Notes: generated from the letters alone by a model not told the origin. Shown: positions 1 to 64,000, numbered from the stretch's first letter. The stretch is 64,000 nt of DNA from an uncultured Acidimicrobiia bacterium (GCA_963836205.1 CAWIIV010000012.1:130255-194254), one strand, 5' to 3'. Program-made: numbers and translations.

Positions 1-219
1 CCCGACAACCGCACGCCCAACCAGCACGACTGGGACCGGCTGGCCGAGTCGTGGCGTCCCCGCCTCGACGCTCAGATCGCCATGCTCGAACGCCTGCGCG
101 ACCGGCTGACGACCTGCATCGGCTGCGGCTGCCTGTCGCTCAAGGCCTGCCGCCTCCTCAACCCCGGTGACAAGGTCGCCGAGCGCGGCCCCGGCCCGAG
201 GTACGTGATCGACGGCTGA
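1..219 (+). CDS. soxR: Redox-sensitive transcriptional activator SoxR, C-terminal part (truncated by window edge)
   Basis: Frame 1 reads PDNRTPNQHDWDRLAESWRPRLDAQIAMLERLRDRLTTCIGCGCLSLKAC...; CIGCGCLSLxxC is the SoxR [2Fe-2S] motif; TGA at 217-219. Confidence 0.93.
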   Translation, partial: PDNRTPNQHDWDRLAESWRPRLDAQIAMLERLRDRLTTCIGCGCLSLKACRLLNPGDKVAERGPGPRYVIDG

Positions 220-231
220 GGCAGGCGGGGC

Positions 232-1773
232 TCAGCCGCCGCCGGACTCCATCGCGTCGCGGGCCTGCTGGAGGAGCGGACCCCGGCGGCGGGTGGTGGT
301 GAGCATGGAGATCTCGGCCGCGCTCAGCGTCTCCTTCTCGGACAGGGCCTCGGCGATGCGGCGCAGGTCCTCGGCGTTGTCGCCCAGGATGGTGCGGGCG
401 GCCTGCTCGGCCCGCAGCAGCAGCTCGCGGACCTCTTTGGCCCCGTCGCCGTCGTCGTCCTTGCCCTTGTGGTCGGCCAGGTCGAAGCGGCCGGTCATGG
501 CCAGGCGCTCGACCATGCGGCGGGCGAGGGCGGCGGCGTGCTCGAGGTCGTCCTCCGAGCGGGTGCTGGGCTGGCCGAACGTGTTCATCTCCGCCGCCCG
601 TCCGCCGAGGAGGACGATGAGCTGGGCCATGAGCTCCCGCTTGGTGAGCACGTCGCGGTCGTCGCTCGACGACCACGGCGACCGCCCGAAGGCGCTGCCC
701 CGGTTGACGATCGACACCCGGGACGGCGGCTTGACGCCCCGCAGGAGGAGGGAAAGCAGGGCGTGACCGGCCTCGTGGACCGAGATCAGCTCCTTCTCGT
801 CGTCGGTCATGAGCCGGGCGCTGCGGGCGCCGGCCAGGACCCGGGAGCACGCCTCGTCGACGTCCTCGGGGGTCACCCGGTCGCGGTGGCGGCGGGCGGC
901 GAGCAGGCAGGACTCGTTGACGATGTTGGCCAGCTCGGCTGCGTTGAGCCCGGCGGTGTTGGACGCGATGTCGGACCAGTCGACCCGGCGGGAGATGGGC
1001 CGGCGGGCGGCGTGGAGCATGAGGATCTTCTCCCGCCCGTCACGGTCGGGACGGTCGACCTGGATGCGGCGGTCGAAACGGCCAGGGCGGAGCAGGGCGG
1101 AGTCGATCAGCTCGGGCCGGTTGGTGGCGCCGATGATCATCACCCCGGTGTTGCCCTGGAAGCCGTCGAGCTCCACCAGCAGCTGGTTGAGGGTGTTGTC
1201 GAACTCCCGCTCGCCGGAGGTGTCGGCGTTGCGGTGACGGCCGATGGCGTCGAGCTCGTCGATGAAGATGATGCAGGGGGACTGGGCCTTGGCCTGGTCG
1301 AAGAGCTGGCGGACGCGGGCCGCGCCCAGTCCGACGAACTTCTCCACGAAGGCGGTGGCGGAGACGAAGAAGAAGGGGACGCCGGTCTCGCCGGCGACGG
1401 CCCGGGCCAGGAGGGTCTTGCCGCAGCCGGGGAGTCCGTAGAGGAGCACGCCCCGGGGCAGTTCGGCTCCCAGGACCTGGTAGCGCTCGGGCGAGCGCAG
1501 GTAGTCGACGACCTCCTGCAGCTCGGCGATGGCCTCGTCGAGCCCGGCCACGTCCTTGAACGTCACCGACTCGGTCTGGGCGTTGATGTCGGCGCCTCGG
1601 TCGGCCTTGCCGATGCGGAAGGGCTGCTCGCCCTGGCCGCCGGCCGTCGCCCGCTCACCCCGGCGGCGGGGACGGAACTGGCCGAACCGCCCGCCCGGTC
1701 GGGTGAGTCGGAGGGTGCTGATCGCCGTCCCGACGATCACGATCCCCACGAAGATGCCAATGATCCAGATCAC
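232..1773 (-). CDS. ftsH: FtsH-family ATP-dependent zinc metalloprotease (single N-terminal TM)
   Basis: TFKDVAG, Walker A GLPGCGKT, Walker B IFIDELD, SRH ATNRPELIDSALLRPGRFDR, HEAGH zinc motif; GTG at 1773 preceded by GGAG. Confidence 0.9.
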   Translation of the reverse strand: MIWIIGIFVGIVIVGTAISTLRLTRPGGRFGQFRPRRRGERATAGGQGEQPFRIGKADRGADINAQTESVTFKDVAGLDEAIAELQEVVDYLRSPERYQVLGAELPRGVLLYGLPGCGKTLLARAVAGETGVPFFFVSATAFVEKFVGLGAARVRQLFDQAKAQSPCIIFIDELDAIGRHRNADTSGEREFDNTLNQLLVELDGFQGNTGVMIIGATNRPELIDSALLRPGRFDRRIQVDRPDRDGREKILMLHAARRPISRRVDWSDIASNTAGLNAAELANIVNESCLLAARRHRDRVTPEDVDEACSRVLAGARSARLMTDDEKELISVHEAGHALLSLLLRGVKPPSRVSIVNRGSAFGRSPWSSSDDRDVLTKRELMAQLIVLLGGRAAEMNTFGQPSTRSEDDLEHAAALARRMVERLAMTGRFDLADHKGKDDDGDGAKEVRELLLRAEQAARTILGDNAEDLRRIAEALSEKETLSAAEISMLTTTRRRGPLLQQARDAMESGGG

Positions 1774-2023
1774 GTATCTACTCCCGGATGTTCCGTGCCC
1801 GTTCGGCCGGCAACCCAGAACGGGACCACTGATGGAACTGGGTCCTCCACGATCGCGCACACAGTTGCCGCTGCGCCACTAGCAGTTGTCGGCAGATAGG
1901 TCATCCGACTCAAGAGGCAATTTCCGGTGCTATGCCTAGACGATGGCTGGTCTGACTTCGCGGACCACCCTATCCGGCCAAGTTTCGGCCGTCGTGGCGG
2001 TCACGACGTCGCGGCGGCCGGGC

Positions 2024-3148
2024 TCAGAAGACGACGGCGGCGGCGGCTTCGGGGGTGGCCGGCACCGGGATGCTCGTGTCCCGGGCCTTGGCCGCCTCGG
2101 CGGACAGGATGGCCACCCTCGTACCGACCGGCACCATCGAGAACAGCTCGGCCTCGTTCTCCTCGAGCATGCGGATGCAGCCGTGGGAGGCGCTGTAGCC
2201 GATCGAGCCCCGGTCGGAGGTGGCGTGGATGAGGATGCCGGGAGCATCGAGCTCGAGGGCCTTGGTGCCGAGGGGGTTGTACGGCCCCGGGCCGATGACC
2301 TTCGGCAGGCCCACCGCCCAGTCGCTGCCGGGGTTGTACCAGGACGGGTTTTCGATCTTGTCGACGATCTTGAAGATGCCCTCGGGCGTCGGATACGACG
2401 CGCTCCCCGTCGCCACCGGCCACGACTTCACGATCACGCCCCGGTCGTAGAGGTAGAGCTTGTTCTCGCCTGTGCGGACCAGGATGACCTTGTTCACGGC
2501 ATCGTCGGCCGGCCCCGTCCCCGCGGCGACGGGCGTGGTGACCAGCCGTACCGAGTCGCTGCCGAACTGGACCGCCTGCATGATCGCCTGCCGGGACGCC
2601 TCGACGTCGAGCACCCGGCCCGCCTTCTCGGGGGTGAACTTGAGGAAGCCGGTGGAGATGTCGATGTCGGCGTTCTGGGGCGCTTCCTTCACCTGCTCGG
2701 CGGCCTTGGCGAGGAGGGCGTCGAGGTCGCCGTCGCCCCACGCCGGCTCGGCGTCGATGAAGACGGGCTCGGTCGGCGACAGCACCTTCGACCCCAGCCG
2801 GGTGATGACGTTGCCGTTGGAGCTGCGGAGCAGGGCGGACCGGACGGTCTGGGCCACGTCGACCCGGTAACCGAGGTCCCACGGCGTGGTGGTGACCTCG
2901 AAGCGGTCGGTGGTGAGGACGACGGCCCGCCGGAGGGGCTCTTCGACGGCACCCCGGACCCGTACGACGGCGGTGTCGAAGTCCATCCCGCCCACAGGGA
3001 CGTCGTTGATGACGGTGCCGGAGGCCAACCGGGCGGTGGCGTGGCGGTCGACGGACACCATCACCACGGTGCCCAGCCCCGCGACCACGAGCCCCGCGGC
3101 CAGGCCCACGATGAACTTCGTCGATCCCCAGAATCGTTTTCCCGCCAT
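2024..3148 (-). CDS. L,D-transpeptidase with N-terminal anchor and putative peptidoglycan-binding region
   Basis: YkuD motifs VATGS..YPTP.G, NPLG, IHAT...SHGCIRM; N-terminal TM; start chosen at ATG of MAGKRFWG. Confidence 0.88.
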   Translation of the reverse strand: MAGKRFWGSTKFIVGLAAGLVVAGLGTVVMVSVDRHATARLASGTVINDVPVGGMDFDTAVVRVRGAVEEPLRRAVVLTTDRFEVTTTPWDLGYRVDVAQTVRSALLRSSNGNVITRLGSKVLSPTEPVFIDAEPAWGDGDLDALLAKAAEQVKEAPQNADIDISTGFLKFTPEKAGRVLDVEASRQAIMQAVQFGSDSVRLVTTPVAAGTGPADDAVNKVILVRTGENKLYLYDRGVIVKSWPVATGSASYPTPEGIFKIVDKIENPSWYNPGSDWAVGLPKVIGPGPYNPLGTKALELDAPGILIHATSDRGSIGYSASHGCIRMLEENEAELFSMVPVGTRVAILSAEAAKARDTSIPVPATPEAAAAVVF

Positions 3149-3167
3149 GGTGAGCCTGAAATCTAGT

Positions 3168-4814
3168 TCAACGCCGTAGCAAAATCCGCCGCATCTCGCC
3201 CAGGTCGTCGACCCGGAGCAGCTTGCAGGCGCCGACGAAGACCGCCGCTCCGGCCAATCCGCCGACGACCAGCTGCACCACGTCGCGATCAAAGGCGCCC
3301 GCGGTGGCCACCATGGCCGCCCCGGCCAAGGCGGAGGCGACCGCCACCCGGGCCAGCACCGCGGCCACCGGTCGCAGGCGCAGGCCCCCGACCCGGCGCG
3401 ACAACAGGCGGCCGGCGAGCGCCGCCCCGGCCAGGTAGCAGAGGCTGTGGGCGAGGGCCAGGCCCCGGACGTCGAGGGAGGGGAACAGGGCGACGGTGGC
3501 GCCGATGAAGACCGCGTTGAGGGCCAGGTTCACCAGCATCGGCGTGCGGGCGTCCTGGCGGGCGTAGAAGGCCCGGAGGAACAGGAGGAAGAGGGAGAAC
3601 GGCAGGAGCCCGAAGGCGAACATCTGGAGCATCCGGGCCAGCAGCTCGCTGCTGTCGGCGCTGACGACGCCGTGTTCGAGCAGGGTCGACAGCAAGGGCT
3701 TGGCCAGGGCCAGGTAGGCGGCGGTGGCGGGGAGCATCACCAGGCCGAGGGCCCGGACGCCGCCGGCCACGGAGGCGGCGAAGGCGCGGTCGTCGCCGTC
3801 GACGGCCTGGGCCGCCATCCGGGGACTGAGGGCGGTCATCACCGACACTGCCGCGATCCCATAGGGGAGCTGGAAGAAGGCGAAGGCGGTGAAGAAGGCG
3901 GTGGGCCCGCCCTGGACGCCGTTGGCCAGCACCAGGCCGATGCCGAGGCCGACCTGGTTGGCCACCACGTAGCCGAGGGTCCAGGTGGACAGGCCGGCCA
4001 GCTTGCGCACCGCCGGGTGGCGGAAGTCGGGCCGGAACCGCAGCCGGCTGGGCAGGCGGCGGACGTAGGGCCAGTGGGCCAGGGCCATGGCGGCGACGCC
4101 CCCGGTGGTCCCCAGGGCGAGGAGGAGCTTGGCGCCCAGGTCGTCGACGACGGCCGCGTCGCTGGCCGAGGAGCCGAAGGTGGCGGCGAAGGCGAGGAAG
4201 GTGGCGATCACCACCAGGTTGTTGAGGATGGGGGCGAACATCGGCACCGCGAACCGGTGGTGGGCGTTGAGCAGGCCTCCGGCGATGGCGGCGTAGCCGT
4301 AGAAGGCGATCTGGGGGGCGAAGAAGCGCAGGAAGAAGGTGGCCAGCTCCTGCTGCTGGACCGCTTCCGGCCCCGAGACCCGCAGGGTGAAGAGCTTGAT
4401 CACCCACGGAGCTGCGACCACGGTGAGGGCGCTGAGGGCGACCAGCAGGACCATGGCGGTGGTGGCCATGGCCGAGACCGCCTCGTCGGCGTCCTTGGGC
4501 TTGCGGGTGCGCAGCTGCTCGACCACCACCGGGACGAAGACCGACGACAGCACCCCTCCGAGCACCAGCTCGTAGAGGATGTTGGGCATGGTGTTGGCGA
4601 TGTTGTAGGAGTCGGCCAGTCGGGACTCGGTGACGCCGAGGGCGTAGACGAGGGCGGCCAGGCGCCCGAGGCCGGTGACCCGGGAGAGGGCAGTCCCCAC
4701 CGCCATCACCGCCGCCGAGCGGCCCAGGCCGGCAGGCAGGACCGGGCTCGCGTCCTCCGTCGGCCCTGCCTCCGGGGGTCCGGGCGCCGGGGGCCCGGAG
4801 GGCTCGGTGGTCAT
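3168..4814 (-). CDS. murJ: Lipid II flippase MurJ (MviN)
   Basis: GTALSRVTGLGR, ADSYNIANTMPN, GGVLSSVFVP, FQLPYG, RAFYARQDARTP; many TM segments. Confidence 0.93.
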   Translation of the reverse strand: MTTEPSGPPAPGPPEAGPTEDASPVLPAGLGRSAAVMAVGTALSRVTGLGRLAALVYALGVTESRLADSYNIANTMPNILYELVLGGVLSSVFVPVVVEQLRTRKPKDADEAVSAMATTAMVLLVALSALTVVAAPWVIKLFTLRVSGPEAVQQQELATFFLRFFAPQIAFYGYAAIAGGLLNAHHRFAVPMFAPILNNLVVIATFLAFAATFGSSASDAAVVDDLGAKLLLALGTTGGVAAMALAHWPYVRRLPSRLRFRPDFRHPAVRKLAGLSTWTLGYVVANQVGLGIGLVLANGVQGGPTAFFTAFAFFQLPYGIAAVSVMTALSPRMAAQAVDGDDRAFAASVAGGVRALGLVMLPATAAYLALAKPLLSTLLEHGVVSADSSELLARMLQMFAFGLLPFSLFLLFLRAFYARQDARTPMLVNLALNAVFIGATVALFPSLDVRGLALAHSLCYLAGAALAGRLLSRRVGGLRLRPVAAVLARVAVASALAGAAMVATAGAFDRDVVQLVVGGLAGAAVFVGACKLLRVDDLGEMRRILLRR

Positions 4815-4905
4815 CGAAGCCGGAGGCTAGTCACGGGCCGCACCCGATCCGGTCGACACCGGTGGCAAGATTCGGGGAGACCTCACCGATCGATCGGAGG
4901 CGACG

Positions 4906-7017
4906 ATGGCGACGCTGGCCGAGCTTCGAGCCCGCAGCGAGACCCTGTTCACCGAGCTCTTGGAGGTTCAGGAGAAGAAGGCGCCGGCCAGACGTCGGGC
5001 GGGGGCCGCGCTCGCCGGTCCGACCCGAGGGCCGGCAGGGGCGACGTTCTCGTGGTTCGACCCCGCCGACGCGGTGCAGGCGGCCGCCCTGTCGTTCCGC
5101 CTGGCCGCGCTCACCGGCACCAAAAAGCGGGTGAACGATGCGCTCGCGGCCGCCCTCGACCACGCCGACGAGGCCCGCACCGCGGCCCATCCCGAGCTGG
5201 TGCGGCAAGGGCTGGCCATGTTCGTCACCCACAACCGCGACGGTCGCCGCCTGGCCAAGCCCCGCACGGTGGTGGCCGCTCCCGGGCTGTTCCGTCCGCC
5301 GGCGGTGCGAGCCTCCAGGGGCCTCGGCATCTCGATCGGAGGGGCGGCCCCCGGCCTCGACTACTGGCGGGAGGACGCCCTGGCCAACGAGCACCACCAG
5401 CACTGGCACGAGGTCTACCCCTTCTCCGGGCTGCCGCCCCGTGACTTCCGCGAGTGGCTCACGACGACCCCGCGGTCCGACATCGCCGCCGTCCTCGAGG
5501 GGCTGTCGCCGGGTGGGAACTGGGCCGCCCGGGTGCAGAACGCCACCGTCACCCAGCTGTCGAGCTTCTTCTCCCAGACCGCCACCGGGGAGGCCATCGG
5601 CAACCTCGCCCCCCCGCTCTACCGCCTGCTCTTCAAGCTCAACGACCGCCAGGGCGAGCTGTTCTTCTACATGCACGAGCAGATGCTGGCCCGCTACGAC
5701 GCCGAGCTGATCTCCCACGGTTTGTCGCGGGTGGGCCCGTTCGGGCCGGGCCAGTGGTCGAAGCCCATCCCCGAGGGCCACGACCCCACCGACATCACCG
5801 GCTTCACCCGCCGGGAGCCCAACCAGCGCCTCGGCGCCAGCGCGGTGAGCACGCTGCGCACGCTGGAGAAGGAGATCACCGACGCCATTACCGCGGGCTC
5901 GTTGCGAGGGTCGACTGCCGCGCCGGTGGCCATCGACCGCACCAACCTGGGGGAAGCGGCGGAGGCGGCCGTCCGCCAGCTGCGCGACACCGACCCCAAC
6001 GCCTACCGGGGCCTGCACAACATCGGCCACGGGCGTATCGCCGCCCTGGCCGTCGACGGTGAGGGCGGCGTCATGAACAACCCGGTGGCCGCCATCCGCG
6101 ACCAGGTCTTCTGGCGCTGGCACAAGCACATCGACGACCTCAACGCCGACTGGCAGAACCGCCAGGCCCCGGCGGACTTCCGCGACGGACCGCCGGTGTT
6201 GATGCGCAACGGCCTGGCCGCGGGGTCGACGACGGCGTGGGCCAGTCCCGACATCATCCTGTGCCGCACGGCCGACCTCCCGGCCACCGGCCAGGCCGCG
6301 CTCGGCGAGCGGCTGTTCGGAGGGGCGGCGTGGGACACCGACTTCACCGCCGCCGGCCAGGCCACGGCGGGCGGCACCACCGTGCCGACGGTAAGCGAGC
6401 TCACGACCTCGATGGGGACGGTGCCGTTCCGGGGCCGGCCGGTCCGCTTTCTCACCCACGAGCCGTTCTCCCACTTTTTGCGCCTGGAGAACACGTCGAG
6501 CGCCGACTGCCAGGTCACCGTCCGCATCTTCCTGGCCCCGTCGGCGCCAGCCGGCCGCGATCGGCGGACGTGGATCGAGATGGACAAGTTCCTCCTCACC
6601 GTGCCCGGAAGCACCCGGCTGGTGGCGTACCGGGCCGACTCGGAGTCGTCGGTGGTGAAGCGGCCCGTCGACACCAGCCCGGCGGAGGTCCTCGGCGGTG
6701 GGAGCGGCCCCGACGAGGACTCCTACTGCGACTGCGGCTGGCCCTACACCCTGCTCCTGCCCCGGGGCACTACCGCCGGGCTTCCGTTCCGGCTGATGGT
6801 GCTCTGCTCGGATGCGGCCCTCGACCGGGTGCCGGCCCAGGCCCAATGCGGGTCGATGAGCTGGTGCGGGGCCGTCGACCGCTACCCCGACACCCGCGAC
6901 ATGGGCTACCCGTTCGCCCGCCCCTTCGCCGGCTCGGCCGCCAGCGCCATCCGCGACACGATCGTCCGCCTCCCCCACGCCGCCGCTCGGACGCTCACCA
7001 TCCGCCACCGGGGCTGA
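4906..7017 (+). CDS. Type-3 copper protein of the arthropod hemocyanin/prophenoloxidase family (Hemocyanin_M plus Hemocyanin_C-like)
   Basis: CuA YWREDALANEHHQHWHEVYP and DRQGELFFYMHEQMLARY; CuB LHNIGH and AIRDQVFWRWHKHID; C-terminal VRIFLAP, IEMDKF, CGWP..LLLPRG, YPDTRDMGYPF. Confidence 0.88.
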   Translation: MATLAELRARSETLFTELLEVQEKKAPARRRAGAALAGPTRGPAGATFSWFDPADAVQAAALSFRLAALTGTKKRVNDALAAALDHADEARTAAHPELVRQGLAMFVTHNRDGRRLAKPRTVVAAPGLFRPPAVRASRGLGISIGGAAPGLDYWREDALANEHHQHWHEVYPFSGLPPRDFREWLTTTPRSDIAAVLEGLSPGGNWAARVQNATVTQLSSFFSQTATGEAIGNLAPPLYRLLFKLNDRQGELFFYMHEQMLARYDAELISHGLSRVGPFGPGQWSKPIPEGHDPTDITGFTRREPNQRLGASAVSTLRTLEKEITDAITAGSLRGSTAAPVAIDRTNLGEAAEAAVRQLRDTDPNAYRGLHNIGHGRIAALAVDGEGGVMNNPVAAIRDQVFWRWHKHIDDLNADWQNRQAPADFRDGPPVLMRNGLAAGSTTAWASPDIILCRTADLPATGQAALGERLFGGAAWDTDFTAAGQATAGGTTVPTVSELTTSMGTVPFRGRPVRFLTHEPFSHFLRLENTSSADCQVTVRIFLAPSAPAGRDRRTWIEMDKFLLTVPGSTRLVAYRADSESSVVKRPVDTSPAEVLGGGSGPDEDSYCDCGWPYTLLLPRGTTAGLPFRLMVLCSDAALDRVPAQAQCGSMSWCGAVDRYPDTRDMGYPFARPFAGSAASAIRDTIVRLPHAAARTLTIRHRG

Positions 7018-7044
7018 GCGCGGGACGCGACGCGCTCGGCCATC

Positions 7045-7193
<149 letters not shown>

Positions 7194-7301
7194 GTCTTGT
7201 TCTGTGCCTCTGACCTGGACTTTACGTCTTGGAGGCTCCCCGGACGACGAGCCCACCCTTGCTGCCACTACATGCCGCGGTGGGTTTCGAGGAGGCGCTC
7301 G

Positions 7302-8226
7302 ATGCCCAAATCAGCGGTCACGGTCGCAAGCGTAAACGACATCCCTGCTCTGCAACGAGACTTCGAGCGGTCGCAGCGGGCCGCCCGCCGTTCGCCCCGC
7401 ACGATCCAGACCTACCGGGAGGGCGGTCAGCCAACTCGCCGCGTTCCTGGAGCGGTCGGGGATGCCGACCGCGGTGACGTCGCTCCGCCGGGAGCACGTC
7501 GAGGCCTTCATGGACGAGCTGAACCAACGGACGAAGCCTGCCACCGCCTCCAACCGCTTCCGAGCGTTGCAGCAGTTCTTCAAGTTCCTCGAGGAGGAAG
7601 GTGGAGGTCGAGCGCTCGCCCATGGAGCGGATGCGCCGAACGACGGTGCCGGTGGAGCCGGTGCCCCTGCTGTCGACGGAGCAGCTCAAGGCATTGCTGG
7701 CCGCCTGCGAGGGCAACGACTTCGAGCCCCGGCGGGACACGGCCGTTGTGTCGGCTCTTCGTCGACACAGGCATGCGCCGGGCCGAGCTGCTCGGGTTGC
7801 GGGTGGCCGACATCGACTTTGACCAGGACGTCGCACTGGTAATGGGAAAGGGCCGCAAGCCGCGGACGTGCCCGTCCGAAAACAAGACCGGTTTGGCGTT
7901 GGGCCGGTACCTGCGACTGCGAGGTGGGTCACGCGTTTGCTGCTGAGGAGGCCCTATGGCTCGGCCGGCGCGGCCCGCTCACCGAGACGGGGCTCACCCA
8001 GATGCTGTGGCGCCGGGCCGAGCAGGCCGGGATCGGCAAGATCCACCCCCACCAGTTCCGCCACACCTTCGCCCAAACCTGGCTGGCCCAGGGCGGCAAC
8101 GAGGGCGATCGGGTGCGGCTCACGGGCTGGAGCGGCCGCGACATGCTGGCCTGCTTCGCCGCGTCGACCGCCGACGAGCGCGCCCGCGAGGCCCATCCAA
8201 AGCTCAGTCCGGGCGACCGGCTCTGA
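7302..8226 (+). pseudogene. Tyrosine recombinase/integrase pseudogene
   Basis: Pieces across about 4 frameshifts: [52 protein letters not shown]; region expected to hold the catalytic Tyr reads MLACFAAS. Confidence 0.85.
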
Positions 8227-8270
8227 ACTCCCGGCGACACGATGCCGACGGGTCGTAGGCTCAATCCGAG

Positions 8271-8639
8271 ATGTCGACCGAGCCCTCCGAGCCAACGGTG
8301 GACGAATTGCTCCAGCGCGGTCGGCCTCTGCCTCCGTACGGCGAGATGGTGATCGACGATCTCACCGAAGAGGAGGCTGAGGCATTCCTTGACGCCGTCA
8401 ACGCTGACCAGCCAGCAGTGCCTGACACCGGTTTCGACTACGAGATCTGGGTCGACGACCACATGATCGACGACGATGGGAACATCATCGCTCTGGTGAA
8501 GCACGCCCGGCCGGGCGTCGATCCGCAGGTTGGCAACGTGTTCATGGTCGGCGACGGCGAGCAGAAGCCGTTCCCGGCAAGGGTGATCGAGCGCACCCGC
8601 CACGGGCTCGTGATCCTTGCCGCCGACCCCGAAAGGTGA
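8271..8639 (+). CDS. Hypothetical acidic protein (122 aa)
   Basis: ATG-started ORF with coding-like composition and high GC3, directly downstream of the integrase. Confidence 0.6.
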   Translation: MSTEPSEPTVDELLQRGRPLPPYGEMVIDDLTEEEAEAFLDAVNADQPAVPDTGFDYEIWVDDHMIDDDGNIIALVKHARPGVDPQVGNVFMVGDGEQKPFPARVIERTRHGLVILAADPER

Positions 8640-8671
8640 GCCGTTGCGATTGCCACGGAACTGCCCACGAT

Positions 8672-8693
8672 CGGATTACAAGCTTGTAGTCTG
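8672..8693. promoter_or_regulatory. Palindromic operator overlapping a candidate -10 (TAGTCT) of the toxin-antitoxin operon
   Basis: CGGATTACAAGCTTGTAGTCTG is a near-perfect inverted repeat 30 bp upstream of the antitoxin start. Confidence 0.55.
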
Positions 8694-8722
8694 AGTGGCA
8701 CCGGATCGACAGGAGTTATGGC

Positions 8723-9373
8723 GTGGCGTACCCAACGCATGTCGCAGCAGCGCTGAGCGGCGCTTCGCTCCGGCAGTTGCAGTACTGGCGGCAGCGCCGC
8801 AACGGCGAACCGCTCCTGGCTCCGGAGGCGCGCTCCGGCGGTCGAGTCCTCTATTCATTCCGCGACGTGATGGCGTTGCGGACCTTCGTGTACCTGCGCG
8901 AGCAACTGCCGCTCCAGCGCATCAGGAAGGCTGTCAGCAACCTGGGCCACCTCGGCGACGGGGAACACCTGTCCGCCTACCGCTTGTACGTCGCGGGCAG
9001 CTCGATCGTGTGGGCGGAGAGCGACGACAAGCTGGTCGACCTGGTCGAGATGCCCGGCCAGTACAAGCTGGCGGCCGAGATGCGAGATGTCGTCAAGCCG
9101 TTCACGAACCTCCAAGGCGCCGAGGTCGTCGACCTCTTGCGGCCACGTCAGCGCCTCGAAGTCGATCCCGGCGTCCGCGGGGGATATCCCGTGGTCCTCG
9201 ACACCCGCATCCCCTACGACATCATCGCGGGATTGGTGGCCGACGGCGTGCCGCCGGCGGAGGTGGCCTACTTCTATCCGCCGGTCGACGCCGGGGCTGC
9301 CGGCGATGCCTTCGACTTCCACCGCTACGTCGAGTCGTTGCGAGGGCGCGACGCCTCCGTCCCGGTGGCGTGA
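8723..9373 (+). CDS. MerR-like HTH plus DUF433 antitoxin (VapB45-like)
   Basis: AAALSGASLRQLQYWR, LYSFRDV, DPGVRGGYPVVLDTRIP (DUF433). Confidence 0.85.
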   Translation: MAYPTHVAAALSGASLRQLQYWRQRRNGEPLLAPEARSGGRVLYSFRDVMALRTFVYLREQLPLQRIRKAVSNLGHLGDGEHLSAYRLYVAGSSIVWAESDDKLVDLVEMPGQYKLAAEMRDVVKPFTNLQGAEVVDLLRPRQRLEVDPGVRGGYPVVLDTRIPYDIIAGLVADGVPPAEVAYFYPPVDAGAAGDAFDFHRYVESLRGRDASVPVA

Positions 9374-9804
9374 GGATCCTCTGCGACCAGGACGTTCCGG
9401 AACCTCTGGTCGAGCCGCTACGCCACCTGCTCCGGGGCGACCACACCGTGGAGCACGTCAACCAGCTGCACTGGACGGGCAAGCAGGATCGCTTCGTGTA
9501 CCCAGACGCCAGAGGGCGTGGCTACGACGTCATCCTGACGAACGATGGCAACCAGCTCAACGACGCCGACGAGACGGACGCGATCAGGCGCTCGGGACTG
9601 CACCACGTCCGGTACCCTCACCGGCACCGGGGCATGAAGGGGTTGGCCCTCGCGATGGGCAGCATCCTCGCCGCCATGCCGGGTGTCGTCGAGGAGTTGG
9701 GTGTTGCCGATGGCCAACGCCTGGTGCGGATCGCGGCGATCAGCCCGCACGACCGATTCGATGTGGTCGACCCACGGCGAGACCCGCCCCGGTACTGGCG
9801 ATGA
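9370..9804 (+). CDS. PIN-like toxin (VapC45/DUF5615-like)
   Basis: GTGA overlap with antitoxin stop; MRILCDQDVP...GKQD...VILTND acidic PIN motifs. Confidence 0.8.
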   Translation: MRILCDQDVPEPLVEPLRHLLRGDHTVEHVNQLHWTGKQDRFVYPDARGRGYDVILTNDGNQLNDADETDAIRRSGLHHVRYPHRHRGMKGLALAMGSILAAMPGVVEELGVADGQRLVRIAAISPHDRFDVVDPRRDPPRYWR

Positions 9805-9869
9805 CCCACCGGCCACCGTAAGAGGGCCGTCTCGACGCGGCGCCGTTTGATCAGCGCTGAGTCGGACGC

Positions 9870-10105
9870 CGCCGTGCTCTGGAAAATCTCAGTGCGAGGG
9901 CCGTGAAGTACTCCTACTTGGCCGCCTCCATACGGCGCTGGCGTTCCGCCGGTGAGAGTCGACGGTCGGGATCGACTTCCCGCTCGAAGCGGGCCAAGAA
10001 CGCGTCGCTGTCGCCGCCGCCTTCGTCGTCACGCAGGGGTCATGAGTGGCGTGGAGCTTGTACGCGGCGGCGCGAGCACGAAGGCTCCGGTGGGCGGGCG
10101 TCAGG
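9870..10105 (-). pseudogene. Remnant of a small mobile-element-associated hypothetical protein
   Basis: Minus strand LTPAHRSLRARAAAYKLHATHD, frameshift, then DAFLARFEREVDPDRRLSPAERQRRMEAAK*EYFTALALR; family recognised from memory of actinobacterial integrative elements. Confidence 0.5.
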
Positions 10106-10728
10106 TCGCCGCCTCGGGCGCTCGGTCCGGTCCCCCCTCGATGCCGAGCTCACGCCGCCAACTCCGGTTGGATCGCCAGGGCGATCGGAGGTCACGGCCC
10201 GGAATCCGGTCCGTCGAGTGCCAGCCCTGGTGATTCGAGGTACTGGGGACGGGAAGCGTGCCCGCCGCTCTGCCGATGTCGCTCGACCACGCGGATGCGA
10301 CGTAGCCGATCGCCCCACGGGCGGTGGCGGCGTCACGGCCGGACGGGTCGATGACCCCGCGGGCGAACCGGGAGTGGCGCCGGATAGAGGGATCTTTGAC
10401 GATCGATCCGGTTGCGGAGATGATCCAACGACTGCCCCCGGGCGCCGACGACTCAGCCAACCGTCGCCCTTGAGATCTGATCATGTGAACCGCTTGTTGA
10501 ATCCCAGCGAGGATTCGCGAGAAAGTCCCTTGGGCACGGCAGGCGGAAACCACCGACAAGGCTCGACGAATATGCTTGTCCTCAGCGCCCTCGAGTCGAT
10601 ACGACTCGCGAGCGATACGCTGGGCGACCCACGCCGTCTGTCGCTCTATCCGCAAGAGGCGCAGTGGAATTCGGAAGCATGAGTAGCTTGGCGAGGCCCA
10701 AACCGATCGGCGGTGACGTCAGCTATGC

Positions 10729-11688
10729 TTGCCCCACATGTGTGGCATTACACAAGAGCCGTTCGAGGAGGTCGTAGCGAAATTCGCGATAGTCGCCGCC
10801 GACGGGTCGACCCTCGGCATTCAGATGATGGATCAGACGGCGGGACCGGTTCGGGGCAGCCCGATATGGACGTTGGACGCCCTGAGGGCGGCCGTCCCTC
10901 CGACGGCCTGGCTCGACTCCGATATTATGCTCTTGGCTAAGACATTACGTGTCTACGTCGGCATTGCCGCTCTCCACCTCGGCGGCCTAAGCCGAATTCT
11001 CCGAGCTGGGCCGCCAATCGACCTCCACCCTCTTGTCAGTCTCGTGCGTAGCATTGCAGAAGCCACTGGAAAGGCGTGGTGGCAGGTCGAACCGTGGCTG
11101 GATGACGAGGGCGCAGCGGAGACGCTCCAGCCCGAAGAGTGGGAGCTACGGTCCCGGCCGATTCTGGCCAGGCTCGAGTTGACCCACCTGGACGAACTAT
11201 GAGCGAGGCGGCGACGCGTAGAGGTCTCGAAGGGACGCTCGAGCATGCAGTATGCCGAGGCCGACAAGGCAGTCGCTGCCATGCGCGCCGAACTCGTTCG
11301 GCGACATCCGTCGGGCGGCATGCAGCTTTCGGGAAAACGCAATGTTTGGCGGATCAATGGCGAATGTTTGCCTCCCATCATAGACCTGGTAATCGCTGCC
11401 ACTGAGTACGCGTACGGTCAGCGCACCCGCGGCTCCGGCATCAATCCTTACCCGACGTACTCGGGGTTCGCGCACGCAAGCCTTGAGATCGTGTTAGCTC
11501 ACGCTGGAGTTCGTGACGCCCCTTTATCAATCGCACTCGCCGCCACAGACGAGGAGCTTCGTGGCGTTGTTAGTATCGCGATCCGGACATTCGCCGTTGC
11601 GTACGAGATCGCGGCGTCGGCGCTCGGAAACGATCTCAGTTCTCTGCGATCATGGGAAGCGCGGTGGGAAGGGTTGATCCGCGCATGA
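10729..11688 (+). pseudogene. Lower-GC hypothetical helical protein split by an in-frame TGA at 11200-11202
   Basis: ORFs 10729-11202 and 11245-11688 share a frame and only one stop separates them; atypical codon usage. Confidence 0.5.
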
Positions 11689-11791
11689 CCGATCGCGAGC
11701 CATCTTCCGTATCTGTCCGCATATCGACGTGGGAGGCGTTAGCCTCCTCCTTTAGGGGTTGAAGTACGGGCGACAAGCGTTTGAATATTCA

Positions 11792-13227
11792 GGCTCTCCT
11801 GACCACGATGTGGATCAGGACGCCGCTTTCCAGACCACCCGCTCGTGCGGCAGCTTGATGTCGATGGGCCCGGCATCGAGCATGACGAGGGCCAGGGCCG
11901 CGTCGGCGGAATGGAACCCGTACGCCCTGCGGATGATGAGGCGGACCTTGGTGTTGAAGCCCTCCACCCGGCCGTTGGAGATCCCGTGCTCGACGGCGTT
12001 GAGGATCATCCCCCGACGCTGGCGCATGGTCTTGGCCACCTTGACGAACGGCGCCAGCCGCGATCTCTGGGCTCGGGCGCACCACCGGTCGAGAAGCTCG
12101 CCCGCCTCGTCGCGGGTGAGGTCGCCGGCCAGGATGGCCCGGAACTGCTCCTTCATCTCATAGGCCCGCCACATCCGCCCCGGTTGCGTCGGATGCGCTT
12201 GAGCTGGGCGGCCTGGGTGGTGGTCAGGTCCTCGGGGTTCTTCAGCAGGGCCCACCGGGCTCCCTTGAAGTCCTTGGCCCAGCGGTCGTCGGGAAGCCGG
12301 CGCAGCTGGTTCCACAGGTCCCGGCGGACCTCGTCGAGAGCGTCGCCCACCAGGCACACGAGGTGGAACGGATCGGCGCACACGATGGCCTGGGGAGCGT
12401 GTCCCTCGGCCTTGACGCTCTTGAGGTAGGCCGGGCCCAGATCCATGGAAATGGCGCTGAGCTGGGACGATCGCTCCGGCCCGAGCTCGTCGAAGAAGGC
12501 GTCGAGGGTCTTGGCGTCCTTGCCTTTGGCTCCCCAGACGACCCTGCCCCGGTCGTGGTCGACCACCAGCGTCAGGTAGCGGTGGTGCTTGCGCCAGGAG
12601 ATCTCGTCGACCCCGATGCGGAACAGGCCGTCGAGGCGATGGTCGTCGAGCTCGCTCGCCACCACCCGTTCGCAGGCCCGTCCCACCGTCCGCCACGACA
12701 CCCGGCACAGACGAGCGACCGCCGTGCGGTCCATCCTCGTCGCCAGCCACGCCAGCAGGTCGTCGAGGTCCCGGGTGAGGTTCGCCCCCGGCCGGGCGAA
12801 GGGGACGGCCTCCACCACCACGCCGTGGTCGGGGCAACGAAGACGGCGCAGGCTGGCCCGGACCTCCAGCCGCCAGGTGCCCAGGTCGAGGTGGCGCCAC
12901 CACGACGGCGCCGGCCGGGTGTCGTAGCGGAACCGGGTCTTGAACCCGCAATGGGGGCAGACCAGCCGCCGCCGGCGCAGGGCCACGGTGACGATCACGA
13001 TCGTGGTCAGGAACTCCACGGCGACGACGTTGACGTCGTCGAGCCGAAGGAGGCGCTTGAATGCGGTGGTGACGCGCACGGGTTGAGGACCTCCCGGTTC
13101 AGGGGTGTGAGAAGTCCGTGAACCTTGGCCCGGCCCGTGCGCGTCACGTGGATACCGGAAGACCTGCTCAGCCAGCCACTACACGCCTGCCGGCTCCGAT
13201 CCCATCCACACTTGGGTCAGGAGAGCC
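11792..13227 (-). mobile_element. ISL3-family insertion sequence
   Basis: 24-bp imperfect terminal inverted repeats GGCTCTCCTGACC....TGTGGAT; 8-bp target duplication AATATTCA at 11784-11791 and 13228-13235. Confidence 0.93.
11815..13079 (-). CDS. ISL3 transposase (single frameshift near 12174)
   Basis: CPHCG zinc finger, RIGVDE, SMDL, DPFH, SNGRVEGFNTKVRLIIRRAYGF. Confidence 0.9.
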
Positions 13228-13299
13228 AATATTCAGCGGTAGCGACGGTGGGCGCATGCATTCGGAAGAATTGACGTCTCCCTCACACCTGGAGTGTTA

Positions 13300-14565
13300 G
13301 GGTCCCTGTAGAAACAACTCGCGCGCGGTAGGCTGTCCGTGTGGAGTTCACCGAGGATGCGCTGGCGGACGCCTTCTCGGTGGTGCTGCCGCACCTCGAC
13401 GAACGCCAGCGCCGGATCCTGACCGGCGCCATGGCCCGGGCGCTGGGGCGGGGCGGCGTGGCCGCGGTGGCCCGGGCGGCAGAGATGTCCCGCTCCACGG
13501 TGCAGACGGCGGCGAACGAGGTCGATGCCGGGATCGTCCCCTCGGTCCGGGTTCGTCGCCCGGGCGGGGGCCGCAAGAAGGCGATCGACAAAGGACCCGA
13601 ACCTGTTGCTCGAGCTCGACGATCTGGTCTCGCCCGACACCCGGGGCGACCCCATGTCGCCGCTGCGCTGGACGCTCAAGTCGACCCGGGTCCTGGCCGA
13701 GGCCTTGCAGGCCAAGGGCTTCGAGATCAGCGCCAGCCTGGTCGGTCAGCTGTTGCACAAGATGGGCTACTCCCTGCAGGCCACGGCCAAGGTCACCGAG
13801 GGAGCCCAGCACCCCGACCGCAACGGCCAGTTCGAGTACCTCAACGCCCGGGTGAAGGAGTTCCTGGCTGCCGGAGCACCGGTGATCTCGGTCGACACGA
13901 AGAAGAAAGAGCTGGTGGGCAGCTACGCCAACGGTGGCCGGGAGTGGCAGCCCGAAGGTGAGCCGACCCGAGTCGACGTGCATGACTTCCCCGATCCGCA
14001 GATGCCCAAGGCCGTCCCCTACGGCGTGTACGACCTCGGTGCCGACGAGGGCTGGGTCAACGTGGGCGACGACGGCGACACCGCCAAGTTCGCGGTGGAG
14101 TCGATCCGGCGGTGGTGGTATCGCATGGGAAAGCCGCGCTACCCGGAGGCGAAGAAGCTGCTGATCACCGCCGATGCCGGCGGGTCCAACGGCTACCGGG
14201 TACGGGCGTGGAAGACCGAGATGGGCCTCCTGGCGGCCGAGACTGGTCTCGAGATCACCGTCTGCCACTACCCGCCGGGGACCTCGAAATGGAATCGCAT
14301 CGAGCACCGGCTGTTCAGCTTCATCACCATGAACTGGAGGGGCAAGCCTCTCACCACCTACCGGACCATCGTCGAGCTCATCGCCAACACCACCACCAGC
14401 AAGGGCCTCACCGTCCAGGCCGACAGGGACGAGGGCTACTACCCCCGAGGCGTCAAGGTCACCGACGAGCAACTCGCCGCCGTGCCGCTGCGCCCACACG
14501 ATTGGCATGGCGAATGGAACTACACCGTGGCGACGTCACCGACCAAGTAGTTCCTACACAGGGCC
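13300..14565 (+). mobile_element. ISAzo13-family insertion sequence
   Basis: Imperfect 20-bp inverted ends (GGGTCCCTGTAGAAACAACT vs GGCCCTGTGTAGGAACTACT); TTA on both flanks (13297-13299 and 14566-14568). Confidence 0.85.
13341..14550 (+). CDS. ISAzo13 (Rhodopirellula-type) transposase, frameshift near 13590
   Basis: LDERQRR, RRPGGGRKK, RGDPMSPLRWT, ISVDTKKKELVG, ADAGGSN, PPGTSKWNRIEHRLFS, HGEWNY. Confidence 0.9.
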
Positions 14566-14587
14566 TTAGCTTCTTTGGGAGAGGATC

Positions 14588-14734
14588 ATGCCCGGGCCGG
14601 CGGCGGCGCGCATGCGGGACCGGCTCGTCCATCACTACTACTTCGACATCGACCTCGACGTCCTCTGGAGAACTGTCACGGAGGAGCTACCGGCGCTGCT
14701 GGACGTGCTTGCCGAGACGGACAACGAGGGCTGA
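14588..14734 (+). pseudogene. C-terminal fragment of a HepT/DUF86 HEPN ribonuclease toxin
   Basis: AARMRDRLVHHYYFDIDLDVLWRTVTEELPALL contains the HEPN Rx4H motif; N-terminus absent. Confidence 0.75.
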
Positions 14735-14824
14735 CTCCGCTTCTGGCGCCGATGGTGAGCCGGGTGGAGGCGGGCGGCTCGCAGTATCTACGCTCCTGGC
14801 TTTGGGCCCCGGTGCCTGCCGGGC

Positions 14825-15106
14825 GTGGCAGGGGGAGTGGGCTTGGGAATTCGCGGGGGGACGACGCTGGCGCAGGTCGTGGGCATGGCCGCACACCTGG
14901 CGGTCGGGGTTTTCTACCTGGCCATCGGGCTGGTCGTGCCCGGGCTGGTCATCCCCTTCTTCTGGGCGTTTTGGATCCTGCTGGCCGTGCTGGCGGTGAA
15001 GCACCGCCACGATGCGCGGTGGGTCCTGGCCACGCCGGTGGTGGCGGCGGTTGCGCTCTTCGTGGCGGTGTCGGTGGGGGAGGCAGTCTTCGGCTGGACT
15101 GCCTAG
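14825..15106 (+). CDS. Small integral membrane protein (about 3 TM)
   Basis: Hydrophobic ORF; stop overlaps the convergent gene; start uncertain. Confidence 0.6.
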   Translation: MAGGVGLGIRGGTTLAQVVGMAAHLAVGVFYLAIGLVVPGLVIPFFWAFWILLAVLAVKHRHDARWVLATPVVAAVALFVAVSVGEAVFGWTA

Positions 15107-15768
15107 CCCGCCTTGGGCGTGAGCGGACGGTAGAGGAGCACCCGCCAGCCGCCGCTGGCCCTGTCCGAGGGGATGAAGTCGGGAAACAGCTTGAGGAAGC
15201 GGCATCCCGTGAGGCGCCGGTACATGGCCAGGGCGGGGTCGTGGAGGAACTCGTCGTCGGCCGGCATGGTGCCCGTCTCCAGGAACCGATCGATCATGCG
15301 CCGGGTCTGGGGACGGGCCTTGACCTGGGCGCTCCCGTTGAACGAGGGCAGTTGTCCGTCGGCCACTGCGTGCCTCAGGCCCACGGCCTCGCCCCGCCCG
15401 AAAGCCGATTCGATCAGATCCCGGACGAGGACGACCTGGCGGGCAGTGGGGAGGACGCCCAGGCTGTAGATGCAGACGGCGTTGGCGTCGGGCGGCACCG
15501 GCTGGTGGGAGTGGGCCGTGAACGTCGTCGGGTAGTCCGACGGGTCCTCGGGCGAGAAGCGGATGAACGAGAACGAGATCTGGCCGACCAGCCGTCCCGC
15601 CTCTTCGGGGCTGGTCAGGCGGGCCACCAGCATGTGGTGGCCGAGGGCGAAGCGGGCCAGCACGGTCTCTCGGCTGGCCTGCAGCTGGGGGTTGAAGGCC
15701 TTGACCTCCAACTCCATGATGCGGTCGACGTCGGCCGGCCCCGCGGCCACGATCTCGTAGTCACTCAT
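15103..15768 (-). CDS. GNAT-like acyltransferase
   Basis: DVDRIMELE..AF, IYSLGVLP.AR, C-terminal DP.L...P.F.P.D..S.G..VL pattern. Confidence 0.65.
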   Translation of the reverse strand: MSDYEIVAAGPADVDRIMELEVKAFNPQLQASRETVLARFALGHHMLVARLTSPEEAGRLVGQISFSFIRFSPEDPSDYPTTFTAHSHQPVPPDANAVCIYSLGVLPTARQVVLVRDLIESAFGRGEAVGLRHAVADGQLPSFNGSAQVKARPQTRRMIDRFLETGTMPADDEFLHDPALAMYRRLTGCRFLKLFPDFIPSDRASGGWRVLLYRPLTPKAG

Positions 15769-15778
15769 TTCGGCTCGC

Positions 15779-17182
15779 TCACACCAGCTCCGACCGGAAG
15801 TCCTCGAACTTGCCGCCCTTGCTGCGGGGGACCTCGGCCACGTAGGTGAACGTCACGTCGAAGCGGTGGCCGAGGGTGGCGGCCAGGTAGCCCCGCATGA
15901 CGTCCTCCTCGTCCGGCCCGAGGGCGCGGGGGCAGACCAGCAGCACCTCGAGCGCGGTGAGACTGCTCTGGATCACCTGGAACTGTTGCAGCGGCGGCAG
16001 GTCGGGTCCGCCGGCGGAAGTGAACTCGGCCGGGTCCCGGAGGTTGGGCCAGCGCTGGTCGCCGTCGGGGAGGGTCAACATGTTGCGCTGGCGGCCGAGC
16101 ACGCGCGCCAGCACCGGCAGGCCCCGCCCGCACGGGCACGGCTCGCCCACCTCGGCGAAGTCGCCCAGCTCGTAGCGGAGCAGGGGCGTGGCGAAGTTGT
16201 GGAGGGTCGTCACCAGCACCCGTCCCACCTGCCCCGGCGAGCACGGCCGGCCCTCGTCGTCGACGATCTCCACCAGCAGGTTCTCCGCCTGCACGTGGTA
16301 GTGGTCGTGCTCGGGGCACTGGAGGGCGATGTAGCCCACCTCCTGGCTGGAGTACATGTCGACCAGGGGTACGTCCCAGGCGACCCGGCAGGCGTCCCGG
16401 GTCCGGGGCTCCAGGACCTCCCCGAACGTCCGCACTTCGAGCAGCCCCGGCAGCGCCTCCCCCCGCTCGGAGAAGTGGCGGGCCAGGGCGACCACGTTGG
16501 ACGGGTAGGTGAGCAGGTACCCGGGTTGCTCCCGGGCCAGCCAGGCCGCCTGTTCCCGCACCGTGCGGTCGATGTCGAGGGTGGCGGCGGGGCCGGTGCG
16601 CAACACGCCGTCGGTGGCCGATCCCCAGTTGGCGGACGTGGCGCCGTCGACGGGAGGGGCGGCGGCGAGGGTGAACTGACGGACGACGGCCAGCTTGCGG
16701 GCGAAGTCCCGCCCGTGCCAGAGGTGGTCGCGGATCGTGAGCGCGGCCCAGAAGAGCTGGGTGAGGGCGGTACCCACCGTCTGCACCGGGCGCCCGGTGG
16801 ACCCGGACGTCATCAGCGTGAACTGGGTGCCGTGCGTGGCCGGGACGGCACTGCTGCGGACGGCGTCGCCCGCCTCCTGGAGCTCCGATCGGCGGAGGAC
16901 GGGCATCCGTCCCCACTGCTCGGCGGTCAGCGGCTGGCCCTTCGACCAGCCCATCTCCTGCAGTCGGGGCCCGTAGAACGGCACCGTCGCCGCCGCGTGC
17001 TCGACGACCGCAGCCAGCTGGCCCAGTTGGTGGCGGTGCATGGCCTCGGCCGGCCACCACTGCGACTGTTCGAGCTGGTAAAGCAGGCTGAAGACGAGCG
17101 CGGGCCGCACGTCGGGGACGACGGGCCAGCCGATCCCGGTCATCGTCGTCTCGATCGGGGGCACGGCGGGGGCGGGCGTCAC
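15779..17182 (-). CDS. Phenylacetate-CoA ligase (PaaK)-like adenylate-forming enzyme
   Basis: VPFY, TSGSTGRP, YSSQE, PLLRYELGD, CPCGRGLP, GKF; start uncertain (GTG at 17182 or a Met a few codons later). Confidence 0.85.
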   Translation of the reverse strand: MTPAPAVPPIETTMTGIGWPVVPDVRPALVFSLLYQLEQSQWWPAEAMHRHQLGQLAAVVEHAAATVPFYGPRLQEMGWSKGQPLTAEQWGRMPVLRRSELQEAGDAVRSSAVPATHGTQFTLMTSGSTGRPVQTVGTALTQLFWAALTIRDHLWHGRDFARKLAVVRQFTLAAAPPVDGATSANWGSATDGVLRTGPAATLDIDRTVREQAAWLAREQPGYLLTYPSNVVALARHFSERGEALPGLLEVRTFGEVLEPRTRDACRVAWDVPLVDMYSSQEVGYIALQCPEHDHYHVQAENLLVEIVDDEGRPCSPGQVGRVLVTTLHNFATPLLRYELGDFAEVGEPCPCGRGLPVLARVLGRQRNMLTLPDGDQRWPNLRDPAEFTSAGGPDLPPLQQFQVIQSSLTALEVLLVCPRALGPDEEDVMRGYLAATLGHRFDVTFTYVAEVPRSKGGKFEDFRSELV

Positions 17183-17338
17183 GTCAGGTCGAAGGCGTCG
17201 GGGAGGGCAACCGCGGGAGGTTACGTCGGCCGGGGGGACAGAAAACACGTCATTGACCAGGGCGGCGAACGTCTTTACCCTTCCCCGGGACTCGCCAAAC
17301 CGGGTCCGGCGGGATTTTTTCGGGGGTCCCTCACACCA

Positions 17339-17968
17339 ATGCGTCGAAGCAAGCTCCGTCCGCCCGGAATCAGGGCCAACGGAATCAGGGCCAGTGGTCG
17401 CGTGCACTACGAGGTGGCGGCCGTCGCCGCCGTGCTCGGCCTGGCCGTCTTCGGGCGTCCTCTCCTCGCCGGGGGACAGCCGGCGGACGAGGCCTTCGTC
17501 GTCCCTGCCGCCGCGGCCCTGATCGCCTCGCCCGCCCCGCCCCCCGCGGCACCGGCCGCCGCCCCGTCGCCCCCGGCCGCCGCGCCCGCGATCGACCCTC
17601 TCGCCTGGTTCGTCCCCGGGGGTCGCAACGGCGGCACCGAGAACCTGGCTGCGGCCCTGGCCAACATCGCCCTGGAGGGCAACGCCCCCCTCTACCTCAG
17701 CGACGGATGGGGCCGGACGTGGGGCTCGTCGACGTCCGACCACTACGGCGGCAACACCACCGCCTGGGCCGCCGACCTGGCCGTGCGGGGAATCCAGCGG
17801 CCGACGCCCCAGACGGAGGAGGCGGCCCGGCGGGTGGCGGCCGCCCTCGGCCAGCCCGGGTGGACCGGTGGCGACCTCAAGGTGACGATCCAGGGCTACC
17901 GGTTCCAGGTCCTGTGGAAAGTCGCCGGTCATTTCAACCACGTCCACGTCGGCGTCAAGAAGGTCTGA
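17339..17968 (+). CDS. Exported protein with Pro/Ala linker and putative LAS/M15-like zinc peptidase domain
   Basis: N-terminal TM, SDH...AAD and HFNHVHV motifs. Confidence 0.6.
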   Translation: MRRSKLRPPGIRANGIRASGRVHYEVAAVAAVLGLAVFGRPLLAGGQPADEAFVVPAAAALIASPAPPPAAPAAAPSPPAAAPAIDPLAWFVPGGRNGGTENLAAALANIALEGNAPLYLSDGWGRTWGSSTSDHYGGNTTAWAADLAVRGIQRPTPQTEEAARRVAAALGQPGWTGGDLKVTIQGYRFQVLWKVAGHFNHVHVGVKKV

Positions 17969-18020
17969 GCCCGCCCGGCATCCCTGGGTACCCCGCCGGG
18001 CCGCCTACACTTCTAAGCCC

Positions 18021-19391
18021 GTGAAGACCACCGTCGAACCCCTCGAGGGCAACAAGGTCAAGCTTTCCGTCGAGGTCGACGAGGGCGAGTTCAGCGACGC
18101 CATCGACGCCGCCTTCCGAAAGATCGCCCGCCAGGTGCGAATTCCGGGCTTCCGGCCCGGAAAGGCGCCCCGCCAGATCATCGAGGCCCGGGTCGGGCTC
18201 GACGCCGCCCGCCAGGAGGCGCTGAGCGATTCGCTCCCCGGCTTCTACGAGCGGGCGCTCAAGGAGAACGACATCGAGGCCATCGCCGCGCCCGACATCG
18301 ACATCACGTCGGGCCGGGAGTCGGGGCCGATCATGTTCGACGCGGTGGTCGAGATCATGCCGACGGTGCAGGTGGCGGGCTACCAGGGGCTGAAGGTGGT
18401 GCTCCCCGGGTTCACCGTCACCGACGAGAACATCGACGGCAAGCTCGAGATGATGCGCGACAAGTACGGCGAGCTCGTTCCCGTCGCCCGCGCCGCCCGC
18501 GACGGCGACTACGTGTCGATGGACCGCAAGCTCTATCGCCACGACGAGACGATCATGGCCGCCGAGGACGAGCTCTACCAGGTCGGTTCCAGCACCGCCG
18601 GCAACGACCTCGACAGCAACCTGCGGGGCGCCCGGGCGGGCGACATCCTCAAGTTCAACGTCGAGCACCCCGACCCCGCCATCGGCGAGGTCACGTTCCA
18701 GGTGCTGGTCAAGGAGGTCAAGGAGAAGGTCCTCCCCGAGGTCACCGACGAGTGGGCCCTCGAAGCGTGGGAGCTCGATTCGGTGGAGGAGCTCCGCAAG
18801 GACATCCGCTACCAGCTCGAGGCGGTGAAGAAGGTGGAGAACGCCTTCGTGATGCGGGGCCGCGTGGTGGAGGCGCTGGTCGAGCTGGTCGACGAGGACA
18901 TCCCCGAGGCGCTGGTGTCGGCCGAGCTCGAGCACCGCCTGCGGGGCCTCATCCAGAAGGTCACCAAGGAAGGCCTCGACCTCGGCGCCTGGCTCCAGGC
19001 CACCGGCCGCACCCAGGAAGACGTGATCCTCGAGCTGCGCAACGACTCGGTGGCCGCGGCCAAGCTCGACCTGGCCCTGAAGGCCATCGCCGAGCTGGAG
19101 AACATCGACGTCGACGACGCCGAGATCGACGCCGAGATCGCCCGGCTGGCCGAGAAGACGGGCAAAAAGGCCGCCGCCATGCGCCGCGACCTCGACGGCG
19201 CAGGCAGTTTGCCCGCGGTACGCTCGGATCTCAGGAAGTCAAAGGCCCTGGAATGGCTGATCGGCCAGACCGAGTACGTCGACGAGGAAGGTCAACCCGT
19301 CGACCGCTCGCACCTGTTCCCGCCGGACGCCGAGCCAGACCCCGAGGCTGACGCCGCGCAGGAAAGCCCAGAAGCGATCGAGGCCCAGTGA
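18021..19391 (+). CDS. tig: Trigger factor
   Basis: [10 protein letters not shown] signature; upstream of clpP-clpX. Confidence 0.95.
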
Positions 19392-19416
19392 ACAAGGTCC
19401 CAACCGAGAAGGTGCA

Positions 19417-20052
19417 GTGACTCAGCCGATTCTGAACTACCTCGTCCCCACCGTCATCGAGCAGACGAACCGCGGGGAGCGGGCCTTCGACATCTACTCC
19501 CGGCTGCTCAAGGAGCGCATCATCTTCCTGGGCACCCCCATCGACGACACCGTGGCCAACCTGATCATGGCCCAGCTGCTGCACCTCGAGTCGGAAGACT
19601 CCGACAAGGACATCAACCTCTACATCAACTCGCCGGGCGGCGAGATCACCGGGTTGTTCGCCATCTATGACACCATGCAGTTCATCAAGCCCGACATCGC
19701 CACCTACTGCATGGGGCAGGCGGCGTCGGCGGCAGCGGTCCTTCTCGCCGCCGGCACCAAGGGCAAGCGTCACGCCCTGCCGCACTCCCGGATCCTGCTC
19801 CACCAGCCGTACAGCGGCGCCGGTGGCCAGGCCTCCGACATCGAGATCCAGGCCCGGGAGATCACCCGCATGCGGGAGCTCCTCGAGTCGGTCGTCGCGC
19901 ACCACACCGGACAAACCCTCGAGCGGGTCAACAAGGACACCGACCGCGACTTCATCTTGAGCGCGGACGAAGCGAAGGCGTACGGAATCATCGACGAGGT
20001 GATCGCGACCCGCGAACTGAACCCAGTTCCCCAGGTCGCGGGCGTCAGCTAG
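19417..20052 (+). CDS. clpP: ATP-dependent Clp protease proteolytic subunit
   Basis: [34 protein letters not shown]. Confidence 0.97.
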
Positions 20053-20085
20053 AACTGTCAAGCCAGGCTTTAGGGGGTCTTCGGA

Positions 20086-21365
<1,280 letters not shown>

Positions 21366-21369
<4 letters not shown>

Positions 21370-21932
21370 CCCACCGTCTCCCGGTGCAGGAGCGAGCGGA
21401 GCCTCGCCAACCGCGGGTACATGCTCGGCCCGCCCAGGGCGACGAGCAGCTCCTCGATGATCTCGACGTCGAGATCGGGCCGGGCGGTGGCGACGGCGGC
21501 CAGGTCGACCCAATCCTTCGGACGGCCGTAGGACAGCTTGAACAGGCAAAGGTCCTCCGCACCGAGGAAGGGGAGGACGTCGTCGCCCCGCCCGAAGGGC
21601 CGTTGGACCCGGCGCCCTTCGATCTCGCGGTAGCGCTCGTCGAGGGCGGGGAAGACGTCGACCGGGAAGGGATCCTCAGCGTGCTCGAAGCGGATACCGG
21701 CGATCGGCGGCTGGTCGTCGGCTGGGCCTTCCTCCGGACGTAGCCCGAGCCGCGCCAGTGCCTTGACGACCCGATCGAGCGAGGTCGGGGGCAGGAACAC
21801 ATTCACGTCGATGTCGACGGTTCCTCGGGGCTCGGCCACGTAGGCCAGAGCCAGGGCTCCCCCGAAGGCATGGCTCACGCCGGCCTCGTCGAGGTGCCGG
21901 TGGACGGCGATGATGAGGTCGACCAGGCCCAT
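21366..21932 (-). CDS. Nucleotidyltransferase-fold protein (putative toxin-antitoxin component)
   Basis: GGALAL...[22 protein letters not shown]. Confidence 0.8.
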
Positions 21933-21945
21933 CAGTTCGGGCCCA

Positions 21946-22296
21946 TCAGCGGGACCTGACGATCGTCTCGGCCAGGTCGAGCACCGCGTTGATGGCTCGG
22001 ACGCGCACCGCCATGGGCGTGTCGGGCGTGATGGTGAGGGGCTCCTTCGGGGGCTCGTCCGTGGGCCCCTCGGGGTCGAAGGCGGGAGGCGGGAACGCGA
22101 GGAGGCGGCTCCCGGCGGCGGCGAGCAGCTCGTAGCCACAGCCGGCCAGGAGCCGGTGGAGGGTCTCTGCGCTCGGCGCCCGCCGGTCGTTCTCGATGGC
22201 TGAGATGTTTGCCTGTTCGATCCCGGAGATGGTGGCGAGCTGACTCTGGGTCAACCCCCGGGAGCTCCGAGCTCGCCGCACGACCGGGCCGTACAT
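21946..22296 (-). CDS. XRE-family HTH protein (putative antitoxin)
   Basis: RRARSSRGLTQSQLA...QANISAIENDRRAPS. Confidence 0.85.
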   Translation of the reverse strand: MYGPVVRRARSSRGLTQSQLATISGIEQANISAIENDRRAPSAETLHRLLAGCGYELLAAAGSRLLAFPPPAFDPEGPTDEPPKEPLTITPDTPMAVRVRAINAVLDLAETIVRSR

Positions 22297-22301
22297 CCCC
22301 G

Positions 22302-22321
22302 AATCATATCGAGAACGATAT
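22302..22321 (-). promoter_or_regulatory. -10 box TATGAT (likely leaderless mRNA) overlapped by operator ATATCG-N4-CGATAT
   Basis: TATGAT lies about 6 nt before the ATG at 22296; inverted repeat at 22306-22321. Confidence 0.6.
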
Positions 22322-22445
22322 CTGCCGGCTGCCGGCTCGCCGGCTGGCCTCGGAGTGAGAAACGCCCGACCCAGCGGCGAGACGCGGCACCGCCCTCCCG
22401 CACGCCGTTGTGCGGAAGGGCGGACGCTGCTCCTGGCGCTGACCC

Positions 22446-22856
22446 TCAGGCGTCGGTGGTGAGGCTGAGGTAGACGGTCGAGGACTTGTCGCTCATGTTG
22501 TTGGCGCACGTCCGGAACACGCCGGGGAAGGCGCCGGGGTTGGTGGCGGTGGTGATGAACCTGCCGTAGCTCGACACGGGGCTGGCGCCGCTGTTCCCGA
22601 CCTCGACGAAGCTCGACGAGCCGGTGGTCTTGACCAGGAAGACGAACTTCACCTTATGGCCGGACACCACGAAGTCGTTGGCCTGGGCGTTGAGGTAGGC
22701 GGTGGTCGGCAGGTCGATGCAGCGGCGGTCGCCGGCGGGGACGGTGACGGTGCCGTTCTGGCTGGCGGCGAGGGCCGACTGGGGGGCGAGCACGAGGAGG
22801 CTTCCTGCGACGGCAGCGGCGGCGACGAGCTTCTTGATCATGGCCTGCTTGCTCAT
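22446..22856 (-). CDS. Secreted protein (signal peptide, two Cys)
   Basis: MSKQAMIKKLVAAAAVAGSLLVLAPQSALA signal peptide; AAAGGA RBS. Confidence 0.75.
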   Translation of the reverse strand: MSKQAMIKKLVAAAAVAGSLLVLAPQSALAASQNGTVTVPAGDRRCIDLPTTAYLNAQANDFVVSGHKVKFVFLVKTTGSSSFVEVGNSGASPVSSYGRFITTATNPGAFPGVFRTCANNMSDKSSTVYLSLTTDA

Positions 22857-23055
22857 GGTTGGGGGTCCTTTCGGGTCCTGGTATCGGCCTTTCCGACACG
22901 ACCAGCGTTCGCCTTCGCCCTTTCCGGGTCCGTGCCGGGGGATTGCCGGACAGCCGCCTCCGGGCGTTCCCGCTTGCCAAGGCCTTGCCGGGCCGGGCTT
23001 GGGAGAGGGGGGCCACGGGTAGGGTGGGTTCCGAACCGGCCCTAGGAGGTTGTCT

Positions 23056-23436
23056 ATGCGGAAAGCCGTGAAGTTGTTGATTGTGGGAGGGGTGGTCGGG
23101 GCCGCGGTGGTCGCGGTCAAGTCCTTCCGGTCCGAGGAGCAGGTCGAGAACCTGCCCGCCCAGGCGGCCAAGTCGGCCGGAATGGGTGCCGCCGCCGGCG
23201 GTGTTCTCGGACTGCTGTTCGACCTGCGGTCCCGCCGCAAGCAGCGCAAGCGGGGACGCATCACCAAGGCGATCAGCTCGATCCCCGCCCTGCCGTCGCG
23301 GAGCAGCCTGCCCGACCTGCACGATCTCGAGCGGGCCAGCCGCAGGGCTCGCAAGGCCGCGGTGAAGGCCGCCCACCGGGCCCAGGCCACGGCCGAGCAC
23401 CTGGCCGACGCCACCCGGGAGAAGCTGGCCAGCTGA
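23056..23436 (+). CDS. Hypothetical membrane-anchored protein
   Basis: AGGAGG RBS; two hydrophobic segments and a basic tail. Confidence 0.65.
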   Translation: MRKAVKLLIVGGVVGAAVVAVKSFRSEEQVENLPAQAAKSAGMGAAAGGVLGLLFDLRSRRKQRKRGRITKAISSIPALPSRSSLPDLHDLERASRRARKAAVKAAHRAQATAEHLADATREKLAS

Positions 23437-23487
23437 CCCTGCCTGGCTGCGCCGCCTACCGTCGGGCGGTGTGAATCCGAGGCCGGC

Positions 23488-24798
23488 ATGAACATCGAGG
23501 GCGCCCTCGCCTATCTGGACGCCCACGTCAACCTGGAGCAATCGGTGAGCCGCCGGGCCGCAGCCCGGCGGCTCGATCGCATGAGGGACCTCGTCGGTCT
23601 CATGGGCGACCCCCAGTCGAGCTACCCCGTCATCCACCTCACCGGCACCAACGGCAAGGGATCGACGGCGCGGATGCTCACCGCCCTGCTGGTGGAGAAG
23701 GGGCTGTCGGTGGGCACCTACACCAGCCCCCACCTGGAGCGCATCAACGAGCGCCTGGCGTGGAACGGCGACCCGATCGACAACGGGGCCTTCGCCGAGG
23801 TGATCGAGGCGGTGGCGCTGTTGGAGCCCCTCCTCGGCTCGCCGCCGACCCACTTCGAGATCCTCACCGCCGCCGCCTACCGGTGGTTCGCCGACGTCGC
23901 GGTCGACGTGGCCGTGGTGGAGGTTGGCCTCGGCGGGCGGTGGGACGCCACCAACGTGGCCGACGGCCAGGTGGCGGCGGTCACCAACGTCAGCCTCGAC
24001 CACGCCGAGGTCATCGGCCCCGCCCTGTCCGACATCGCCGAGGAGAAGGCGGGCATCGTCAAGGCGGGCAGCGTGGTGGTCGTGGGCGAGACCGAGCCCG
24101 AGCTGGTGGACGCGTTCAACCGGGCCGCGTTCGCCACGTCCGCCGAGGCGGTGTGGCTGCGGGGACGTGACTTCGACTGCACGGCCAACCACCTGGCTCA
24201 CGGCGGCCGCCACATCGAGCTGGTCACGCCCGGGGCCCGGTTCCCGGGGCTGTTCCTGCCTGTGCACGGGGCCTACCAGGGCGAGAACGCGGCCATCGCC
24301 CTGGCCGCGGCCGAGGCCTTCTTCGGGGCGCCCCTCGACCCCGACGTGGTCGCCGACGCCCTCGCCGGGGTGCGGCTGCCGGGCCGGTTGGAGGTCATCA
24401 GCCGCGACCCGCTCCTCATCCTCGACGGCGCCCACAACCCGGCCGGCGCGGCCCGCTCGACGGCCGCCATCGAGGAAGCCTTCGCCGGCCGGGGCGGTCG
24501 CATCCTGGTGGTGGGGATGCTGATGGGCCGCGACCCGGTGGAGATGCTCGAAGCCTTCGACGCGGGATCGGCCCGCCTGGTGGTCACCTGCCCGCCGCCG
24601 TCGCCACGCGCCATGCCGGCGGCCGAGGTGGCGGCCGCGGCCATGGCCCTGGGGACGGACGCGGAGGAGGCGGCGTCGGTGCCGGAGGCAGTCGCCACCG
24701 CCCTGGCCCTGGCCAGCCCCGACGAGATGGTGGTCGTCACCGGTTCCCTCTACGTGGTCGGTGCCGCCCGCGCCGCCCTCACCGGCTCGGCCGCCTGA
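23488..24798 (+). CDS. folC: Folylpolyglutamate/dihydrofolate synthase
   Basis: HLTGTNGKGS, TSPHL, EVGLGGRWDATNV, DGAHNP, TGSLY. Confidence 0.96.
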   Translation: MNIEGALAYLDAHVNLEQSVSRRAAARRLDRMRDLVGLMGDPQSSYPVIHLTGTNGKGSTARMLTALLVEKGLSVGTYTSPHLERINERLAWNGDPIDNGAFAEVIEAVALLEPLLGSPPTHFEILTAAAYRWFADVAVDVAVVEVGLGGRWDATNVADGQVAAVTNVSLDHAEVIGPALSDIAEEKAGIVKAGSVVVVGETEPELVDAFNRAAFATSAEAVWLRGRDFDCTANHLAHGGRHIELVTPGARFPGLFLPVHGAYQGENAAIALAAAEAFFGAPLDPDVVADALAGVRLPGRLEVISRDPLLILDGAHNPAGAARSTAAIEEAFAGRGGRILVVGMLMGRDPVEMLEAFDAGSARLVVTCPPPSPRAMPAAEVAAAAMALGTDAEEAASVPEAVATALALASPDEMVVVTGSLYVVGAARAALTGSAA

Positions 24799-24869
24799 CG
24801 AGCCTGCCGCCCGACCCGGCCCGGCAGGTGGTCAGGTCCGAACCCCCCGGCCAAGTAGCCTCTCGGCAG

Positions 24870-25298
24870 ATGGATCGCACCCTGGTCATATGCAAGCCCG
24901 ACGCCGTAGAGCGCGGACTCGTCGGCCAGATCATCTCCCGGCTCGAAGCCCGCACCCTCCGCATCGCCGCCGCTGAACTGCGCACGATCGACAAGGCGGT
25001 GGCCGCCGAGCACTACGGCGAGCACCAGGGCGAGCCCTTCTACGAGGATCTGGTGGCCTTCATCACCCGGGGGCCGTCGCTCCTACTGGTGGTCGAGGGG
25101 CCTCGCGACACCTACGCAATCGTCCGCACCATGATGGGTGTCACCAACCCGGCCAACGCCGCCCCTGGCACCATCCGGGGCGATCTCGCCATCAGCAACA
25201 CCGAGAACCTGATCCACGGCTCGGATTCCCACGAGTCAGCCGCCCGCGAGATCGCTCTCTTCTTTCCCGGCCTTGTTCCGGGGGAGTCGGGCGCATAG
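24870..25298 (+). CDS. ndk: Nucleoside diphosphate kinase
   Basis: KPDAVER, PGTIRGD, NLIHGSDS. Confidence 0.96.
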   Translation: MDRTLVICKPDAVERGLVGQIISRLEARTLRIAAAELRTIDKAVAAEHYGEHQGEPFYEDLVAFITRGPSLLLVVEGPRDTYAIVRTMMGVTNPANAAPGTIRGDLAISNTENLIHGSDSHESAAREIALFFPGLVPGESGA

Positions 25299-25335
25299 CC
25301 TCTAGGCCAACCCCAGGCCAGGCGTGGGAGCCACC

Positions 25336-26373
25336 ATGTCCGACAACTTCTTCACCGCGTTTCTCGGTCGCGACATGGCGGTCGACCTCGGGACGGCCAA
25401 CACGCTCGTGTACATACGCGGGCGTGGCATCGTCCTGAACGAACCGTCCGTGGTGGCGGTGAACGTGAAGGACGGCCGTCCTCTCGCCGTCGGCCTCGAG
25501 GCCAAGCGTATGATCGGCCGCACGCCGGGCCACATCCAGGCCGTCCGTCCCCTCAAGGACGGGGTGATCAACAACTTCGAGATCACCGAGAAGATGCTGC
25601 GCTACTTCATCCACCGGGTGCACCAGCGGCGGTGGGCCAAGCCCCGCATGGTGATCTGCGTCCCGTCGGGCGTCACCGGGGTGGAGAAGCGGGCGGTGCA
25701 GGAGGCGGCCGAGTACGCCGGTGCCCGCAAGACCCCGTTCATCATCGAGGAGCCCATGGCCGCCGCCATCGGCGCCGGGTTGCCCGTCCACGAGCCCACC
25801 GGCAACATGGTGGTCGACATCGGCGGCGGCACCACCGAGGTGGCGGTCATCTCCCTGGGCGGCATCGTCACCAGCCAGTCGGTCCGCATCGGCGGCGACG
25901 AGCTCGACGAGGCGATCATCCAGTTCATCAAGAAGGAGTACAGCCTCGCCCTCGGGGAGCGCACGGCGGAGGAGATCAAGATCGCCCTCGGCTCCGCCTA
26001 CGAGCTGGAGGAGGAGCTGCACGCCGAGATTCGTGGCCGCGACCTGGTGACGGGGCTGCCGAAGACGGTCGTGACCTCCACCGAGGAGATCCGGCGGGCC
26101 ATCGAGGAGCCGGTGCAGGCCATCGTCGACGCGGTCAAGGTCACCCTCGACAAGACGCCGCCCGAGCTGGCGGCCGACATCATGGAGCAGGGCATCGTCC
26201 TCACCGGCGGAGGGGCGCTGCTGCACGGGCTCGACGTGCGTCTCCAGACGGAGACGGGCATGCCGATCGTCATCGCCAAGAACCCGCTCTACTCAGTAGC
26301 CCTCGGAGCCGGTCAGTGCCTCGAGGAGTTCAACGTCCTGCGGCAGGTGCTTTCGACGTCCGGCGAGCGGTAG
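25336..26373 (+). CDS. mreB: Rod shape-determining protein MreB
   Basis: DLGTANT, EPSVVA, EEPMAAAIG, DIGGGTTE, LTGGGALL. Confidence 0.97.
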   Translation: MSDNFFTAFLGRDMAVDLGTANTLVYIRGRGIVLNEPSVVAVNVKDGRPLAVGLEAKRMIGRTPGHIQAVRPLKDGVINNFEITEKMLRYFIHRVHQRRWAKPRMVICVPSGVTGVEKRAVQEAAEYAGARKTPFIIEEPMAAAIGAGLPVHEPTGNMVVDIGGGTTEVAVISLGGIVTSQSVRIGGDELDEAIIQFIKKEYSLALGERTAEEIKIALGSAYELEEELHAEIRGRDLVTGLPKTVVTSTEEIRRAIEEPVQAIVDAVKVTLDKTPPELAADIMEQGIVLTGGGALLHGLDVRLQTETGMPIVIAKNPLYSVALGAGQCLEEFNVLRQVLSTSGER

Positions 26374-26391
26374 CCCCCGGGGGGAGCACGG

Positions 26392-27249
26392 TTGGCTGTG
26401 TACCGGCGTTCGAGGCGCCACCGATACCTCTTGCTCCTCCTCGTCCTCACCTCGGTCACGGTCATCACCCTCGACTTCCGTGACGACGGCCAGGGGGTGC
26501 TGGAGTCGGTCCGCTCCGGGGCCCGCGACGCCTTCGCCCCCGTGCAGTCGACCGTGGGGAAGCTGTTCTCACCCGTCGGCGACTTCTTCGGGGGGATCAC
26601 CCGCTACCGGAAGGTCCGGGACGAGAACACCCGCCTGCGCCTGGAGCTGGAGGAGGCCCGGGGCGAGGCCATCCGGGGCGCCGACGCCGTCCGCGAGCGC
26701 CAGCTGCTCAACGCCTTGCAACGGCTGGACTTCGCCGGCGACCTCCGGGGCGTCACCGCCCGGGTGGTGTCCAACTCGCCGTCGAACTTCCAGCTCACGG
26801 TCACCGTCGACCACGGCAGCGAGGACGGGGTGGCCACGGGCATGCCCGTCGTCACCGCCGCCGGCCTGGTGGGACGCATCGCCGAGGTGTCCAAGGACCG
26901 GGCCACCGTCCTCCTCCTCACCGACCCCGCCTCGAGCGTGGGCGTGCGCCTGGCCGGCACCGGCGACGTCGGCGTCGTCACCGGCTCGGGCCGCCGCGAC
27001 CTGCTGCCCCTCAGCCTGGTGAGCGTGGAGACGAAGGTGGCCGAGGGCGAGGCGGTGGTCACCAGTGGCCTCCAACAGGGCCTGTTCCCGCCGCAGATCC
27101 CGGTGGGACGGGTGCGGGGGGCCAAGATCACCCCCGGCCAGCTGGAGCAGGAGGTCACCATCGAGCCCGTGGTCGACCTCGACCGCCTGGAGATCGTCCG
27201 CATCCTCATCTGGCAGCCGACCCCGTCGCCCTCCGCCTCGAACCGGTGA
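26392..27249 (+). CDS. mreC: Rod shape-determining protein MreC
   Basis: N-terminal TM, coiled coil, GMPVV..GLVGRI, VVTSG...FP; operon position. Confidence 0.93.
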   Translation: MAVYRRSRRHRYLLLLLVLTSVTVITLDFRDDGQGVLESVRSGARDAFAPVQSTVGKLFSPVGDFFGGITRYRKVRDENTRLRLELEEARGEAIRGADAVRERQLLNALQRLDFAGDLRGVTARVVSNSPSNFQLTVTVDHGSEDGVATGMPVVTAAGLVGRIAEVSKDRATVLLLTDPASSVGVRLAGTGDVGVVTGSGRRDLLPLSLVSVETKVAEGEAVVTSGLQQGLFPPQIPVGRVRGAKITPGQLEQEVTIEPVVDLDRLEIVRILIWQPTPSPSASNR

Positions 27250-27376
27250 CACTTTCGGGCGTCAGGGCGCCGAAATTCGTCACCAGTTGGCGGCGGGCGG
27301 ACTGACTCGGACCGCCGGAGGCGCCTAGTCTCGCCCGGATGCCCAGGTCTGCCCCGCCGGCCGCCGCCCCCGAGGG

Positions 27377-27913
27377 ATGACGTCCGATCCCCGGTTCCGG
27401 GTGCCGTTGCTGCTGATCTCGGCGTTGGCGCTCCACCTGACCCTCTTCTCGGTGCTGCGGATCGCCGGCACGGCCCCCGACGTCATGCTCCTGGTGGCGG
27501 TGGCGGGGGGCCTGGTGGGAGGTCCGGTACGGGGCGCGCTCCTCGGCTTCGCCGCCGGCATCGCCATCGACGTCTTCCTGCGCACGCCCATGGGCCTGTC
27601 AGCCCTCGTGTTCACCCTGGTCGGCTACGGCGTGGGGGTCGTGTCCACCGGTGTCCTCACCCCCTCGTGGTACCTGCCGGTGGTCACCGCCTCCGTCGCC
27701 AGCGCGGCCGGTATCGTGATCTACGCGATGGTGGGGGCCATGCTCGGTGAACCGATGGTCAGCCGGCGGCTGTTCACGATCGTGAGCGTGGTGGCGGTGG
27801 GCAACGGCATCCTGGCCGTCCCCGTCATCCGGGCCGTCACGTGGGCCATGGGCGACGACGGCGGCCTCATCGCCGACGTGCGCGGCCGCCGGTCGCGGGC
27901 GGAGTGGATGTGA
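27377..27913 (+). CDS. mreD: Rod shape-determining protein MreD
   Basis: Multi-TM protein with PDVMLL and GFAAG..D; lies between mreC and mrdA. Confidence 0.9.
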   Translation: MTSDPRFRVPLLLISALALHLTLFSVLRIAGTAPDVMLLVAVAGGLVGGPVRGALLGFAAGIAIDVFLRTPMGLSALVFTLVGYGVGVVSTGVLTPSWYLPVVTASVASAAGIVIYAMVGAMLGEPMVSRRLFTIVSVVAVGNGILAVPVIRAVTWAMGDDGGLIADVRGRRSRAEWM

Positions 27914-29811
27914 GCGGCGACACCACCCGCCTGCGCATGGGGATCCTGGGCGTGGTCGTGATCTCCCTGTTCAGCGCCCTCCTGGCCCGGCTGTGGTACC
28001 TCCAGGTGCTGTCCGCGCCCACGTACCAGAACGAGGCCCAGCTCAACAGCGTGCGGTTCATCTACACCGAGGCGCCCCGGGGCCGGATCCTCGACCGCAA
28101 CGGCAAGGTCCTGGTGGGCAACCGGGTCGTGCCCACGGTGGTGGTCGACAAGAGCGAGCTGGGCGACAAGCCCGACGACGTGATCGCCCACCTGGCGGCC
28201 CTGGTCAACGTGCCCGCGCCGGTGCTCAAGGAGCGGATCGAGGATCCCCGCTACAGCCCGTTCAAGCCCATCCCCGTGGTCGACGACGTCCCCAAGGAGA
28301 CGCTCATCCACATCCGTGAGCACCAGGCCGAGTACCCGGGGGTGCAGGGGGTGATGCTGACCAAGCGCTTCTACCCCAACGGCAGCCTGGCCGCCCACGT
28401 CCTCGGCTACGTGGGCGAGATCAACGACAAGGAGCTCGCCCCCCGCAAGACCAAGGGCTACCGGCCCGGCGACAGCATCGGGAAGTCGGGCGTCGAGCTG
28501 GCCTACGAGGACGACCTGCGGGGCCAGCCGGAGGTGGAGAAACTCGAGGTCGACGCCCAGGGCCGGGTCCTGCGGACGCTCGGCAAGCAGGCGGCGGTGC
28601 AGGGCCACGACGTCCGCCTCACCCTCGACCTCGACCTCCAGGTGGTGGCCGAGGTGTCGCTCCAGCAATCGATCGCGGCGGCCCAGGCCACCTACGACAA
28701 CGACTCGGCCAAGCGGTTCATCGCCCCCGCGGGATCGGCGGTGGTGGTCGACCCCCACGACGGCGCGGTGCTGGCCATGGCGTCGTACCCCACCTACGAG
28801 CCCTCGACGTTCGTCGACGGGATCAGCGAGAAGACCTTCGCCGCCCTCAACGACCCCACCGGCCACTATCCCCTCAACAACCGGGTCACCCAGGGCCTCT
28901 ATGCGCCGGCGTCGACGTTCAAGCTGGTCACGTCGATCGCGGGCCTGGAGACCGGCCTGATCACGCCCCAGTACACGGTGAACGACCGGGGCACGTTCAC
29001 CATCGGCGACCCGCCCACCGTCCTCACCAACGCCTTCAGCGAGGCCTTCGGGTACGTGAACCTGTCGGCCGCCCTCACCGTGTCGAGCGACGTGTACTTC
29101 TACGAGCTCGGGTCGCGTTTCTGCCCGGGGGAGTGCAACAACAAGATCCAGGACACGGCCAAGGAACTGGGGATGGCCGACTTCACCGAGGTCGACCTGC
29201 CGTTCGAGGCCAGCGGGCGGATTCCCGACCAGCAGACCAAGCGCCGCCTCCACGAGTCGAACCCGGAGGCATTCCAGGAGCCCGAGTGGTACACGGGCGA
29301 CAACCTCAACCTCGCCATCGGCCAGGGCGACACCGTGATCACGCCGTTGCAGCTGGTCAACGCCTACGCCACCCTGGCCAACGGCGGCACCGTCTTCGCG
29401 CCCCACGTCGGCGGGTCGATCCTCGACGTGAACGGGGCGGTGGTGCGCACCGTCGAACCGAGGGTGAACCGCAAGACCGAGATCCCGGCCACCATCCGCG
29501 ATCCGGTAGTGGCCGGCTTCGAGGGGGCGGTGGCCAACAGCCGGGGGACGGCCGCGCCCGCGTTCGCCGGCTTCCCGACGTCGCGGTTCCCCATCGCCGG
29601 CAAGACGGGAACCGCCCAGGTCAACGGGAAGCAGGACACCGCCCTGTTCTCCGCCTTCGGGCCCACCAACGACCCCCGGTACGCGGTCACGGTGGTGATC
29701 GAGGAGGCCGGCTTCGGCGCGGCCGCCGCCGCACCCGTGGCCCGGGCCCTGTTCGACCAGATCCTGGCCCTGCCCCTCACGCCCATCACCCGCGTCCAGG
29801 CCCGCGACTGA
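27910..29811 (+). CDS. mrdA: Penicillin-binding protein 2
   Basis: RLWYLQV, APRGRILDRNG, STFK, SSD, KTGT. Confidence 0.95.
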   Translation: MSGDTTRLRMGILGVVVISLFSALLARLWYLQVLSAPTYQNEAQLNSVRFIYTEAPRGRILDRNGKVLVGNRVVPTVVVDKSELGDKPDDVIAHLAALVNVPAPVLKERIEDPRYSPFKPIPVVDDVPKETLIHIREHQAEYPGVQGVMLTKRFYPNGSLAAHVLGYVGEINDKELAPRKTKGYRPGDSIGKSGVELAYEDDLRGQPEVEKLEVDAQGRVLRTLGKQAAVQGHDVRLTLDLDLQVVAEVSLQQSIAAAQATYDNDSAKRFIAPAGSAVVVDPHDGAVLAMASYPTYEPSTFVDGISEKTFAALNDPTGHYPLNNRVTQGLYAPASTFKLVTSIAGLETGLITPQYTVNDRGTFTIGDPPTVLTNAFSEAFGYVNLSAALTVSSDVYFYELGSRFCPGECNNKIQDTAKELGMADFTEVDLPFEASGRIPDQQTKRRLHESNPEAFQEPEWYTGDNLNLAIGQGDTVITPLQLVNAYATLANGGTVFAPHVGGSILDVNGAVVRTVEPRVNRKTEIPATIRDPVVAGFEGAVANSRGTAAPAFAGFPTSRFPIAGKTGTAQVNGKQDTALFSAFGPTNDPRYAVTVVIEEAGFGAAAAAPVARALFDQILALPLTPITRVQARD

Positions 29812-29815
29812 GCCC

Positions 29816-30955
29816 ATGGCCCTCGACCTCCGCAGCGCCAACACCCGCCGCGGGTCGAGCGCGTGGCGCAGCGTCGACCTGCTCCTGCTGGCGGCCATCG
29901 CCGGCATCAGCGCCATCGGGCTGCTGATGATCTACTCCTCCACCCGCCAGGGCCAGGCCGCGGCCGGCTTCGACCCCGCCTATTTCGTGAAGCGCCAGGC
30001 CCTGTTCGTGTTCATCGGCCTGGTGGTGATGATCGGAGTCGCGCTCATCGACTACCAGGTGCTGCGCGACATCGCCCCCGCCATCTACGCCGCCTCCCTC
30101 TTCGTCCTCCTGCTCGTCCTCTCCCCTCTGGGCACCGAGCGGCGGGGCACCCAGGCCTGGTTCCAGGTGGGGCCGTACCAGTTCGAGCCCTCGGAGGTGG
30201 CCAAGCTGGCGCTGATCATCGCCCTGTCCGCCTTCTGCGCCGCCCACCGGGGCGATCTCGACGTGGGCCGGCTGACCACCGCCCTCGGCATCGCCGCCAT
30301 TCCCCTCCTCCTCATCTACCTCCAGCCCGACGTGGGCACAGGCATGGTCTTCGTGGCCATCCTCATGGGCATCCTGCTGGTGGGCGGGGCCAGTCCCCGC
30401 CAGATCGCCATCCTCACCCTCATGGGGATCACGGCCGTGGTGATGGTGCTCCAGCTCGGGGTGCTGAAGGACTACCAGCGCGACCGGCTGTCGGCGTTCC
30501 TCGACCCCAAGGAGGACGTGCAGCGGTCGGCCTACAACCTCAACCAGTCCAAGATCGCCATCGCCGCCGGCGGCGTGGGCGGGCGGGGACTCTTCCAGGG
30601 GACGCAGACCAACCTGTCCTTCGTGCCGGAGCAGCACACCGACTTCATCTTCACCGCGGTGGGGGAGGAATTGGGCTTCGTGGGGGCCTGCACCCTGCTG
30701 GGCCTGTTCGGGCTGGTGATGTGGCGGACGTGGCGGGCGGCGATCACGGCCAAGGACCAGTTCGGGATGCTGGTGTGCGTCGGGGTCCTGGCCATGCTGG
30801 TGTTCCAGGTCTTCGAGAACGTGGGCATGACGATGGGGATCACGCCCATCGCCGGCATCCCCCTGCCGCTGATGTCGTACGGGGGCTCGGCTACCGTCGC
30901 CACCTTCGCCGCCCTGGGACTGGTGCTCAGCGTCCAGATGCGCCGTTTCACCTGA
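29816..30955 (+). CDS. rodA: Rod shape-determining protein RodA (SEDS family)
   Basis: EPSEVAK, QPDVGT, PEQHTDFIF, GIPLPLMSYGGS. Confidence 0.95.
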   Translation: MALDLRSANTRRGSSAWRSVDLLLLAAIAGISAIGLLMIYSSTRQGQAAAGFDPAYFVKRQALFVFIGLVVMIGVALIDYQVLRDIAPAIYAASLFVLLLVLSPLGTERRGTQAWFQVGPYQFEPSEVAKLALIIALSAFCAAHRGDLDVGRLTTALGIAAIPLLLIYLQPDVGTGMVFVAILMGILLVGGASPRQIAILTLMGITAVVMVLQLGVLKDYQRDRLSAFLDPKEDVQRSAYNLNQSKIAIAAGGVGGRGLFQGTQTNLSFVPEQHTDFIFTAVGEELGFVGACTLLGLFGLVMWRTWRAAITAKDQFGMLVCVGVLAMLVFQVFENVGMTMGITPIAGIPLPLMSYGGSATVATFAALGLVLSVQMRRFT

Positions 30956-31303
30956 GTCACGCGGCGTCACCTGAGTCACCGCCGCTCATCCGGCGGCGGT
31001 GGGGTAAACTTCGCCCCGATTTGATGACCTCTCTGTGGCCACGAATCCAGCTGCTGCTGGCCAAGGTCTCCCGGGCGCCCCGTCAGGCGTCGTCGTCCCA
31101 ACCGGTTCCGAGTACGCCCTGGATGGCGGGCCCGGCCCTCGACCCCACACCTGTGGGGCCGGCGGCGGCCTCGCCCGCGGGCGAGCCGGCTGGTCCCTCC
31201 ACTTCGATCGAGCGCTCCGGCGCGCGGAGGGCCCGCTGCCCTGCCGCCCGCGACGGGCGCTACGCACGCCGGGCGGCGTGCGCTTGCAGAAGGGAACGCT
31301 CCC

Positions 31304-33337
31304 ATGTCCGAACCGCTCCCCGGCCACCCGGCGGATCCCGCCCCCCGGCCGGTTCCTGTCACTCCTCCCGGCGCTGACGCCGGGTCTGCTCCCCAGACGA
31401 CCGCCGAGGGCGGTCCCAACCGGCGACGGCGTGGCTCCCGGGGCGGCCGGGGCCCCGCTCGCCCCGCTGGCTCCGGTTCCGGGCCCGGACCCGGACCCGG
31501 TGGCGCAGCTGACACCGGTTCGCCGGCGGTAGGCCTTCCCACCGCCGCTCCCACCGCCGGTAGCGGCCCGTCCCCCGACCGGCGGGGTCCGCCCCGCGCC
31601 CAGACCCGGCCGCCCCAGGGCGGAGCCGACGACGGGCGCCTTCCCGACCTGCCCGACCCGCCCCGCGAGGGCCGGCCGTCGACATCGCGGCGCGCACCTG
31701 CCGGCAGCCGTGGTGGCGGGGGAGGGCGGCCCACCTCCACCCCCCGGTCGACCACGCCCAAGATCGGCGACACCCGCCCGGCCCAGTCCGGCGCCGACGC
31801 CGCCGGCGTCGGCCACTCCGACAGAGCCGCCGCGGGCCCGGCACCCGAGCCGGCAGCCGCGGCGGTCTCGGCACCCGAGCCGGTCGGCGGCGCCCTGGCA
31901 GGCGGTGCCGGGGGATCGGCCGCCACCAAGCGCCGCCGGAAGCGGGGCGGCCGGGGACGGGGCGCGGCCGGCGGACCGACCACCATCGGCGGCGCCCGCG
32001 AGGCCGAGGACCCGGTCGAACTCGACGAGGAGACCCTCGAGCGCCGGCGGGGCCGCGAGCGCAAGGGTCGCCCCGTGGGCCGCTACCTCATGGCCGTGCA
32101 CGTGCGGCCCGAGGCCACCCAGATCGCGGTGCTCGAGGGGCGCTCGCTCATCGAGCACTACGTCTCCCGCCCGACGGACGACGCCAGCCAGATCCACGGC
32201 AACATCTACCTGGGCAAGGTCCAGAACGTCCTGCCGGGCATGGAGGCGGCCTTCGTCGACATCGGCACCCCCAAGAACGCGGTGCTCTACCGGGGCGACG
32301 TCCACTCCGAGCACGAGGATGTCGACGACAAGATCTCGGCCTCCACCCGCATCGAGCAGATCCTGCGACCGGGCCAGACCGTCCTCTGCCAGGTCACCAA
32401 GAACCCCATCGGCACCAAGGGCGCCCGCCTCACCCAGGAGGTGTCCCTCGCCGGGCGGTTCGTGGTCCTCATCCCCAACAGCTCCACCTACGGCATCTCC
32501 AAGCGCCTGGCCGACGACGAGCGCAAGCGCCTGCGCCGCATCCTCGACGACGTCCGCCCCGAGCACCACGGCCTCATCGTGCGCACCGCGGCCGAGGGGG
32601 CCACGCCCGAGGAGCTTCGCCGCGACGTGGCCCGCCTCCAGAAGGAGTGGGCCCACATCGAGCAGCGGGCCGGCAAGTCGGCCCCCGCCCTCCTCTACCG
32701 GGAGCCCACCCTGGCCGTCCGGGTGATCCGGGAGGAGTTCAACAAGGACTACCGGGGCGTCATCATCGACGACCCCGATCTCTACGGCGAGGTCCACGAC
32801 TACGTGGCCGCCCTGATCCCCGAGCTGGTCGATCGCATCGAGCTCTACGAGGAGGCGGCCGAGCTGCCCCTCTTCGAGCGCCAGCACATCCACGAGCAGC
32901 TGCACAAGGCCCTCGACCGCAAGGTGTGGCTGCAGTCGGGAGGGTCGCTCATCATCGAGCGCACCGAGGCCCTCACCGTCATCGACGTCAACACCGGCAA
33001 GAACGTGGGCACCTCCAACCTGGAGGAGACCGTCTACCGCAACAACCTGGAGGCGGCGGAGGAGATCGCCCGCCAGCTGCGGCTGCGCGACATCGGCGGC
33101 ATCATCGTCATCGACTTCATCGACATGGAGATCAGGCGCAATCGCGACGACGTGCTGCGCTGCTTCAAGGAGGCCCTGGCCCGCGACAAGACCCGCACCC
33201 AGGTCTTCGACATCTCCGAGCTGGGCCTGGTGGAGATGACCCGCAAGCGGGTGTCGGAGGGGCTGGTGGAGGCGTTCTCCGCCACCTGCCCCACCTGCGC
33301 CGGCCGGGGCATCGTCCTCGACCCGACGCTTCTCTAG
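31304..33337 (+). CDS. rne: Ribonuclease E/G with long low-complexity N-terminal extension
   Basis: GNIYLGKVQNVLPGMEAAFVDIG, IDVNTG, LRLRDIGGIIVIDFIDM, CPTC. Confidence 0.93.
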   Translation: MSEPLPGHPADPAPRPVPVTPPGADAGSAPQTTAEGGPNRRRRGSRGGRGPARPAGSGSGPGPGPGGAADTGSPAVGLPTAAPTAGSGPSPDRRGPPRAQTRPPQGGADDGRLPDLPDPPREGRPSTSRRAPAGSRGGGGGRPTSTPRSTTPKIGDTRPAQSGADAAGVGHSDRAAAGPAPEPAAAAVSAPEPVGGALAGGAGGSAATKRRRKRGGRGRGAAGGPTTIGGAREAEDPVELDEETLERRRGRERKGRPVGRYLMAVHVRPEATQIAVLEGRSLIEHYVSRPTDDASQIHGNIYLGKVQNVLPGMEAAFVDIGTPKNAVLYRGDVHSEHEDVDDKISASTRIEQILRPGQTVLCQVTKNPIGTKGARLTQEVSLAGRFVVLIPNSSTYGISKRLADDERKRLRRILDDVRPEHHGLIVRTAAEGATPEELRRDVARLQKEWAHIEQRAGKSAPALLYREPTLAVRVIREEFNKDYRGVIIDDPDLYGEVHDYVAALIPELVDRIELYEEAAELPLFERQHIHEQLHKALDRKVWLQSGGSLIIERTEALTVIDVNTGKNVGTSNLEETVYRNNLEAAEEIARQLRLRDIGGIIVIDFIDMEIRRNRDDVLRCFKEALARDKTRTQVFDISELGLVEMTRKRVSEGLVEAFSATCPTCAGRGIVLDPTLL

Positions 33338-33398
33338 CCGCGGCGGCGCCGGCCCTCGCAAGGGCCGGCGCACACCGCGGGTTGGGTTGGGCTGGGAC

Positions 33399-33875
33399 TC
33401 AGGTCGCGGTGCAGCCGGACGCCTCCGCCGACTGGAGGAACGACGATTGGAGCTGGGCGAAGGTGAGGGCCTTGTCGTTGTCGGCAAGGACGGTGCGCGC
33501 ATGGCTCCACTCCACCACCGAGTCCACGAAGTTGGCCTGATGGCCCTTCAGGATGTTGAAGGCGGCGGTCGTGTTGGCGTTGGCGTCGAACGCCTTCAGG
33601 AAGTTCACCACCGACCCGCCGAAGACCCCGATGGTCGAGGTCATGGTGGCCCGCCGGGTGGCGAGGGTGCTCGTGGCGGTGGCCAGGCTTGTGGTGAGAC
33701 CTTCGACCTGCTGGGCCAGGTCCTCCTTGGCCTCCGGAATGTCGTCGCACATCTGCTCGACGGTGGCCGGGTCGGTCAACGCCTGGGCCGGGGCCACGGT
33801 GGCGACGCCGACGGTTCCGAGAGCGCCGACGACGACGGTGATGCCGCTGATGAGGGTGATGATGGTCTTGTTCAT
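33399..33875 (-). CDS. Secreted helical protein (two Cys)
   Basis: AAGGAG RBS; signal peptide ending APAQA. Confidence 0.75.
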   Translation of the reverse strand: MNKTIITLISGITVVVGALGTVGVATVAPAQALTDPATVEQMCDDIPEAKEDLAQQVEGLTTSLATATSTLATRRATMTSTIGVFGGSVVNFLKAFDANANTTAAFNILKGHQANFVDSVVEWSHARTVLADNDKALTFAQLQSSFLQSAEASGCTAT

Positions 33876-33893
33876 TGGGGTTCTCCTTGGATT

Positions 33894-33929
33894 GGTCCTA
33901 CGGGTCGGATGGGTCCTACGGGTCGGATG
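33894..33929. repeat. Perfect 18-bp tandem repeat x2 (GGTCCTACGGGTCGGATG)
   Basis: Copies at 33894-33911 and 33912-33929. Confidence 0.9.
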
Positions 33930-33946
33930 GATTGAAGCCACGGCGC

Positions 33947-34393
33947 TCAGAGCTCGATGCCCAGGGCTTGCAGCTGGGCGTTGACGATGGCGTCGACTTC
34001 CGCCCGGGTCAGTTCCCGAGGCCCTCCGTCGTCGCCCGCCCGCTCGAACTGGGCCGCCATCTCCGCCAGCGCCTGGGCCACCTCGGTGGGCAGGACATCC
34101 GTCGGGAGCACCTCCGGCACGTTCGCCGGGGGATCGGGGGCCGAGCTCGCCACGGGGGACGAGGCCTCGGGACCGGCGTCGCCGGCTTCTGCCTGGTCGT
34201 CAGCCATCGAGGCCGGTTCAGCCGCCGGGGGGCTGGTGACGGCCGTCGTGGCCGACCCTCTCCCCGCCGACCCCCGGACGCCGGGATCGCTCCCCGAAGG
34301 AGTGCCGCACCCGGCGACGATGATCGCCACCGCCACGCATCCGACCGCGGCCCGTACGCCTGCCCGCAGCCGTGTGAATCCGCCGCTCGCCAT
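33947..34393 (-). CDS. Putative lipoprotein
   Basis: Lipobox IVAGC; Pro/Ala/Ser-rich linker; purine-rich RBS. Confidence 0.7.
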   Translation of the reverse strand: MASGGFTRLRAGVRAAVGCVAVAIIVAGCGTPSGSDPGVRGSAGRGSATTAVTSPPAAEPASMADDQAEAGDAGPEASSPVASSAPDPPANVPEVLPTDVLPTEVAQALAEMAAQFERAGDDGGPRELTRAEVDAIVNAQLQALGIEL

Positions 34394-34537
34394 TTTCCTG
34401 TCTCCTTGTACGCAGTGCCCCCCGCAAGGAAGATCTTCCGGGAAAGCGCCGCCGCCGGGAATCTCCCGCGCAGGAGGGATTGCGTTTCGGAACGGTGAGA
34501 CTTTTCGCACCACCTGGTAAGGCGGGGCGGCGGGGAA

Positions 34538-36655
34538 TCAGGTGGTGACGGTGGCCACGAGGCGGTCGACGGCGCCCCCGAACTCGTCGAACGCGGCGGG
34601 CGGCGCCTCGGCGGCGACGACCAGGACCGCGCCGTCGACGACGACGACGTCGAGCCGGTTCTGGTTGCCCTCGATCAGCTCGAACAGGCGCCCCGTGTCG
34701 TCGAGGGCGAACAGGAGGACGCACCGGGACGGGCAGCGCACACCGGGGTACCCGGCGCCGGGCCGCACCTGGACGGTGAGGCGCTGGCCCGGGTGGCCTC
34801 CGACCTCGAACGGCTCCGATGTGGTCTCGAGGCGGGGATGGGCGGCCAGCCATTGGGCCACATCGCCCGGAACGGCGGTGGTCGCGGCCTCGATCTCGGC
34901 CGCGGTGGCGGGCGTCAGGGATGCGTCGAAGACCTGCCCGACGCGGACGATGGAGAGGAGGCTGGTCTCGGGCCCGGACGCCTGGACCAGGTCGACGACG
35001 TCGCGGAACTCGCCCTTCAGCGACCGCCAACTGCCGTCGGACGTGAACGACAGGGACGGTGTGAACGTCTCCGTGCGGTACCGGCCGGCCGGGATGGGGT
35101 CCGTCCCGGGGGGAAGGCGACCCACCACCTCGGTGGTCGGCGGCGTGGTGGTCGGTTGCGAGGGGCCGCCGCGGGCCGCCTCGTCGCCCCGACCGCCGGA
35201 CGGGTCCCGGCCGTTGGCGACCCAGGCCAACACCCCGGCGACCACCACGAGGGCTCCCACCAGGCCTGCGACTGCCCGGGGCCGGACGGATCGGCGCCCG
35301 GCCACCGGGCGGGCCGGGGGCGGAGCGGGCGGGGGAGGCGCGGGCGCGGGCGGCGCGGGGCCGGCCAGGGTGGCGGTCGGGGCGGGATCGAAGGGGATGG
35401 TGACCGAGCCCGACGAGTCGAGGGAGGGCTCGGACCCGGTGGTCCGGGACAGCTCGAAGACCCGCTCCGACCGGGAGGCGCCCCCCGGGCGGACGCCCAC
35501 CGGGTCGAGGCTCACGCCTTCCAGCAGGCTGTCCCGGGCCAGCTGGCGGGTCACCTGCGACACCAGGATCTGGCCGTCGGCGGCCAGGGCGCACATGGCC
35601 ACCGCCCGCTCGACGGCGCCGCCCCGGTAGCCGTCACCGTGACGCTCGGCCTCGCCCGTGTGCAGGGCCATGCGGGCCGACGGCGGGCCGCCGCCACCGG
35701 AAGGATCGTCGACGCCGTCGTCGACGCTGTCCTGCACGGCCAGGGCGCAGCCGATGGCGTCGGAGGCCCGAGCGAAGACGCCGAGCACGGTCGGACCCCC
35801 GTCGCCGGCGACCACGCCCCCGTGCCGCTCGACGGTGGTGGCAACGGTTCCCGGGGGTTGGGCCTCCACCGCCAGAAAGGTCAGGATCCCGGACGGGCGG
35901 TTGCCGGGTGCGGCCCGTTCCAGCCCGGCCACCAGCTCGCCGGCCGAGGCCGGGCGGCGGACGGGATCGGTCGACAGCCCGCCCCGAAGGGCCCGGGCCA
36001 CCTCCCGGTCGGAGCCCGCCGGTTCGGGGTCGTCGGCCGCCGGCGTCCGCCCGGTGAGAAGGGTGTAGGCGGTGGCGGCCAGGCTGTAGACGTCGGCCGC
36101 AGGCGTCGTCCGGGAGTCGGTGGCCAGCTCGGGGGCGACGTAGCCCTTGGTGCCCATCGGGATGCGGTGGGCGGCCGCCTGGTTCACGGCCACCCCGAAG
36201 TCGACCAGCACCACCTGGCCCCGGGGCGTGAGGATGAGGTTGGCCGGCTTGACGTCGCCGTGCACGACGGGCGGCTCGTGGGCGTGGAGGTGGTCGAGGG
36301 CCGCCGCCACCTGGTGGAGGTAGCCCATCACCGCACCGAAGGCGAGGCCGGGGTCGCCCCGCTCGTCGAGCACCTGCTGGAGGCTCTTGCCCTCCACCCA
36401 ATCCATCACCAGGTAGTAGCGGGCGCCGACGTAGAAGTCCTCCCGCACCAGGGGCAGGCCGGCGTGGGGGCGGACGTCGAGCAGGACCCGGGCTTCGGAC
36501 AGCACCGCCTCCCGCTCCTCGGGCGTCTTCACGGGCCGGACCTTCAGCGCAACCTGGCGGTCGTGGAGCGAGTCCCGAGCCCGGACGACCTCGCCCTGGC
36601 CGCCCCGCCCGACCACCTCCAGGGGCTGGTAGCGGCCCCGGATCAGCTCACCCAT
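34538..36655 (-). CDS. Membrane Ser/Thr kinase fused to a degenerate class III cyclase domain and an extracytoplasmic domain
   Basis: GRGGQGEV, VALK, HGDVKPAN, DFG, GTKGYVAPE; then RMALHTGE and GQILVS; TM segment. Confidence 0.88.
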   Translation of the reverse strand: MGELIRGRYQPLEVVGRGGQGEVVRARDSLHDRQVALKVRPVKTPEEREAVLSEARVLLDVRPHAGLPLVREDFYVGARYYLVMDWVEGKSLQQVLDERGDPGLAFGAVMGYLHQVAAALDHLHAHEPPVVHGDVKPANLILTPRGQVVLVDFGVAVNQAAAHRIPMGTKGYVAPELATDSRTTPAADVYSLAATAYTLLTGRTPAADDPEPAGSDREVARALRGGLSTDPVRRPASAGELVAGLERAAPGNRPSGILTFLAVEAQPPGTVATTVERHGGVVAGDGGPTVLGVFARASDAIGCALAVQDSVDDGVDDPSGGGGPPSARMALHTGEAERHGDGYRGGAVERAVAMCALAADGQILVSQVTRQLARDSLLEGVSLDPVGVRPGGASRSERVFELSRTTGSEPSLDSSGSVTIPFDPAPTATLAGPAPPAPAPPPPAPPPARPVAGRRSVRPRAVAGLVGALVVVAGVLAWVANGRDPSGGRGDEAARGGPSQPTTTPPTTEVVGRLPPGTDPIPAGRYRTETFTPSLSFTSDGSWRSLKGEFRDVVDLVQASGPETSLLSIVRVGQVFDASLTPATAAEIEAATTAVPGDVAQWLAAHPRLETTSEPFEVGGHPGQRLTVQVRPGAGYPGVRCPSRCVLLFALDDTGRLFELIEGNQNRLDVVVVDGAVLVVAAEAPPAAFDEFGGAVDRLVATVTT

Positions 36656-37265
36656 CGGCGTGGGGGCGATCGGCCTGGCCCCGGAGGTCGGCCAGGCTGA
36701 CGGCCCCCCGCCGGATGGCGTCGTTGGCCAGGCGAGCCCGGCGGCGCTCGCCCTCCCACACGCCGAACTTGTCGAACAGGTGGAGCATGTGCTGCTTGAC
36801 GGCGGCGTCGGACACGACCAGCTCCCGGGCGATCTGGCGGATCGACGCCGGCTCGGTGAACACGTCGCCCGCCAGCACCGGGCGGCACAGGCTGAGGAGG
36901 ACGTCGCGCTCCCGGCGGGTGAGCTCGGGCGCGGGCTCGGCCGCCTGCGTCTCCTGACGGTCGCCGGCGCGGTCGTCGGTGTGGAACACCATTCGCGTCT
37001 GGCCGACGCGGATCTCGTCGCCGTCGCGCAGGGGGCACGACCCCAGGACCCGGTTCCCGTTGACGAAGGTGCCGTTCCGGGAGGAGAGGTCGCGGGCCGA
37101 CCAGCCCGCCGGGAACCGCTCCAGGGCCGCGTGCAGGCGTGAAAGGGTTGGGTCCGACGTCACCGCGACGTCGTTGCTCCCGGCCTTGCCGATGGAGACC
37201 TGGTCCGCGTCGAGGACCACCAGCCGCCGCCCGGCAGAGTCCCATAGCTCCAGGTACTCGGGCAT
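36648..37265 (-). CDS. FHA domain plus LuxR-type HTH regulator
   Basis: FHA motifs IGK, SRLHA, DLSSRNGTFVNG; LTRRERDVL...IARELVVSDAAVKQH. Confidence 0.88.
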   Translation of the reverse strand: MPEYLELWDSAGRRLVVLDADQVSIGKAGSNDVAVTSDPTLSRLHAALERFPAGWSARDLSSRNGTFVNGNRVLGSCPLRDGDEIRVGQTRMVFHTDDRAGDRQETQAAEPAPELTRRERDVLLSLCRPVLAGDVFTEPASIRQIARELVVSDAAVKQHMLHLFDKFGVWEGERRRARLANDAIRRGAVSLADLRGQADRPHADG

Positions 37266-37402
37266 CTTCCTTACCAGAAGGTAAGGCCTCGGACCGGCCC
37301 GGGCCAAGGGTGGTAGCACGAGGACTGCCCGGCCGCCACCCTCGGCGTCCCACGCGGCCGCCAGATTTCGGGCCGCGGGCTCTCCTGTACGCTGGTCGGT
37401 CT

Positions 37403-37717
37403 ATGTACGCAGTGATCAAGACAGGTGGCAAGCAGTACAAGGTCTCGCAGGGCGAGCGCCTCGACGTCGAGCGCCTCACCGGCGACGGCGACGGCGTGGT
37501 GTCGTTCGACCCCGTGCTGGTGGTCGACGGGGAGACGATCTGGGCCGAGCCGGCGCAGCTGGCGGGGTCGAGGGTGACGGCCAAGGTCGTGGGTGACGCC
37601 AAGGGCCCCAAGATCACGGGCCTCACGTACAAGAACAAGACCAACTCCACCAAACGGTGGGGCCATCGCCAGCACTACAGCACCATCGAGATCACCGGCA
37701 TCACGAGAGAGGCCTGA
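37403..37717 (+). CDS. rplU: 50S ribosomal protein L21
   Basis: [14 protein letters not shown]...GHRQ. Confidence 0.97.
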
Positions 37718-37718
37718 G

Positions 37719-37970
37719 ATGTCCAAGACCAAGGGTGGCGGCTCCACCCGCAACGGCCGCGACTCCGCCGCCCAGCGCCTCGGTGTGAAGGTCTACGACG
37801 GCGGCGTGGTCAGCCCGGGCAAGATCATCGTCCGCCAGCGGGGCACCCACTTCCACCCCGGCGAGCAGGTCGGCAAGGGCGGCGACGACACCCTGTTCGC
37901 CCTGGCCGACGGCAAGGTGAAGTTCACCTTCCGCGGCGGCCGGCGCCGCGTCGACGTCCTCCCCGAGTAG
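37719..37970 (+). CDS. rpmA: 50S ribosomal protein L27
   Basis: [24 protein letters not shown]. Confidence 0.97.
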
Positions 37971-38025
37971 CTCGGCCGAGCAATCGGTCTGGGCCGGCGC
38001 CCGCCGGTCGTAACCTCTCTTTCCA

Positions 38026-39283
38026 GTGTCTTCCTTCGTCGACGAGGCCGCGCTCTGCGTTCGGGGCGGTGACGGCGGGGCCGGGTCGGTCTCCTTCCGG
38101 CGGGAGGCCCACGTCCCCCGGGGCGGCCCCGACGGGGGCAACGGCGGCCAGGGGGGCGACGTGTGGCTGGTCGCCGACCACCAGTGCGCCTCCCTCCTCG
38201 CCTTCCGCGACCACCCCCACCGCATCGCCACCAGTGGTGCCCACGGGGCGGGCGGGGCCCGGCACGGTCCCGGCGGCGCCGACCTGCGGGTGAGCGTGCC
38301 GGTGGGCACGATCGTCTCCGAGGACGGGCGGGTGGTGGCCGACCTGGTCAACACCGGCGACTCGTGGCTGGCGGCCCGGGGCGGGACGGGGCGGGCGGGG
38401 CAACGCCAGCTTCCTGTCCAACCGCCGGCGGGCGCCGTCGTTCGCCGAGCAGGGGGAGGCGGGCGAGGAGCGGTGGCTCAAGCTCGAGCTCAAGCTGATG
38501 GCCGACGTCGCCCTCGTCGGGTTCCCCAACGCGGGCAAGTCCACCCTCATCTCCCGGGTGTCAGCGGCGAAGCCCAAGATCGCCGACTACCCGTTCACCA
38601 CCCTCCAGCCCCACCTGGGCGTGGTCCGCAGCGACGACTACGAGTTCGTGATGGCCGACATCCCCGGGCTGATCGAGGGCGCGAGCGAGGGCAAGGGCCT
38701 GGGCCACCAGTTCCTGCGCCACATCGAGCGGGCCCGGGCCCTCGTGGTGCTTCTCGACCTGGCCCAGGCCGACGGGGTGGCCCCCGAGGAGCAGGAGCGC
38801 ATCCTCCTCCACGAGCTGGGCAGCCACCGTCCCGAGCTGCTGGAGCGGCCCCGGCTGGTGGTGGGTACCAAGGCCGACGTGGCCGTCGCACACTGGGACG
38901 GCGACCGGGTCTCGGCCGTCACCGGCGCCGGGATCAAGGAGCTGGTCGGGCGGCTGGCCGTCCTCGTCGACCACGCCCGGGCGGCCGAGCCCGACGCCGG
39001 CGCCTACGTGGTCTACCGGCCCGAGCCGGAGGGGATCCGGGTGGAGCGCGATGTCGACGGCGCCCTGGTGGTGCGGGGCCAGGCCGCGGAGCGGGCGGTG
39101 GCGGTGAACGACCTCACCAACCTTCAGGCGCTCGACTACGTCCGTGACCGGCTGAAGCGGCTGGGCGTCGACAAGGCCCTGACCCGGGCTGGTGCCCGGG
39201 AGGGCGACACCGTGCGCATCGGCAAGATGACCCTGGAGTACACCGACGGCACCGCCGTCCGGCCGGTCGGCCGCCGAGGCTGA
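38026..39283 (+). CDS. obgE: GTPase ObgE/CgtA (apparent +1 G frameshift at about 38390)
   Basis: FVD...[29 protein letters not shown]; removing one G restores [11 protein letters not shown]. Confidence 0.93.
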
Positions 39284-39287
39284 GGCC

Positions 39288-40379
39288 ATGATCGTCGTGG
39301 CCAAGATCGGGACGTCGTCGATCACCGACGACCACGGCGAGATCGCGGTGGCCGCGGTCCAGAAGCTGTGCTCCGAGGTGGCCGACCTTCGCAGCCAGGG
39401 CCACCGGGTGGTGGTGGTCACGTCGGGGGCGATCGCGGCCGGGCTGCCCGCCCTCGGCCTGTCGGGGCGGCGGCCGACCGACATCGCCACCCTCCAGGCC
39501 GTCTCGGCGGTGGGCCAGAGCCGGCTCATGGGCGTCTACGACACCGCCCTCGGCGCCCACGGGCTGGTGGCCGGCCAGGTGCTCCTCGTCCCCCTCGACT
39601 TCGCCCACCGCTCGCAGTACCTCCACGCCCGCCAGACCCTCAACCGGCTGCTGGAGCTGGGCGTGGTGCCGGTGGTGAACGAGAACGACGCCATCGCCGA
39701 CGACGAGATCCGCTTCGGCGACAACGACTTCCTGGCCGCCCTGGTGGCCAACCTGGTGGCGGCCGACCTGCTGGTCCTGCTCACCGACGCCCCCGGCCTG
39801 CTCAGCGCCGACCCCCGGCTCATCGAGGGCGGATCGCTCATCGAGGAGATCGTCGAGGTCGACCACGAGATGGAGCGGGTGGCCGGTGGGCGGGGCTCGG
39901 TCCACGGCAGCGGGGGGATGGCGTCCAAGCTGGCGGCGGCCAAGATCGCGTCGTGGTCGGGGGTGCGGGCCGTCATCGCCGCCGCCACCCGCCCGGGCGT
40001 GCTGGCGGGGGCCGTCGAGGGCCGCCCGGGGGTGGGGACGATCGTGCGGCCCCGCGATCGGCGCCTGCCCGCCCGCAAGCTGTGGATAGCCTTTGCCATG
40101 GCCATGTCGGGGACGATCGTGGTCGACGACGGCGCCCGCCGGGCCCTCGTCGAGCGGGGCCGGTCCCTGCTGCCGGCGGGGATCGTGGAGGTGCGGGGCG
40201 ACTTCGAGGCCGACGACGCGGTGGAGATCGCCGACCTCACCGGGCGGGTGTTCGCCAAGGGCCTGGCCCGGCTGAGCGCGGTGGACCTCAAGGCCGCCGC
40301 CGGCCGCCGCACGAGCGACCTGCCCGAGGGCACCCCCCACGAGGCGGTCCACGCCGACGACCTGGTCGCCCTGCCATGA
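39288..40379 (+). CDS. proB: Glutamate 5-kinase
   Basis: KIGTSS, TSGAI, NEND, FGDND, GGMASK, C-terminal PUA domain. Confidence 0.96.
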   Translation: MIVVAKIGTSSITDDHGEIAVAAVQKLCSEVADLRSQGHRVVVVTSGAIAAGLPALGLSGRRPTDIATLQAVSAVGQSRLMGVYDTALGAHGLVAGQVLLVPLDFAHRSQYLHARQTLNRLLELGVVPVVNENDAIADDEIRFGDNDFLAALVANLVAADLLVLLTDAPGLLSADPRLIEGGSLIEEIVEVDHEMERVAGGRGSVHGSGGMASKLAAAKIASWSGVRAVIAAATRPGVLAGAVEGRPGVGTIVRPRDRRLPARKLWIAFAMAMSGTIVVDDGARRALVERGRSLLPAGIVEVRGDFEADDAVEIADLTGRVFAKGLARLSAVDLKAAAGRRTSDLPEGTPHEAVHADDLVALP

Positions 40380-40963
40380 ATCGCCCCGTGCCCGTGGAGA
40401 GTCGCCCGGCCGGCCGTCGACGGGGTCGCTGGACGGTCGGGCTGGTGGTGGCCGGGCTGTTGCTTCTCGCCGGCTGCACCACCATCCGGGGCCTGATCGA
40501 CACCGAGGAGGCCCTCCAGCAGGCCGGATTCACCGAGGTCGAGGTCGACTTCACCAGCGCCGACGGCTTCGACCAGGTCGAGATCGCCCTCCGCCCGCCG
40601 TCGGTCGAGACCGCGCCCGGGGTCAGCGCCGAGGAGGCGGCCCGCGTCGTGTGGACCGAGTTCCCCCTGCGCTTCGACATCGTCCGGGTCGAGTTGCTCG
40701 GACCGGCCGACGCTTTTGTCACCACCTACACCTACAGCGAGATGCAGGAGATCTTCGGTCCCCGCTCCCCCGAGCTCGACGAGAAGGAGCTGGGCGACGA
40801 CGTGGTCCGGGCGGGGGTGGGAATCGCCATCGTCCTCGTCGTCGGCGGGCTCCTGTTCCTGGCCGCGATCGTTCTGGCCATCGTCTTCGGCGTGCGGGCC
40901 AGCCGCCGGCGAGCGGCGCGCACCCCTCCGCCGTGGCCGCCGGTACCCAGACCGGGCGGATGA
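40376..40963 (+). CDS. Putative lipoprotein with C-terminal TM
   Basis: LLAGC lipobox; ATGA overlap with proB. Confidence 0.7.
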   Translation: MNRPVPVESRPAGRRRGRWTVGLVVAGLLLLAGCTTIRGLIDTEEALQQAGFTEVEVDFTSADGFDQVEIALRPPSVETAPGVSAEEAARVVWTEFPLRFDIVRVELLGPADAFVTTYTYSEMQEIFGPRSPELDEKELGDDVVRAGVGIAIVLVVGGLLFLAAIVLAIVFGVRASRRRAARTPPPWPPVPRPGG

Positions 40964-41130
40964 GGCGGTAGTTGCGAGGAAGTTGACGGCCTGGCACGCG
41001 GGATTTGGCTTCCCGCCCGTACCATGGGGCCGATGACTCGTGGCGGAGAACCGTCGATGGGGCGGCGCGGCGGCGGCCGACGTCCGCTTCGCGGCACGGA
41101 CGGCGGGTAGGTCGGCACCGGTCGGTCGCG

Positions 41131-43557
41131 ATGGTGCTCGAGCTCGATGACGTGACGACTGCCGCCGACGGGCGCGCCCCGACGTTCCCCGCCCCGCCGG
41201 CCTCGCCCGGCGCGCTCCCGGCCCGGCCCGGGATCCGGCGGGTGGCCCGCACCATCCAGGCCGTCACGGGCGGGCTGATCCTCGTCTACATCGGGTCCAC
41301 CGTGTTCCGGCACCACCCCTCCACCATCTCGCTCTACGACGGGTGGGTCGGCAACTTCGCCTACTTCGGGTGCGCCGCCCTGTGTGCCCTGCGGGCGGTG
41401 GGCGTCCGCGACCGCCAGCGGGCCGGGTGGGCCGCCATCGCCCTCGCCCTCCTCCTGTTCGCACTGGGCAACCTGGTGTGGACGACGGCCGTCCAGTTCA
41501 TGGACCCGGTGCCCTACCCGTCGATCCAGGACGCCCTGTTCCTGCCCTTCTACCCCATCGCCTACCTGGGCATCGTGCTCCTCGTCCGCAAAGACATGCC
41601 GACGTGGGGGTCCCGGGCCATCTGGCTCGACGGCCTCATCGCGGCGCTGGGTGTGGCCGCCCTCGAGGCAGCCGTCATCATCGCCGAGGTGATCCGGTTC
41701 AACACCGGTGACACCGGCGACGTGGCCACCAACCTGGCGTACCCGGTCGGGGCGCTCGTGCTCATCACCATGCTGGTGGCGGTCTTCGCGGTCCAGGGTT
41801 GGCGCCCGGGTCGGATGTGGTGGGTCCTGGGGGCGGGGCTGGCCCTGTTCGCGGTGGCCGACAGCGTCTACATGATCCAGGCCCTGGCCGAGACCTACGT
41901 CACCGGGACGCCCCTCGACGCGGTGTGGATGGTGGGCACCTTCCTGATGGCCTCGGCGGCCTGGCTGCGCACCAACGCCCGGCCGGAGGAGGAGCGGCGG
42001 ACGCAGCCGGTGTTCATCCCCGGCCTCTTCATCGTGACGTCGCTGTCCATCGTCGTGTGGGCCACCTGGCACGAGGTCCTGCCCCTGGCGGTGGTCCTCG
42101 CCACCGGCACCCTGCTGGTGGCCGTCGTCCGCCTGGCCCACGCCTACCGCCAGCTGCAGACGCTGGCCGAGAGCCGGCGGGAGGCGCGCACCGACGAGCT
42201 GACCGGGCTTCCCAACCGGCGCCTGTTCTACGAGACGCTGCGCCGGAGCCTGGAGGAGAACGGCTCCGAGCCCCCCGCGCCCCTGGCCGTGCTCATGATC
42301 GACCTCGACCGGTTCAAGGAGATCAACGACAGCCTCGGACATCGGGTGGGGGACGAGGTCCTGCGCCAGCTCGGGCCCCGGCTGGCGTCGGTGGTGGGGG
42401 CGTCGGGGACGGTGGCCCGGCTGGGGGGCGACGAGTTCGGGCTGCTCCTGGTTCCCCTCTCCGATCCGGACGTGGCCACCGAGACGGCCGAACGCATCCG
42501 GGCCGACCTGCGCCGGAGCTTCCACCTCGACGGCATGACCCTGCACGTCGACGCCAGCATCGGCATCGCCCTCGCCCCCGAGCACGGGATCGTCGCCGAC
42601 TCCCTCCTGCAGCGGGCCGACGTCGCCATGTACGAGGCCAAGCGCAACCGGCGGTCGTGGGAGGTCTACACGCCCACCAACGACACCCACACCCGCGACC
42701 GGCTGAAGCTGATGGAGGACGTCCGCGACTCCATCGCCCGCCGGGAGATCGTCCTCTACTACCAACCGAAGCTCGACCTGGCCACCCGTGCCGTCACCGG
42801 GGTGGAGGCGCTGGTGCGGTGGCAGCACCCGGAGCGGGGTCTGCTCACCCCCGACCGCTTCCTCGATCTGTTCGAGCAGAGCGGTTTGATGGGACCGCTG
42901 GCCATGGAGGTGCTCGACCAGGCCCTCACCCAGCAGGCGAAGTGGTCGGCCCAGGACCTGCCGTTGAGCATGGCCGTGAACCTGTCCGCCTCCAACCTCG
43001 CCGACGCCGACCTGCCCGAGAGGGTGGCCGAGGTCATCAGCGGCAAGGGGGTCCACCCCGGCAGCGTGGTGCTGGAGATCACCGAGGACAGCCTCATGGT
43101 CGACGCCGAGGCCAGCCTGGCCGTGCTCGAGCGGCTTTTCTCGCTCGGCGTCGAGCTGTCGGTCGACGACTACGGCACCGGCCAGTCCTCCCTCGCCTAC
43201 CTGCGCGACCTCCCGGTCCAGGAGCTCAAGCTCGACCGGGCTTTCCTCGCCGCCGCATCCCGTGACGACCGGGCGGTGGCCATCATCCGTTCCACCGTCG
43301 ACCTGGCCCACGCCCTCGGCCTGCGCATCGTGGCCGAAGGGGTGGAGACCGACGAAAGCCTGAGGCTCATCGCGGGGATGGGCTGCGACGTCGCCCAGGG
43401 CTACCTGCTCGGTCGTCCCGCCCCGCCGTCGATGCTCTTCACCGCCGGGTTGTCCCCGCCCGGGCTGTCCCCCACCGGGTGGTCCCCGGCCGCGCTTTCG
43501 CCTGTCGGACTTTCGCCAGGCGGACGGTCCCCGGCCGGGCGCCGCCCTACCCGCTGA
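41131..43557 (+). CDS. Membrane-bound GGDEF/EAL diguanylate cyclase/phosphodiesterase
   Basis: Many TM segments, DELTGLPNRR, GGDEF, YQPK, EAL, DDYGTG; start uncertain. Confidence 0.92.
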   Translation: MVLELDDVTTAADGRAPTFPAPPASPGALPARPGIRRVARTIQAVTGGLILVYIGSTVFRHHPSTISLYDGWVGNFAYFGCAALCALRAVGVRDRQRAGWAAIALALLLFALGNLVWTTAVQFMDPVPYPSIQDALFLPFYPIAYLGIVLLVRKDMPTWGSRAIWLDGLIAALGVAALEAAVIIAEVIRFNTGDTGDVATNLAYPVGALVLITMLVAVFAVQGWRPGRMWWVLGAGLALFAVADSVYMIQALAETYVTGTPLDAVWMVGTFLMASAAWLRTNARPEEERRTQPVFIPGLFIVTSLSIVVWATWHEVLPLAVVLATGTLLVAVVRLAHAYRQLQTLAESRREARTDELTGLPNRRLFYETLRRSLEENGSEPPAPLAVLMIDLDRFKEINDSLGHRVGDEVLRQLGPRLASVVGASGTVARLGGDEFGLLLVPLSDPDVATETAERIRADLRRSFHLDGMTLHVDASIGIALAPEHGIVADSLLQRADVAMYEAKRNRRSWEVYTPTNDTHTRDRLKLMEDVRDSIARREIVLYYQPKLDLATRAVTGVEALVRWQHPERGLLTPDRFLDLFEQSGLMGPLAMEVLDQALTQQAKWSAQDLPLSMAVNLSASNLADADLPERVAEVISGKGVHPGSVVLEITEDSLMVDAEASLAVLERLFSLGVELSVDDYGTGQSSLAYLRDLPVQELKLDRAFLAAASRDDRAVAIIRSTVDLAHALGLRIVAEGVETDESLRLIAGMGCDVAQGYLLGRPAPPSMLFTAGLSPPGLSPTGWSPAALSPVGLSPGGRSPAGRRPTR
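43441..43540 (+). repeat. Degenerate 15-bp tandem repeat encoding (xGLSP)n at the EAL protein C-terminus
   Basis: AGLSP-PGLSP-TGWSP-AALSP-VGLSP-GGRSP. Confidence 0.7.
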
Positions 43558-44848
43558 CCGGCGACAGGCCCAACGCCGCCGCCTCGTCCGGCACCGGCTC
43601 GTCCTCCGTCTCGACGGCCCGCACGCCGGGCACGAGGAGGAAGGCGAAGGTGACGGCCGCCCCCAGAACCCCCGCCAGCACGAACGTGTTGCGGGCGCCG
43701 ATGGCCGCGGCCACGGGGGCGGTCACCGCGAACGACAGGGGGACCAGGCCGGTGGAGATGAACCAGTCGAAGCTCGACACCCGCCCGAGCAGGGCCCGGG
43801 GGACCAGCCGCTGCTTGGTGGTGAGCCACACGACGGTGCCCGCGGCCTCGAAGGCGCTGAACACGAAGCTGACCACCATCGCCTGCCACGGCACCCGCAC
43901 GAACCCGTACCCGGCGATCACCAGGGTCGAGCACGTCCAGGCGACGTAGATGAAGGTCATGTTCCGCCGGGGCAGGCCGATGCCACCGACCGCCAGCGCC
44001 CCCAGGAGCGCGCCCAGGCCCCCGAAGGCGAGGACCGTCCCCAGGGTGCCCGCCCCCGCGTGGAGCTCGTTCTTGACCAGATAGGGGAGCAGGACGTCGA
44101 CCGGTCCCATGAAGAGCAGGTAGGCGAAGGTGGCGGCCAGGAACGTCGCCCACAGCCACACGTTCGACCGCACGTAGCGGAACCCCTCCCGCACGTCGGC
44201 CCAGACGCCGGCCGACGGAGCCTCGTCCTCCGCCGTCTCCGGGGCCTGGTGGACGAGGCGCGGCCGCACCCGGCTCAGGAAGGCGATGGACACGGCGAAG
44301 GTGGCGGCGTCGGCCAGGAAGGCGGTCGCGCTGCCGCCGGCGGCGATGAGCACCCCGCCGAGGGCGGGGCCGAGCATCCCGTGGGCACAGGGGCGCACGA
44401 ACTGGTCGATGGCGTTGGCCTGGGGCAGGCGGTCGGGGGACACCACGTCGGGCACGAAGGCGTCGAAGGCGGGCCCGAAGAAGGCGGTGGCCGACCCGAA
44501 GACGACCACCAGGGCCAGGATGTGCCACAGCCGGAGCGCGCCGGTGAGGGCCAGCAACCCGAGGACGCCCACCACCGCGCCCCGGACCGCGTCCGACGCG
44601 ATCATCAGCCGGCGCCGGTCGAACCGGTCGCTGGCCACGCCGCCGAGCAGGAGGAAGGCGACGTGGGGGACGGCCATGGCGATCCCCACCGCGGCCATGG
44701 CCGCGGGCCGGTTCGAGAGCTCGTAGACCGTCCAGGCGAGGGCCACCAGGAGCATGCCGTCGCCGACGAGCGACACGGTCATGCCCGACCACAGGAGCCG
44801 GAAGTCCCGCTCCCGGAGGGGGGCGAAGACGCGGCCGGTCGTCCGCAC
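43547..44848 (-). CDS. MFS transporter (DHA3/macrolide-efflux-like)
   Basis: RERDFRLLW, GGVASDRFDRRRLM, LLGRV; about 12 TM. Confidence 0.9.
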   Translation of the reverse strand: MRTTGRVFAPLRERDFRLLWSGMTVSLVGDGMLLVALAWTVYELSNRPAAMAAVGIAMAVPHVAFLLLGGVASDRFDRRRLMIASDAVRGAVVGVLGLLALTGALRLWHILALVVVFGSATAFFGPAFDAFVPDVVSPDRLPQANAIDQFVRPCAHGMLGPALGGVLIAAGGSATAFLADAATFAVSIAFLSRVRPRLVHQAPETAEDEAPSAGVWADVREGFRYVRSNVWLWATFLAATFAYLLFMGPVDVLLPYLVKNELHAGAGTLGTVLAFGGLGALLGALAVGGIGLPRRNMTFIYVAWTCSTLVIAGYGFVRVPWQAMVVSFVFSAFEAAGTVVWLTTKQRLVPRALLGRVSSFDWFISTGLVPLSFAVTAPVAAAIGARNTFVLAGVLGAAVTFAFLLVPGVRAVETEDEPVPDEAAALGLSPVSG

Positions 44849-44858
44849 CGTTCGCCGC

Positions 44859-46256
44859 CTAGTGGTGGCCGGCGAGGGCGGGGGCGGGAGCGGCCTGGTC
44901 GTGCCAGGCGCCGGCCAGCCCGAAGCGGTCGGTGGCCTCGGCCAGCACGACCAGCAGGTGGTCGATCTCCTCGTCGGTGTTGGCCGCCGTCACCTGGATG
45001 CGGAACCCGACCTCGGCCCGGGGGACGAGGGGGAACGCGGCCAGGGTGACGTAGATACCCCGGTCGAAGAGGAAGCGGCCCACCTCGTCGATCTTGTCGG
45101 CGTCGCCGAGGGGGATCTCGACGATGGGGAAGCCGGACCGGTTGGGCGTGGCCACGCCGAGGGCGTCGAGGCCGTCGAGGAGGCGCCGGGTCTTCTCGTA
45201 GAGACCGGCCCGGATGGCGTCGCCCCGGTCCTGGTTGACGTCGAGGCCGGCGAGCACCGTGGCCAGGGAGGCGACGGGGGACGGTCCCGAGTAGAGGTAG
45301 GGGGCGGCGGCCACCTTGAGCACGCTCTTGAGCCGGGTGGGCAGGGCGAGGAAGGCGAGCAGCGACGAGTAGGCCTTGGAGAACCCGCCCACCAGGACGA
45401 TGTTGTCGTAGCTCTCCCCGAAGTGACGCACGATGCTGTTGCCCCGGGCCCCCCAGTTGCAGGGCTCGTCCGGGCTGCGCTCGCCGATGACGCCGAAGCC
45501 GTGGGCGTCGTCGACGTAGAGGAGGGCGTCGTGCTCGCGGGCCAGGGTGGCGAAGGCGTGCAGGTCGGGGGCGTTGCCGGTCATGGAGTTGACCCCGTCC
45601 ATGCAGATCAATCGCGACCCGCCGGGCGCGGCCTTCAGCAGCTCCTCCAGCTGGCCGAGGTCGTCGTGCTGGTAGCGCTGGACCCGGGCCCCGTTGCTGG
45701 TGGCGACCTTGGTCCCGTCGTAGATCGTCTTGTGGGCCCGGCGGTCGAGGAAGATGGTCCCCCCGCCCGCCAGCACGGGGATCACCGACATGTGGATGTG
45801 GGTGATGGTGGGCAGCACCAGCGTGTCGGGCGCGCCCAGGAGCCCGGTCAGGCGCTCCTCGATCTGCTCGTAGAGGATGGGGCTGCCGAGCAGCCGGGAC
45901 CAGCTGGGGTGCGTCCCCCACGTGGCCACCTGGGGCGCGATGGCTTCCATGATCTCGGGCTCGAGGTCGAAGCCGAGGTAGTTGCAGGAGGCGAAGTCGG
46001 CCAGCCAGCGGTCGCCGATGCGGATGCGGCGGCCGTCGATCTCGTCGATGACGGCGTCGAGCATGGGGTTGGTGGCCTGGAGGCGGGCGAGGTCGCTGCA
46101 GGTGTCGAGCCAACGGTCGAGCCAGCCGTCGTCGTGCCGGCGCCGGGCCGGCGGCTCCCCGGGGGCCACGGGCAGCAGCCGCAGCTCCCGCAGCAGGGAG
46201 ATCTGACGGATCGGGGCGGAAACCCCGGGCCGTTCTGCGACGTCCAGGTCGGTCAT
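44859..46256 (-). CDS. PLP-dependent alpha-oxoamine synthase (AONS/BioF family, SxtA4-like clade)
   Basis: DFASCNYLG, WGTHPSWSR, DDAHGFG, FSKAYSS (PLP Lys), SGPSPVASLA. Confidence 0.88.
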   Translation of the reverse strand: MTDLDVAERPGVSAPIRQISLLRELRLLPVAPGEPPARRRHDDGWLDRWLDTCSDLARLQATNPMLDAVIDEIDGRRIRIGDRWLADFASCNYLGFDLEPEIMEAIAPQVATWGTHPSWSRLLGSPILYEQIEERLTGLLGAPDTLVLPTITHIHMSVIPVLAGGGTIFLDRRAHKTIYDGTKVATSNGARVQRYQHDDLGQLEELLKAAPGGSRLICMDGVNSMTGNAPDLHAFATLAREHDALLYVDDAHGFGVIGERSPDEPCNWGARGNSIVRHFGESYDNIVLVGGFSKAYSSLLAFLALPTRLKSVLKVAAAPYLYSGPSPVASLATVLAGLDVNQDRGDAIRAGLYEKTRRLLDGLDALGVATPNRSGFPIVEIPLGDADKIDEVGRFLFDRGIYVTLAAFPLVPRAEVGFRIQVTAANTDEEIDHLLVVLAEATDRFGLAGAWHDQAAPAPALAGHH

Positions 46257-46598
46257 CTCGGTTCGCTCCTCGCTGTCGGACCGGCGGGCCGGCGCCGTCG
46301 CCAATGCGGCCGGCGGCGTCCAAATCCCTATCGGCGGGACCGTCGGCCGGGCCAAGAGAAATGGGCCGAATGGACCATGCCCAAAACGATTCGACGGCGA
46401 CGGACTGGCGGGAGCGGACCATCTGGGACCGGGGGTGCCGGGGACGGCCCGGGGAACCGCGGCCGGCGATGACGGCGCGCGTCGCCAACTTGGGGCGGGC
46501 GCTCGTGGATGGTGCTGGTGCCGCGGCCGACGGGGGCTCGGCTCGGGTAGTCGCTCGGAGTAACGAGGCAGGGGCGGGGTCGCGTCCCGCCCGCGGAC

Positions 46599-47414
46599 TC
46601 AGCCCGGCTGGCCCTCGGCGGGCGCCGGCCCCGGCTCGGACGCCGACGCGGCCGCGGCCTGGCCCAGCTCCCCGGCCCCCGGCTCGGCCGCCGCCGACAG
46701 TCCCAGTTGGCTCCGGATCTCGGCCAGGCGGGCCTGGGCCTCGGTGTTGACCTGGGCCTGCTCCACCTCGAGCATCCGGGACTCCACCGACGTCTCCGTC
46801 AGCTCGGCCGTCCCCAGGGCCTTGGCGTAGCGGGCCTCGATCTTGTCGCGCACCTGATCGAGGGTGGGCACGTCCTGGCCCACCGCCTCGTTGAGCGACG
46901 CCATGGCCTTGTTGACCTGCTCCTGCATCTTCGCCTGGTCGAGCTGGCCCATCAGCTTCTGGCGGTCGGCCAGCTTCTTCTGGAGGGCCAGCGAGTTCTG
47001 CCGGACCGCGTGCTTGGCCTGGTCGGCGGCGTCGGTGGCCTGGAGGAGGAGCGTCTTGAGCGACTCGACCTCGCGCTCCTTCTCGATCAGGCGGTTGGCG
47101 AAGGCCTCGGCCGCCTTGGTGTAGTCGGCGACCTTGGCTGCGTCGCCTCGGGTGGTGGCCTCGTCGGCCATGGTGACCGCCTGCCGGGTCGAGCCGTTGA
47201 GCTTCTCCAGCTCACCCATGATGCGGTTGAGGTTCATCTCCGTCTTCTTCTGGTGGGCGATGACGTTGGCCGCCTGCTCCACCAGCCGCCGGTGCTGGTC
47301 CTGCGCGTCCGCGATCGCCTGCTCGAGTTGGACTTTGGGATCGGCCCGCTCCTCGAACGATCCCGTCAACTTGGCGGTGAGATAGGCCCACCAGCGTCCC
47401 ATGAGCTTGAACAT
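46599..47414 (-). CDS. pspA: PspA/IM30 family protein
   Basis: ADPKVQLEQAI, QAANVIA, QLDQAKMQE, PTLDQVRDKIEARYA. Confidence 0.9.
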   Translation of the reverse strand: MFKLMGRWWAYLTAKLTGSFEERADPKVQLEQAIADAQDQHRRLVEQAANVIAHQKKTEMNLNRIMGELEKLNGSTRQAVTMADEATTRGDAAKVADYTKAAEAFANRLIEKEREVESLKTLLLQATDAADQAKHAVRQNSLALQKKLADRQKLMGQLDQAKMQEQVNKAMASLNEAVGQDVPTLDQVRDKIEARYAKALGTAELTETSVESRMLEVEQAQVNTEAQARLAEIRSQLGLSAAAEPGAGELGQAAAASASEPGPAPAEGQPG

Positions 47415-47484
47415 GTCGCGACTGTACGCCCGAGGGGCAATCGGGTACGTACGCTGGGGGGAAGGCGCTCTCAGAGGAGTCCTC

Positions 47485-48636
47485 GTGCACATCCCGTTCC
47501 ACGCCTCGGAGCGCAGCAGCCTCGGGATCGAGGTCGAGCTGGCGATCGTCGACCGCGAGACCCGCGAGCTCACCAGCGCGGCCACGTCGATCCTGGCCGA
47601 GATGGGAGCGTCCCATCCCGGCGGCGACCACCCCAAGGTGAAGCACGAGCTGTTCGAGTGCACCCTCGAGATCATCACCGGCATCTGCGGCACCGTGGCC
47701 GAGGCGAGGGACGACCTCGAGCACACGCTCAAGGAGGTGTCGGGCCCGATCGACGCCCGGGGCCTGGCCCTGCTCTGCGCCGGCTCCCACCCCTTCTCCC
47801 GCTGGCAGGACCAGCAGGTGAGCCCCAGCCCCCGCTACGCCGCCCTCCTGGAGGAGACCCAGTGGGCCGGGAAGCGACTGCAGATCTTCGGCGTGCACTT
47901 CCACGTCGGCGTGCGGTCGGCGGAGAAGGTCATCGCCATCGCCAACGCCCTCAACGCCTACATCCCCCACTTCCTGGCCCTGTCCGCCTCCAGTCCCTAC
48001 TGGGCCGGCTTCGACACGGGGATGGCGTCCAGCCGGAGCAAGGTCTTCGAGTGCCTGCCCACCGCCGGCCTGCCCTACCAGCTGGCCGGGTGGAGCGAGT
48101 TCGAGGAGTTCATGGGGACGTTCATCGCGGCCCAGGCCATCACCAGCATCCGCGAGGTGTGGTGGGACATCCGTCCCCACCCCGACTTCGGCACCGTGGA
48201 GCTACGCATCTGCGACGGCATCCCCACCATGCGGGAGGTGGCGTCGTTGGCCGCCATCGCCCAGAGCCTGGTGGAGTCGATGGACGTCCGCCTCGACGCC
48301 GGCGAACGGTTGATCGTGCCCCGGGAGTGGGTCGTCAAGCAGAACAAGTGGAAGGCGTCCCGTCACGGCATCGACGCCGACCACATCGCCGACGACCGAG
48401 GCGTCCGGGTCCCCCTCCGGGACGCCATCCACGAGCTGATCGACGATCTGTCGCCCACCGCCGCCCGCCTCGGGTGCCTCGACGAGCTGACGGCGAACCT
48501 CGAAGTGCTCGACTACGGGCCGAGCTACCTCCGGCAGCGGGCGATCATCGACGGCGGGGGCACGCTGGTCGACGTGGTCGACGCCCTGGTCGGCGAACTC
48601 GAGTCGGGCCGGCCCGCCGGGTCACCGTCGGCCTGA
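47485..48636 (+). CDS. Glutamate-cysteine ligase (GCS2/YbdK family)
   Basis: LGIEVE, FGVHFHVG, LALSASSP, WWDIRPHPDFGTVELRICD. Confidence 0.92.
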   Translation: MHIPFHASERSSLGIEVELAIVDRETRELTSAATSILAEMGASHPGGDHPKVKHELFECTLEIITGICGTVAEARDDLEHTLKEVSGPIDARGLALLCAGSHPFSRWQDQQVSPSPRYAALLEETQWAGKRLQIFGVHFHVGVRSAEKVIAIANALNAYIPHFLALSASSPYWAGFDTGMASSRSKVFECLPTAGLPYQLAGWSEFEEFMGTFIAAQAITSIREVWWDIRPHPDFGTVELRICDGIPTMREVASLAAIAQSLVESMDVRLDAGERLIVPREWVVKQNKWKASRHGIDADHIADDRGVRVPLRDAIHELIDDLSPTAARLGCLDELTANLEVLDYGPSYLRQRAIIDGGGTLVDVVDALVGELESGRPAGSPSA

Positions 48637-48696
48637 GGCGGGGCGCCGTCGGGCCGCCCGCCTGAACGAGCCGCGAGCCTCGGCGTCGGCCGCCGC

Positions 48697-48813
48697 TTAG
48701 GAGCTGCTGCCGCCCTTCTTCTCCGACTTCTTGGCCTGCTTGGCCGCTCGCTTCTCCTGGAGCGACTTGCCCGCCTTCTTGGTTTGAGGTTTGGCCGGCA
48801 CCTTGTTTCCCAT
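48697..48813 (-). CDS. 38-aa lysine-rich small protein (absent from ORF track)
   Basis: MGNKVPAKPQTKKAGKSLQEKRAAKQAKKSEKKGGSSS; TAGTCT -10 lies 6 nt upstream of the ATG. Confidence 0.7.
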   Translation of the reverse strand: MGNKVPAKPQTKKAGKSLQEKRAAKQAKKSEKKGGSSS

Positions 48814-48877
48814 GCCTTCAGACTACGCCCGGGCAGGGGTGGGTTTGCCGCCGAATTCTGCGGGTGAGGAGTCCGCC

Positions 48878-49105
48878 ATGGTCGAACTGAACGACGAGCT
48901 GCCAGAAGACGAGATCGAGGCCGCCGAGGCCACGTCCGCCGCCGTCGGCGACCACGGCCACGACGGCGTCACCGGGATCGACGGCTCCCTGGCCGAACAC
49001 CTCCAGACGGTCCACGACCTCGACGCCGACCCCTCCCTGAGCGCCGCCACCCAGGAGGGACTCCACGACCGCCTCCACGGCCAGTCGAAGTCCGCCGACG
49101 ACTGA
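48878..49105 (+). CDS. Small acidic His-rich protein (75 aa)
   Basis: GAGGAG RBS; HGH, HLQTVH and HDRLH motifs. Confidence 0.7.
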   Translation: MVELNDELPEDEIEAAEATSAAVGDHGHDGVTGIDGSLAEHLQTVHDLDADPSLSAATQEGLHDRLHGQSKSADD

Positions 49106-49262
49106 TCCGAGCCTCCCGAGCGATCGCCTACCAGGGGCATCGCGCCCACGCTCGCCGGTGACCACCGGCGGCGGGCCAGCGATTGCCACGAACACCCCCC
49201 TGGCGGCGGACTCGCGCCACTTGCTCGGGGTGGACAGCGACGCCTCGCGGTCGCTGGCGCGG

Positions 49263-50111
49263 TTAGGCGACGATTGAGACCGGGGTGCCGGGTGGGGCGG
49301 TGTTGGCCAGGATGGTGATGGCCTCGTTGGTCATGCGCACGCAGCCGTTGCTCGCGGGGGTGCCCAGGAGGGCGGGGTTGTTGGTGCCGTGGAGGGCGAT
49401 CTGGCCGATCCCGCCCCCGAAGCTGTAGTGGACGTTGGAGAAGGCGGCCACGCTCATCTGGTACGCCCCGTAGGGTCCGGTGGGGTCGGGGACCTGCACC
49501 GTCCCGTCGACGAAGTAGTTGCCGGTCGGCGTAGGGGTGCTGCCGGTGCCCACCGCCACGTCGGTGTCGAGGAAGGGCGTGGCCCCGTCGTAGGCGAGCA
49601 GCCGCCGCTCGCTGACGTTGACCACGATGCGGTACTGGGTCTGGCGGATGGAGACGTCGGCCTTGCGGATCCAGGCCGTCGACTCGTTGGGCCGCATCGA
49701 CACCTGGACCTCGAGCCAGTCACCCCACTCCTGCATCACCAGGTACACGCCCGGCAGCCCTTCCCACGTGGGGTTGTCGAGGGTGTCGGCCGGCTCGGCG
49801 TCGCCGGGCGCGTTGTAGAGGCCGACGGTGGGGACGATGGCGTCGGCCACGAGGGCGGGCGACGACGGTGGCCGGGCGTAACCGAGGCGAAGGGTGGCAC
49901 CGGGTTCGACCTCGCGGGTCGGCCCCAGGACGAGGGGAGCGGTGGTGGGTGTCGGCGCCACCGTGGTGGTCGGTGCCGATGCCGGCGCCTGGCCGACGAC
50001 CGCCAGCTCGCCCGAGTCGCGCGTCGACAGGTTGTGCCACGTGATCCCGAACAGGCCCGCAGCCAGCACGGCGGCCGCCACGCCGATGGTCGTCGAAGTG
50101 CGACGGCTCAT
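49263..50111 (-). CDS. L,D-transpeptidase
   Basis: VAVG..STPTPTG, ALHGT...SNGCVRM; N-terminal TM. Confidence 0.88.
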   Translation of the reverse strand: MSRRTSTTIGVAAAVLAAGLFGITWHNLSTRDSGELAVVGQAPASAPTTTVAPTPTTAPLVLGPTREVEPGATLRLGYARPPSSPALVADAIVPTVGLYNAPGDAEPADTLDNPTWEGLPGVYLVMQEWGDWLEVQVSMRPNESTAWIRKADVSIRQTQYRIVVNVSERRLLAYDGATPFLDTDVAVGTGSTPTPTGNYFVDGTVQVPDPTGPYGAYQMSVAAFSNVHYSFGGGIGQIALHGTNNPALLGTPASNGCVRMTNEAITILANTAPPGTPVSIVA

Positions 50112-50181
50112 TGGCGGGGAAGCCTACCGTCCCCAACCCTCGCCGTAGGGCGCGGGCGGCGCCGCCCCTACCTCGCTCCGA

Positions 50182-50532
50182 TCACGTCGGACGAGTGCGA
50201 CCGGCACCGGGCCAGGCGCCCCCGAACACCCGCCAGATGACTGCGGCGATGGCGAAGGCGCCGATCGCGACCGCCAGTCCCCCCCACGACCGCCAGAGGA
50301 CGGCCGCGATCGAGACCTGGACCCCGACGAGGGCCGGAAAGAGCGCCAGCCACCGGAGGACCCCTCTCATCTCGCCGAACGTCCCGCCTCCCCCCCACCA
50401 GATGGCCCCGGTCAGGGCCAGGCAGACGGCGGCGACCACGGCCGAGACCCAGTCCCCCAGGACCAGGGCGGAGTTCGTCGACCCCAGCCCGACGACGAGG
50501 GGAACCATCGCCAGCCACCGCCACCTGCGCAC
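50182..50532 (-). CDS. Small 4-TM membrane protein
   Basis: Hydrophobic ORF co-oriented with its neighbours. Confidence 0.55.
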   Translation of the reverse strand: MRRWRWLAMVPLVVGLGSTNSALVLGDWVSAVVAAVCLALTGAIWWGGGGTFGEMRGVLRWLALFPALVGVQVSIAAVLWRSWGGLAVAIGAFAIAAVIWRVFGGAWPGAGRTRPT

Positions 50533-50592
50533 TGTCTTCTCGCTCTCGTCGGGTGCCTACGCCATCGGAGCGGCCGATCACCGACTTGAGCC

Positions 50593-51981
50593 CTATGGCA
50601 GCGGCGTCGGCTTCATACGGGGCAGGTCGACGTCGATGCAGGCAACCGTACGGGGGTTGCCGCCGGCCAGGGCCACCATGCGGGCCGCGGCCTCGCTCAG
50701 GCGGCGTTCCGACAGCTTGCCCGCGGCCACCGCGTCGACCAGCCCGTCCCGCATCTCCTCGGCGAAGAAGCCATCGGTGACGAGCAGCCCGTCGGCGCCG
50801 GCGGCGATGGCCATGGGGGCGGCGTCGTAGAAGCCCCACGTGAGGTTGACGGCGCCCATGCCCAGGGAGTCGGTGATGGCGACGCCGTTGAACCCGAGGT
50901 CACGGAGCAGGGCGTAGGCCTTGGGCGAGAGGCTGGCCGGGAGGTTGCGGTCGAGGGCGCTGTAGCGGATGTGGTTCATCATCACGACAGGGATGCCCGC
51001 CCGCACCAGGTCGCGGAAGGGGCGCACGTCGGTGAGCCGCAGGAGGTCGAGGGGCGTGGTGATGGGCGCCGCCTCCTCGAAGTGGATGTCGTCGGTGGAG
51101 CGGCCCTGGCCGGGGAAGTGCTTGGCCACCGGCCGCACGCCCCCGTCGGTCATGCCCTGGGCGAAGGCGAGGGCGTACTCGGAGGCGATGGCGGGGTCGG
51201 ACGAGAACGACCGGTCGCCGATGATCTCGTCGTAGGGTCCGTCGGTGAGGTCGGCGACGGGCGCCAGGTTGAGGTCGATCCCGAAGCGGGCCAGCTCCCG
51301 GGCCACCGTGTGGGCGTAGGTCCGCACCTCGGAGGCGGGTCCCTCGTCGGCCATGCGCCGGGCGGACGGGCTGGGCCCGAGGATGTCGCCCAGGCTCGAC
51401 ACCCGGCCGGGCTCCTCGTCGACGCTGACCACGATCGGCCGCCCGGCCAAGGCCCGGATACCCCGGACCAGGCGGGTCAGCTGGGACTCGGACTCCACGT
51501 TCCCCGGGTTCAGGAAGATCCCGCCCACGCCTATGTCGAGCACCTTTTTGATGATCGGATCGGAGGGTTCCTTGACGTCGGGGATGCCGACGATCAGGGT
51601 TCGGGCCGCCCGCTGGGCCAGGGAGACGGGGGTGCAGCCCGGGATGGGGGCGGCCGGGGCGACCGCCGCCGGGGTGGGCGTCGTGGTGGCCGGCGTACCG
51701 GTCGGCGAGGCGCCGCCGCGGCCGGTCATGGTGGTCGGTGTGGCGGTCGACGAGGCGCCGCTGCCGGCGGTGATGGTGGACGCCGACCCGGCGAGGGTCG
51801 GGCCGGGGGCGATCGGACTCAGGCCGGCGGCGGGGGCGAGCGCGGCGACACCGCTGGCGGCGAGCTCGGTGCCGGGCCCGTCGGTCGATGCAGGGGTGGT
51901 GATCCACACCACCAGGCCGGTGAGGGCGATGCCGACGAGGGCCAGCACGACCAGCACCCGTGCCCGTGTCCGGTCGTGCAC
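50593..51981 (-). CDS. GH3 beta-N-acetylhexosaminidase (NagZ-like), membrane-anchored
   Basis: VDEEPGRV, APVAD, RSFS, KHFPGQG..DDIH, ITDSL; start uncertain. Confidence 0.88.
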   Translation of the reverse strand: MHDRTRARVLVVLALVGIALTGLVVWITTPASTDGPGTELAASGVAALAPAAGLSPIAPGPTLAGSASTITAGSGASSTATPTTMTGRGGASPTGTPATTTPTPAAVAPAAPIPGCTPVSLAQRAARTLIVGIPDVKEPSDPIIKKVLDIGVGGIFLNPGNVESESQLTRLVRGIRALAGRPIVVSVDEEPGRVSSLGDILGPSPSARRMADEGPASEVRTYAHTVARELARFGIDLNLAPVADLTDGPYDEIIGDRSFSSDPAIASEYALAFAQGMTDGGVRPVAKHFPGQGRSTDDIHFEEAAPITTPLDLLRLTDVRPFRDLVRAGIPVVMMNHIRYSALDRNLPASLSPKAYALLRDLGFNGVAITDSLGMGAVNLTWGFYDAAPMAIAAGADGLLVTDGFFAEEMRDGLVDAVAAGKLSERRLSEAAARMVALAGGNPRTVACIDVDLPRMKPTPLP

Positions 51982-52024
51982 AGGGCGGGACGCTACACGC
52001 GCCGATCCTTGGTCGGGGGATGGG

Positions 52025-52768
52025 TCAGGAGGCGGTGCCCGACTCTTCGAGCGCCAACCGAAGGGATTCCAACTCGGTGACCACGCCGTCGATGTCGGCC
52101 CCCAGGGGTTGGAGGGCGTCGATGTCGGCCGGTCCGAGGGAGAGCTCGACTGCCCGGGCCACCGTCTCGTTGAGCTGGGCGTTGAGCCGCCGGAGCCGGT
52201 CGAGGGCATCCCGGGCCACCGCCGCTACCCGGCGGGCCGATTCCAACTGACGGCGGAGGGCAGCCACCGTCGCCTCCAACTCGGGCCGTCCCGGGGACTG
52301 GGCCAGTTCGTCCTCCCGGGCCCCCAGCTCGGCCGCGATCGAGTCGGCATCGAGCTCGCGGACGGCGGCGTCGAGGCTGTCGCCCCGCTGGGCGATCTTC
52401 CACGAGGCGTCGACGGCCACGCTGACCTGGGCTGATACCTCCGACAGCCGGTCCCGAAGGGGCCCGTGGCGGGTGTGACGGACGGTCTCGTTGAAGCGGT
52501 CCTCGGCCTTGACCGCCTGGCGGACGAGGGATCGCCAGGGCTCCCGAATGGTGGCCGGGTTCATGTCCGGCCGCCTTTCCTTGCGGGGGATGGACATGAA
52601 CGCCTTGCCCGCCCACGCCGCCGCCCCGAAGGCTGCCGCCACCGCCAACGGCGCCCCGGCCAGGATGGCGGCCGCCGTCCCCGCCCCCGCCAGGAGGATG
52701 CTGGACGGCGCCATGATCGCCCGCGCCACCGCCGGCGTGCGGGCCCGCTCCGGCAGCCGTTCGAGCAT
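52025..52768 (-). CDS. Hypothetical protein with N-terminal TM hairpin and coiled coil
   Basis: Hydrophobic N-terminus and heptad-rich C-terminus; coding-like composition. Confidence 0.7.
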   Translation of the reverse strand: MLERLPERARTPAVARAIMAPSSILLAGAGTAAAILAGAPLAVAAAFGAAAWAGKAFMSIPRKERRPDMNPATIREPWRSLVRQAVKAEDRFNETVRHTRHGPLRDRLSEVSAQVSVAVDASWKIAQRGDSLDAAVRELDADSIAAELGAREDELAQSPGRPELEATVAALRRQLESARRVAAVARDALDRLRRLNAQLNETVARAVELSLGPADIDALQPLGADIDGVVTELESLRLALEESGTAS

Positions 52769-52882
52769 CCCGCCATTCTGACCTCCGCGCCGATTGGTCG
52801 TCGTAGAAACGTCGCCGATCGTCGTGATGGGTGACCGGGGCCGCCGCTCTCATGGGACTCTCGCCAGCCGACGAGCCATCCT

Positions 52883-54600
52883 TTGCGTGTGGCGACCCCA
52901 CGGAGGATCTCACCCCCCAGGCCGCGGTGGGGCTCGATCGCGCAGACCCGACCAGGGCGGGACACAGCCCGGGGGGACCTCATGGCCGCGCTGGCAGTGT
53001 CCGCCTACCTCGTGCCCCAGTGCATGGCCTACGCCCGGCTTGCCGGGCTGGAGCCGGTGACCGGCCTGTGGGCCGCGATTCCCGGCCTTCTGGCCTACGC
53101 CGCGTTGGGCACGAGCTCGCGGCTATCGGTCGGCCCCGAGAGCGCGTCGGCACTGCTCGCCGGTTCCGCGGTCGCGACGCTCGTCGGCGGTGGCGGCACC
53201 TCCGACGCTGCGGCCGTGGCCGCGGCACTGGCAGTGGCGGTCGGGATGGTGTCTCTCGTGGCCTGGGCCGCCCGCCTCGGCTTCCTCGCCGACCTGCTGT
53301 CGAAGCCGGTGCTGGTCGGCTACATGGCCGGAGTGGCGGTCATCATGATCGTCAGCCAGCTCCCGAACCTCACCGGCATCGCCTCCGACAGCCGCGAGAC
53401 CCTCCCGCGGGTGGGGGACATCCTCGGCCGGCTCGGTGAGCTGCGTCTGGCGCCGGTGCTGATCGGTGCCGGGGTGGTCGCGGCCCTGGTCGTGCTGCAG
53501 CGGTGGAAGCGCCTACCGGGGCCGCTGCTCGTGGTGTTGGTGGCGACCGTCGCCACCAACGTGCTCGGGTTGGAGAGCCGTGGGGTCGCCACCGTCGGAG
53601 CCGTCCCGGCCGGGTTGCCTGCCCTCGCGTTCCCCTCGGTGCCGGCTTCGCTGTGGCCGGCGATCTTTGCGGCGGCCGTCGGCATCGTCGTCGTGGTCTT
53701 CAGCGACACGATTCTCACGGCGCGAGCGTTCGCGAGGCGTAGCGGGGACACAATCGACGCCAACCAGGATCTCCTTGCCCTTGCCGGCGCCAACGCCGCC
53801 GCCGGCCTCGTCGGCGGGCTCCCCGTCTCGTCCTCCGGCAGCAGGACAGCGATCGTCGACGCCGCCGGAGGGACGAGCCAGCTCGTCAGCATCTTCGCCG
53901 CCGGGTGCGTCGCCGCGGTGCTGCTCGTGGCCGGTCCGGTGCTCGAGTCGTTCCCGCTCGCCGCGCTCGGCGGCCTCATCGTCTACGCCGCGGCGCGCTC
54001 GTCGAAGTCGCGGAGATGCGCCGGGTCGCGGCCTTCCGGCGCGGCGAGGCGGTCGTCATGGCCGCCGCGTTTGTCGGGGTCGTCGTCTTCGACGTGCTCC
54101 CAGGTATCGGGATCGCCGTCGCGCTGAGCGTCGCCGAGCTGTTCGCCCGCATCGCCCGGGCCCACGACGCGGTCGAGGGCGAGGTGCCCGGGCTCGCCGG
54201 ACTTCACGACGTCGACGACTACGAGTCTGCCCGGACCGTGCCTGGCCTGGTGGTATATCGGTATGACGCGCCGCTGTGCTTCGCCAACGCGCAGGACTTC
54301 CGCCTCCGGGTGCTCGAGGCCGTCGGCGCCGAGTCGACGCCGGTGGAGTGGGTCCTGCTCAACATGGAGGCCAACGTCGAGATCGACATCACCGCCACCG
54401 ACATGCTCGAGCGGCTCCGGGCCGAGCTGGCATTGGCGGGCACCGTTCTAGCCCTGGTTCGGGTGAAGAACGACCTGCTGCTCTACCTCGATCGCGCCCG
54501 ACTGGTTTCACGCATCGGCCCCGCCCGCATCTTCTTCACGCTCCCGACGGCTCTCGACGCGTTCCGGCACCGGAACGACGACGCCCCACCGGAGCCGTGA
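52883..54600 (+). CDS. SulP-family anion transporter with STAS domain (frameshift near 53997)
   Basis: LVPQCMAYA.LAG, LSVGP, DANQDL.AL, SSSGSRT; second frame VYRYDAPLCFANA, IDITA. Confidence 0.88.
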
Positions 54601-54990
54601 CCCATGGCCAGGTGGTCGTGTCGACAGTCGGAAGGTGATCGTCGCCCTTGGCGCAGCAGCGCGGGGAGAGGACGTTCTCCAGGCACTGGCGCTCCCGACG
54701 ACGCCGGCGCGATCCACGCTCCGAAGCCATGCGGAGCCGCGTCGTGGTCGAGAACGACATCGGCGAAGCGTCGACACCGAACGGCCGAACTGGAGGGCGG
54801 CCGGCAGCTGGCAGGTCGTATCGGTCGCGGGCGTACGACCCGCCCGGGCCCACCGCTGTTATCGGATGGAAACGCCCGGCGCCTAACCGCCCCTCCCGGC
54901 ACTCATGCCGGTGATCCTGTCAAGTATCGGCGGGATATGCCGGTGATCGGCCGGGCCGTTGGCGACCCGGCCGACCGGTGTCGTAGGAGG

Positions 54991-56244
54991 TCAGGCGGTG
55001 TCTCGGTCGAGCTCGCCCAGGAGCTTGTCGAACAACTCGACGCGCTGCACTGGTCGTGGTCGCGGGCGTGGTCTCGCTGGCGCTGGATCGTGGGGCGGAA
55101 CTCTATGGTGGCCTGGAAGAAGCCGCATCCCTCGCAGACGGACTCGAACGAGCAGTCGAGCTCGGCCGGCCGGGTGCACCAGCCGTTGGCCAGCATGCGC
55201 CGGTGCTCGTTGCGCAGGCGACGCATGGCCGGCGTCTCCTGGCCGGCGTCTGCGTAGAGGGCCTCCACCCGCTCGCTGATGGCGTGGTACTCGACGGTGG
55301 TGTTGGCGATGCGGGCGTAGACCATCGTCATGCGCAGGCTGCGGTGACCGAGCAAGGGCTATGGCCTCCAGCCGCATCCCCCGATTGACGGCCTGGGTGG
55401 CGAGCGTGTGACGCAGCTGGTGGGGATGCACGTGACCGATGCCGGCGGCCTTGGCCACCCGTCGCAACATCCGGGTCACCACGTGTCGGTTGAGGGGCCG
55501 GCCGCAGTTGGTGAGCAACAGGCCGCCGCTTCCGCCGTCGTGGCTCTTCGACCAGGCGGCGAGGGACTCGACGAGGTGGGGCCGCAAGGGGACATAGCGG
55601 TCGTTGTGCAGCTTGCCCAGCGGCACGCGCAACCAGTGGGCCTCTCCCATGAGGACCACCGCGTCGGCCTCCAGGGCGCACAGCTCGCCGACGCGCAGGC
55701 CGGTGTAGGCCAGCAGCTCGATCACCAGGCGCCGCAGCGGTGACGGGTCGTCCGCCGCCGCCCGCAGCAGCCGGGTGGCGGCGGCGTCGTCGAGGAAGCG
55801 GGGCAGGGGCTCGTCGGCCACCGGCAGGTCGGCGCCGAAGATCGGGGTGCGGGCCGGGGCGTCGGGCCAGTCCCACTCGATGATGCGGTCGAAGAACGTG
55901 CGCAGCATGCCCAGGCGCTGGCGGATGGTGTTGGCCGACAGGGGAGCTCGACGAGGGGTGCGGCAGAGGAGCAGCCAACGCTTGAAACCCTCGATCTCGA
56001 CGCGGCCGACAGCAGCGAAGCGATCCGTCGCCGGGTGGTGCCCGAGTAGGTAGTTGCAGAAGATGCGCAACGTGGAGTCGGCCACGACCACGCTGCCCGG
56101 CCGCAGCGACAGGGCGATCTGGTCCAGGTAGCGCCGGGCGGTGCCGGCCAGCTGTGGCGCCTGGCCCACGATGACGGCCCACTCCCGCTCGCTGGAGGAA
56201 GGGACCACGCCAGCGGCGACCAGGGCGGGCGCGGGGGCGCTCAC
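54991..56244 (-). pseudogene. Tyrosine recombinase B with C-terminal Cys cluster (frameshifted)
   Basis: TGLRVGEL, GKLHNDRYVPL, HPHQLRHT, LGHRSLRMTMVYAR, NGWC....C....CEGC; frameshifts near 55357 and 55048. Confidence 0.85.
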
Positions 56245-57276
56245 TTCGCCGCCGCCTGGGGGAGCTGCCGGCCGGCCTCGATCAGCTCGGCCGCCCGCTG
56301 GTACTCGCCCGCCAGCCAGTCGTTGGCCAGGTGCAGGTAGATCCGGGTCGACTCGATAGAGCGGTGGCCGGCCTGGGCCTGCACCGCCTCCAAGGCCATC
56401 CCCGCCTCCCGCAGCCGGGTCAGGCACGTATGGCGCAGCTCGTGACAGCTGGCGTGAGCCAGGCCCGCCCGCTGGCGAGCGGCTCGCATGACCTGATCGA
56501 GGCCGTCGTCGCTCAAGGGCTGGCCCCGGCGTGGTCCCTTCAGCGCCACAAACACCCTCTCGGTATCGGCCGAGGTCGGGCGCTCGTCGGCCAGGTAGAT
56601 GGCGAGGCTGCGGAAGAAGCGCGCGGAGATGGGGATCAGCCGCTGATGCCCGCCTTGCCCGCGGCCACGAACAGCCGGCCCTCGCCCGGTCGCAGGTCCT
56701 CGAAACGCAGCCCGAGCACCTCGCAGCGCCGAAGGCCCCCCAGCACCATGGCCTCGACCATGGCCCGGTCCCGCCACCGCCGCAGGGCGGCGACGAGGGC
56801 GTCCACCTCGGCCGGCTCGAGGATCTTGGGCAGGGTCCGGGGCGTGCGGATGAGCGGTGTCCCCCGGCCCTGGCGGCGAGCCCGGCGGGTGGCCAGGCCT
56901 CGGGGCACGGGATTGGCCGTCATCTCGCCCACCATGACCAAGTAGGCGAACAGACCGACACGCTCGACAGCCGCCGCTTGATGGTGCGCGCCGACAGGCC
57001 CGACTCGCCGTCGGCCAGGCGCACGACCCGGCCGTCGCCCCGGGGCCGGCGCTGGCTGGTGATGAACGCCAGCACGTCGGCGGTGGTGACCTGGGCCGGC
57101 TCCTTGTCCACGGTGGCGAAGAAGATCCGCAGGTCCGACACCGTGGCCAGCACGGTGTTGCGCAGCGTGCGGGCCGCCACGAACTCCAGGTACCGGTCGA
57201 GCAGAGGATCGCCCGTCATCGGTGGTGGGCCACCGACTCCGCGGGCACCAATCAGGCAAGGGTCTCGGAAGGTCAT
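56241..57276 (-). pseudogene. Tyrosine recombinase A (frameshifted)
   Basis: LSARTIKRRLSSV, LPKIL, GLRRCEVL, HELRHT, AGHRSIESTRIY; frameshifts near 56955 and 56650. Confidence 0.85.
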
Positions 57277-57488
57277 CAGGTTGCTCCTCTCAGCTGTACG
57301 GCCCGTCGGAGTGACGAGCAGTGAAAAGCTTTAAGGATCACCGGCATATCTACACGTGTGCGCTACCTCGCACGGTCTGTGACGATGAGCGTATCGGACG
57401 AGTCACTCGCCAGGGAACGCCGGAAGTCGGGCGCGCGTTCTCGTCTTCCTGACGAGTCGGGAGGCGTGACTTTGAGGGCCATCTTCGC

Positions 57489-57633
57489 TGGCAGGGCCTC
57501 GATCTCCTTCGAGGCAACGGCGCCCAGCGACGTCACCGTGGAGCTCCTTGCGCAGACGGATCGTCGACGCTGCCTTGTGCGGCTTGGCGATCCGATCACC
57601 TCGTCTCCCGCGTGCTCCAGGCGTAGAGCCTGA
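57489..57633 (+). pseudogene. 3' remnant of a paralog of the TM protein at 61534-62292
   Basis: SISFEATAPSDVTVELLAQTDRRRCLVRLGD..SSPACSRRRA matches the C-terminus of the 61534-62292 protein. Confidence 0.85.
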
Positions 57634-57645
57634 CGGCGGGGCGCG

Positions 57646-60600
57646 TCAGCCCTGTTGGAGTCGGGCGATGAGGGCGCGGGCCCTCTCGGCCTGTTGCTCG
57701 GCGCCCCCGCCGTAGGACTCGAAGTCGGCGAGGGCGGCCTGGGCGAAGAGGAGAGCGTCGGCGGGTCGGTCGTTGGCGAGCATGGTGGCGATGTTGAACC
57801 GCGTTACGCCGGCTCCGAAGCGGTTGCCCATCGCTATCTTGTGCTTGATCGATCGCTGGTAGTGGTCGAAGGCGCGGGGGACGTCACCGGCGCGGTCGTA
57901 GACGATGCCGAGTTGGCCGTGGGTGACAGCCAGGTCGGCGACGTCGTCGGCGGGGAACAGGGGCAGGGCCTCCTGGTAGCGACGGGCCGCGTCGTTGAGG
58001 TGACGGACGAGGACCTCCACCGGCTCGCGAGCCTTGACGGCGTCGTAGAACCGCTCCAGGGCGACGCCACCCAGCTGGCCCAATGATCGGGCCCGGTGGA
58101 TCGGGGCCTTGTCGCCAACCAGCTCCAGGCTGTGCTGATACCAGTGCTCGGCTTGGTCGAGGTCCCGCAGGGCCGGGATGACCTGGTAGGCGGCGCCCAG
58201 GTTGAAGGCGTCGACCGACTCGGCGATGTTGTCGCCGATGCCGGCGGCGAGGGCCATGGCCTCCCGGTAGTGCTCGGCGCAGCCGGGGTCGCCCTGCTCG
58301 CGCAGGATCTGCCCGAGCGCCTGAGCCGACACGCCCAGGTTGCGGATCCGGTTGCGCTGGTCGCGGGTGCGCCGCGCCGCCGGGGTGGCCAGGGCGTCGG
58401 CCGCCCGGTGGCGGTCGACCGCCACCTGGGCTCGCTGGAGGCGCTCGGCTGCGGCCCAGCCCCGCTCGGCCCGGGCCAGGCGGACCCGATACTGGGTGAG
58501 GATGCCCCACGCCTCATCCCGCCCGGGCCGGGGACCGTCGCCGCCGGCCTCGACGTAGAGGCCGGAGGCGCCCTCCACCAGGCGGGCCCACTCGCCAGCG
58601 CGGCCCTGGTGGTTATAGAGGACGTGCAGGCCCTGCATGGTCCCGATGGCCTCGGCCCACCAATCGCCGGCCACGGCCAGGCGCCGGGCGTGGAGCAGGT
58701 TGGCCTCCTCGGCTTCGAGGACGCCGACCACCTGGTGGCGGCCTTCCTCGTAGGCGCGGTTGTAGTAGGTCCCGAGTCCGCCCATGGCCGCGGCGTAGGC
58801 CCGGGATGGCCCCGGTGCCCCCGCCGTGTCGGCCTCGCCCCAGGCCTCGGCCAGGGCGGGGGCCAAGAACCAGGGCAGGGCCGGGTGGAGCCGGTAGTAG
58901 CCGCCGCCGGCCGGGCTGAGCAGGCCGGCCTCGGCGGCCCGGTCGAGCAGTCCCACCCACTCCTTTTTGCCGAGGCCCCCGAGGCCGGCCAGGTGCTGGG
59001 CCGTGGAGGGGTCGCCCATGGCCACCAGGGCGTCGGCGTCCACGAAGCCCTGGAACAGCCCGAGCAGGGCGAGGCGGGCCTGGTCGGGGGGGCCGAAGGC
59101 GTCGGTGAAGCCGTAGCGCAGCGACGCGCCCAGCGAGCGTGATCGCCCCTCGGCCTGGGCGTGGTCCTCCAGGTCCTGGCCGGCCCGCAGGCGGGCCACG
59201 AAGGCCTCGATGCCGGCGCTGGTGGCCAGACCCTGGCGCAGCGCCTGGCTCACCACCATGGTGGTGGTGAGGGGGTTGCCCTCGGCGTAGCGCAACAGGG
59301 GCCGCCAGTCCTCCAGCTCCCCCAGGCGCCGCCCGTGGCGGTCGGCCACCGCCCGGGCCAGCTCCACCCGCTCGCGCATGGGCATGGGGGCCAGCTCGAC
59401 CCGGCTGGCCAGCACCCCGAGCCACTCGTGCTCGGGGCGCCGGGAGGTGAGCAGCACCCGGGCCTTGGTGGCCCGCACCTGGCCCAGGAAGGCGCGCAGC
59501 TGGCCCTGCTCGTCGGCCGTCCACGCCGAGGCGGCACCGGGGGGAAACCCGGCCACGCCCTCGACGTTGTCCCACACCCACAGCAGCCGGGCCCGGCCCA
59601 GCAGCTGCAGGGCGACGTTGCGCTGCTCGGGCTCCGACAGCGCCGACCAGTGGATGTCGTTGGCGCCCAGGACGCCAGCGAACACGTCGGCCACCTGATC
59701 GAGCAGGCGGGGCAGGGTGATGGGGCGTTCGAAGCTGCTCCACAGCACCGCATCGGCCCCGCCGGTGCGCCAGTACCAGCGGGCGAACTCGGCGGCGGTG
59801 GCCGTCTTGCCCGCCCCCGCCAGCGCCCACAGCACCACCACCTGGTGGTCGTCGAAGGCCCGGTCGAGGCCGAGCAGGGTCTCGTCGCGCCCGAAGAACC
59901 CGACGTCGGGGGCGTCGGGGACCCGGCCCGGGACCGCCTCGGCGCCAGGGTCGAGGACCACTCGCTCGGCCTCGCCGGGGGCGAACAGGCGACGCGGGGC
60001 CGCCTCATAGGCGACGGGCACCACCCAGTCCTGCAGGGGACGGGGGTCATAGGCGATGGAGCGCTGGGGGTCCTCGGCCAGGCCCTTGCGCCCCCGGGTG
60101 ACGGCCTCGCCCAGCTCGTGGCCCTCCAACAGCGCGGCGTAGAGGTCCTCGACGAAGGCGGCGGCGGTGACCACGTAGACGCTGTAGCGCATGGCCACCA
60201 CCCCCGGGACCCCGGCGTCGACCACCTCTTGGGCCAACGACCCGTAGGCGCGGACCCGGGCGTGGAGGTCCTCGGCCGCCTCGGGGTCGGCCTCGGGGGC
60301 GGTGGGGGCCTCGGCATGGGCCGAGCGACAGGCGTTGAGCACCAGCACCGACACCGCGGTGTTGGCCAACAGCTTGCCGAGGGCGGGGCCGTCGACGTAC
60401 TGGACCTTGGCCTCGGCGCCGGGGTCCTCGAAGGCCAAGTAGCCATGCGCCCCGGCCCGCACGGGAGACAGCATCGAGTAGCGCTGCGCGTCGTGGTGGC
60501 CGTCCTGCGGCTCGCCTCCCGACAGATCGGCCCAGGTGCCGTGGCCGTCGAAGTGCACGACGTGGTAGGGCCGGCCCGCCTCCTTCGCCGCCTGGAGCCG

Positions 60601-61218
60601 GGCCGCCATGGCCGCGTAGGTGGGCGGGCGCAGCACGTCGAGGTCGAACGCCGGCAGGCTGCGGCCCAACTCGACCAGGTGGCGGGCCACCGAACGGAAC
60701 GGCACGTCGCCTCGGCCCCCCGGCCGACAGATCACCAACAGCACCCGCAGCTGCGCCCCGGCGGGCGACAGGTCCGGTCGGCGGGCGGGCTGGTCGTGGG
60801 CCCGCACGAAGGACCGGGCCCCGAGGGCTACCGCCTGGTCGGTGCGGGGGTCCCGCAACAGCTCCCAGGGCAGGGACGCATCACCCGGGTCGGCCGCCAC
60901 CTCCACCCTGGTCTCGCCCAGGCGAGGGCGCACCCGGGCCCACAGCTCGGCCGCCTCGCCGGCGAAGACCGATCCGAACAACCTCGTTCCCAGCTCGCCC
61001 AGCCTCGCCTCCGCCGCCGCCGCCAACGTGGGGGCGGGGTCGAGGGGGAACTCGAGGTAGTCCTCCAGGTACCAGCGCAACTGCTCCCGGTCGGCTGCGT
61101 CGAGGGGGAAGACGAAACGGCTCGATGCCCGCTCGACGACGCTGCCGTCGTCCAGCGAGACATCGACGGCATGGGCGTCACCAGCCTCGCTGCGGTGCAC
61201 GAGCCGCAGCGTCAGCAT
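57646..61218 (-). CDS. CHAT (caspase-like) protease plus STAND/NB-ARC-like NTPase plus TPR repeats (1190 aa)
   Basis: LPWELL, HVVHFDGHG and LNACRS catalytic dyad, VVAMRY, DWVVPV; FFGR, Walker A AGAGKT, Walker B VWDNVE, LLTSR, GNPL; C-terminal TPR-like repeats. Confidence 0.92.
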   Translation of the reverse strand: MLTLRLVHRSEAGDAHAVDVSLDDGSVVERASSRFVFPLDAADREQLRWYLEDYLEFPLDPAPTLAAAAEARLGELGTRLFGSVFAGEAAELWARVRPRLGETRVEVAADPGDASLPWELLRDPRTDQAVALGARSFVRAHDQPARRPDLSPAGAQLRVLLVICRPGGRGDVPFRSVARHLVELGRSLPAFDLDVLRPPTYAAMAARLQAAKEAGRPYHVVHFDGHGTWADLSGGEPQDGHHDAQRYSMLSPVRAGAHGYLAFEDPGAEAKVQYVDGPALGKLLANTAVSVLVLNACRSAHAEAPTAPEADPEAAEDLHARVRAYGSLAQEVVDAGVPGVVAMRYSVYVVTAAAFVEDLYAALLEGHELGEAVTRGRKGLAEDPQRSIAYDPRPLQDWVVPVAYEAAPRRLFAPGEAERVVLDPGAEAVPGRVPDAPDVGFFGRDETLLGLDRAFDDHQVVVLWALAGAGKTATAAEFARWYWRTGGADAVLWSSFERPITLPRLLDQVADVFAGVLGANDIHWSALSEPEQRNVALQLLGRARLLWVWDNVEGVAGFPPGAASAWTADEQGQLRAFLGQVRATKARVLLTSRRPEHEWLGVLASRVELAPMPMRERVELARAVADRHGRRLGELEDWRPLLRYAEGNPLTTTMVVSQALRQGLATSAGIEAFVARLRAGQDLEDHAQAEGRSRSLGASLRYGFTDAFGPPDQARLALLGLFQGFVDADALVAMGDPSTAQHLAGLGGLGKKEWVGLLDRAAEAGLLSPAGGGYYRLHPALPWFLAPALAEAWGEADTAGAPGPSRAYAAAMGGLGTYYNRAYEEGRHQVVGVLEAEEANLLHARRLAVAGDWWAEAIGTMQGLHVLYNHQGRAGEWARLVEGASGLYVEAGGDGPRPGRDEAWGILTQYRVRLARAERGWAAAERLQRAQVAVDRHRAADALATPAARRTRDQRNRIRNLGVSAQALGQILREQGDPGCAEHYREAMALAAGIGDNIAESVDAFNLGAAYQVIPALRDLDQAEHWYQHSLELVGDKAPIHRARSLGQLGGVALERFYDAVKAREPVEVLVRHLNDAARRYQEALPLFPADDVADLAVTHGQLGIVYDRAGDVPRAFDHYQRSIKHKIAMGNRFGAGVTRFNIATMLANDRPADALLFAQAALADFESYGGGAEQQAERARALIARLQQG

Positions 61219-61340
61219 CCCATCTACCCCCCGTTCCGCCCGTACCCGGAGGGTAGCGGGCGTTGGGGAAGAACGTCCGGGTCTGGGGTTTGCGGGCTAC
61301 CCTCAACCTCCGGGGGACAGCCGACAAGGCGAAAGAGCCA

Positions 61341-61532
61341 TTGGAGATCGAACCGGAGTCGTATCGCTGCGAAGCCCACGACGTCGACCTCACCGAGCTC
61401 GTCCGTGAAGCGCTCGATGAGAGCATCCCCGTTGCCTATGGCCGCCGCACGCGGTCGTTCGAGGTGATCATCACCTGCCCCGGCGGCGGTTCTGCGCACC
61501 GTGTGGTAGCCGCGGGGCGGCGGGTGGGCTGA
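61341..61532 (+). CDS. Small protein with CxxH and Cx6H motifs (putative metal binding)
   Basis: MEIEPESYRCEAHDVDLT...TCPGGGSAH; TTG after GAAAGAG (alternative start 61263); stop lies 1 nt before the next start. Confidence 0.65.
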   Translation: MEIEPESYRCEAHDVDLTELVREALDESIPVAYGRRTRSFEVIITCPGGGSAHRVVAAGRRVG

Positions 61533-61533
61533 G

Positions 61534-62292
61534 GTGGCCGACGGCGGCGTGCGAGGCGTGACGCCGTCCGATGAGTACTGGCAGGGGGCGGGCGAGGCTC
61601 TGTCGCCGGAGAAGTCGCTCGCCCGGATCGACGAGAAGGCCAGGCACCTCGTGGGGAGCGTGGGTGTCGTCGGTGCCGTCCTCGGTGCCGGTGGGCTCGT
61701 CGCCAGCCAGAACCTGGCAGCCGGCGGGGTGGCGCGCGCCTTGGCCTTCACATCCTCCGTGCTCGCCTTCGTGGCGGTGGCCGCTGCACTTGGAGCAAGT
61801 CTGCTGCGCTTCGAGGCCAGCCTTCCGCATCGCGACCTGATCGCCGTTCGCGCCTGGTACGACGGGCAGTTCCAGCGGGCCAAGCTGGTGGTCGTAGGCG
61901 GGGCGCTTCTCTTGTGTGCCGTCATAGTTGCCGCCGTCGCAGCGACGACTGCCTTCTTCTCGACGGCGCGCCACGACCCGTCGCTGTCGATCGCCGCCAT
62001 CCCCAGGAACAACATGTCCGCCATCTCAGCCAAGGTCACGGCAACTCACGTTGCATCGAAGGAGCTGCTGCATGCCGAACTGGCAGCCACGGTCAGCGGG
62101 AGGCGCACAGTGATCGCCACGGGCGTGTCGAGCGCCGATGACGATGGGAAGGTTTCGATCTCGTTCGAGGCCACGGCGCCCGTGGATGTCATCGTGGAGC
62201 TCGTGGCGCAGACGGATCGTCGCCGCTGCGTTGTGCGGCTTGGCGATTCGGCCAGCTCGTCCCCCGCGTGCTCCAAAAGGCGTAGAGCCTGA
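61534..62292 (+). CDS. Membrane protein (about 3 TM) with C-terminal beta-rich domain
   Basis: Hydrophobic segments, then a Cys-pair C-terminal domain; a diverged paralog fragment at 57489 supports the reading frame. Confidence 0.75.
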   Translation: MADGGVRGVTPSDEYWQGAGEALSPEKSLARIDEKARHLVGSVGVVGAVLGAGGLVASQNLAAGGVARALAFTSSVLAFVAVAAALGASLLRFEASLPHRDLIAVRAWYDGQFQRAKLVVVGGALLLCAVIVAAVAATTAFFSTARHDPSLSIAAIPRNNMSAISAKVTATHVASKELLHAELAATVSGRRTVIATGVSSADDDGKVSISFEATAPVDVIVELVAQTDRRRCVVRLGDSASSSPACSKRRRA

Positions 62293-62304
62293 CGTCGAGG
62301 CGCG

Positions 62305-64000
62305 TCAGCCCTGCTCGAGTCGGGCGATGAGGGCGCTGGCATTCTCGGCCTGTTCCTCGGCGCCCCCGACGTAGGACTCGTAGTCGGCGAGGGCGGCCTG
62401 GGCGAAGAGGAGAGCGTCGGCGGGCCGGTCGGTGGCGAGCATGAGAGCGATGTTGAACCGCGTCACGCCAGCTCCGAAGCGGTTGCCCCTCGCCATCTCA
62501 TACTTGATCGATCGCTGGTAGTGGTCGAAGGCGCGGGGGATGTCACCAGCGTGGTCGTAGACGACGCCGACTTGGCCGTGGGTGACGGCCAGGTCGGCGA
62601 TGTCGTCGGCGGGGAACAGGGGCAGGGCCTCCTGGTAGCGACGGGCGGCGTCATTGAGGTGACGGACGAGGACCTCCACCGGCTCACGAGCCTCGATGGC
62701 GTCATAGAACCGCTCGAGGGCGATGCTACCCAGCTGGCCCAGTGATCGGGCTTGGCGGATCGGCGCCTTGTCGCCACGGAGCTCCAGGCTGCGTTGATAC
62801 CAGTGCTCGGCTTGGTCGAGGTCCCGCAGGGCCGGGATGGCCTGGTAGGCGGCCCCCAGGTTGAAGGCGTCGATCGACTCGGCGATGTTGTCGCCGATGC
62901 CGGCGTCAAGGGCCATGGCCTCCCGGTAGTGCTCGACGCAGCCGGGGTCGCCCTGCTCGCGCAGGATCTGCCCGAGCGCCTGAGCCGACGCGGCGAGGGT
63001 GCGGATCCGGTTGCGCTGGTCGGGGCTGCGTTGTGGCGCGGGGGTGGCCAGGGCGTCGGCCGCCCGGTGGCGGGCGACCGCCACCTGGACCCGCTGGAGG
63101 CGCTCGGCTGCGGCCCAGTCTCGCGCGGCCCGGGCCAGGCGGACCCGATACTGGGTGAGGATGCCCCACGCCTCATCCCGCCCGGGCCGGGGACCGTCGC
63201 CGCCGGCCTCGACGTAGAGGCCGGAGGCGCCCTCCACCAGGCGGGCCCACTCGCCGGCGCGGCCCTGGTGGTTATAGAGGACGTGCAGGCCCTGCATGGT
63301 CCCGATGGCCTCGGCCCACCAATCGCCGGCCACGGCCAGGCGCCGGGCGTGGAGCAGGTTGGCCTCCTCGGCTTCGAGGACGCCGACCACCTGGTGGCGG
63401 CCTTCCTCGTAGGCGCGGTTGTAGTAGGTCCCGAGTCCGCCCATGGCCGCGGCGTAGGCCCGGGATGGCCCCGGTGCCCCCGCCGTGTCGGCCTCGCCCC
63501 AGGCCTCGGCCAGGGCGGGGGCCAAGAACCAGGGCAGGGCCGGGTGGAGCCGGTAGTAGCCGCCGCCGGCCGGGCTGAGCAGGCCGGCCTCGGCGGCCCG
63601 GTCGAGCAGTCCCACCCACTCCTTTTTGCCGAGGCCCCCGAGGCCGGCCAGGTGCTGGGCCGTGGAGGGGTCGCCCATGGCCACCAGGGCGTCGGCGTCC
63701 ACGAAGCCCTGGAACAGCCCGAGCAGGGCGAGGCGGGCCTGGTCGGGGGGGCCGAAGGCGTCGGTGAAGCCGTAGCGCAGCGACGCGCCCAGCGAGCGTG
63801 ATCGCCCCTCGGCCTGGGCGTGGTCCTCCAGGTCCTGGCCGGCCCGCAGGCGGGCCACGAAGGCCTCGATGCCGGCGCTGGTGGCCAGACCCTGGCGCAG
63901 CGCCTGGCTCACCACCATGGTGGTGGTGAGGGGGTTGCCCTCGGCGTAGCGCAACAGGGGCCGCCAGTCCTCCAGCTCCCCCAGGCGCCGCCCGTGGCGG
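62305..64000 (-). CDS. Second CHAT-STAND-TPR paralog, C-terminal part (5' end beyond the window)
   Basis: Colinear with the last ~560 residues of the 57646-61218 protein. Confidence 0.9.
   Translation of the reverse strand, partial: RHGRRLGELEDWRPLLRYAEGNPLTTTMVVSQALRQGLATSAGIEAFVARLRAGQDLEDHAQAEGRSRSLGASLRYGFTDAFGPPDQARLALLGLFQGFVDADALVAMGDPSTAQHLAGLGGLGKKEWVGLLDRAAEAGLLSPAGGGYYRLHPALPWFLAPALAEAWGEADTAGAPGPSRAYAAAMGGLGTYYNRAYEEGRHQVVGVLEAEEANLLHARRLAVAGDWWAEAIGTMQGLHVLYNHQGRAGEWARLVEGASGLYVEAGGDGPRPGRDEAWGILTQYRVRLARAARDWAAAERLQRVQVAVARHRAADALATPAPQRSPDQRNRIRTLAASAQALGQILREQGDPGCVEHYREAMALDAGIGDNIAESIDAFNLGAAYQAIPALRDLDQAEHWYQRSLELRGDKAPIRQARSLGQLGSIALERFYDAIEAREPVEVLVRHLNDAARRYQEALPLFPADDIADLAVTHGQVGVVYDHAGDIPRAFDHYQRSIKYEMARGNRFGAGVTRFNIALMLATDRPADALLFAQAALADYESYVGGAEEQAENASALIARLEQG

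Follow-up and report, generated by a model that had tools for sequence, protein, structure and literature searches.

The window, by which we mean the whole 64,000-nt stretch of DNA analysed, comes from an uncultured soil actinomycete of high GC content and contains a cassette that has been amplified in tandem and lies beside a recombinase gene. In this cassette the gene of a caspase-like CHAT protein (CHAT1, P0001) is divergent from a pair of genes encoding a small Cys/His protein (P0002) and a membrane protein (P0003). The two partner genes evolve as a unit in their own right, and in three deeply diverged lineages they have remained beside the CHAT family, the linkage being facultative both ways. 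We tentatively propose that this unit serves the caspase-like STAND protein as a facultative accessory or effector module at the membrane, which is quite possible but far from settled.

The features of the cassette are collected in Table 1. Its left edge is formed by a tyrosine recombinase gene (Pfam Phage_integrase, E = 7.5e-24; Phage_int_SAM_5, E = 3.1e-4), next to which lies a fragmentary second recombinase (Phage_integrase, E = 1.1e-5 at 56636-57259; Phage_int_SAM_1, E = 0.0019 at 56920-57276), in agreement with the mobile element placed here by a preliminary description of the window. A search of positions 45000-64000 for tRNA genes found none. In the tandem repeat, 62155-64000 is 95.07% identical over 1846 nt to 57499-59341, and the second CHAT copy (CHAT2), which converges on the TM gene, leaving 12 nt between the two stop codons, and is interrupted by the end of contig C12, also the window end, shares 93% protein identity with CHAT1 residues 627-1190. 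The small gene occurs once within the window. The preliminary description had the CHAT and TM genes recurring together in the repeat; this holds for the CHAT gene, but only a relic of some 50 codons is left of the upstream TM copy, with 73% amino-acid identity to P0003 residues 200-250 and 84% identity at the DNA level (57486-57619 versus 62142-62275).

Table 1 Features of the cassette and its left flank, in window coordinates.
Feature	Position	Strand	Basis
Tyrosine recombinase (phage-integrase family), 478-aa ORF, left edge of the cassette	54991..56427	-	Phage_integrase + Phage_int_SAM_5
Second recombinase, fragmentary, over two overlapping ORFs	56636..57276	-	Pfam
Relic of upstream TM gene copy, 3' end, last ~50 codons	about 57475..57633	+	aa/DNA match
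CHAT1 (P0001), CHAT protease / P-loop NTPase / TPR, 1190 aa	57646..61218	-	ORF, Pfam, GC3
C-terminal TPR region, residues 918-1188	57655..58467	-	CHAT1/CHAT2 comparison, TPR matches
Walker A of central NTPase, G468-A-G470-K471-T472	59803..59817	-	sequence, invariance
CHAT (caspase-like) domain, residues 110-398	60025..60891	-	Pfam envelope
Candidate dyad, His226 (60541-60543) and Cys297 (60328-60330)	within 60025..60891	-	HFDGH226G, LNAC297, invariant
Divergent intergenic region CHAT1/small gene, 122 bp, short inverted repeats	61219..61340	.	sequence
Small Cys/His protein, 63 aa	61341..61532	+	alignment of 12 sequences, AlphaFold model
TM protein (P0003), 252 aa	61534..62292	+	ORF, alignment, hydrophobic segments, structure model
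CHAT2, second CHAT-NTPase-TPR copy, part matching residues 627-1190	62305..64000	-	aa/nt identity

The CHAT-NTPase-TPR protein first described at this locus is encoded by an ATG-initiated ORF with a GC3 of 0.93, and its translation carries YHVVHFDGHGTW, VLVLNACRSA, and the Walker A motif LAGAGKTAT. Pfam assigns it a CHAT domain (PF12770, E = 1.8e-14, 54.3 bits against a cut-off of 24) and TPR_12 (E = 8.7e-10). Between the CHAT domain and the TPRs lies a P-loop NTPase, in which a Walker B-like WVWD550N follows Walker A by about 80 residues; here AAA_16 reaches 18 bits, below its cut-off of 32.6, and nSTAND3 an E-value of 0.02. Compared by sequence with solved structures, CHAT1 matched TPR proteins only and no STAND structure. 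Among 33 CHAT homologues, Pfam recognizes CHAT in all 33, TPR_12 in 32, and AAA_16 in 28; at E ≤ 0.001 the count for AAA_16 is again 28, with TPR_MalT in 13 and nSTAND1 in 2. The central NTPase is putatively of the AAA_16/MalT STAND type. H222, H226, C297, G468, G470, K471, W547, W549, D550, and N551 are invariant in the 33 aligned sequences. The caspase-like His/Cys dyad reported earlier is intact, and we infer that His226 is the catalytic His. In its predicted domains CHAT1 has an NLR-like layout of caspase-like protease, P-loop NTPase, and TPR array. Over the part that can be compared with CHAT2, all 40 amino-acid differences lie within residues 918-1188 and none within 627-917, with a dN/dS of 0.56.

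On the other side of the spacer, both partner ORFs, beginning with TTG (small gene) and GTG (TM gene), show the GC3 > GC1 > GC2 order of coding sequence (0.80/0.72/0.52 and 0.81/0.69/0.55), and conservation of both proteins persists down to 26-50% identity. The start codon of the TM gene lies 1 nt past the TGA of the small gene, with the same gap in locus L014, and in six loci the stop codon of the one gene overlaps the start codon of the other (ATGA or GTGA). As anticipated, the two genes form a coupled pair, and their spacing indicates translational coupling. In one genome (G755), a single 547-aa ORF combines both proteins (hhalign probability 52.6%, E = 1.4e-4, for the small family; 81.7%, E = 1.1e-5, for the TM family) and is probably a small-TM fusion. 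A search by hhalign for an adaptor domain common to the CHAT protein and either partner found none (probabilities of 0.3% and 0.5%).

The CHAT family adjoins the pair in 7 of the 11 pair loci found. In the TM tree the linked pairs are spread over three distinct clades, to which three clades of their CHAT neighbours correspond in the CHAT tree, with identities between clades of 25-35% for the TM proteins and about 50% for CHAT; the seven loci overlap in origin, the window and L014 being 84-92% identical and three loci coming from related MAGs. Chance adjacency is negligible because both families are rare in the sampled genomes: CHAT was found in 0 of 400 other genomes of the class sample (E ≤ 1e-20) and 1 of 400 of the phylum sample (E ≤ 1e-50), and the pair gave one marginal hit in 57 family genomes, one marginal hit in 400, one in 300, and two weak hits in 400. 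The interpretation given in the preliminary description is supported by this linkage but weakened by its facultative nature. Four of the 11 pair loci (L016, L055, L063, and L067) have no CHAT gene within about 6-10 kb, and of the 15 CHAT copies in the tree, 5 are without the pair, their neighbours being ordinary genes or IS elements. In one pair-bearing genome (G1121), a P0001-like match at E ≤ 1e-10 is absent, and the pair lies among CoA-transferase, acyl-CoA dehydrogenase, and SIS-domain genes. In L015, the sole adjoining CHAT gene is the convergent downstream one, with none in divergent position. In both trees, the clustering of the linked/unlinked label lies within that of shuffles (228 and 205 of 500 as low).

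These observations, like the lack of a shared adaptor domain, speak against the module that we propose. Alternatively, the pair may be an independent two-gene membrane module, serving for example envelope signalling or maintenance without direct CHAT interaction, whose adjacency to CHAT would go back to a single ancestral island arrangement, later amplified and handed on; on balance, we regard this as rather unlikely. The pairs standing alone, one without a detectable CHAT homologue and one probably fused, are in its favour, as are the many CHAT copies without a pair. The visible set of pair-linked copies is small beside the whole CHAT family, which has at least 2967 proteins at E ≤ 1e-10 and occurs in Actinomycetota, Chloroflexota, Planctomycetota, and Gammaproteobacteria. 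The TM family extends to 526 representative clusters at 50% identity (E ≤ 0.001), most without placed genomic context, and tandem duplication carries neighbours along whatever their function. However, the divergent orientation and the short spacer (about 120-290 bp in the window, L017, L019, L049, and L018) have been kept across these distant clades, and gene order without functional coupling is rarely retained over such divergence. Moreover, the CHAT-less L016 is nested within a CHAT-linked clade, which looks like a recent loss.

From its N-terminus, the membrane protein has a conserved segment, three predicted TM helices, and a beta-sandwich that makes up the C-terminal part and carries two conserved Cys. 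Both the three hydrophobic segments in its sequence and the three long hydrophobic helices preceding the beta-sandwich in the structure model sustain the roughly three-TM protein of the preliminary description. The beta-sandwich is modelled with confidence (pLDDT about 87-94), its structural matches are to generic Ig-like folds, with an anti-sigma factor sensor domain among the weak neighbours, and it probably faces outward. Together with its two conserved Cys, this confident fold suggests an extracytoplasmic domain and would suit a pair acting upstream of the protease. The Ig-like domain would then sense phage adsorption, cell-wall damage, or a similar event at the envelope, and the small, probably zinc-binding protein would relay it to the TPR sensor or be guarded by it, while CHAT cuts other cellular targets. 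In such an arrangement, a docking surface could be offered by the TM protein through its loop and its conserved N-terminal segment in the cytoplasm, and the TPR region is the part diversified between the tandem copies. Nevertheless, an upstream sensor is improbable: several CHAT-linked TM copies (~140 aa; L049 and one L051 copy) lack the whole C-terminal domain, the structural matches are of a generic kind, and characterized STAND sensors bind phage proteins directly (PMC13581612).

The small protein, confirmed as a Cys/His gene product encoded divergently from CHAT1 across the 122-bp spacer, has the motif YxCxxH...DLTxxV...FxVxxxCPGGxxxH. Y8, C10, C46-P47-G48, and H53 are invariant in 12 homologues and H13 is present in 11, being one residue off in the remaining one; with C10, H13, C46, and H53 conserved as candidate metal ligands, the protein is probably zinc-binding. 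Its AlphaFold model (mean pLDDT 75.1) comprises a strand, a helix, and a beta-hairpin, for which Foldseek gave no match at E ≤ 0.001 and fold comparison weak ones only (best Z 3.2; ZitP zinc finger Z 2.5), and the nearest named protein-atlas clusters are zinc-ribbon-like (scores of 0.88-0.90, a lead only). The spacer contains the inverted repeats GAGGGTAGC / GCTACCCTC (9 nt, perfect, 38 nt apart), and a search of it for a sigma-70-like site found none. That the small protein is a zinc-finger transcription regulator controlling the CHAT and TM genes from a shared divergent promoter, as the divergent layout, the inverted repeats, and the zinc-ribbon-like clusters might suggest, is very unlikely, since its coupling and probable fusion to the membrane protein fit a membrane-associated subunit better, neither fold comparison nor Foldseek matched it to a DNA-binding fold, and the repeats are short and lie in a GC-rich region.

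Database searches agree with the preliminary description, in which the two partners were not recognized as a named system. Neither P0002 nor P0003 matched a system model of PADLOC-DB v2.0.0, in which P0001 found only a generic TPR model (E = 0.0067) and the CHAT homologues TPR (19/33), SAVED_CHAT (3/33), and GajB (1/33); this release covers the Avs1-5 and bNACHT models of 2023, with Avs families named later absent. None of the 12 small proteins has a Pfam family at E ≤ 0.05, and in the TM family P0003 has none and scattered hits occur in at most 3 of 78 members. All three proteins are without a match in NCBIfam release 20. Pfam probably includes models for EACC1 and Trypco/Pepco, and NCBIfam probably includes CATRA models. 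Csx29, the type III-E TPR-CHAT protein, cleaves a small neighbour-encoded protein that governs the downstream response, and gasdermins are soluble until cleavage.

Among the closest parallels are EACC1 and Pepco, small proteins that adjoin caspase-like STAND proteases and become pore-forming toxins when cleaved (PMC12642450). Like our locus with its putative STAND NTPase, these systems (EACC1 with KrAvs12, Pepco with SsAvs4) combine an N-terminal caspase-like or other protease, a STAND NTPase, and a repeat sensor with a small neighbour protein of no known enzymatic family, and they occur in actinomycetes and other multicellular bacteria. They differ in that the partner here is a two-gene unit with an integral membrane member rather than a soluble pro-toxin, the pair is often divergent or convergent to the protease gene rather than co-operonic, the linkage is facultative, and the small proteins have no Pfam matches. 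Bacterial gasdermins (cited in PMC12642450) share with the locus a CHAT-type protease adjoining the gene of a product that would act on the membrane, but P0003 is predicted to have three TM helices besides its Ig-like domain, and neither it nor the 78 family members gave a gasdermin match in Pfam. Csx29 with Csx30/Csx31 (cited in PMC12642450) likewise combines CHAT and TPRs; in contrast, CHAT is N-terminal here with the P-loop NTPase between it and the TPRs, activation would be NTPase-driven and not RNA-guided, and the three locus proteins gave no Cas-related match in PADLOC. The passages on bacterial 'apoptosome-like' caspase-NTPase-repeat proteins (Koonin and Aravind 2002; Leipe et al.) describe the same three-part layout and a patchy, horizontal-transfer-like spread in filamentous or multicellular bacteria, as seen here, but with a beta-propeller in place of the TPR sensor, and they do not mention a Cys/His and membrane-protein pair. 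CATRA with CATASP (CATRA-associated small protein; Burroughs and Aravind 2020 and Nicastro et al. 2023, via PMC12642450) resembles the locus as a caspase/TPR protein with a small protein, a likeness judged by name only, and the locus proteins are unmatched in NCBIfam.

In favour of the accessory or effector module we count the invariant catalytic and NTP-binding motifs, the coupling and probable fusion of the pair, its adjacency to a rare CHAT family in three lineages, the confinement of the CHAT1/CHAT2 differences to the TPR region, the neighbouring recombinase, and the precedent of EACC1 and Pepco. In its most likely mechanism, which follows the known protease-effector logic, a trigger would be bound by the TPR region of CHAT1, and NTPase-driven oligomerization would gather the CHAT domains. 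CHAT would then cut the small protein, taken to be cytoplasmic, most plausibly in the variable loop that links the helix to the CPGG hairpin, or alternatively a conserved cytoplasmic segment of the membrane protein. The cut would alter the state of the membrane protein, and the resulting loss of membrane integrity, or a signal, would lead to cell arrest or death. Tandem CHAT copies differing only in the TPR region would broaden the range of triggers. In the PADLOC, Pfam, and NCBIfam searches the small and TM partners match no named family, and CHAT together with the pair, which recur jointly in distant relatives, may form a cell-suicide or defence module of a new type, as a variation on the protease-effector logic already known.

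The small and TM genes that lie divergently from CHAT1, the gene for the CHAT/P-loop NTPase/TPR protein P0001, are real and coupled, as the preliminary description had it. Both ORFs have a coding GC pattern by codon position (0.72/0.52/0.80 for the small gene and 0.69/0.55/0.81 for the TM gene) and conserved homologues, and they meet in a 1-nt junction in the window and in the metagenome contig L014 and in an ATGA or GTGA overlap in six loci. The longest reading of the small ORF starts at 61263; because homologues begin at the position of TTG 61341, one of them with ATG there, the product is taken to be the 63-aa Cys/His protein. The spacer between CHAT1 and the small gene holds several short inverted repeats, which may be due to chance (61224-61314; e.g., GAGGGTAGC / GCTACCCTC, 9 nt, perfect, 38 nt apart). 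The promoter/terminator scan found nothing promoter-like; its single terminator-like site falls within the TM gene, at chance level.

Features of the CHAT-small-TM array and its flank, in window positions
Feature	Position	Strand	Description
Sulfate permease, first ORF	52883-54127	+	Sulfate_transp
Sulfate permease, second ORF	53905-54600	+	STAS; overlaps first ORF
Tyrosine recombinase, full	54991-56427		Phage_integrase E 7.5e-24 (Pfam)
Recombinase fragment	56636-57276		left of the TM-gene relic
TM-gene relic	~57475-57633		beyond CHAT1 stop; last ~50 codons of another copy only
CHAT1	57646-61218	-	1190-aa ORF, ATG start; GC by codon position 0.79/0.51/0.93
Small gene	61341-61532	+	63 aa, TTG start; 122 bp from CHAT1 start, opposite strand
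TM gene	61534-62292	+	252 aa, GTG start, one base after the TGA of the small gene
CHAT2	62305-64000	-	stop codon 12 bases past the TM gene's stop; open at contig end

The array had been described as a tandem repeat of CHAT and TM genes next to a mobile element, which holds with one correction. The segments 57499-59341 and 62155-64000 are 95.07% identical across 1846 nt, setting the repeat unit at ~4.66 kb, and a recombinase is present, but the second occurrence is incomplete: one side has a truncated copy of CHAT, and the other has the relic of a TM gene. The CHAT2 protein is 93% identical to CHAT1 residues 627-1190, and all 40 amino acid differences fall in residues 918-1188, at the TPR end, with none in residues 627-917 (dN/dS 0.56; 43 non-synonymous and 27 synonymous differences). 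The window (G000:C12:130255-194254) ends exactly at the end of the 194,254-bp contig, within the stretch where the repeat copies are identical, as would be expected of an assembler at a collapsed repeat; the contig therefore probably does not fix the number of units. Contigs from three soil/biocrust sequencing runs gave only short fragments (90-99% alike, with many low-confidence joints), which settle neither how many units the array has nor what lies to its right. Twenty DNA sequencing runs match the locus, each with under half of its sequence words, and no RNA sequencing run is listed among those carrying it. No tRNA gene was found near the recombinase or the CHAT cassette. The G+C content of the window DNA is 68-77%, and the genome, G000, comprises 4.05 Mb in 25 contigs (88.6% complete). 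Just left of the recombinase, the division of a sulfate permease between two overlapping ORFs (52883-54600) suggests a frameshift or assembly error. Elsewhere in the window, an 86-nt inverted repeat pair (72% complementary) occupies 1352-1437 and 20440-20525, with arms 19 kb apart.

The domain layout (caspase-like protease, P-loop NTPase, and TPRs) and intact motifs first ascribed to CHAT1 are confirmed. Pfam identifies CHAT (E 1.8e-14, residues 110-398) and TPR_12 (8.7e-10) in P0001, together with weak matches in the NTPase region (AAA_16, 18 bits; nSTAND3, E 0.02), and the protein carries the motifs HFDGHG, LNAC, and GAGKT. Aligned with 32 homologues picked from the 120 listed matches, P0001 shares with all of them H222, H226, C297, G468, G470, K471, D550, and N551; the domain counts in these 33 sequences are 33 for CHAT, 28 for AAA_16, 32 for TPR_12, 13 for TPR_MalT, and two for nSTAND1. 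A profile search of solved structures with P0001 matched only TPR proteins. PADLOC returned only a generic TPR model for P0001 and 19 generic TPR, three SAVED_CHAT, and one GajB among the 33 sequences, with no defence-system model fitting the CHAT protein.

The P0001 family comprises at least 2967 proteins at E ≤ 1e-10 (8000 candidates scored) and keeps ~50-55% identity over 1,200 residues across several phyla, frequently in tandem arrays. The 120 listed homologues are 49-93% identical, mostly with 97-100% length coverage (a few with 61-92%); hosts named among them are Krasilnikovia, Actinoplanes, Micromonospora, Asanoa, Anaerolineae, Planctomycetota, and Competibacteraceae, and several share a contig, e.g., three on one of 28,245 bp. 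The family is sparse: in the class sample (400 other genomes) nothing matches at E ≤ 1e-20, in the phylum sample (400 genomes) a single genome does at E ≤ 1e-50, and on plasmids only partial matches were found (25-37% identity, 11 records). G000 holds six CHAT-domain ORFs in total. The five others (602-1587 aa; L005-L007, L009, and L010) lie on contigs C7, C21, C24, and C23, two of them ~7 kb apart on C23, and the own-genome search detected no P0003-like neighbour for any of them. In L014, the match between one CHAT gene (1417-5069, minus strand) and P0001 changes frame at ~3618, reflecting either a frameshift or a sequencing error.

The two partners, which had not been recognised at first as a named system, match no named family. 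In the small family (12 sequences, down to 41% identity), P5, Y8, C10, D16-L17-T18, V21, F40, V42, C46-P47-G48, H53, and G59 are invariant and H13 is present in 11, while the length varies between the helix and the CPGG hairpin; four conserved Cys/His residues on two turns suggest a zinc site. The AlphaFold model (mean pLDDT 75.1) comprises a strand, a helix, and a beta-hairpin, for which the fold search gave no convincing match (none at E ≤ 0.001; best Z 3.2), and none of the 12 members matches a Pfam family. The closest protein-atlas clusters are hypothetical proteins without a name, and zinc-ribbon-like hints score below 0.9 and serve as leads only. The TM protein has a conserved N-terminal segment (W16, P25, S28, L29, R31, D33), three hydrophobic helices, and a conserved loop (L102, V105, W108, Y109, Q112, F113, R115), followed in most members of its family by a C-terminal beta-sandwich with two conserved Cys. 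The sandwich is modelled at pLDDT ~87-94, and its fold matches, via the C-terminal part, are generic Ig-like domains only; copies in L016, L049, and one of those in L051 end straight after the third helix.

First word-index searches found only six TM and four small-protein homologues, which understated the TM family. The full profile search gave 526 representative TM clusters at E ≤ 0.001, of which 358 reach ≤ 1e-10 and 104 reach ≤ 1e-30, and the idea that the pair is lineage-specific was therefore dropped. None of ten TM clusters checked has an informative name, Pfam matches on 78 members are scattered (at most three members each), and no relatives were found in viral contigs. Five longer family members (P0195, P0208, P0209, P0260, P0262) show no informative Pfam domain and may be over-long ORF calls. 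A 245-aa, 3-TM ORF that follows a degraded CHAT copy in L054 proved unrelated to P0003 (hhalign probability 0.05%).

That the two proteins belong together is suggested by a 547-aa ORF in genome G755 (L067:8557-10197), which holds both parts with ~170 residues inserted in the variable loop. Its N-terminal YxCxH...DVTxQVR motif was recognised by eye, hmmsearch aligns it in two collinear pieces (E 5.9e-4), and the hhalign probabilities are 52.6% for the small family and 81.7% for the TM family. This ORF is a probable fusion, which argues that the small and TM proteins work together and that the Cys/His domain is cytoplasmic. With hhalign, no domain shared by the CHAT protein and either partner (an adaptor on the 'EAD principle') was found. 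A complex prediction with CHAT residues 1-440, TM residues 1-150, and the small protein gave no answer (score 0.00) and weighs neither way.

Linkage of the partner homologues to CHAT genes is recurrent but facultative: a P0001-like CHAT gene adjoins the pair or its fused form in seven of 11 loci and is not adjacent in four, and five of the 15 CHAT copies from these genomes placed in the tree (L050, L052a, L053, L054, and L056) have no pair. A sixth such copy, L052b, lies outside the tree, with only its N-terminal part present.

Loci carrying the pair or its fused form and their CHAT genes
Locus	CHAT gene	Context
Window	adjoining pair	
L014	on both sides	metagenome contig, 84-92% identical to the window
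L015	convergent C-terminus, 53.5% identical to P0001 residues 990-1188, at contig end	metagenome contig; follows small and TM genes; DUF2231 gene upstream
L017/L058	on both sides	
L018/L051	two units	
L049	divergent	
L019/L057	divergent only	
L016	none adjoining pair	truncated TM gene between MurT-like gene and 956-aa HerA-like ATPase gene
L055	none adjoining pair	
L063 (G1121)	none adjoining pair	pair among CoA-transferase, acyl-CoA dehydrogenase, and SIS-domain genes
L067 (G755:C2)	none within ~9 kb	fused form

No P0001-like match at E ≤ 1e-10 was found in G1121, a genome whose completeness is not given. In the genomes sampled, the pair and the CHAT family are equally rare: searches returned one marginal match (E 0.0083) to the pair among 57 other genomes of the family, one marginal match to the small protein among 400 others of the class sample, one match to the pair among 300 others in the order of G830 (the genome carrying L050 and L052), and, with a broad TM profile, two weak matches in 400 genomes. 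Ordinary genes or IS elements neighbour the pair-less CHAT copies. In L050 (G830:C9:209000-223000), a DDE_3 transposase gene interrupts the CHAT paralogue and an IS110-family transposase gene flanks it. Between the two tandem pair-less paralogues of L052 (G830:C9), downstream of a LuxR-type STAND-TPR regulator, lies a 313-aa ORF (8593-9534, plus strand; GC3 0.89) with no Pfam family that could be an alternative CHAT partner. The HerA-like ATPase gene of L016 (10419-13289, minus strand; HerA_C E 9.3e-11) is convergent with the truncated TM gene, overlapping it by ~10 nt, with a PPK2 gene next. In L019, a 747-aa STAND-TPR protein without a protease domain (13290-15533, minus strand; AAA_22, NACHT-like, TPR_12) is encoded ~3 kb downstream of the CHAT-small-TM unit, past an MFS transporter gene.

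In a quick IQ-TREE phylogeny of CHAT residues 600-1190 (47 rows), pair-linked copies occupy three places: a clade of four soil MAGs in which linked and unlinked copies are mixed (SH-aLRT 98), a clade with L015 (97), and the clade of the window (100). The linked/unlinked label changes at least 3-4 times, and its clustering does not exceed that of shuffled labels (228/500). On the TM tree (92 rows), CHAT-linked pairs fall into three distinct clades, each with good support and corresponding to those of the CHAT tree; L016 is nested in a linked clade, while L055 and L063 are grouped in a sister clade without CHAT. We read this as the pair and the CHAT gene having been inherited together over a long time, one or the other being lost repeatedly. 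If the coupling is not functional, the linkage would be incidental and the locus an ordinary island flanked by a recombinase and carrying an amplified NLR-like gene. The facultative adjacency weighs in that direction, and the domain layout, motifs, pair coupling, recurrent adjacency, and TPR-end diversification weigh towards a functional unit. That the CHAT, small, and TM proteins form a functional unit following protease-effector logic is a reading we hold tentatively, at slightly less than an even chance.

In bacterial immunity, one major scheme now emerging is that of STAND proteins fused to a protease, which activate latent effectors encoded nearby; it parallels caspase/gasdermin and apoptosome signalling. 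The protease-STAND-repeat layout itself is reportedly long known, from Koonin and Aravind in 2002 and Leipe et al. in 2004, and to our knowledge the partners of such proteins characterised so far are all soluble pro-toxins or zymogens. Published work describes bacterial Apaf-1-like proteins with caspase-like N-termini (PMC13581612) and ten families of protease-effector modules, namely MBL, alpha/beta-hydrolase, Pepco, EACC1, PCaspase, gasdermin, CATASP, MPE, CalpT, and Csx30 (PMC12642450). The small and TM partners match no Pfam, PADLOC, or NCBIfam model. In literature searches on CHAT and caspase-like STAND proteins, we found no description of a Cys/His and 3-TM pair beside CHAT-STAND genes, and term searches of PMC7159879 and PMC8195603 returned no passage describing the pair.

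By analogy with known STAND proteases, as set out in PMC12642450 and PMC13581612, the TPR domain would bind a trigger, NTP-dependent oligomerisation would follow, the protease would be activated by proximity, and a neighbouring latent effector would be cleaved. The substrate might, speculatively, be the variable loop of the small protein or a cytoplasmic segment of the TM protein, with membrane failure as the outcome; for any specific cleavage target of CHAT1, our confidence is lower than for the functional unit as such. A further reading, which we consider improbable, is that the small and 3-TM/Ig-like proteins form an undescribed membrane complex tying the envelope to a cytosolic caspase-like NLR. 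Either the extracellular TM domain would tell the TPR-NTPase-CHAT protein of phage adsorption or wall damage, or the complex would be a pore-former already resident in the membrane, which the zinc protein keeps closed and which opens once the protease has removed that protein. If true, this would in both forms be the first case of a bacterial caspase-NLR connected to an integral membrane protein as its partner.

If the coupling of the CHAT gene and the pair is functional, the new element would be a membrane-embedded two-protein partner within the known protease-effector logic. A tiny metal-binding protein and an integral membrane partner with an outward domain would, if this is true, represent a new effector or sensor class and provide a function for an unannotated TM family of at least 526 sequence clusters, alongside a CHAT-NTPase-TPR family that is uncharacterised despite its breadth across phyla and its tandem arrays.
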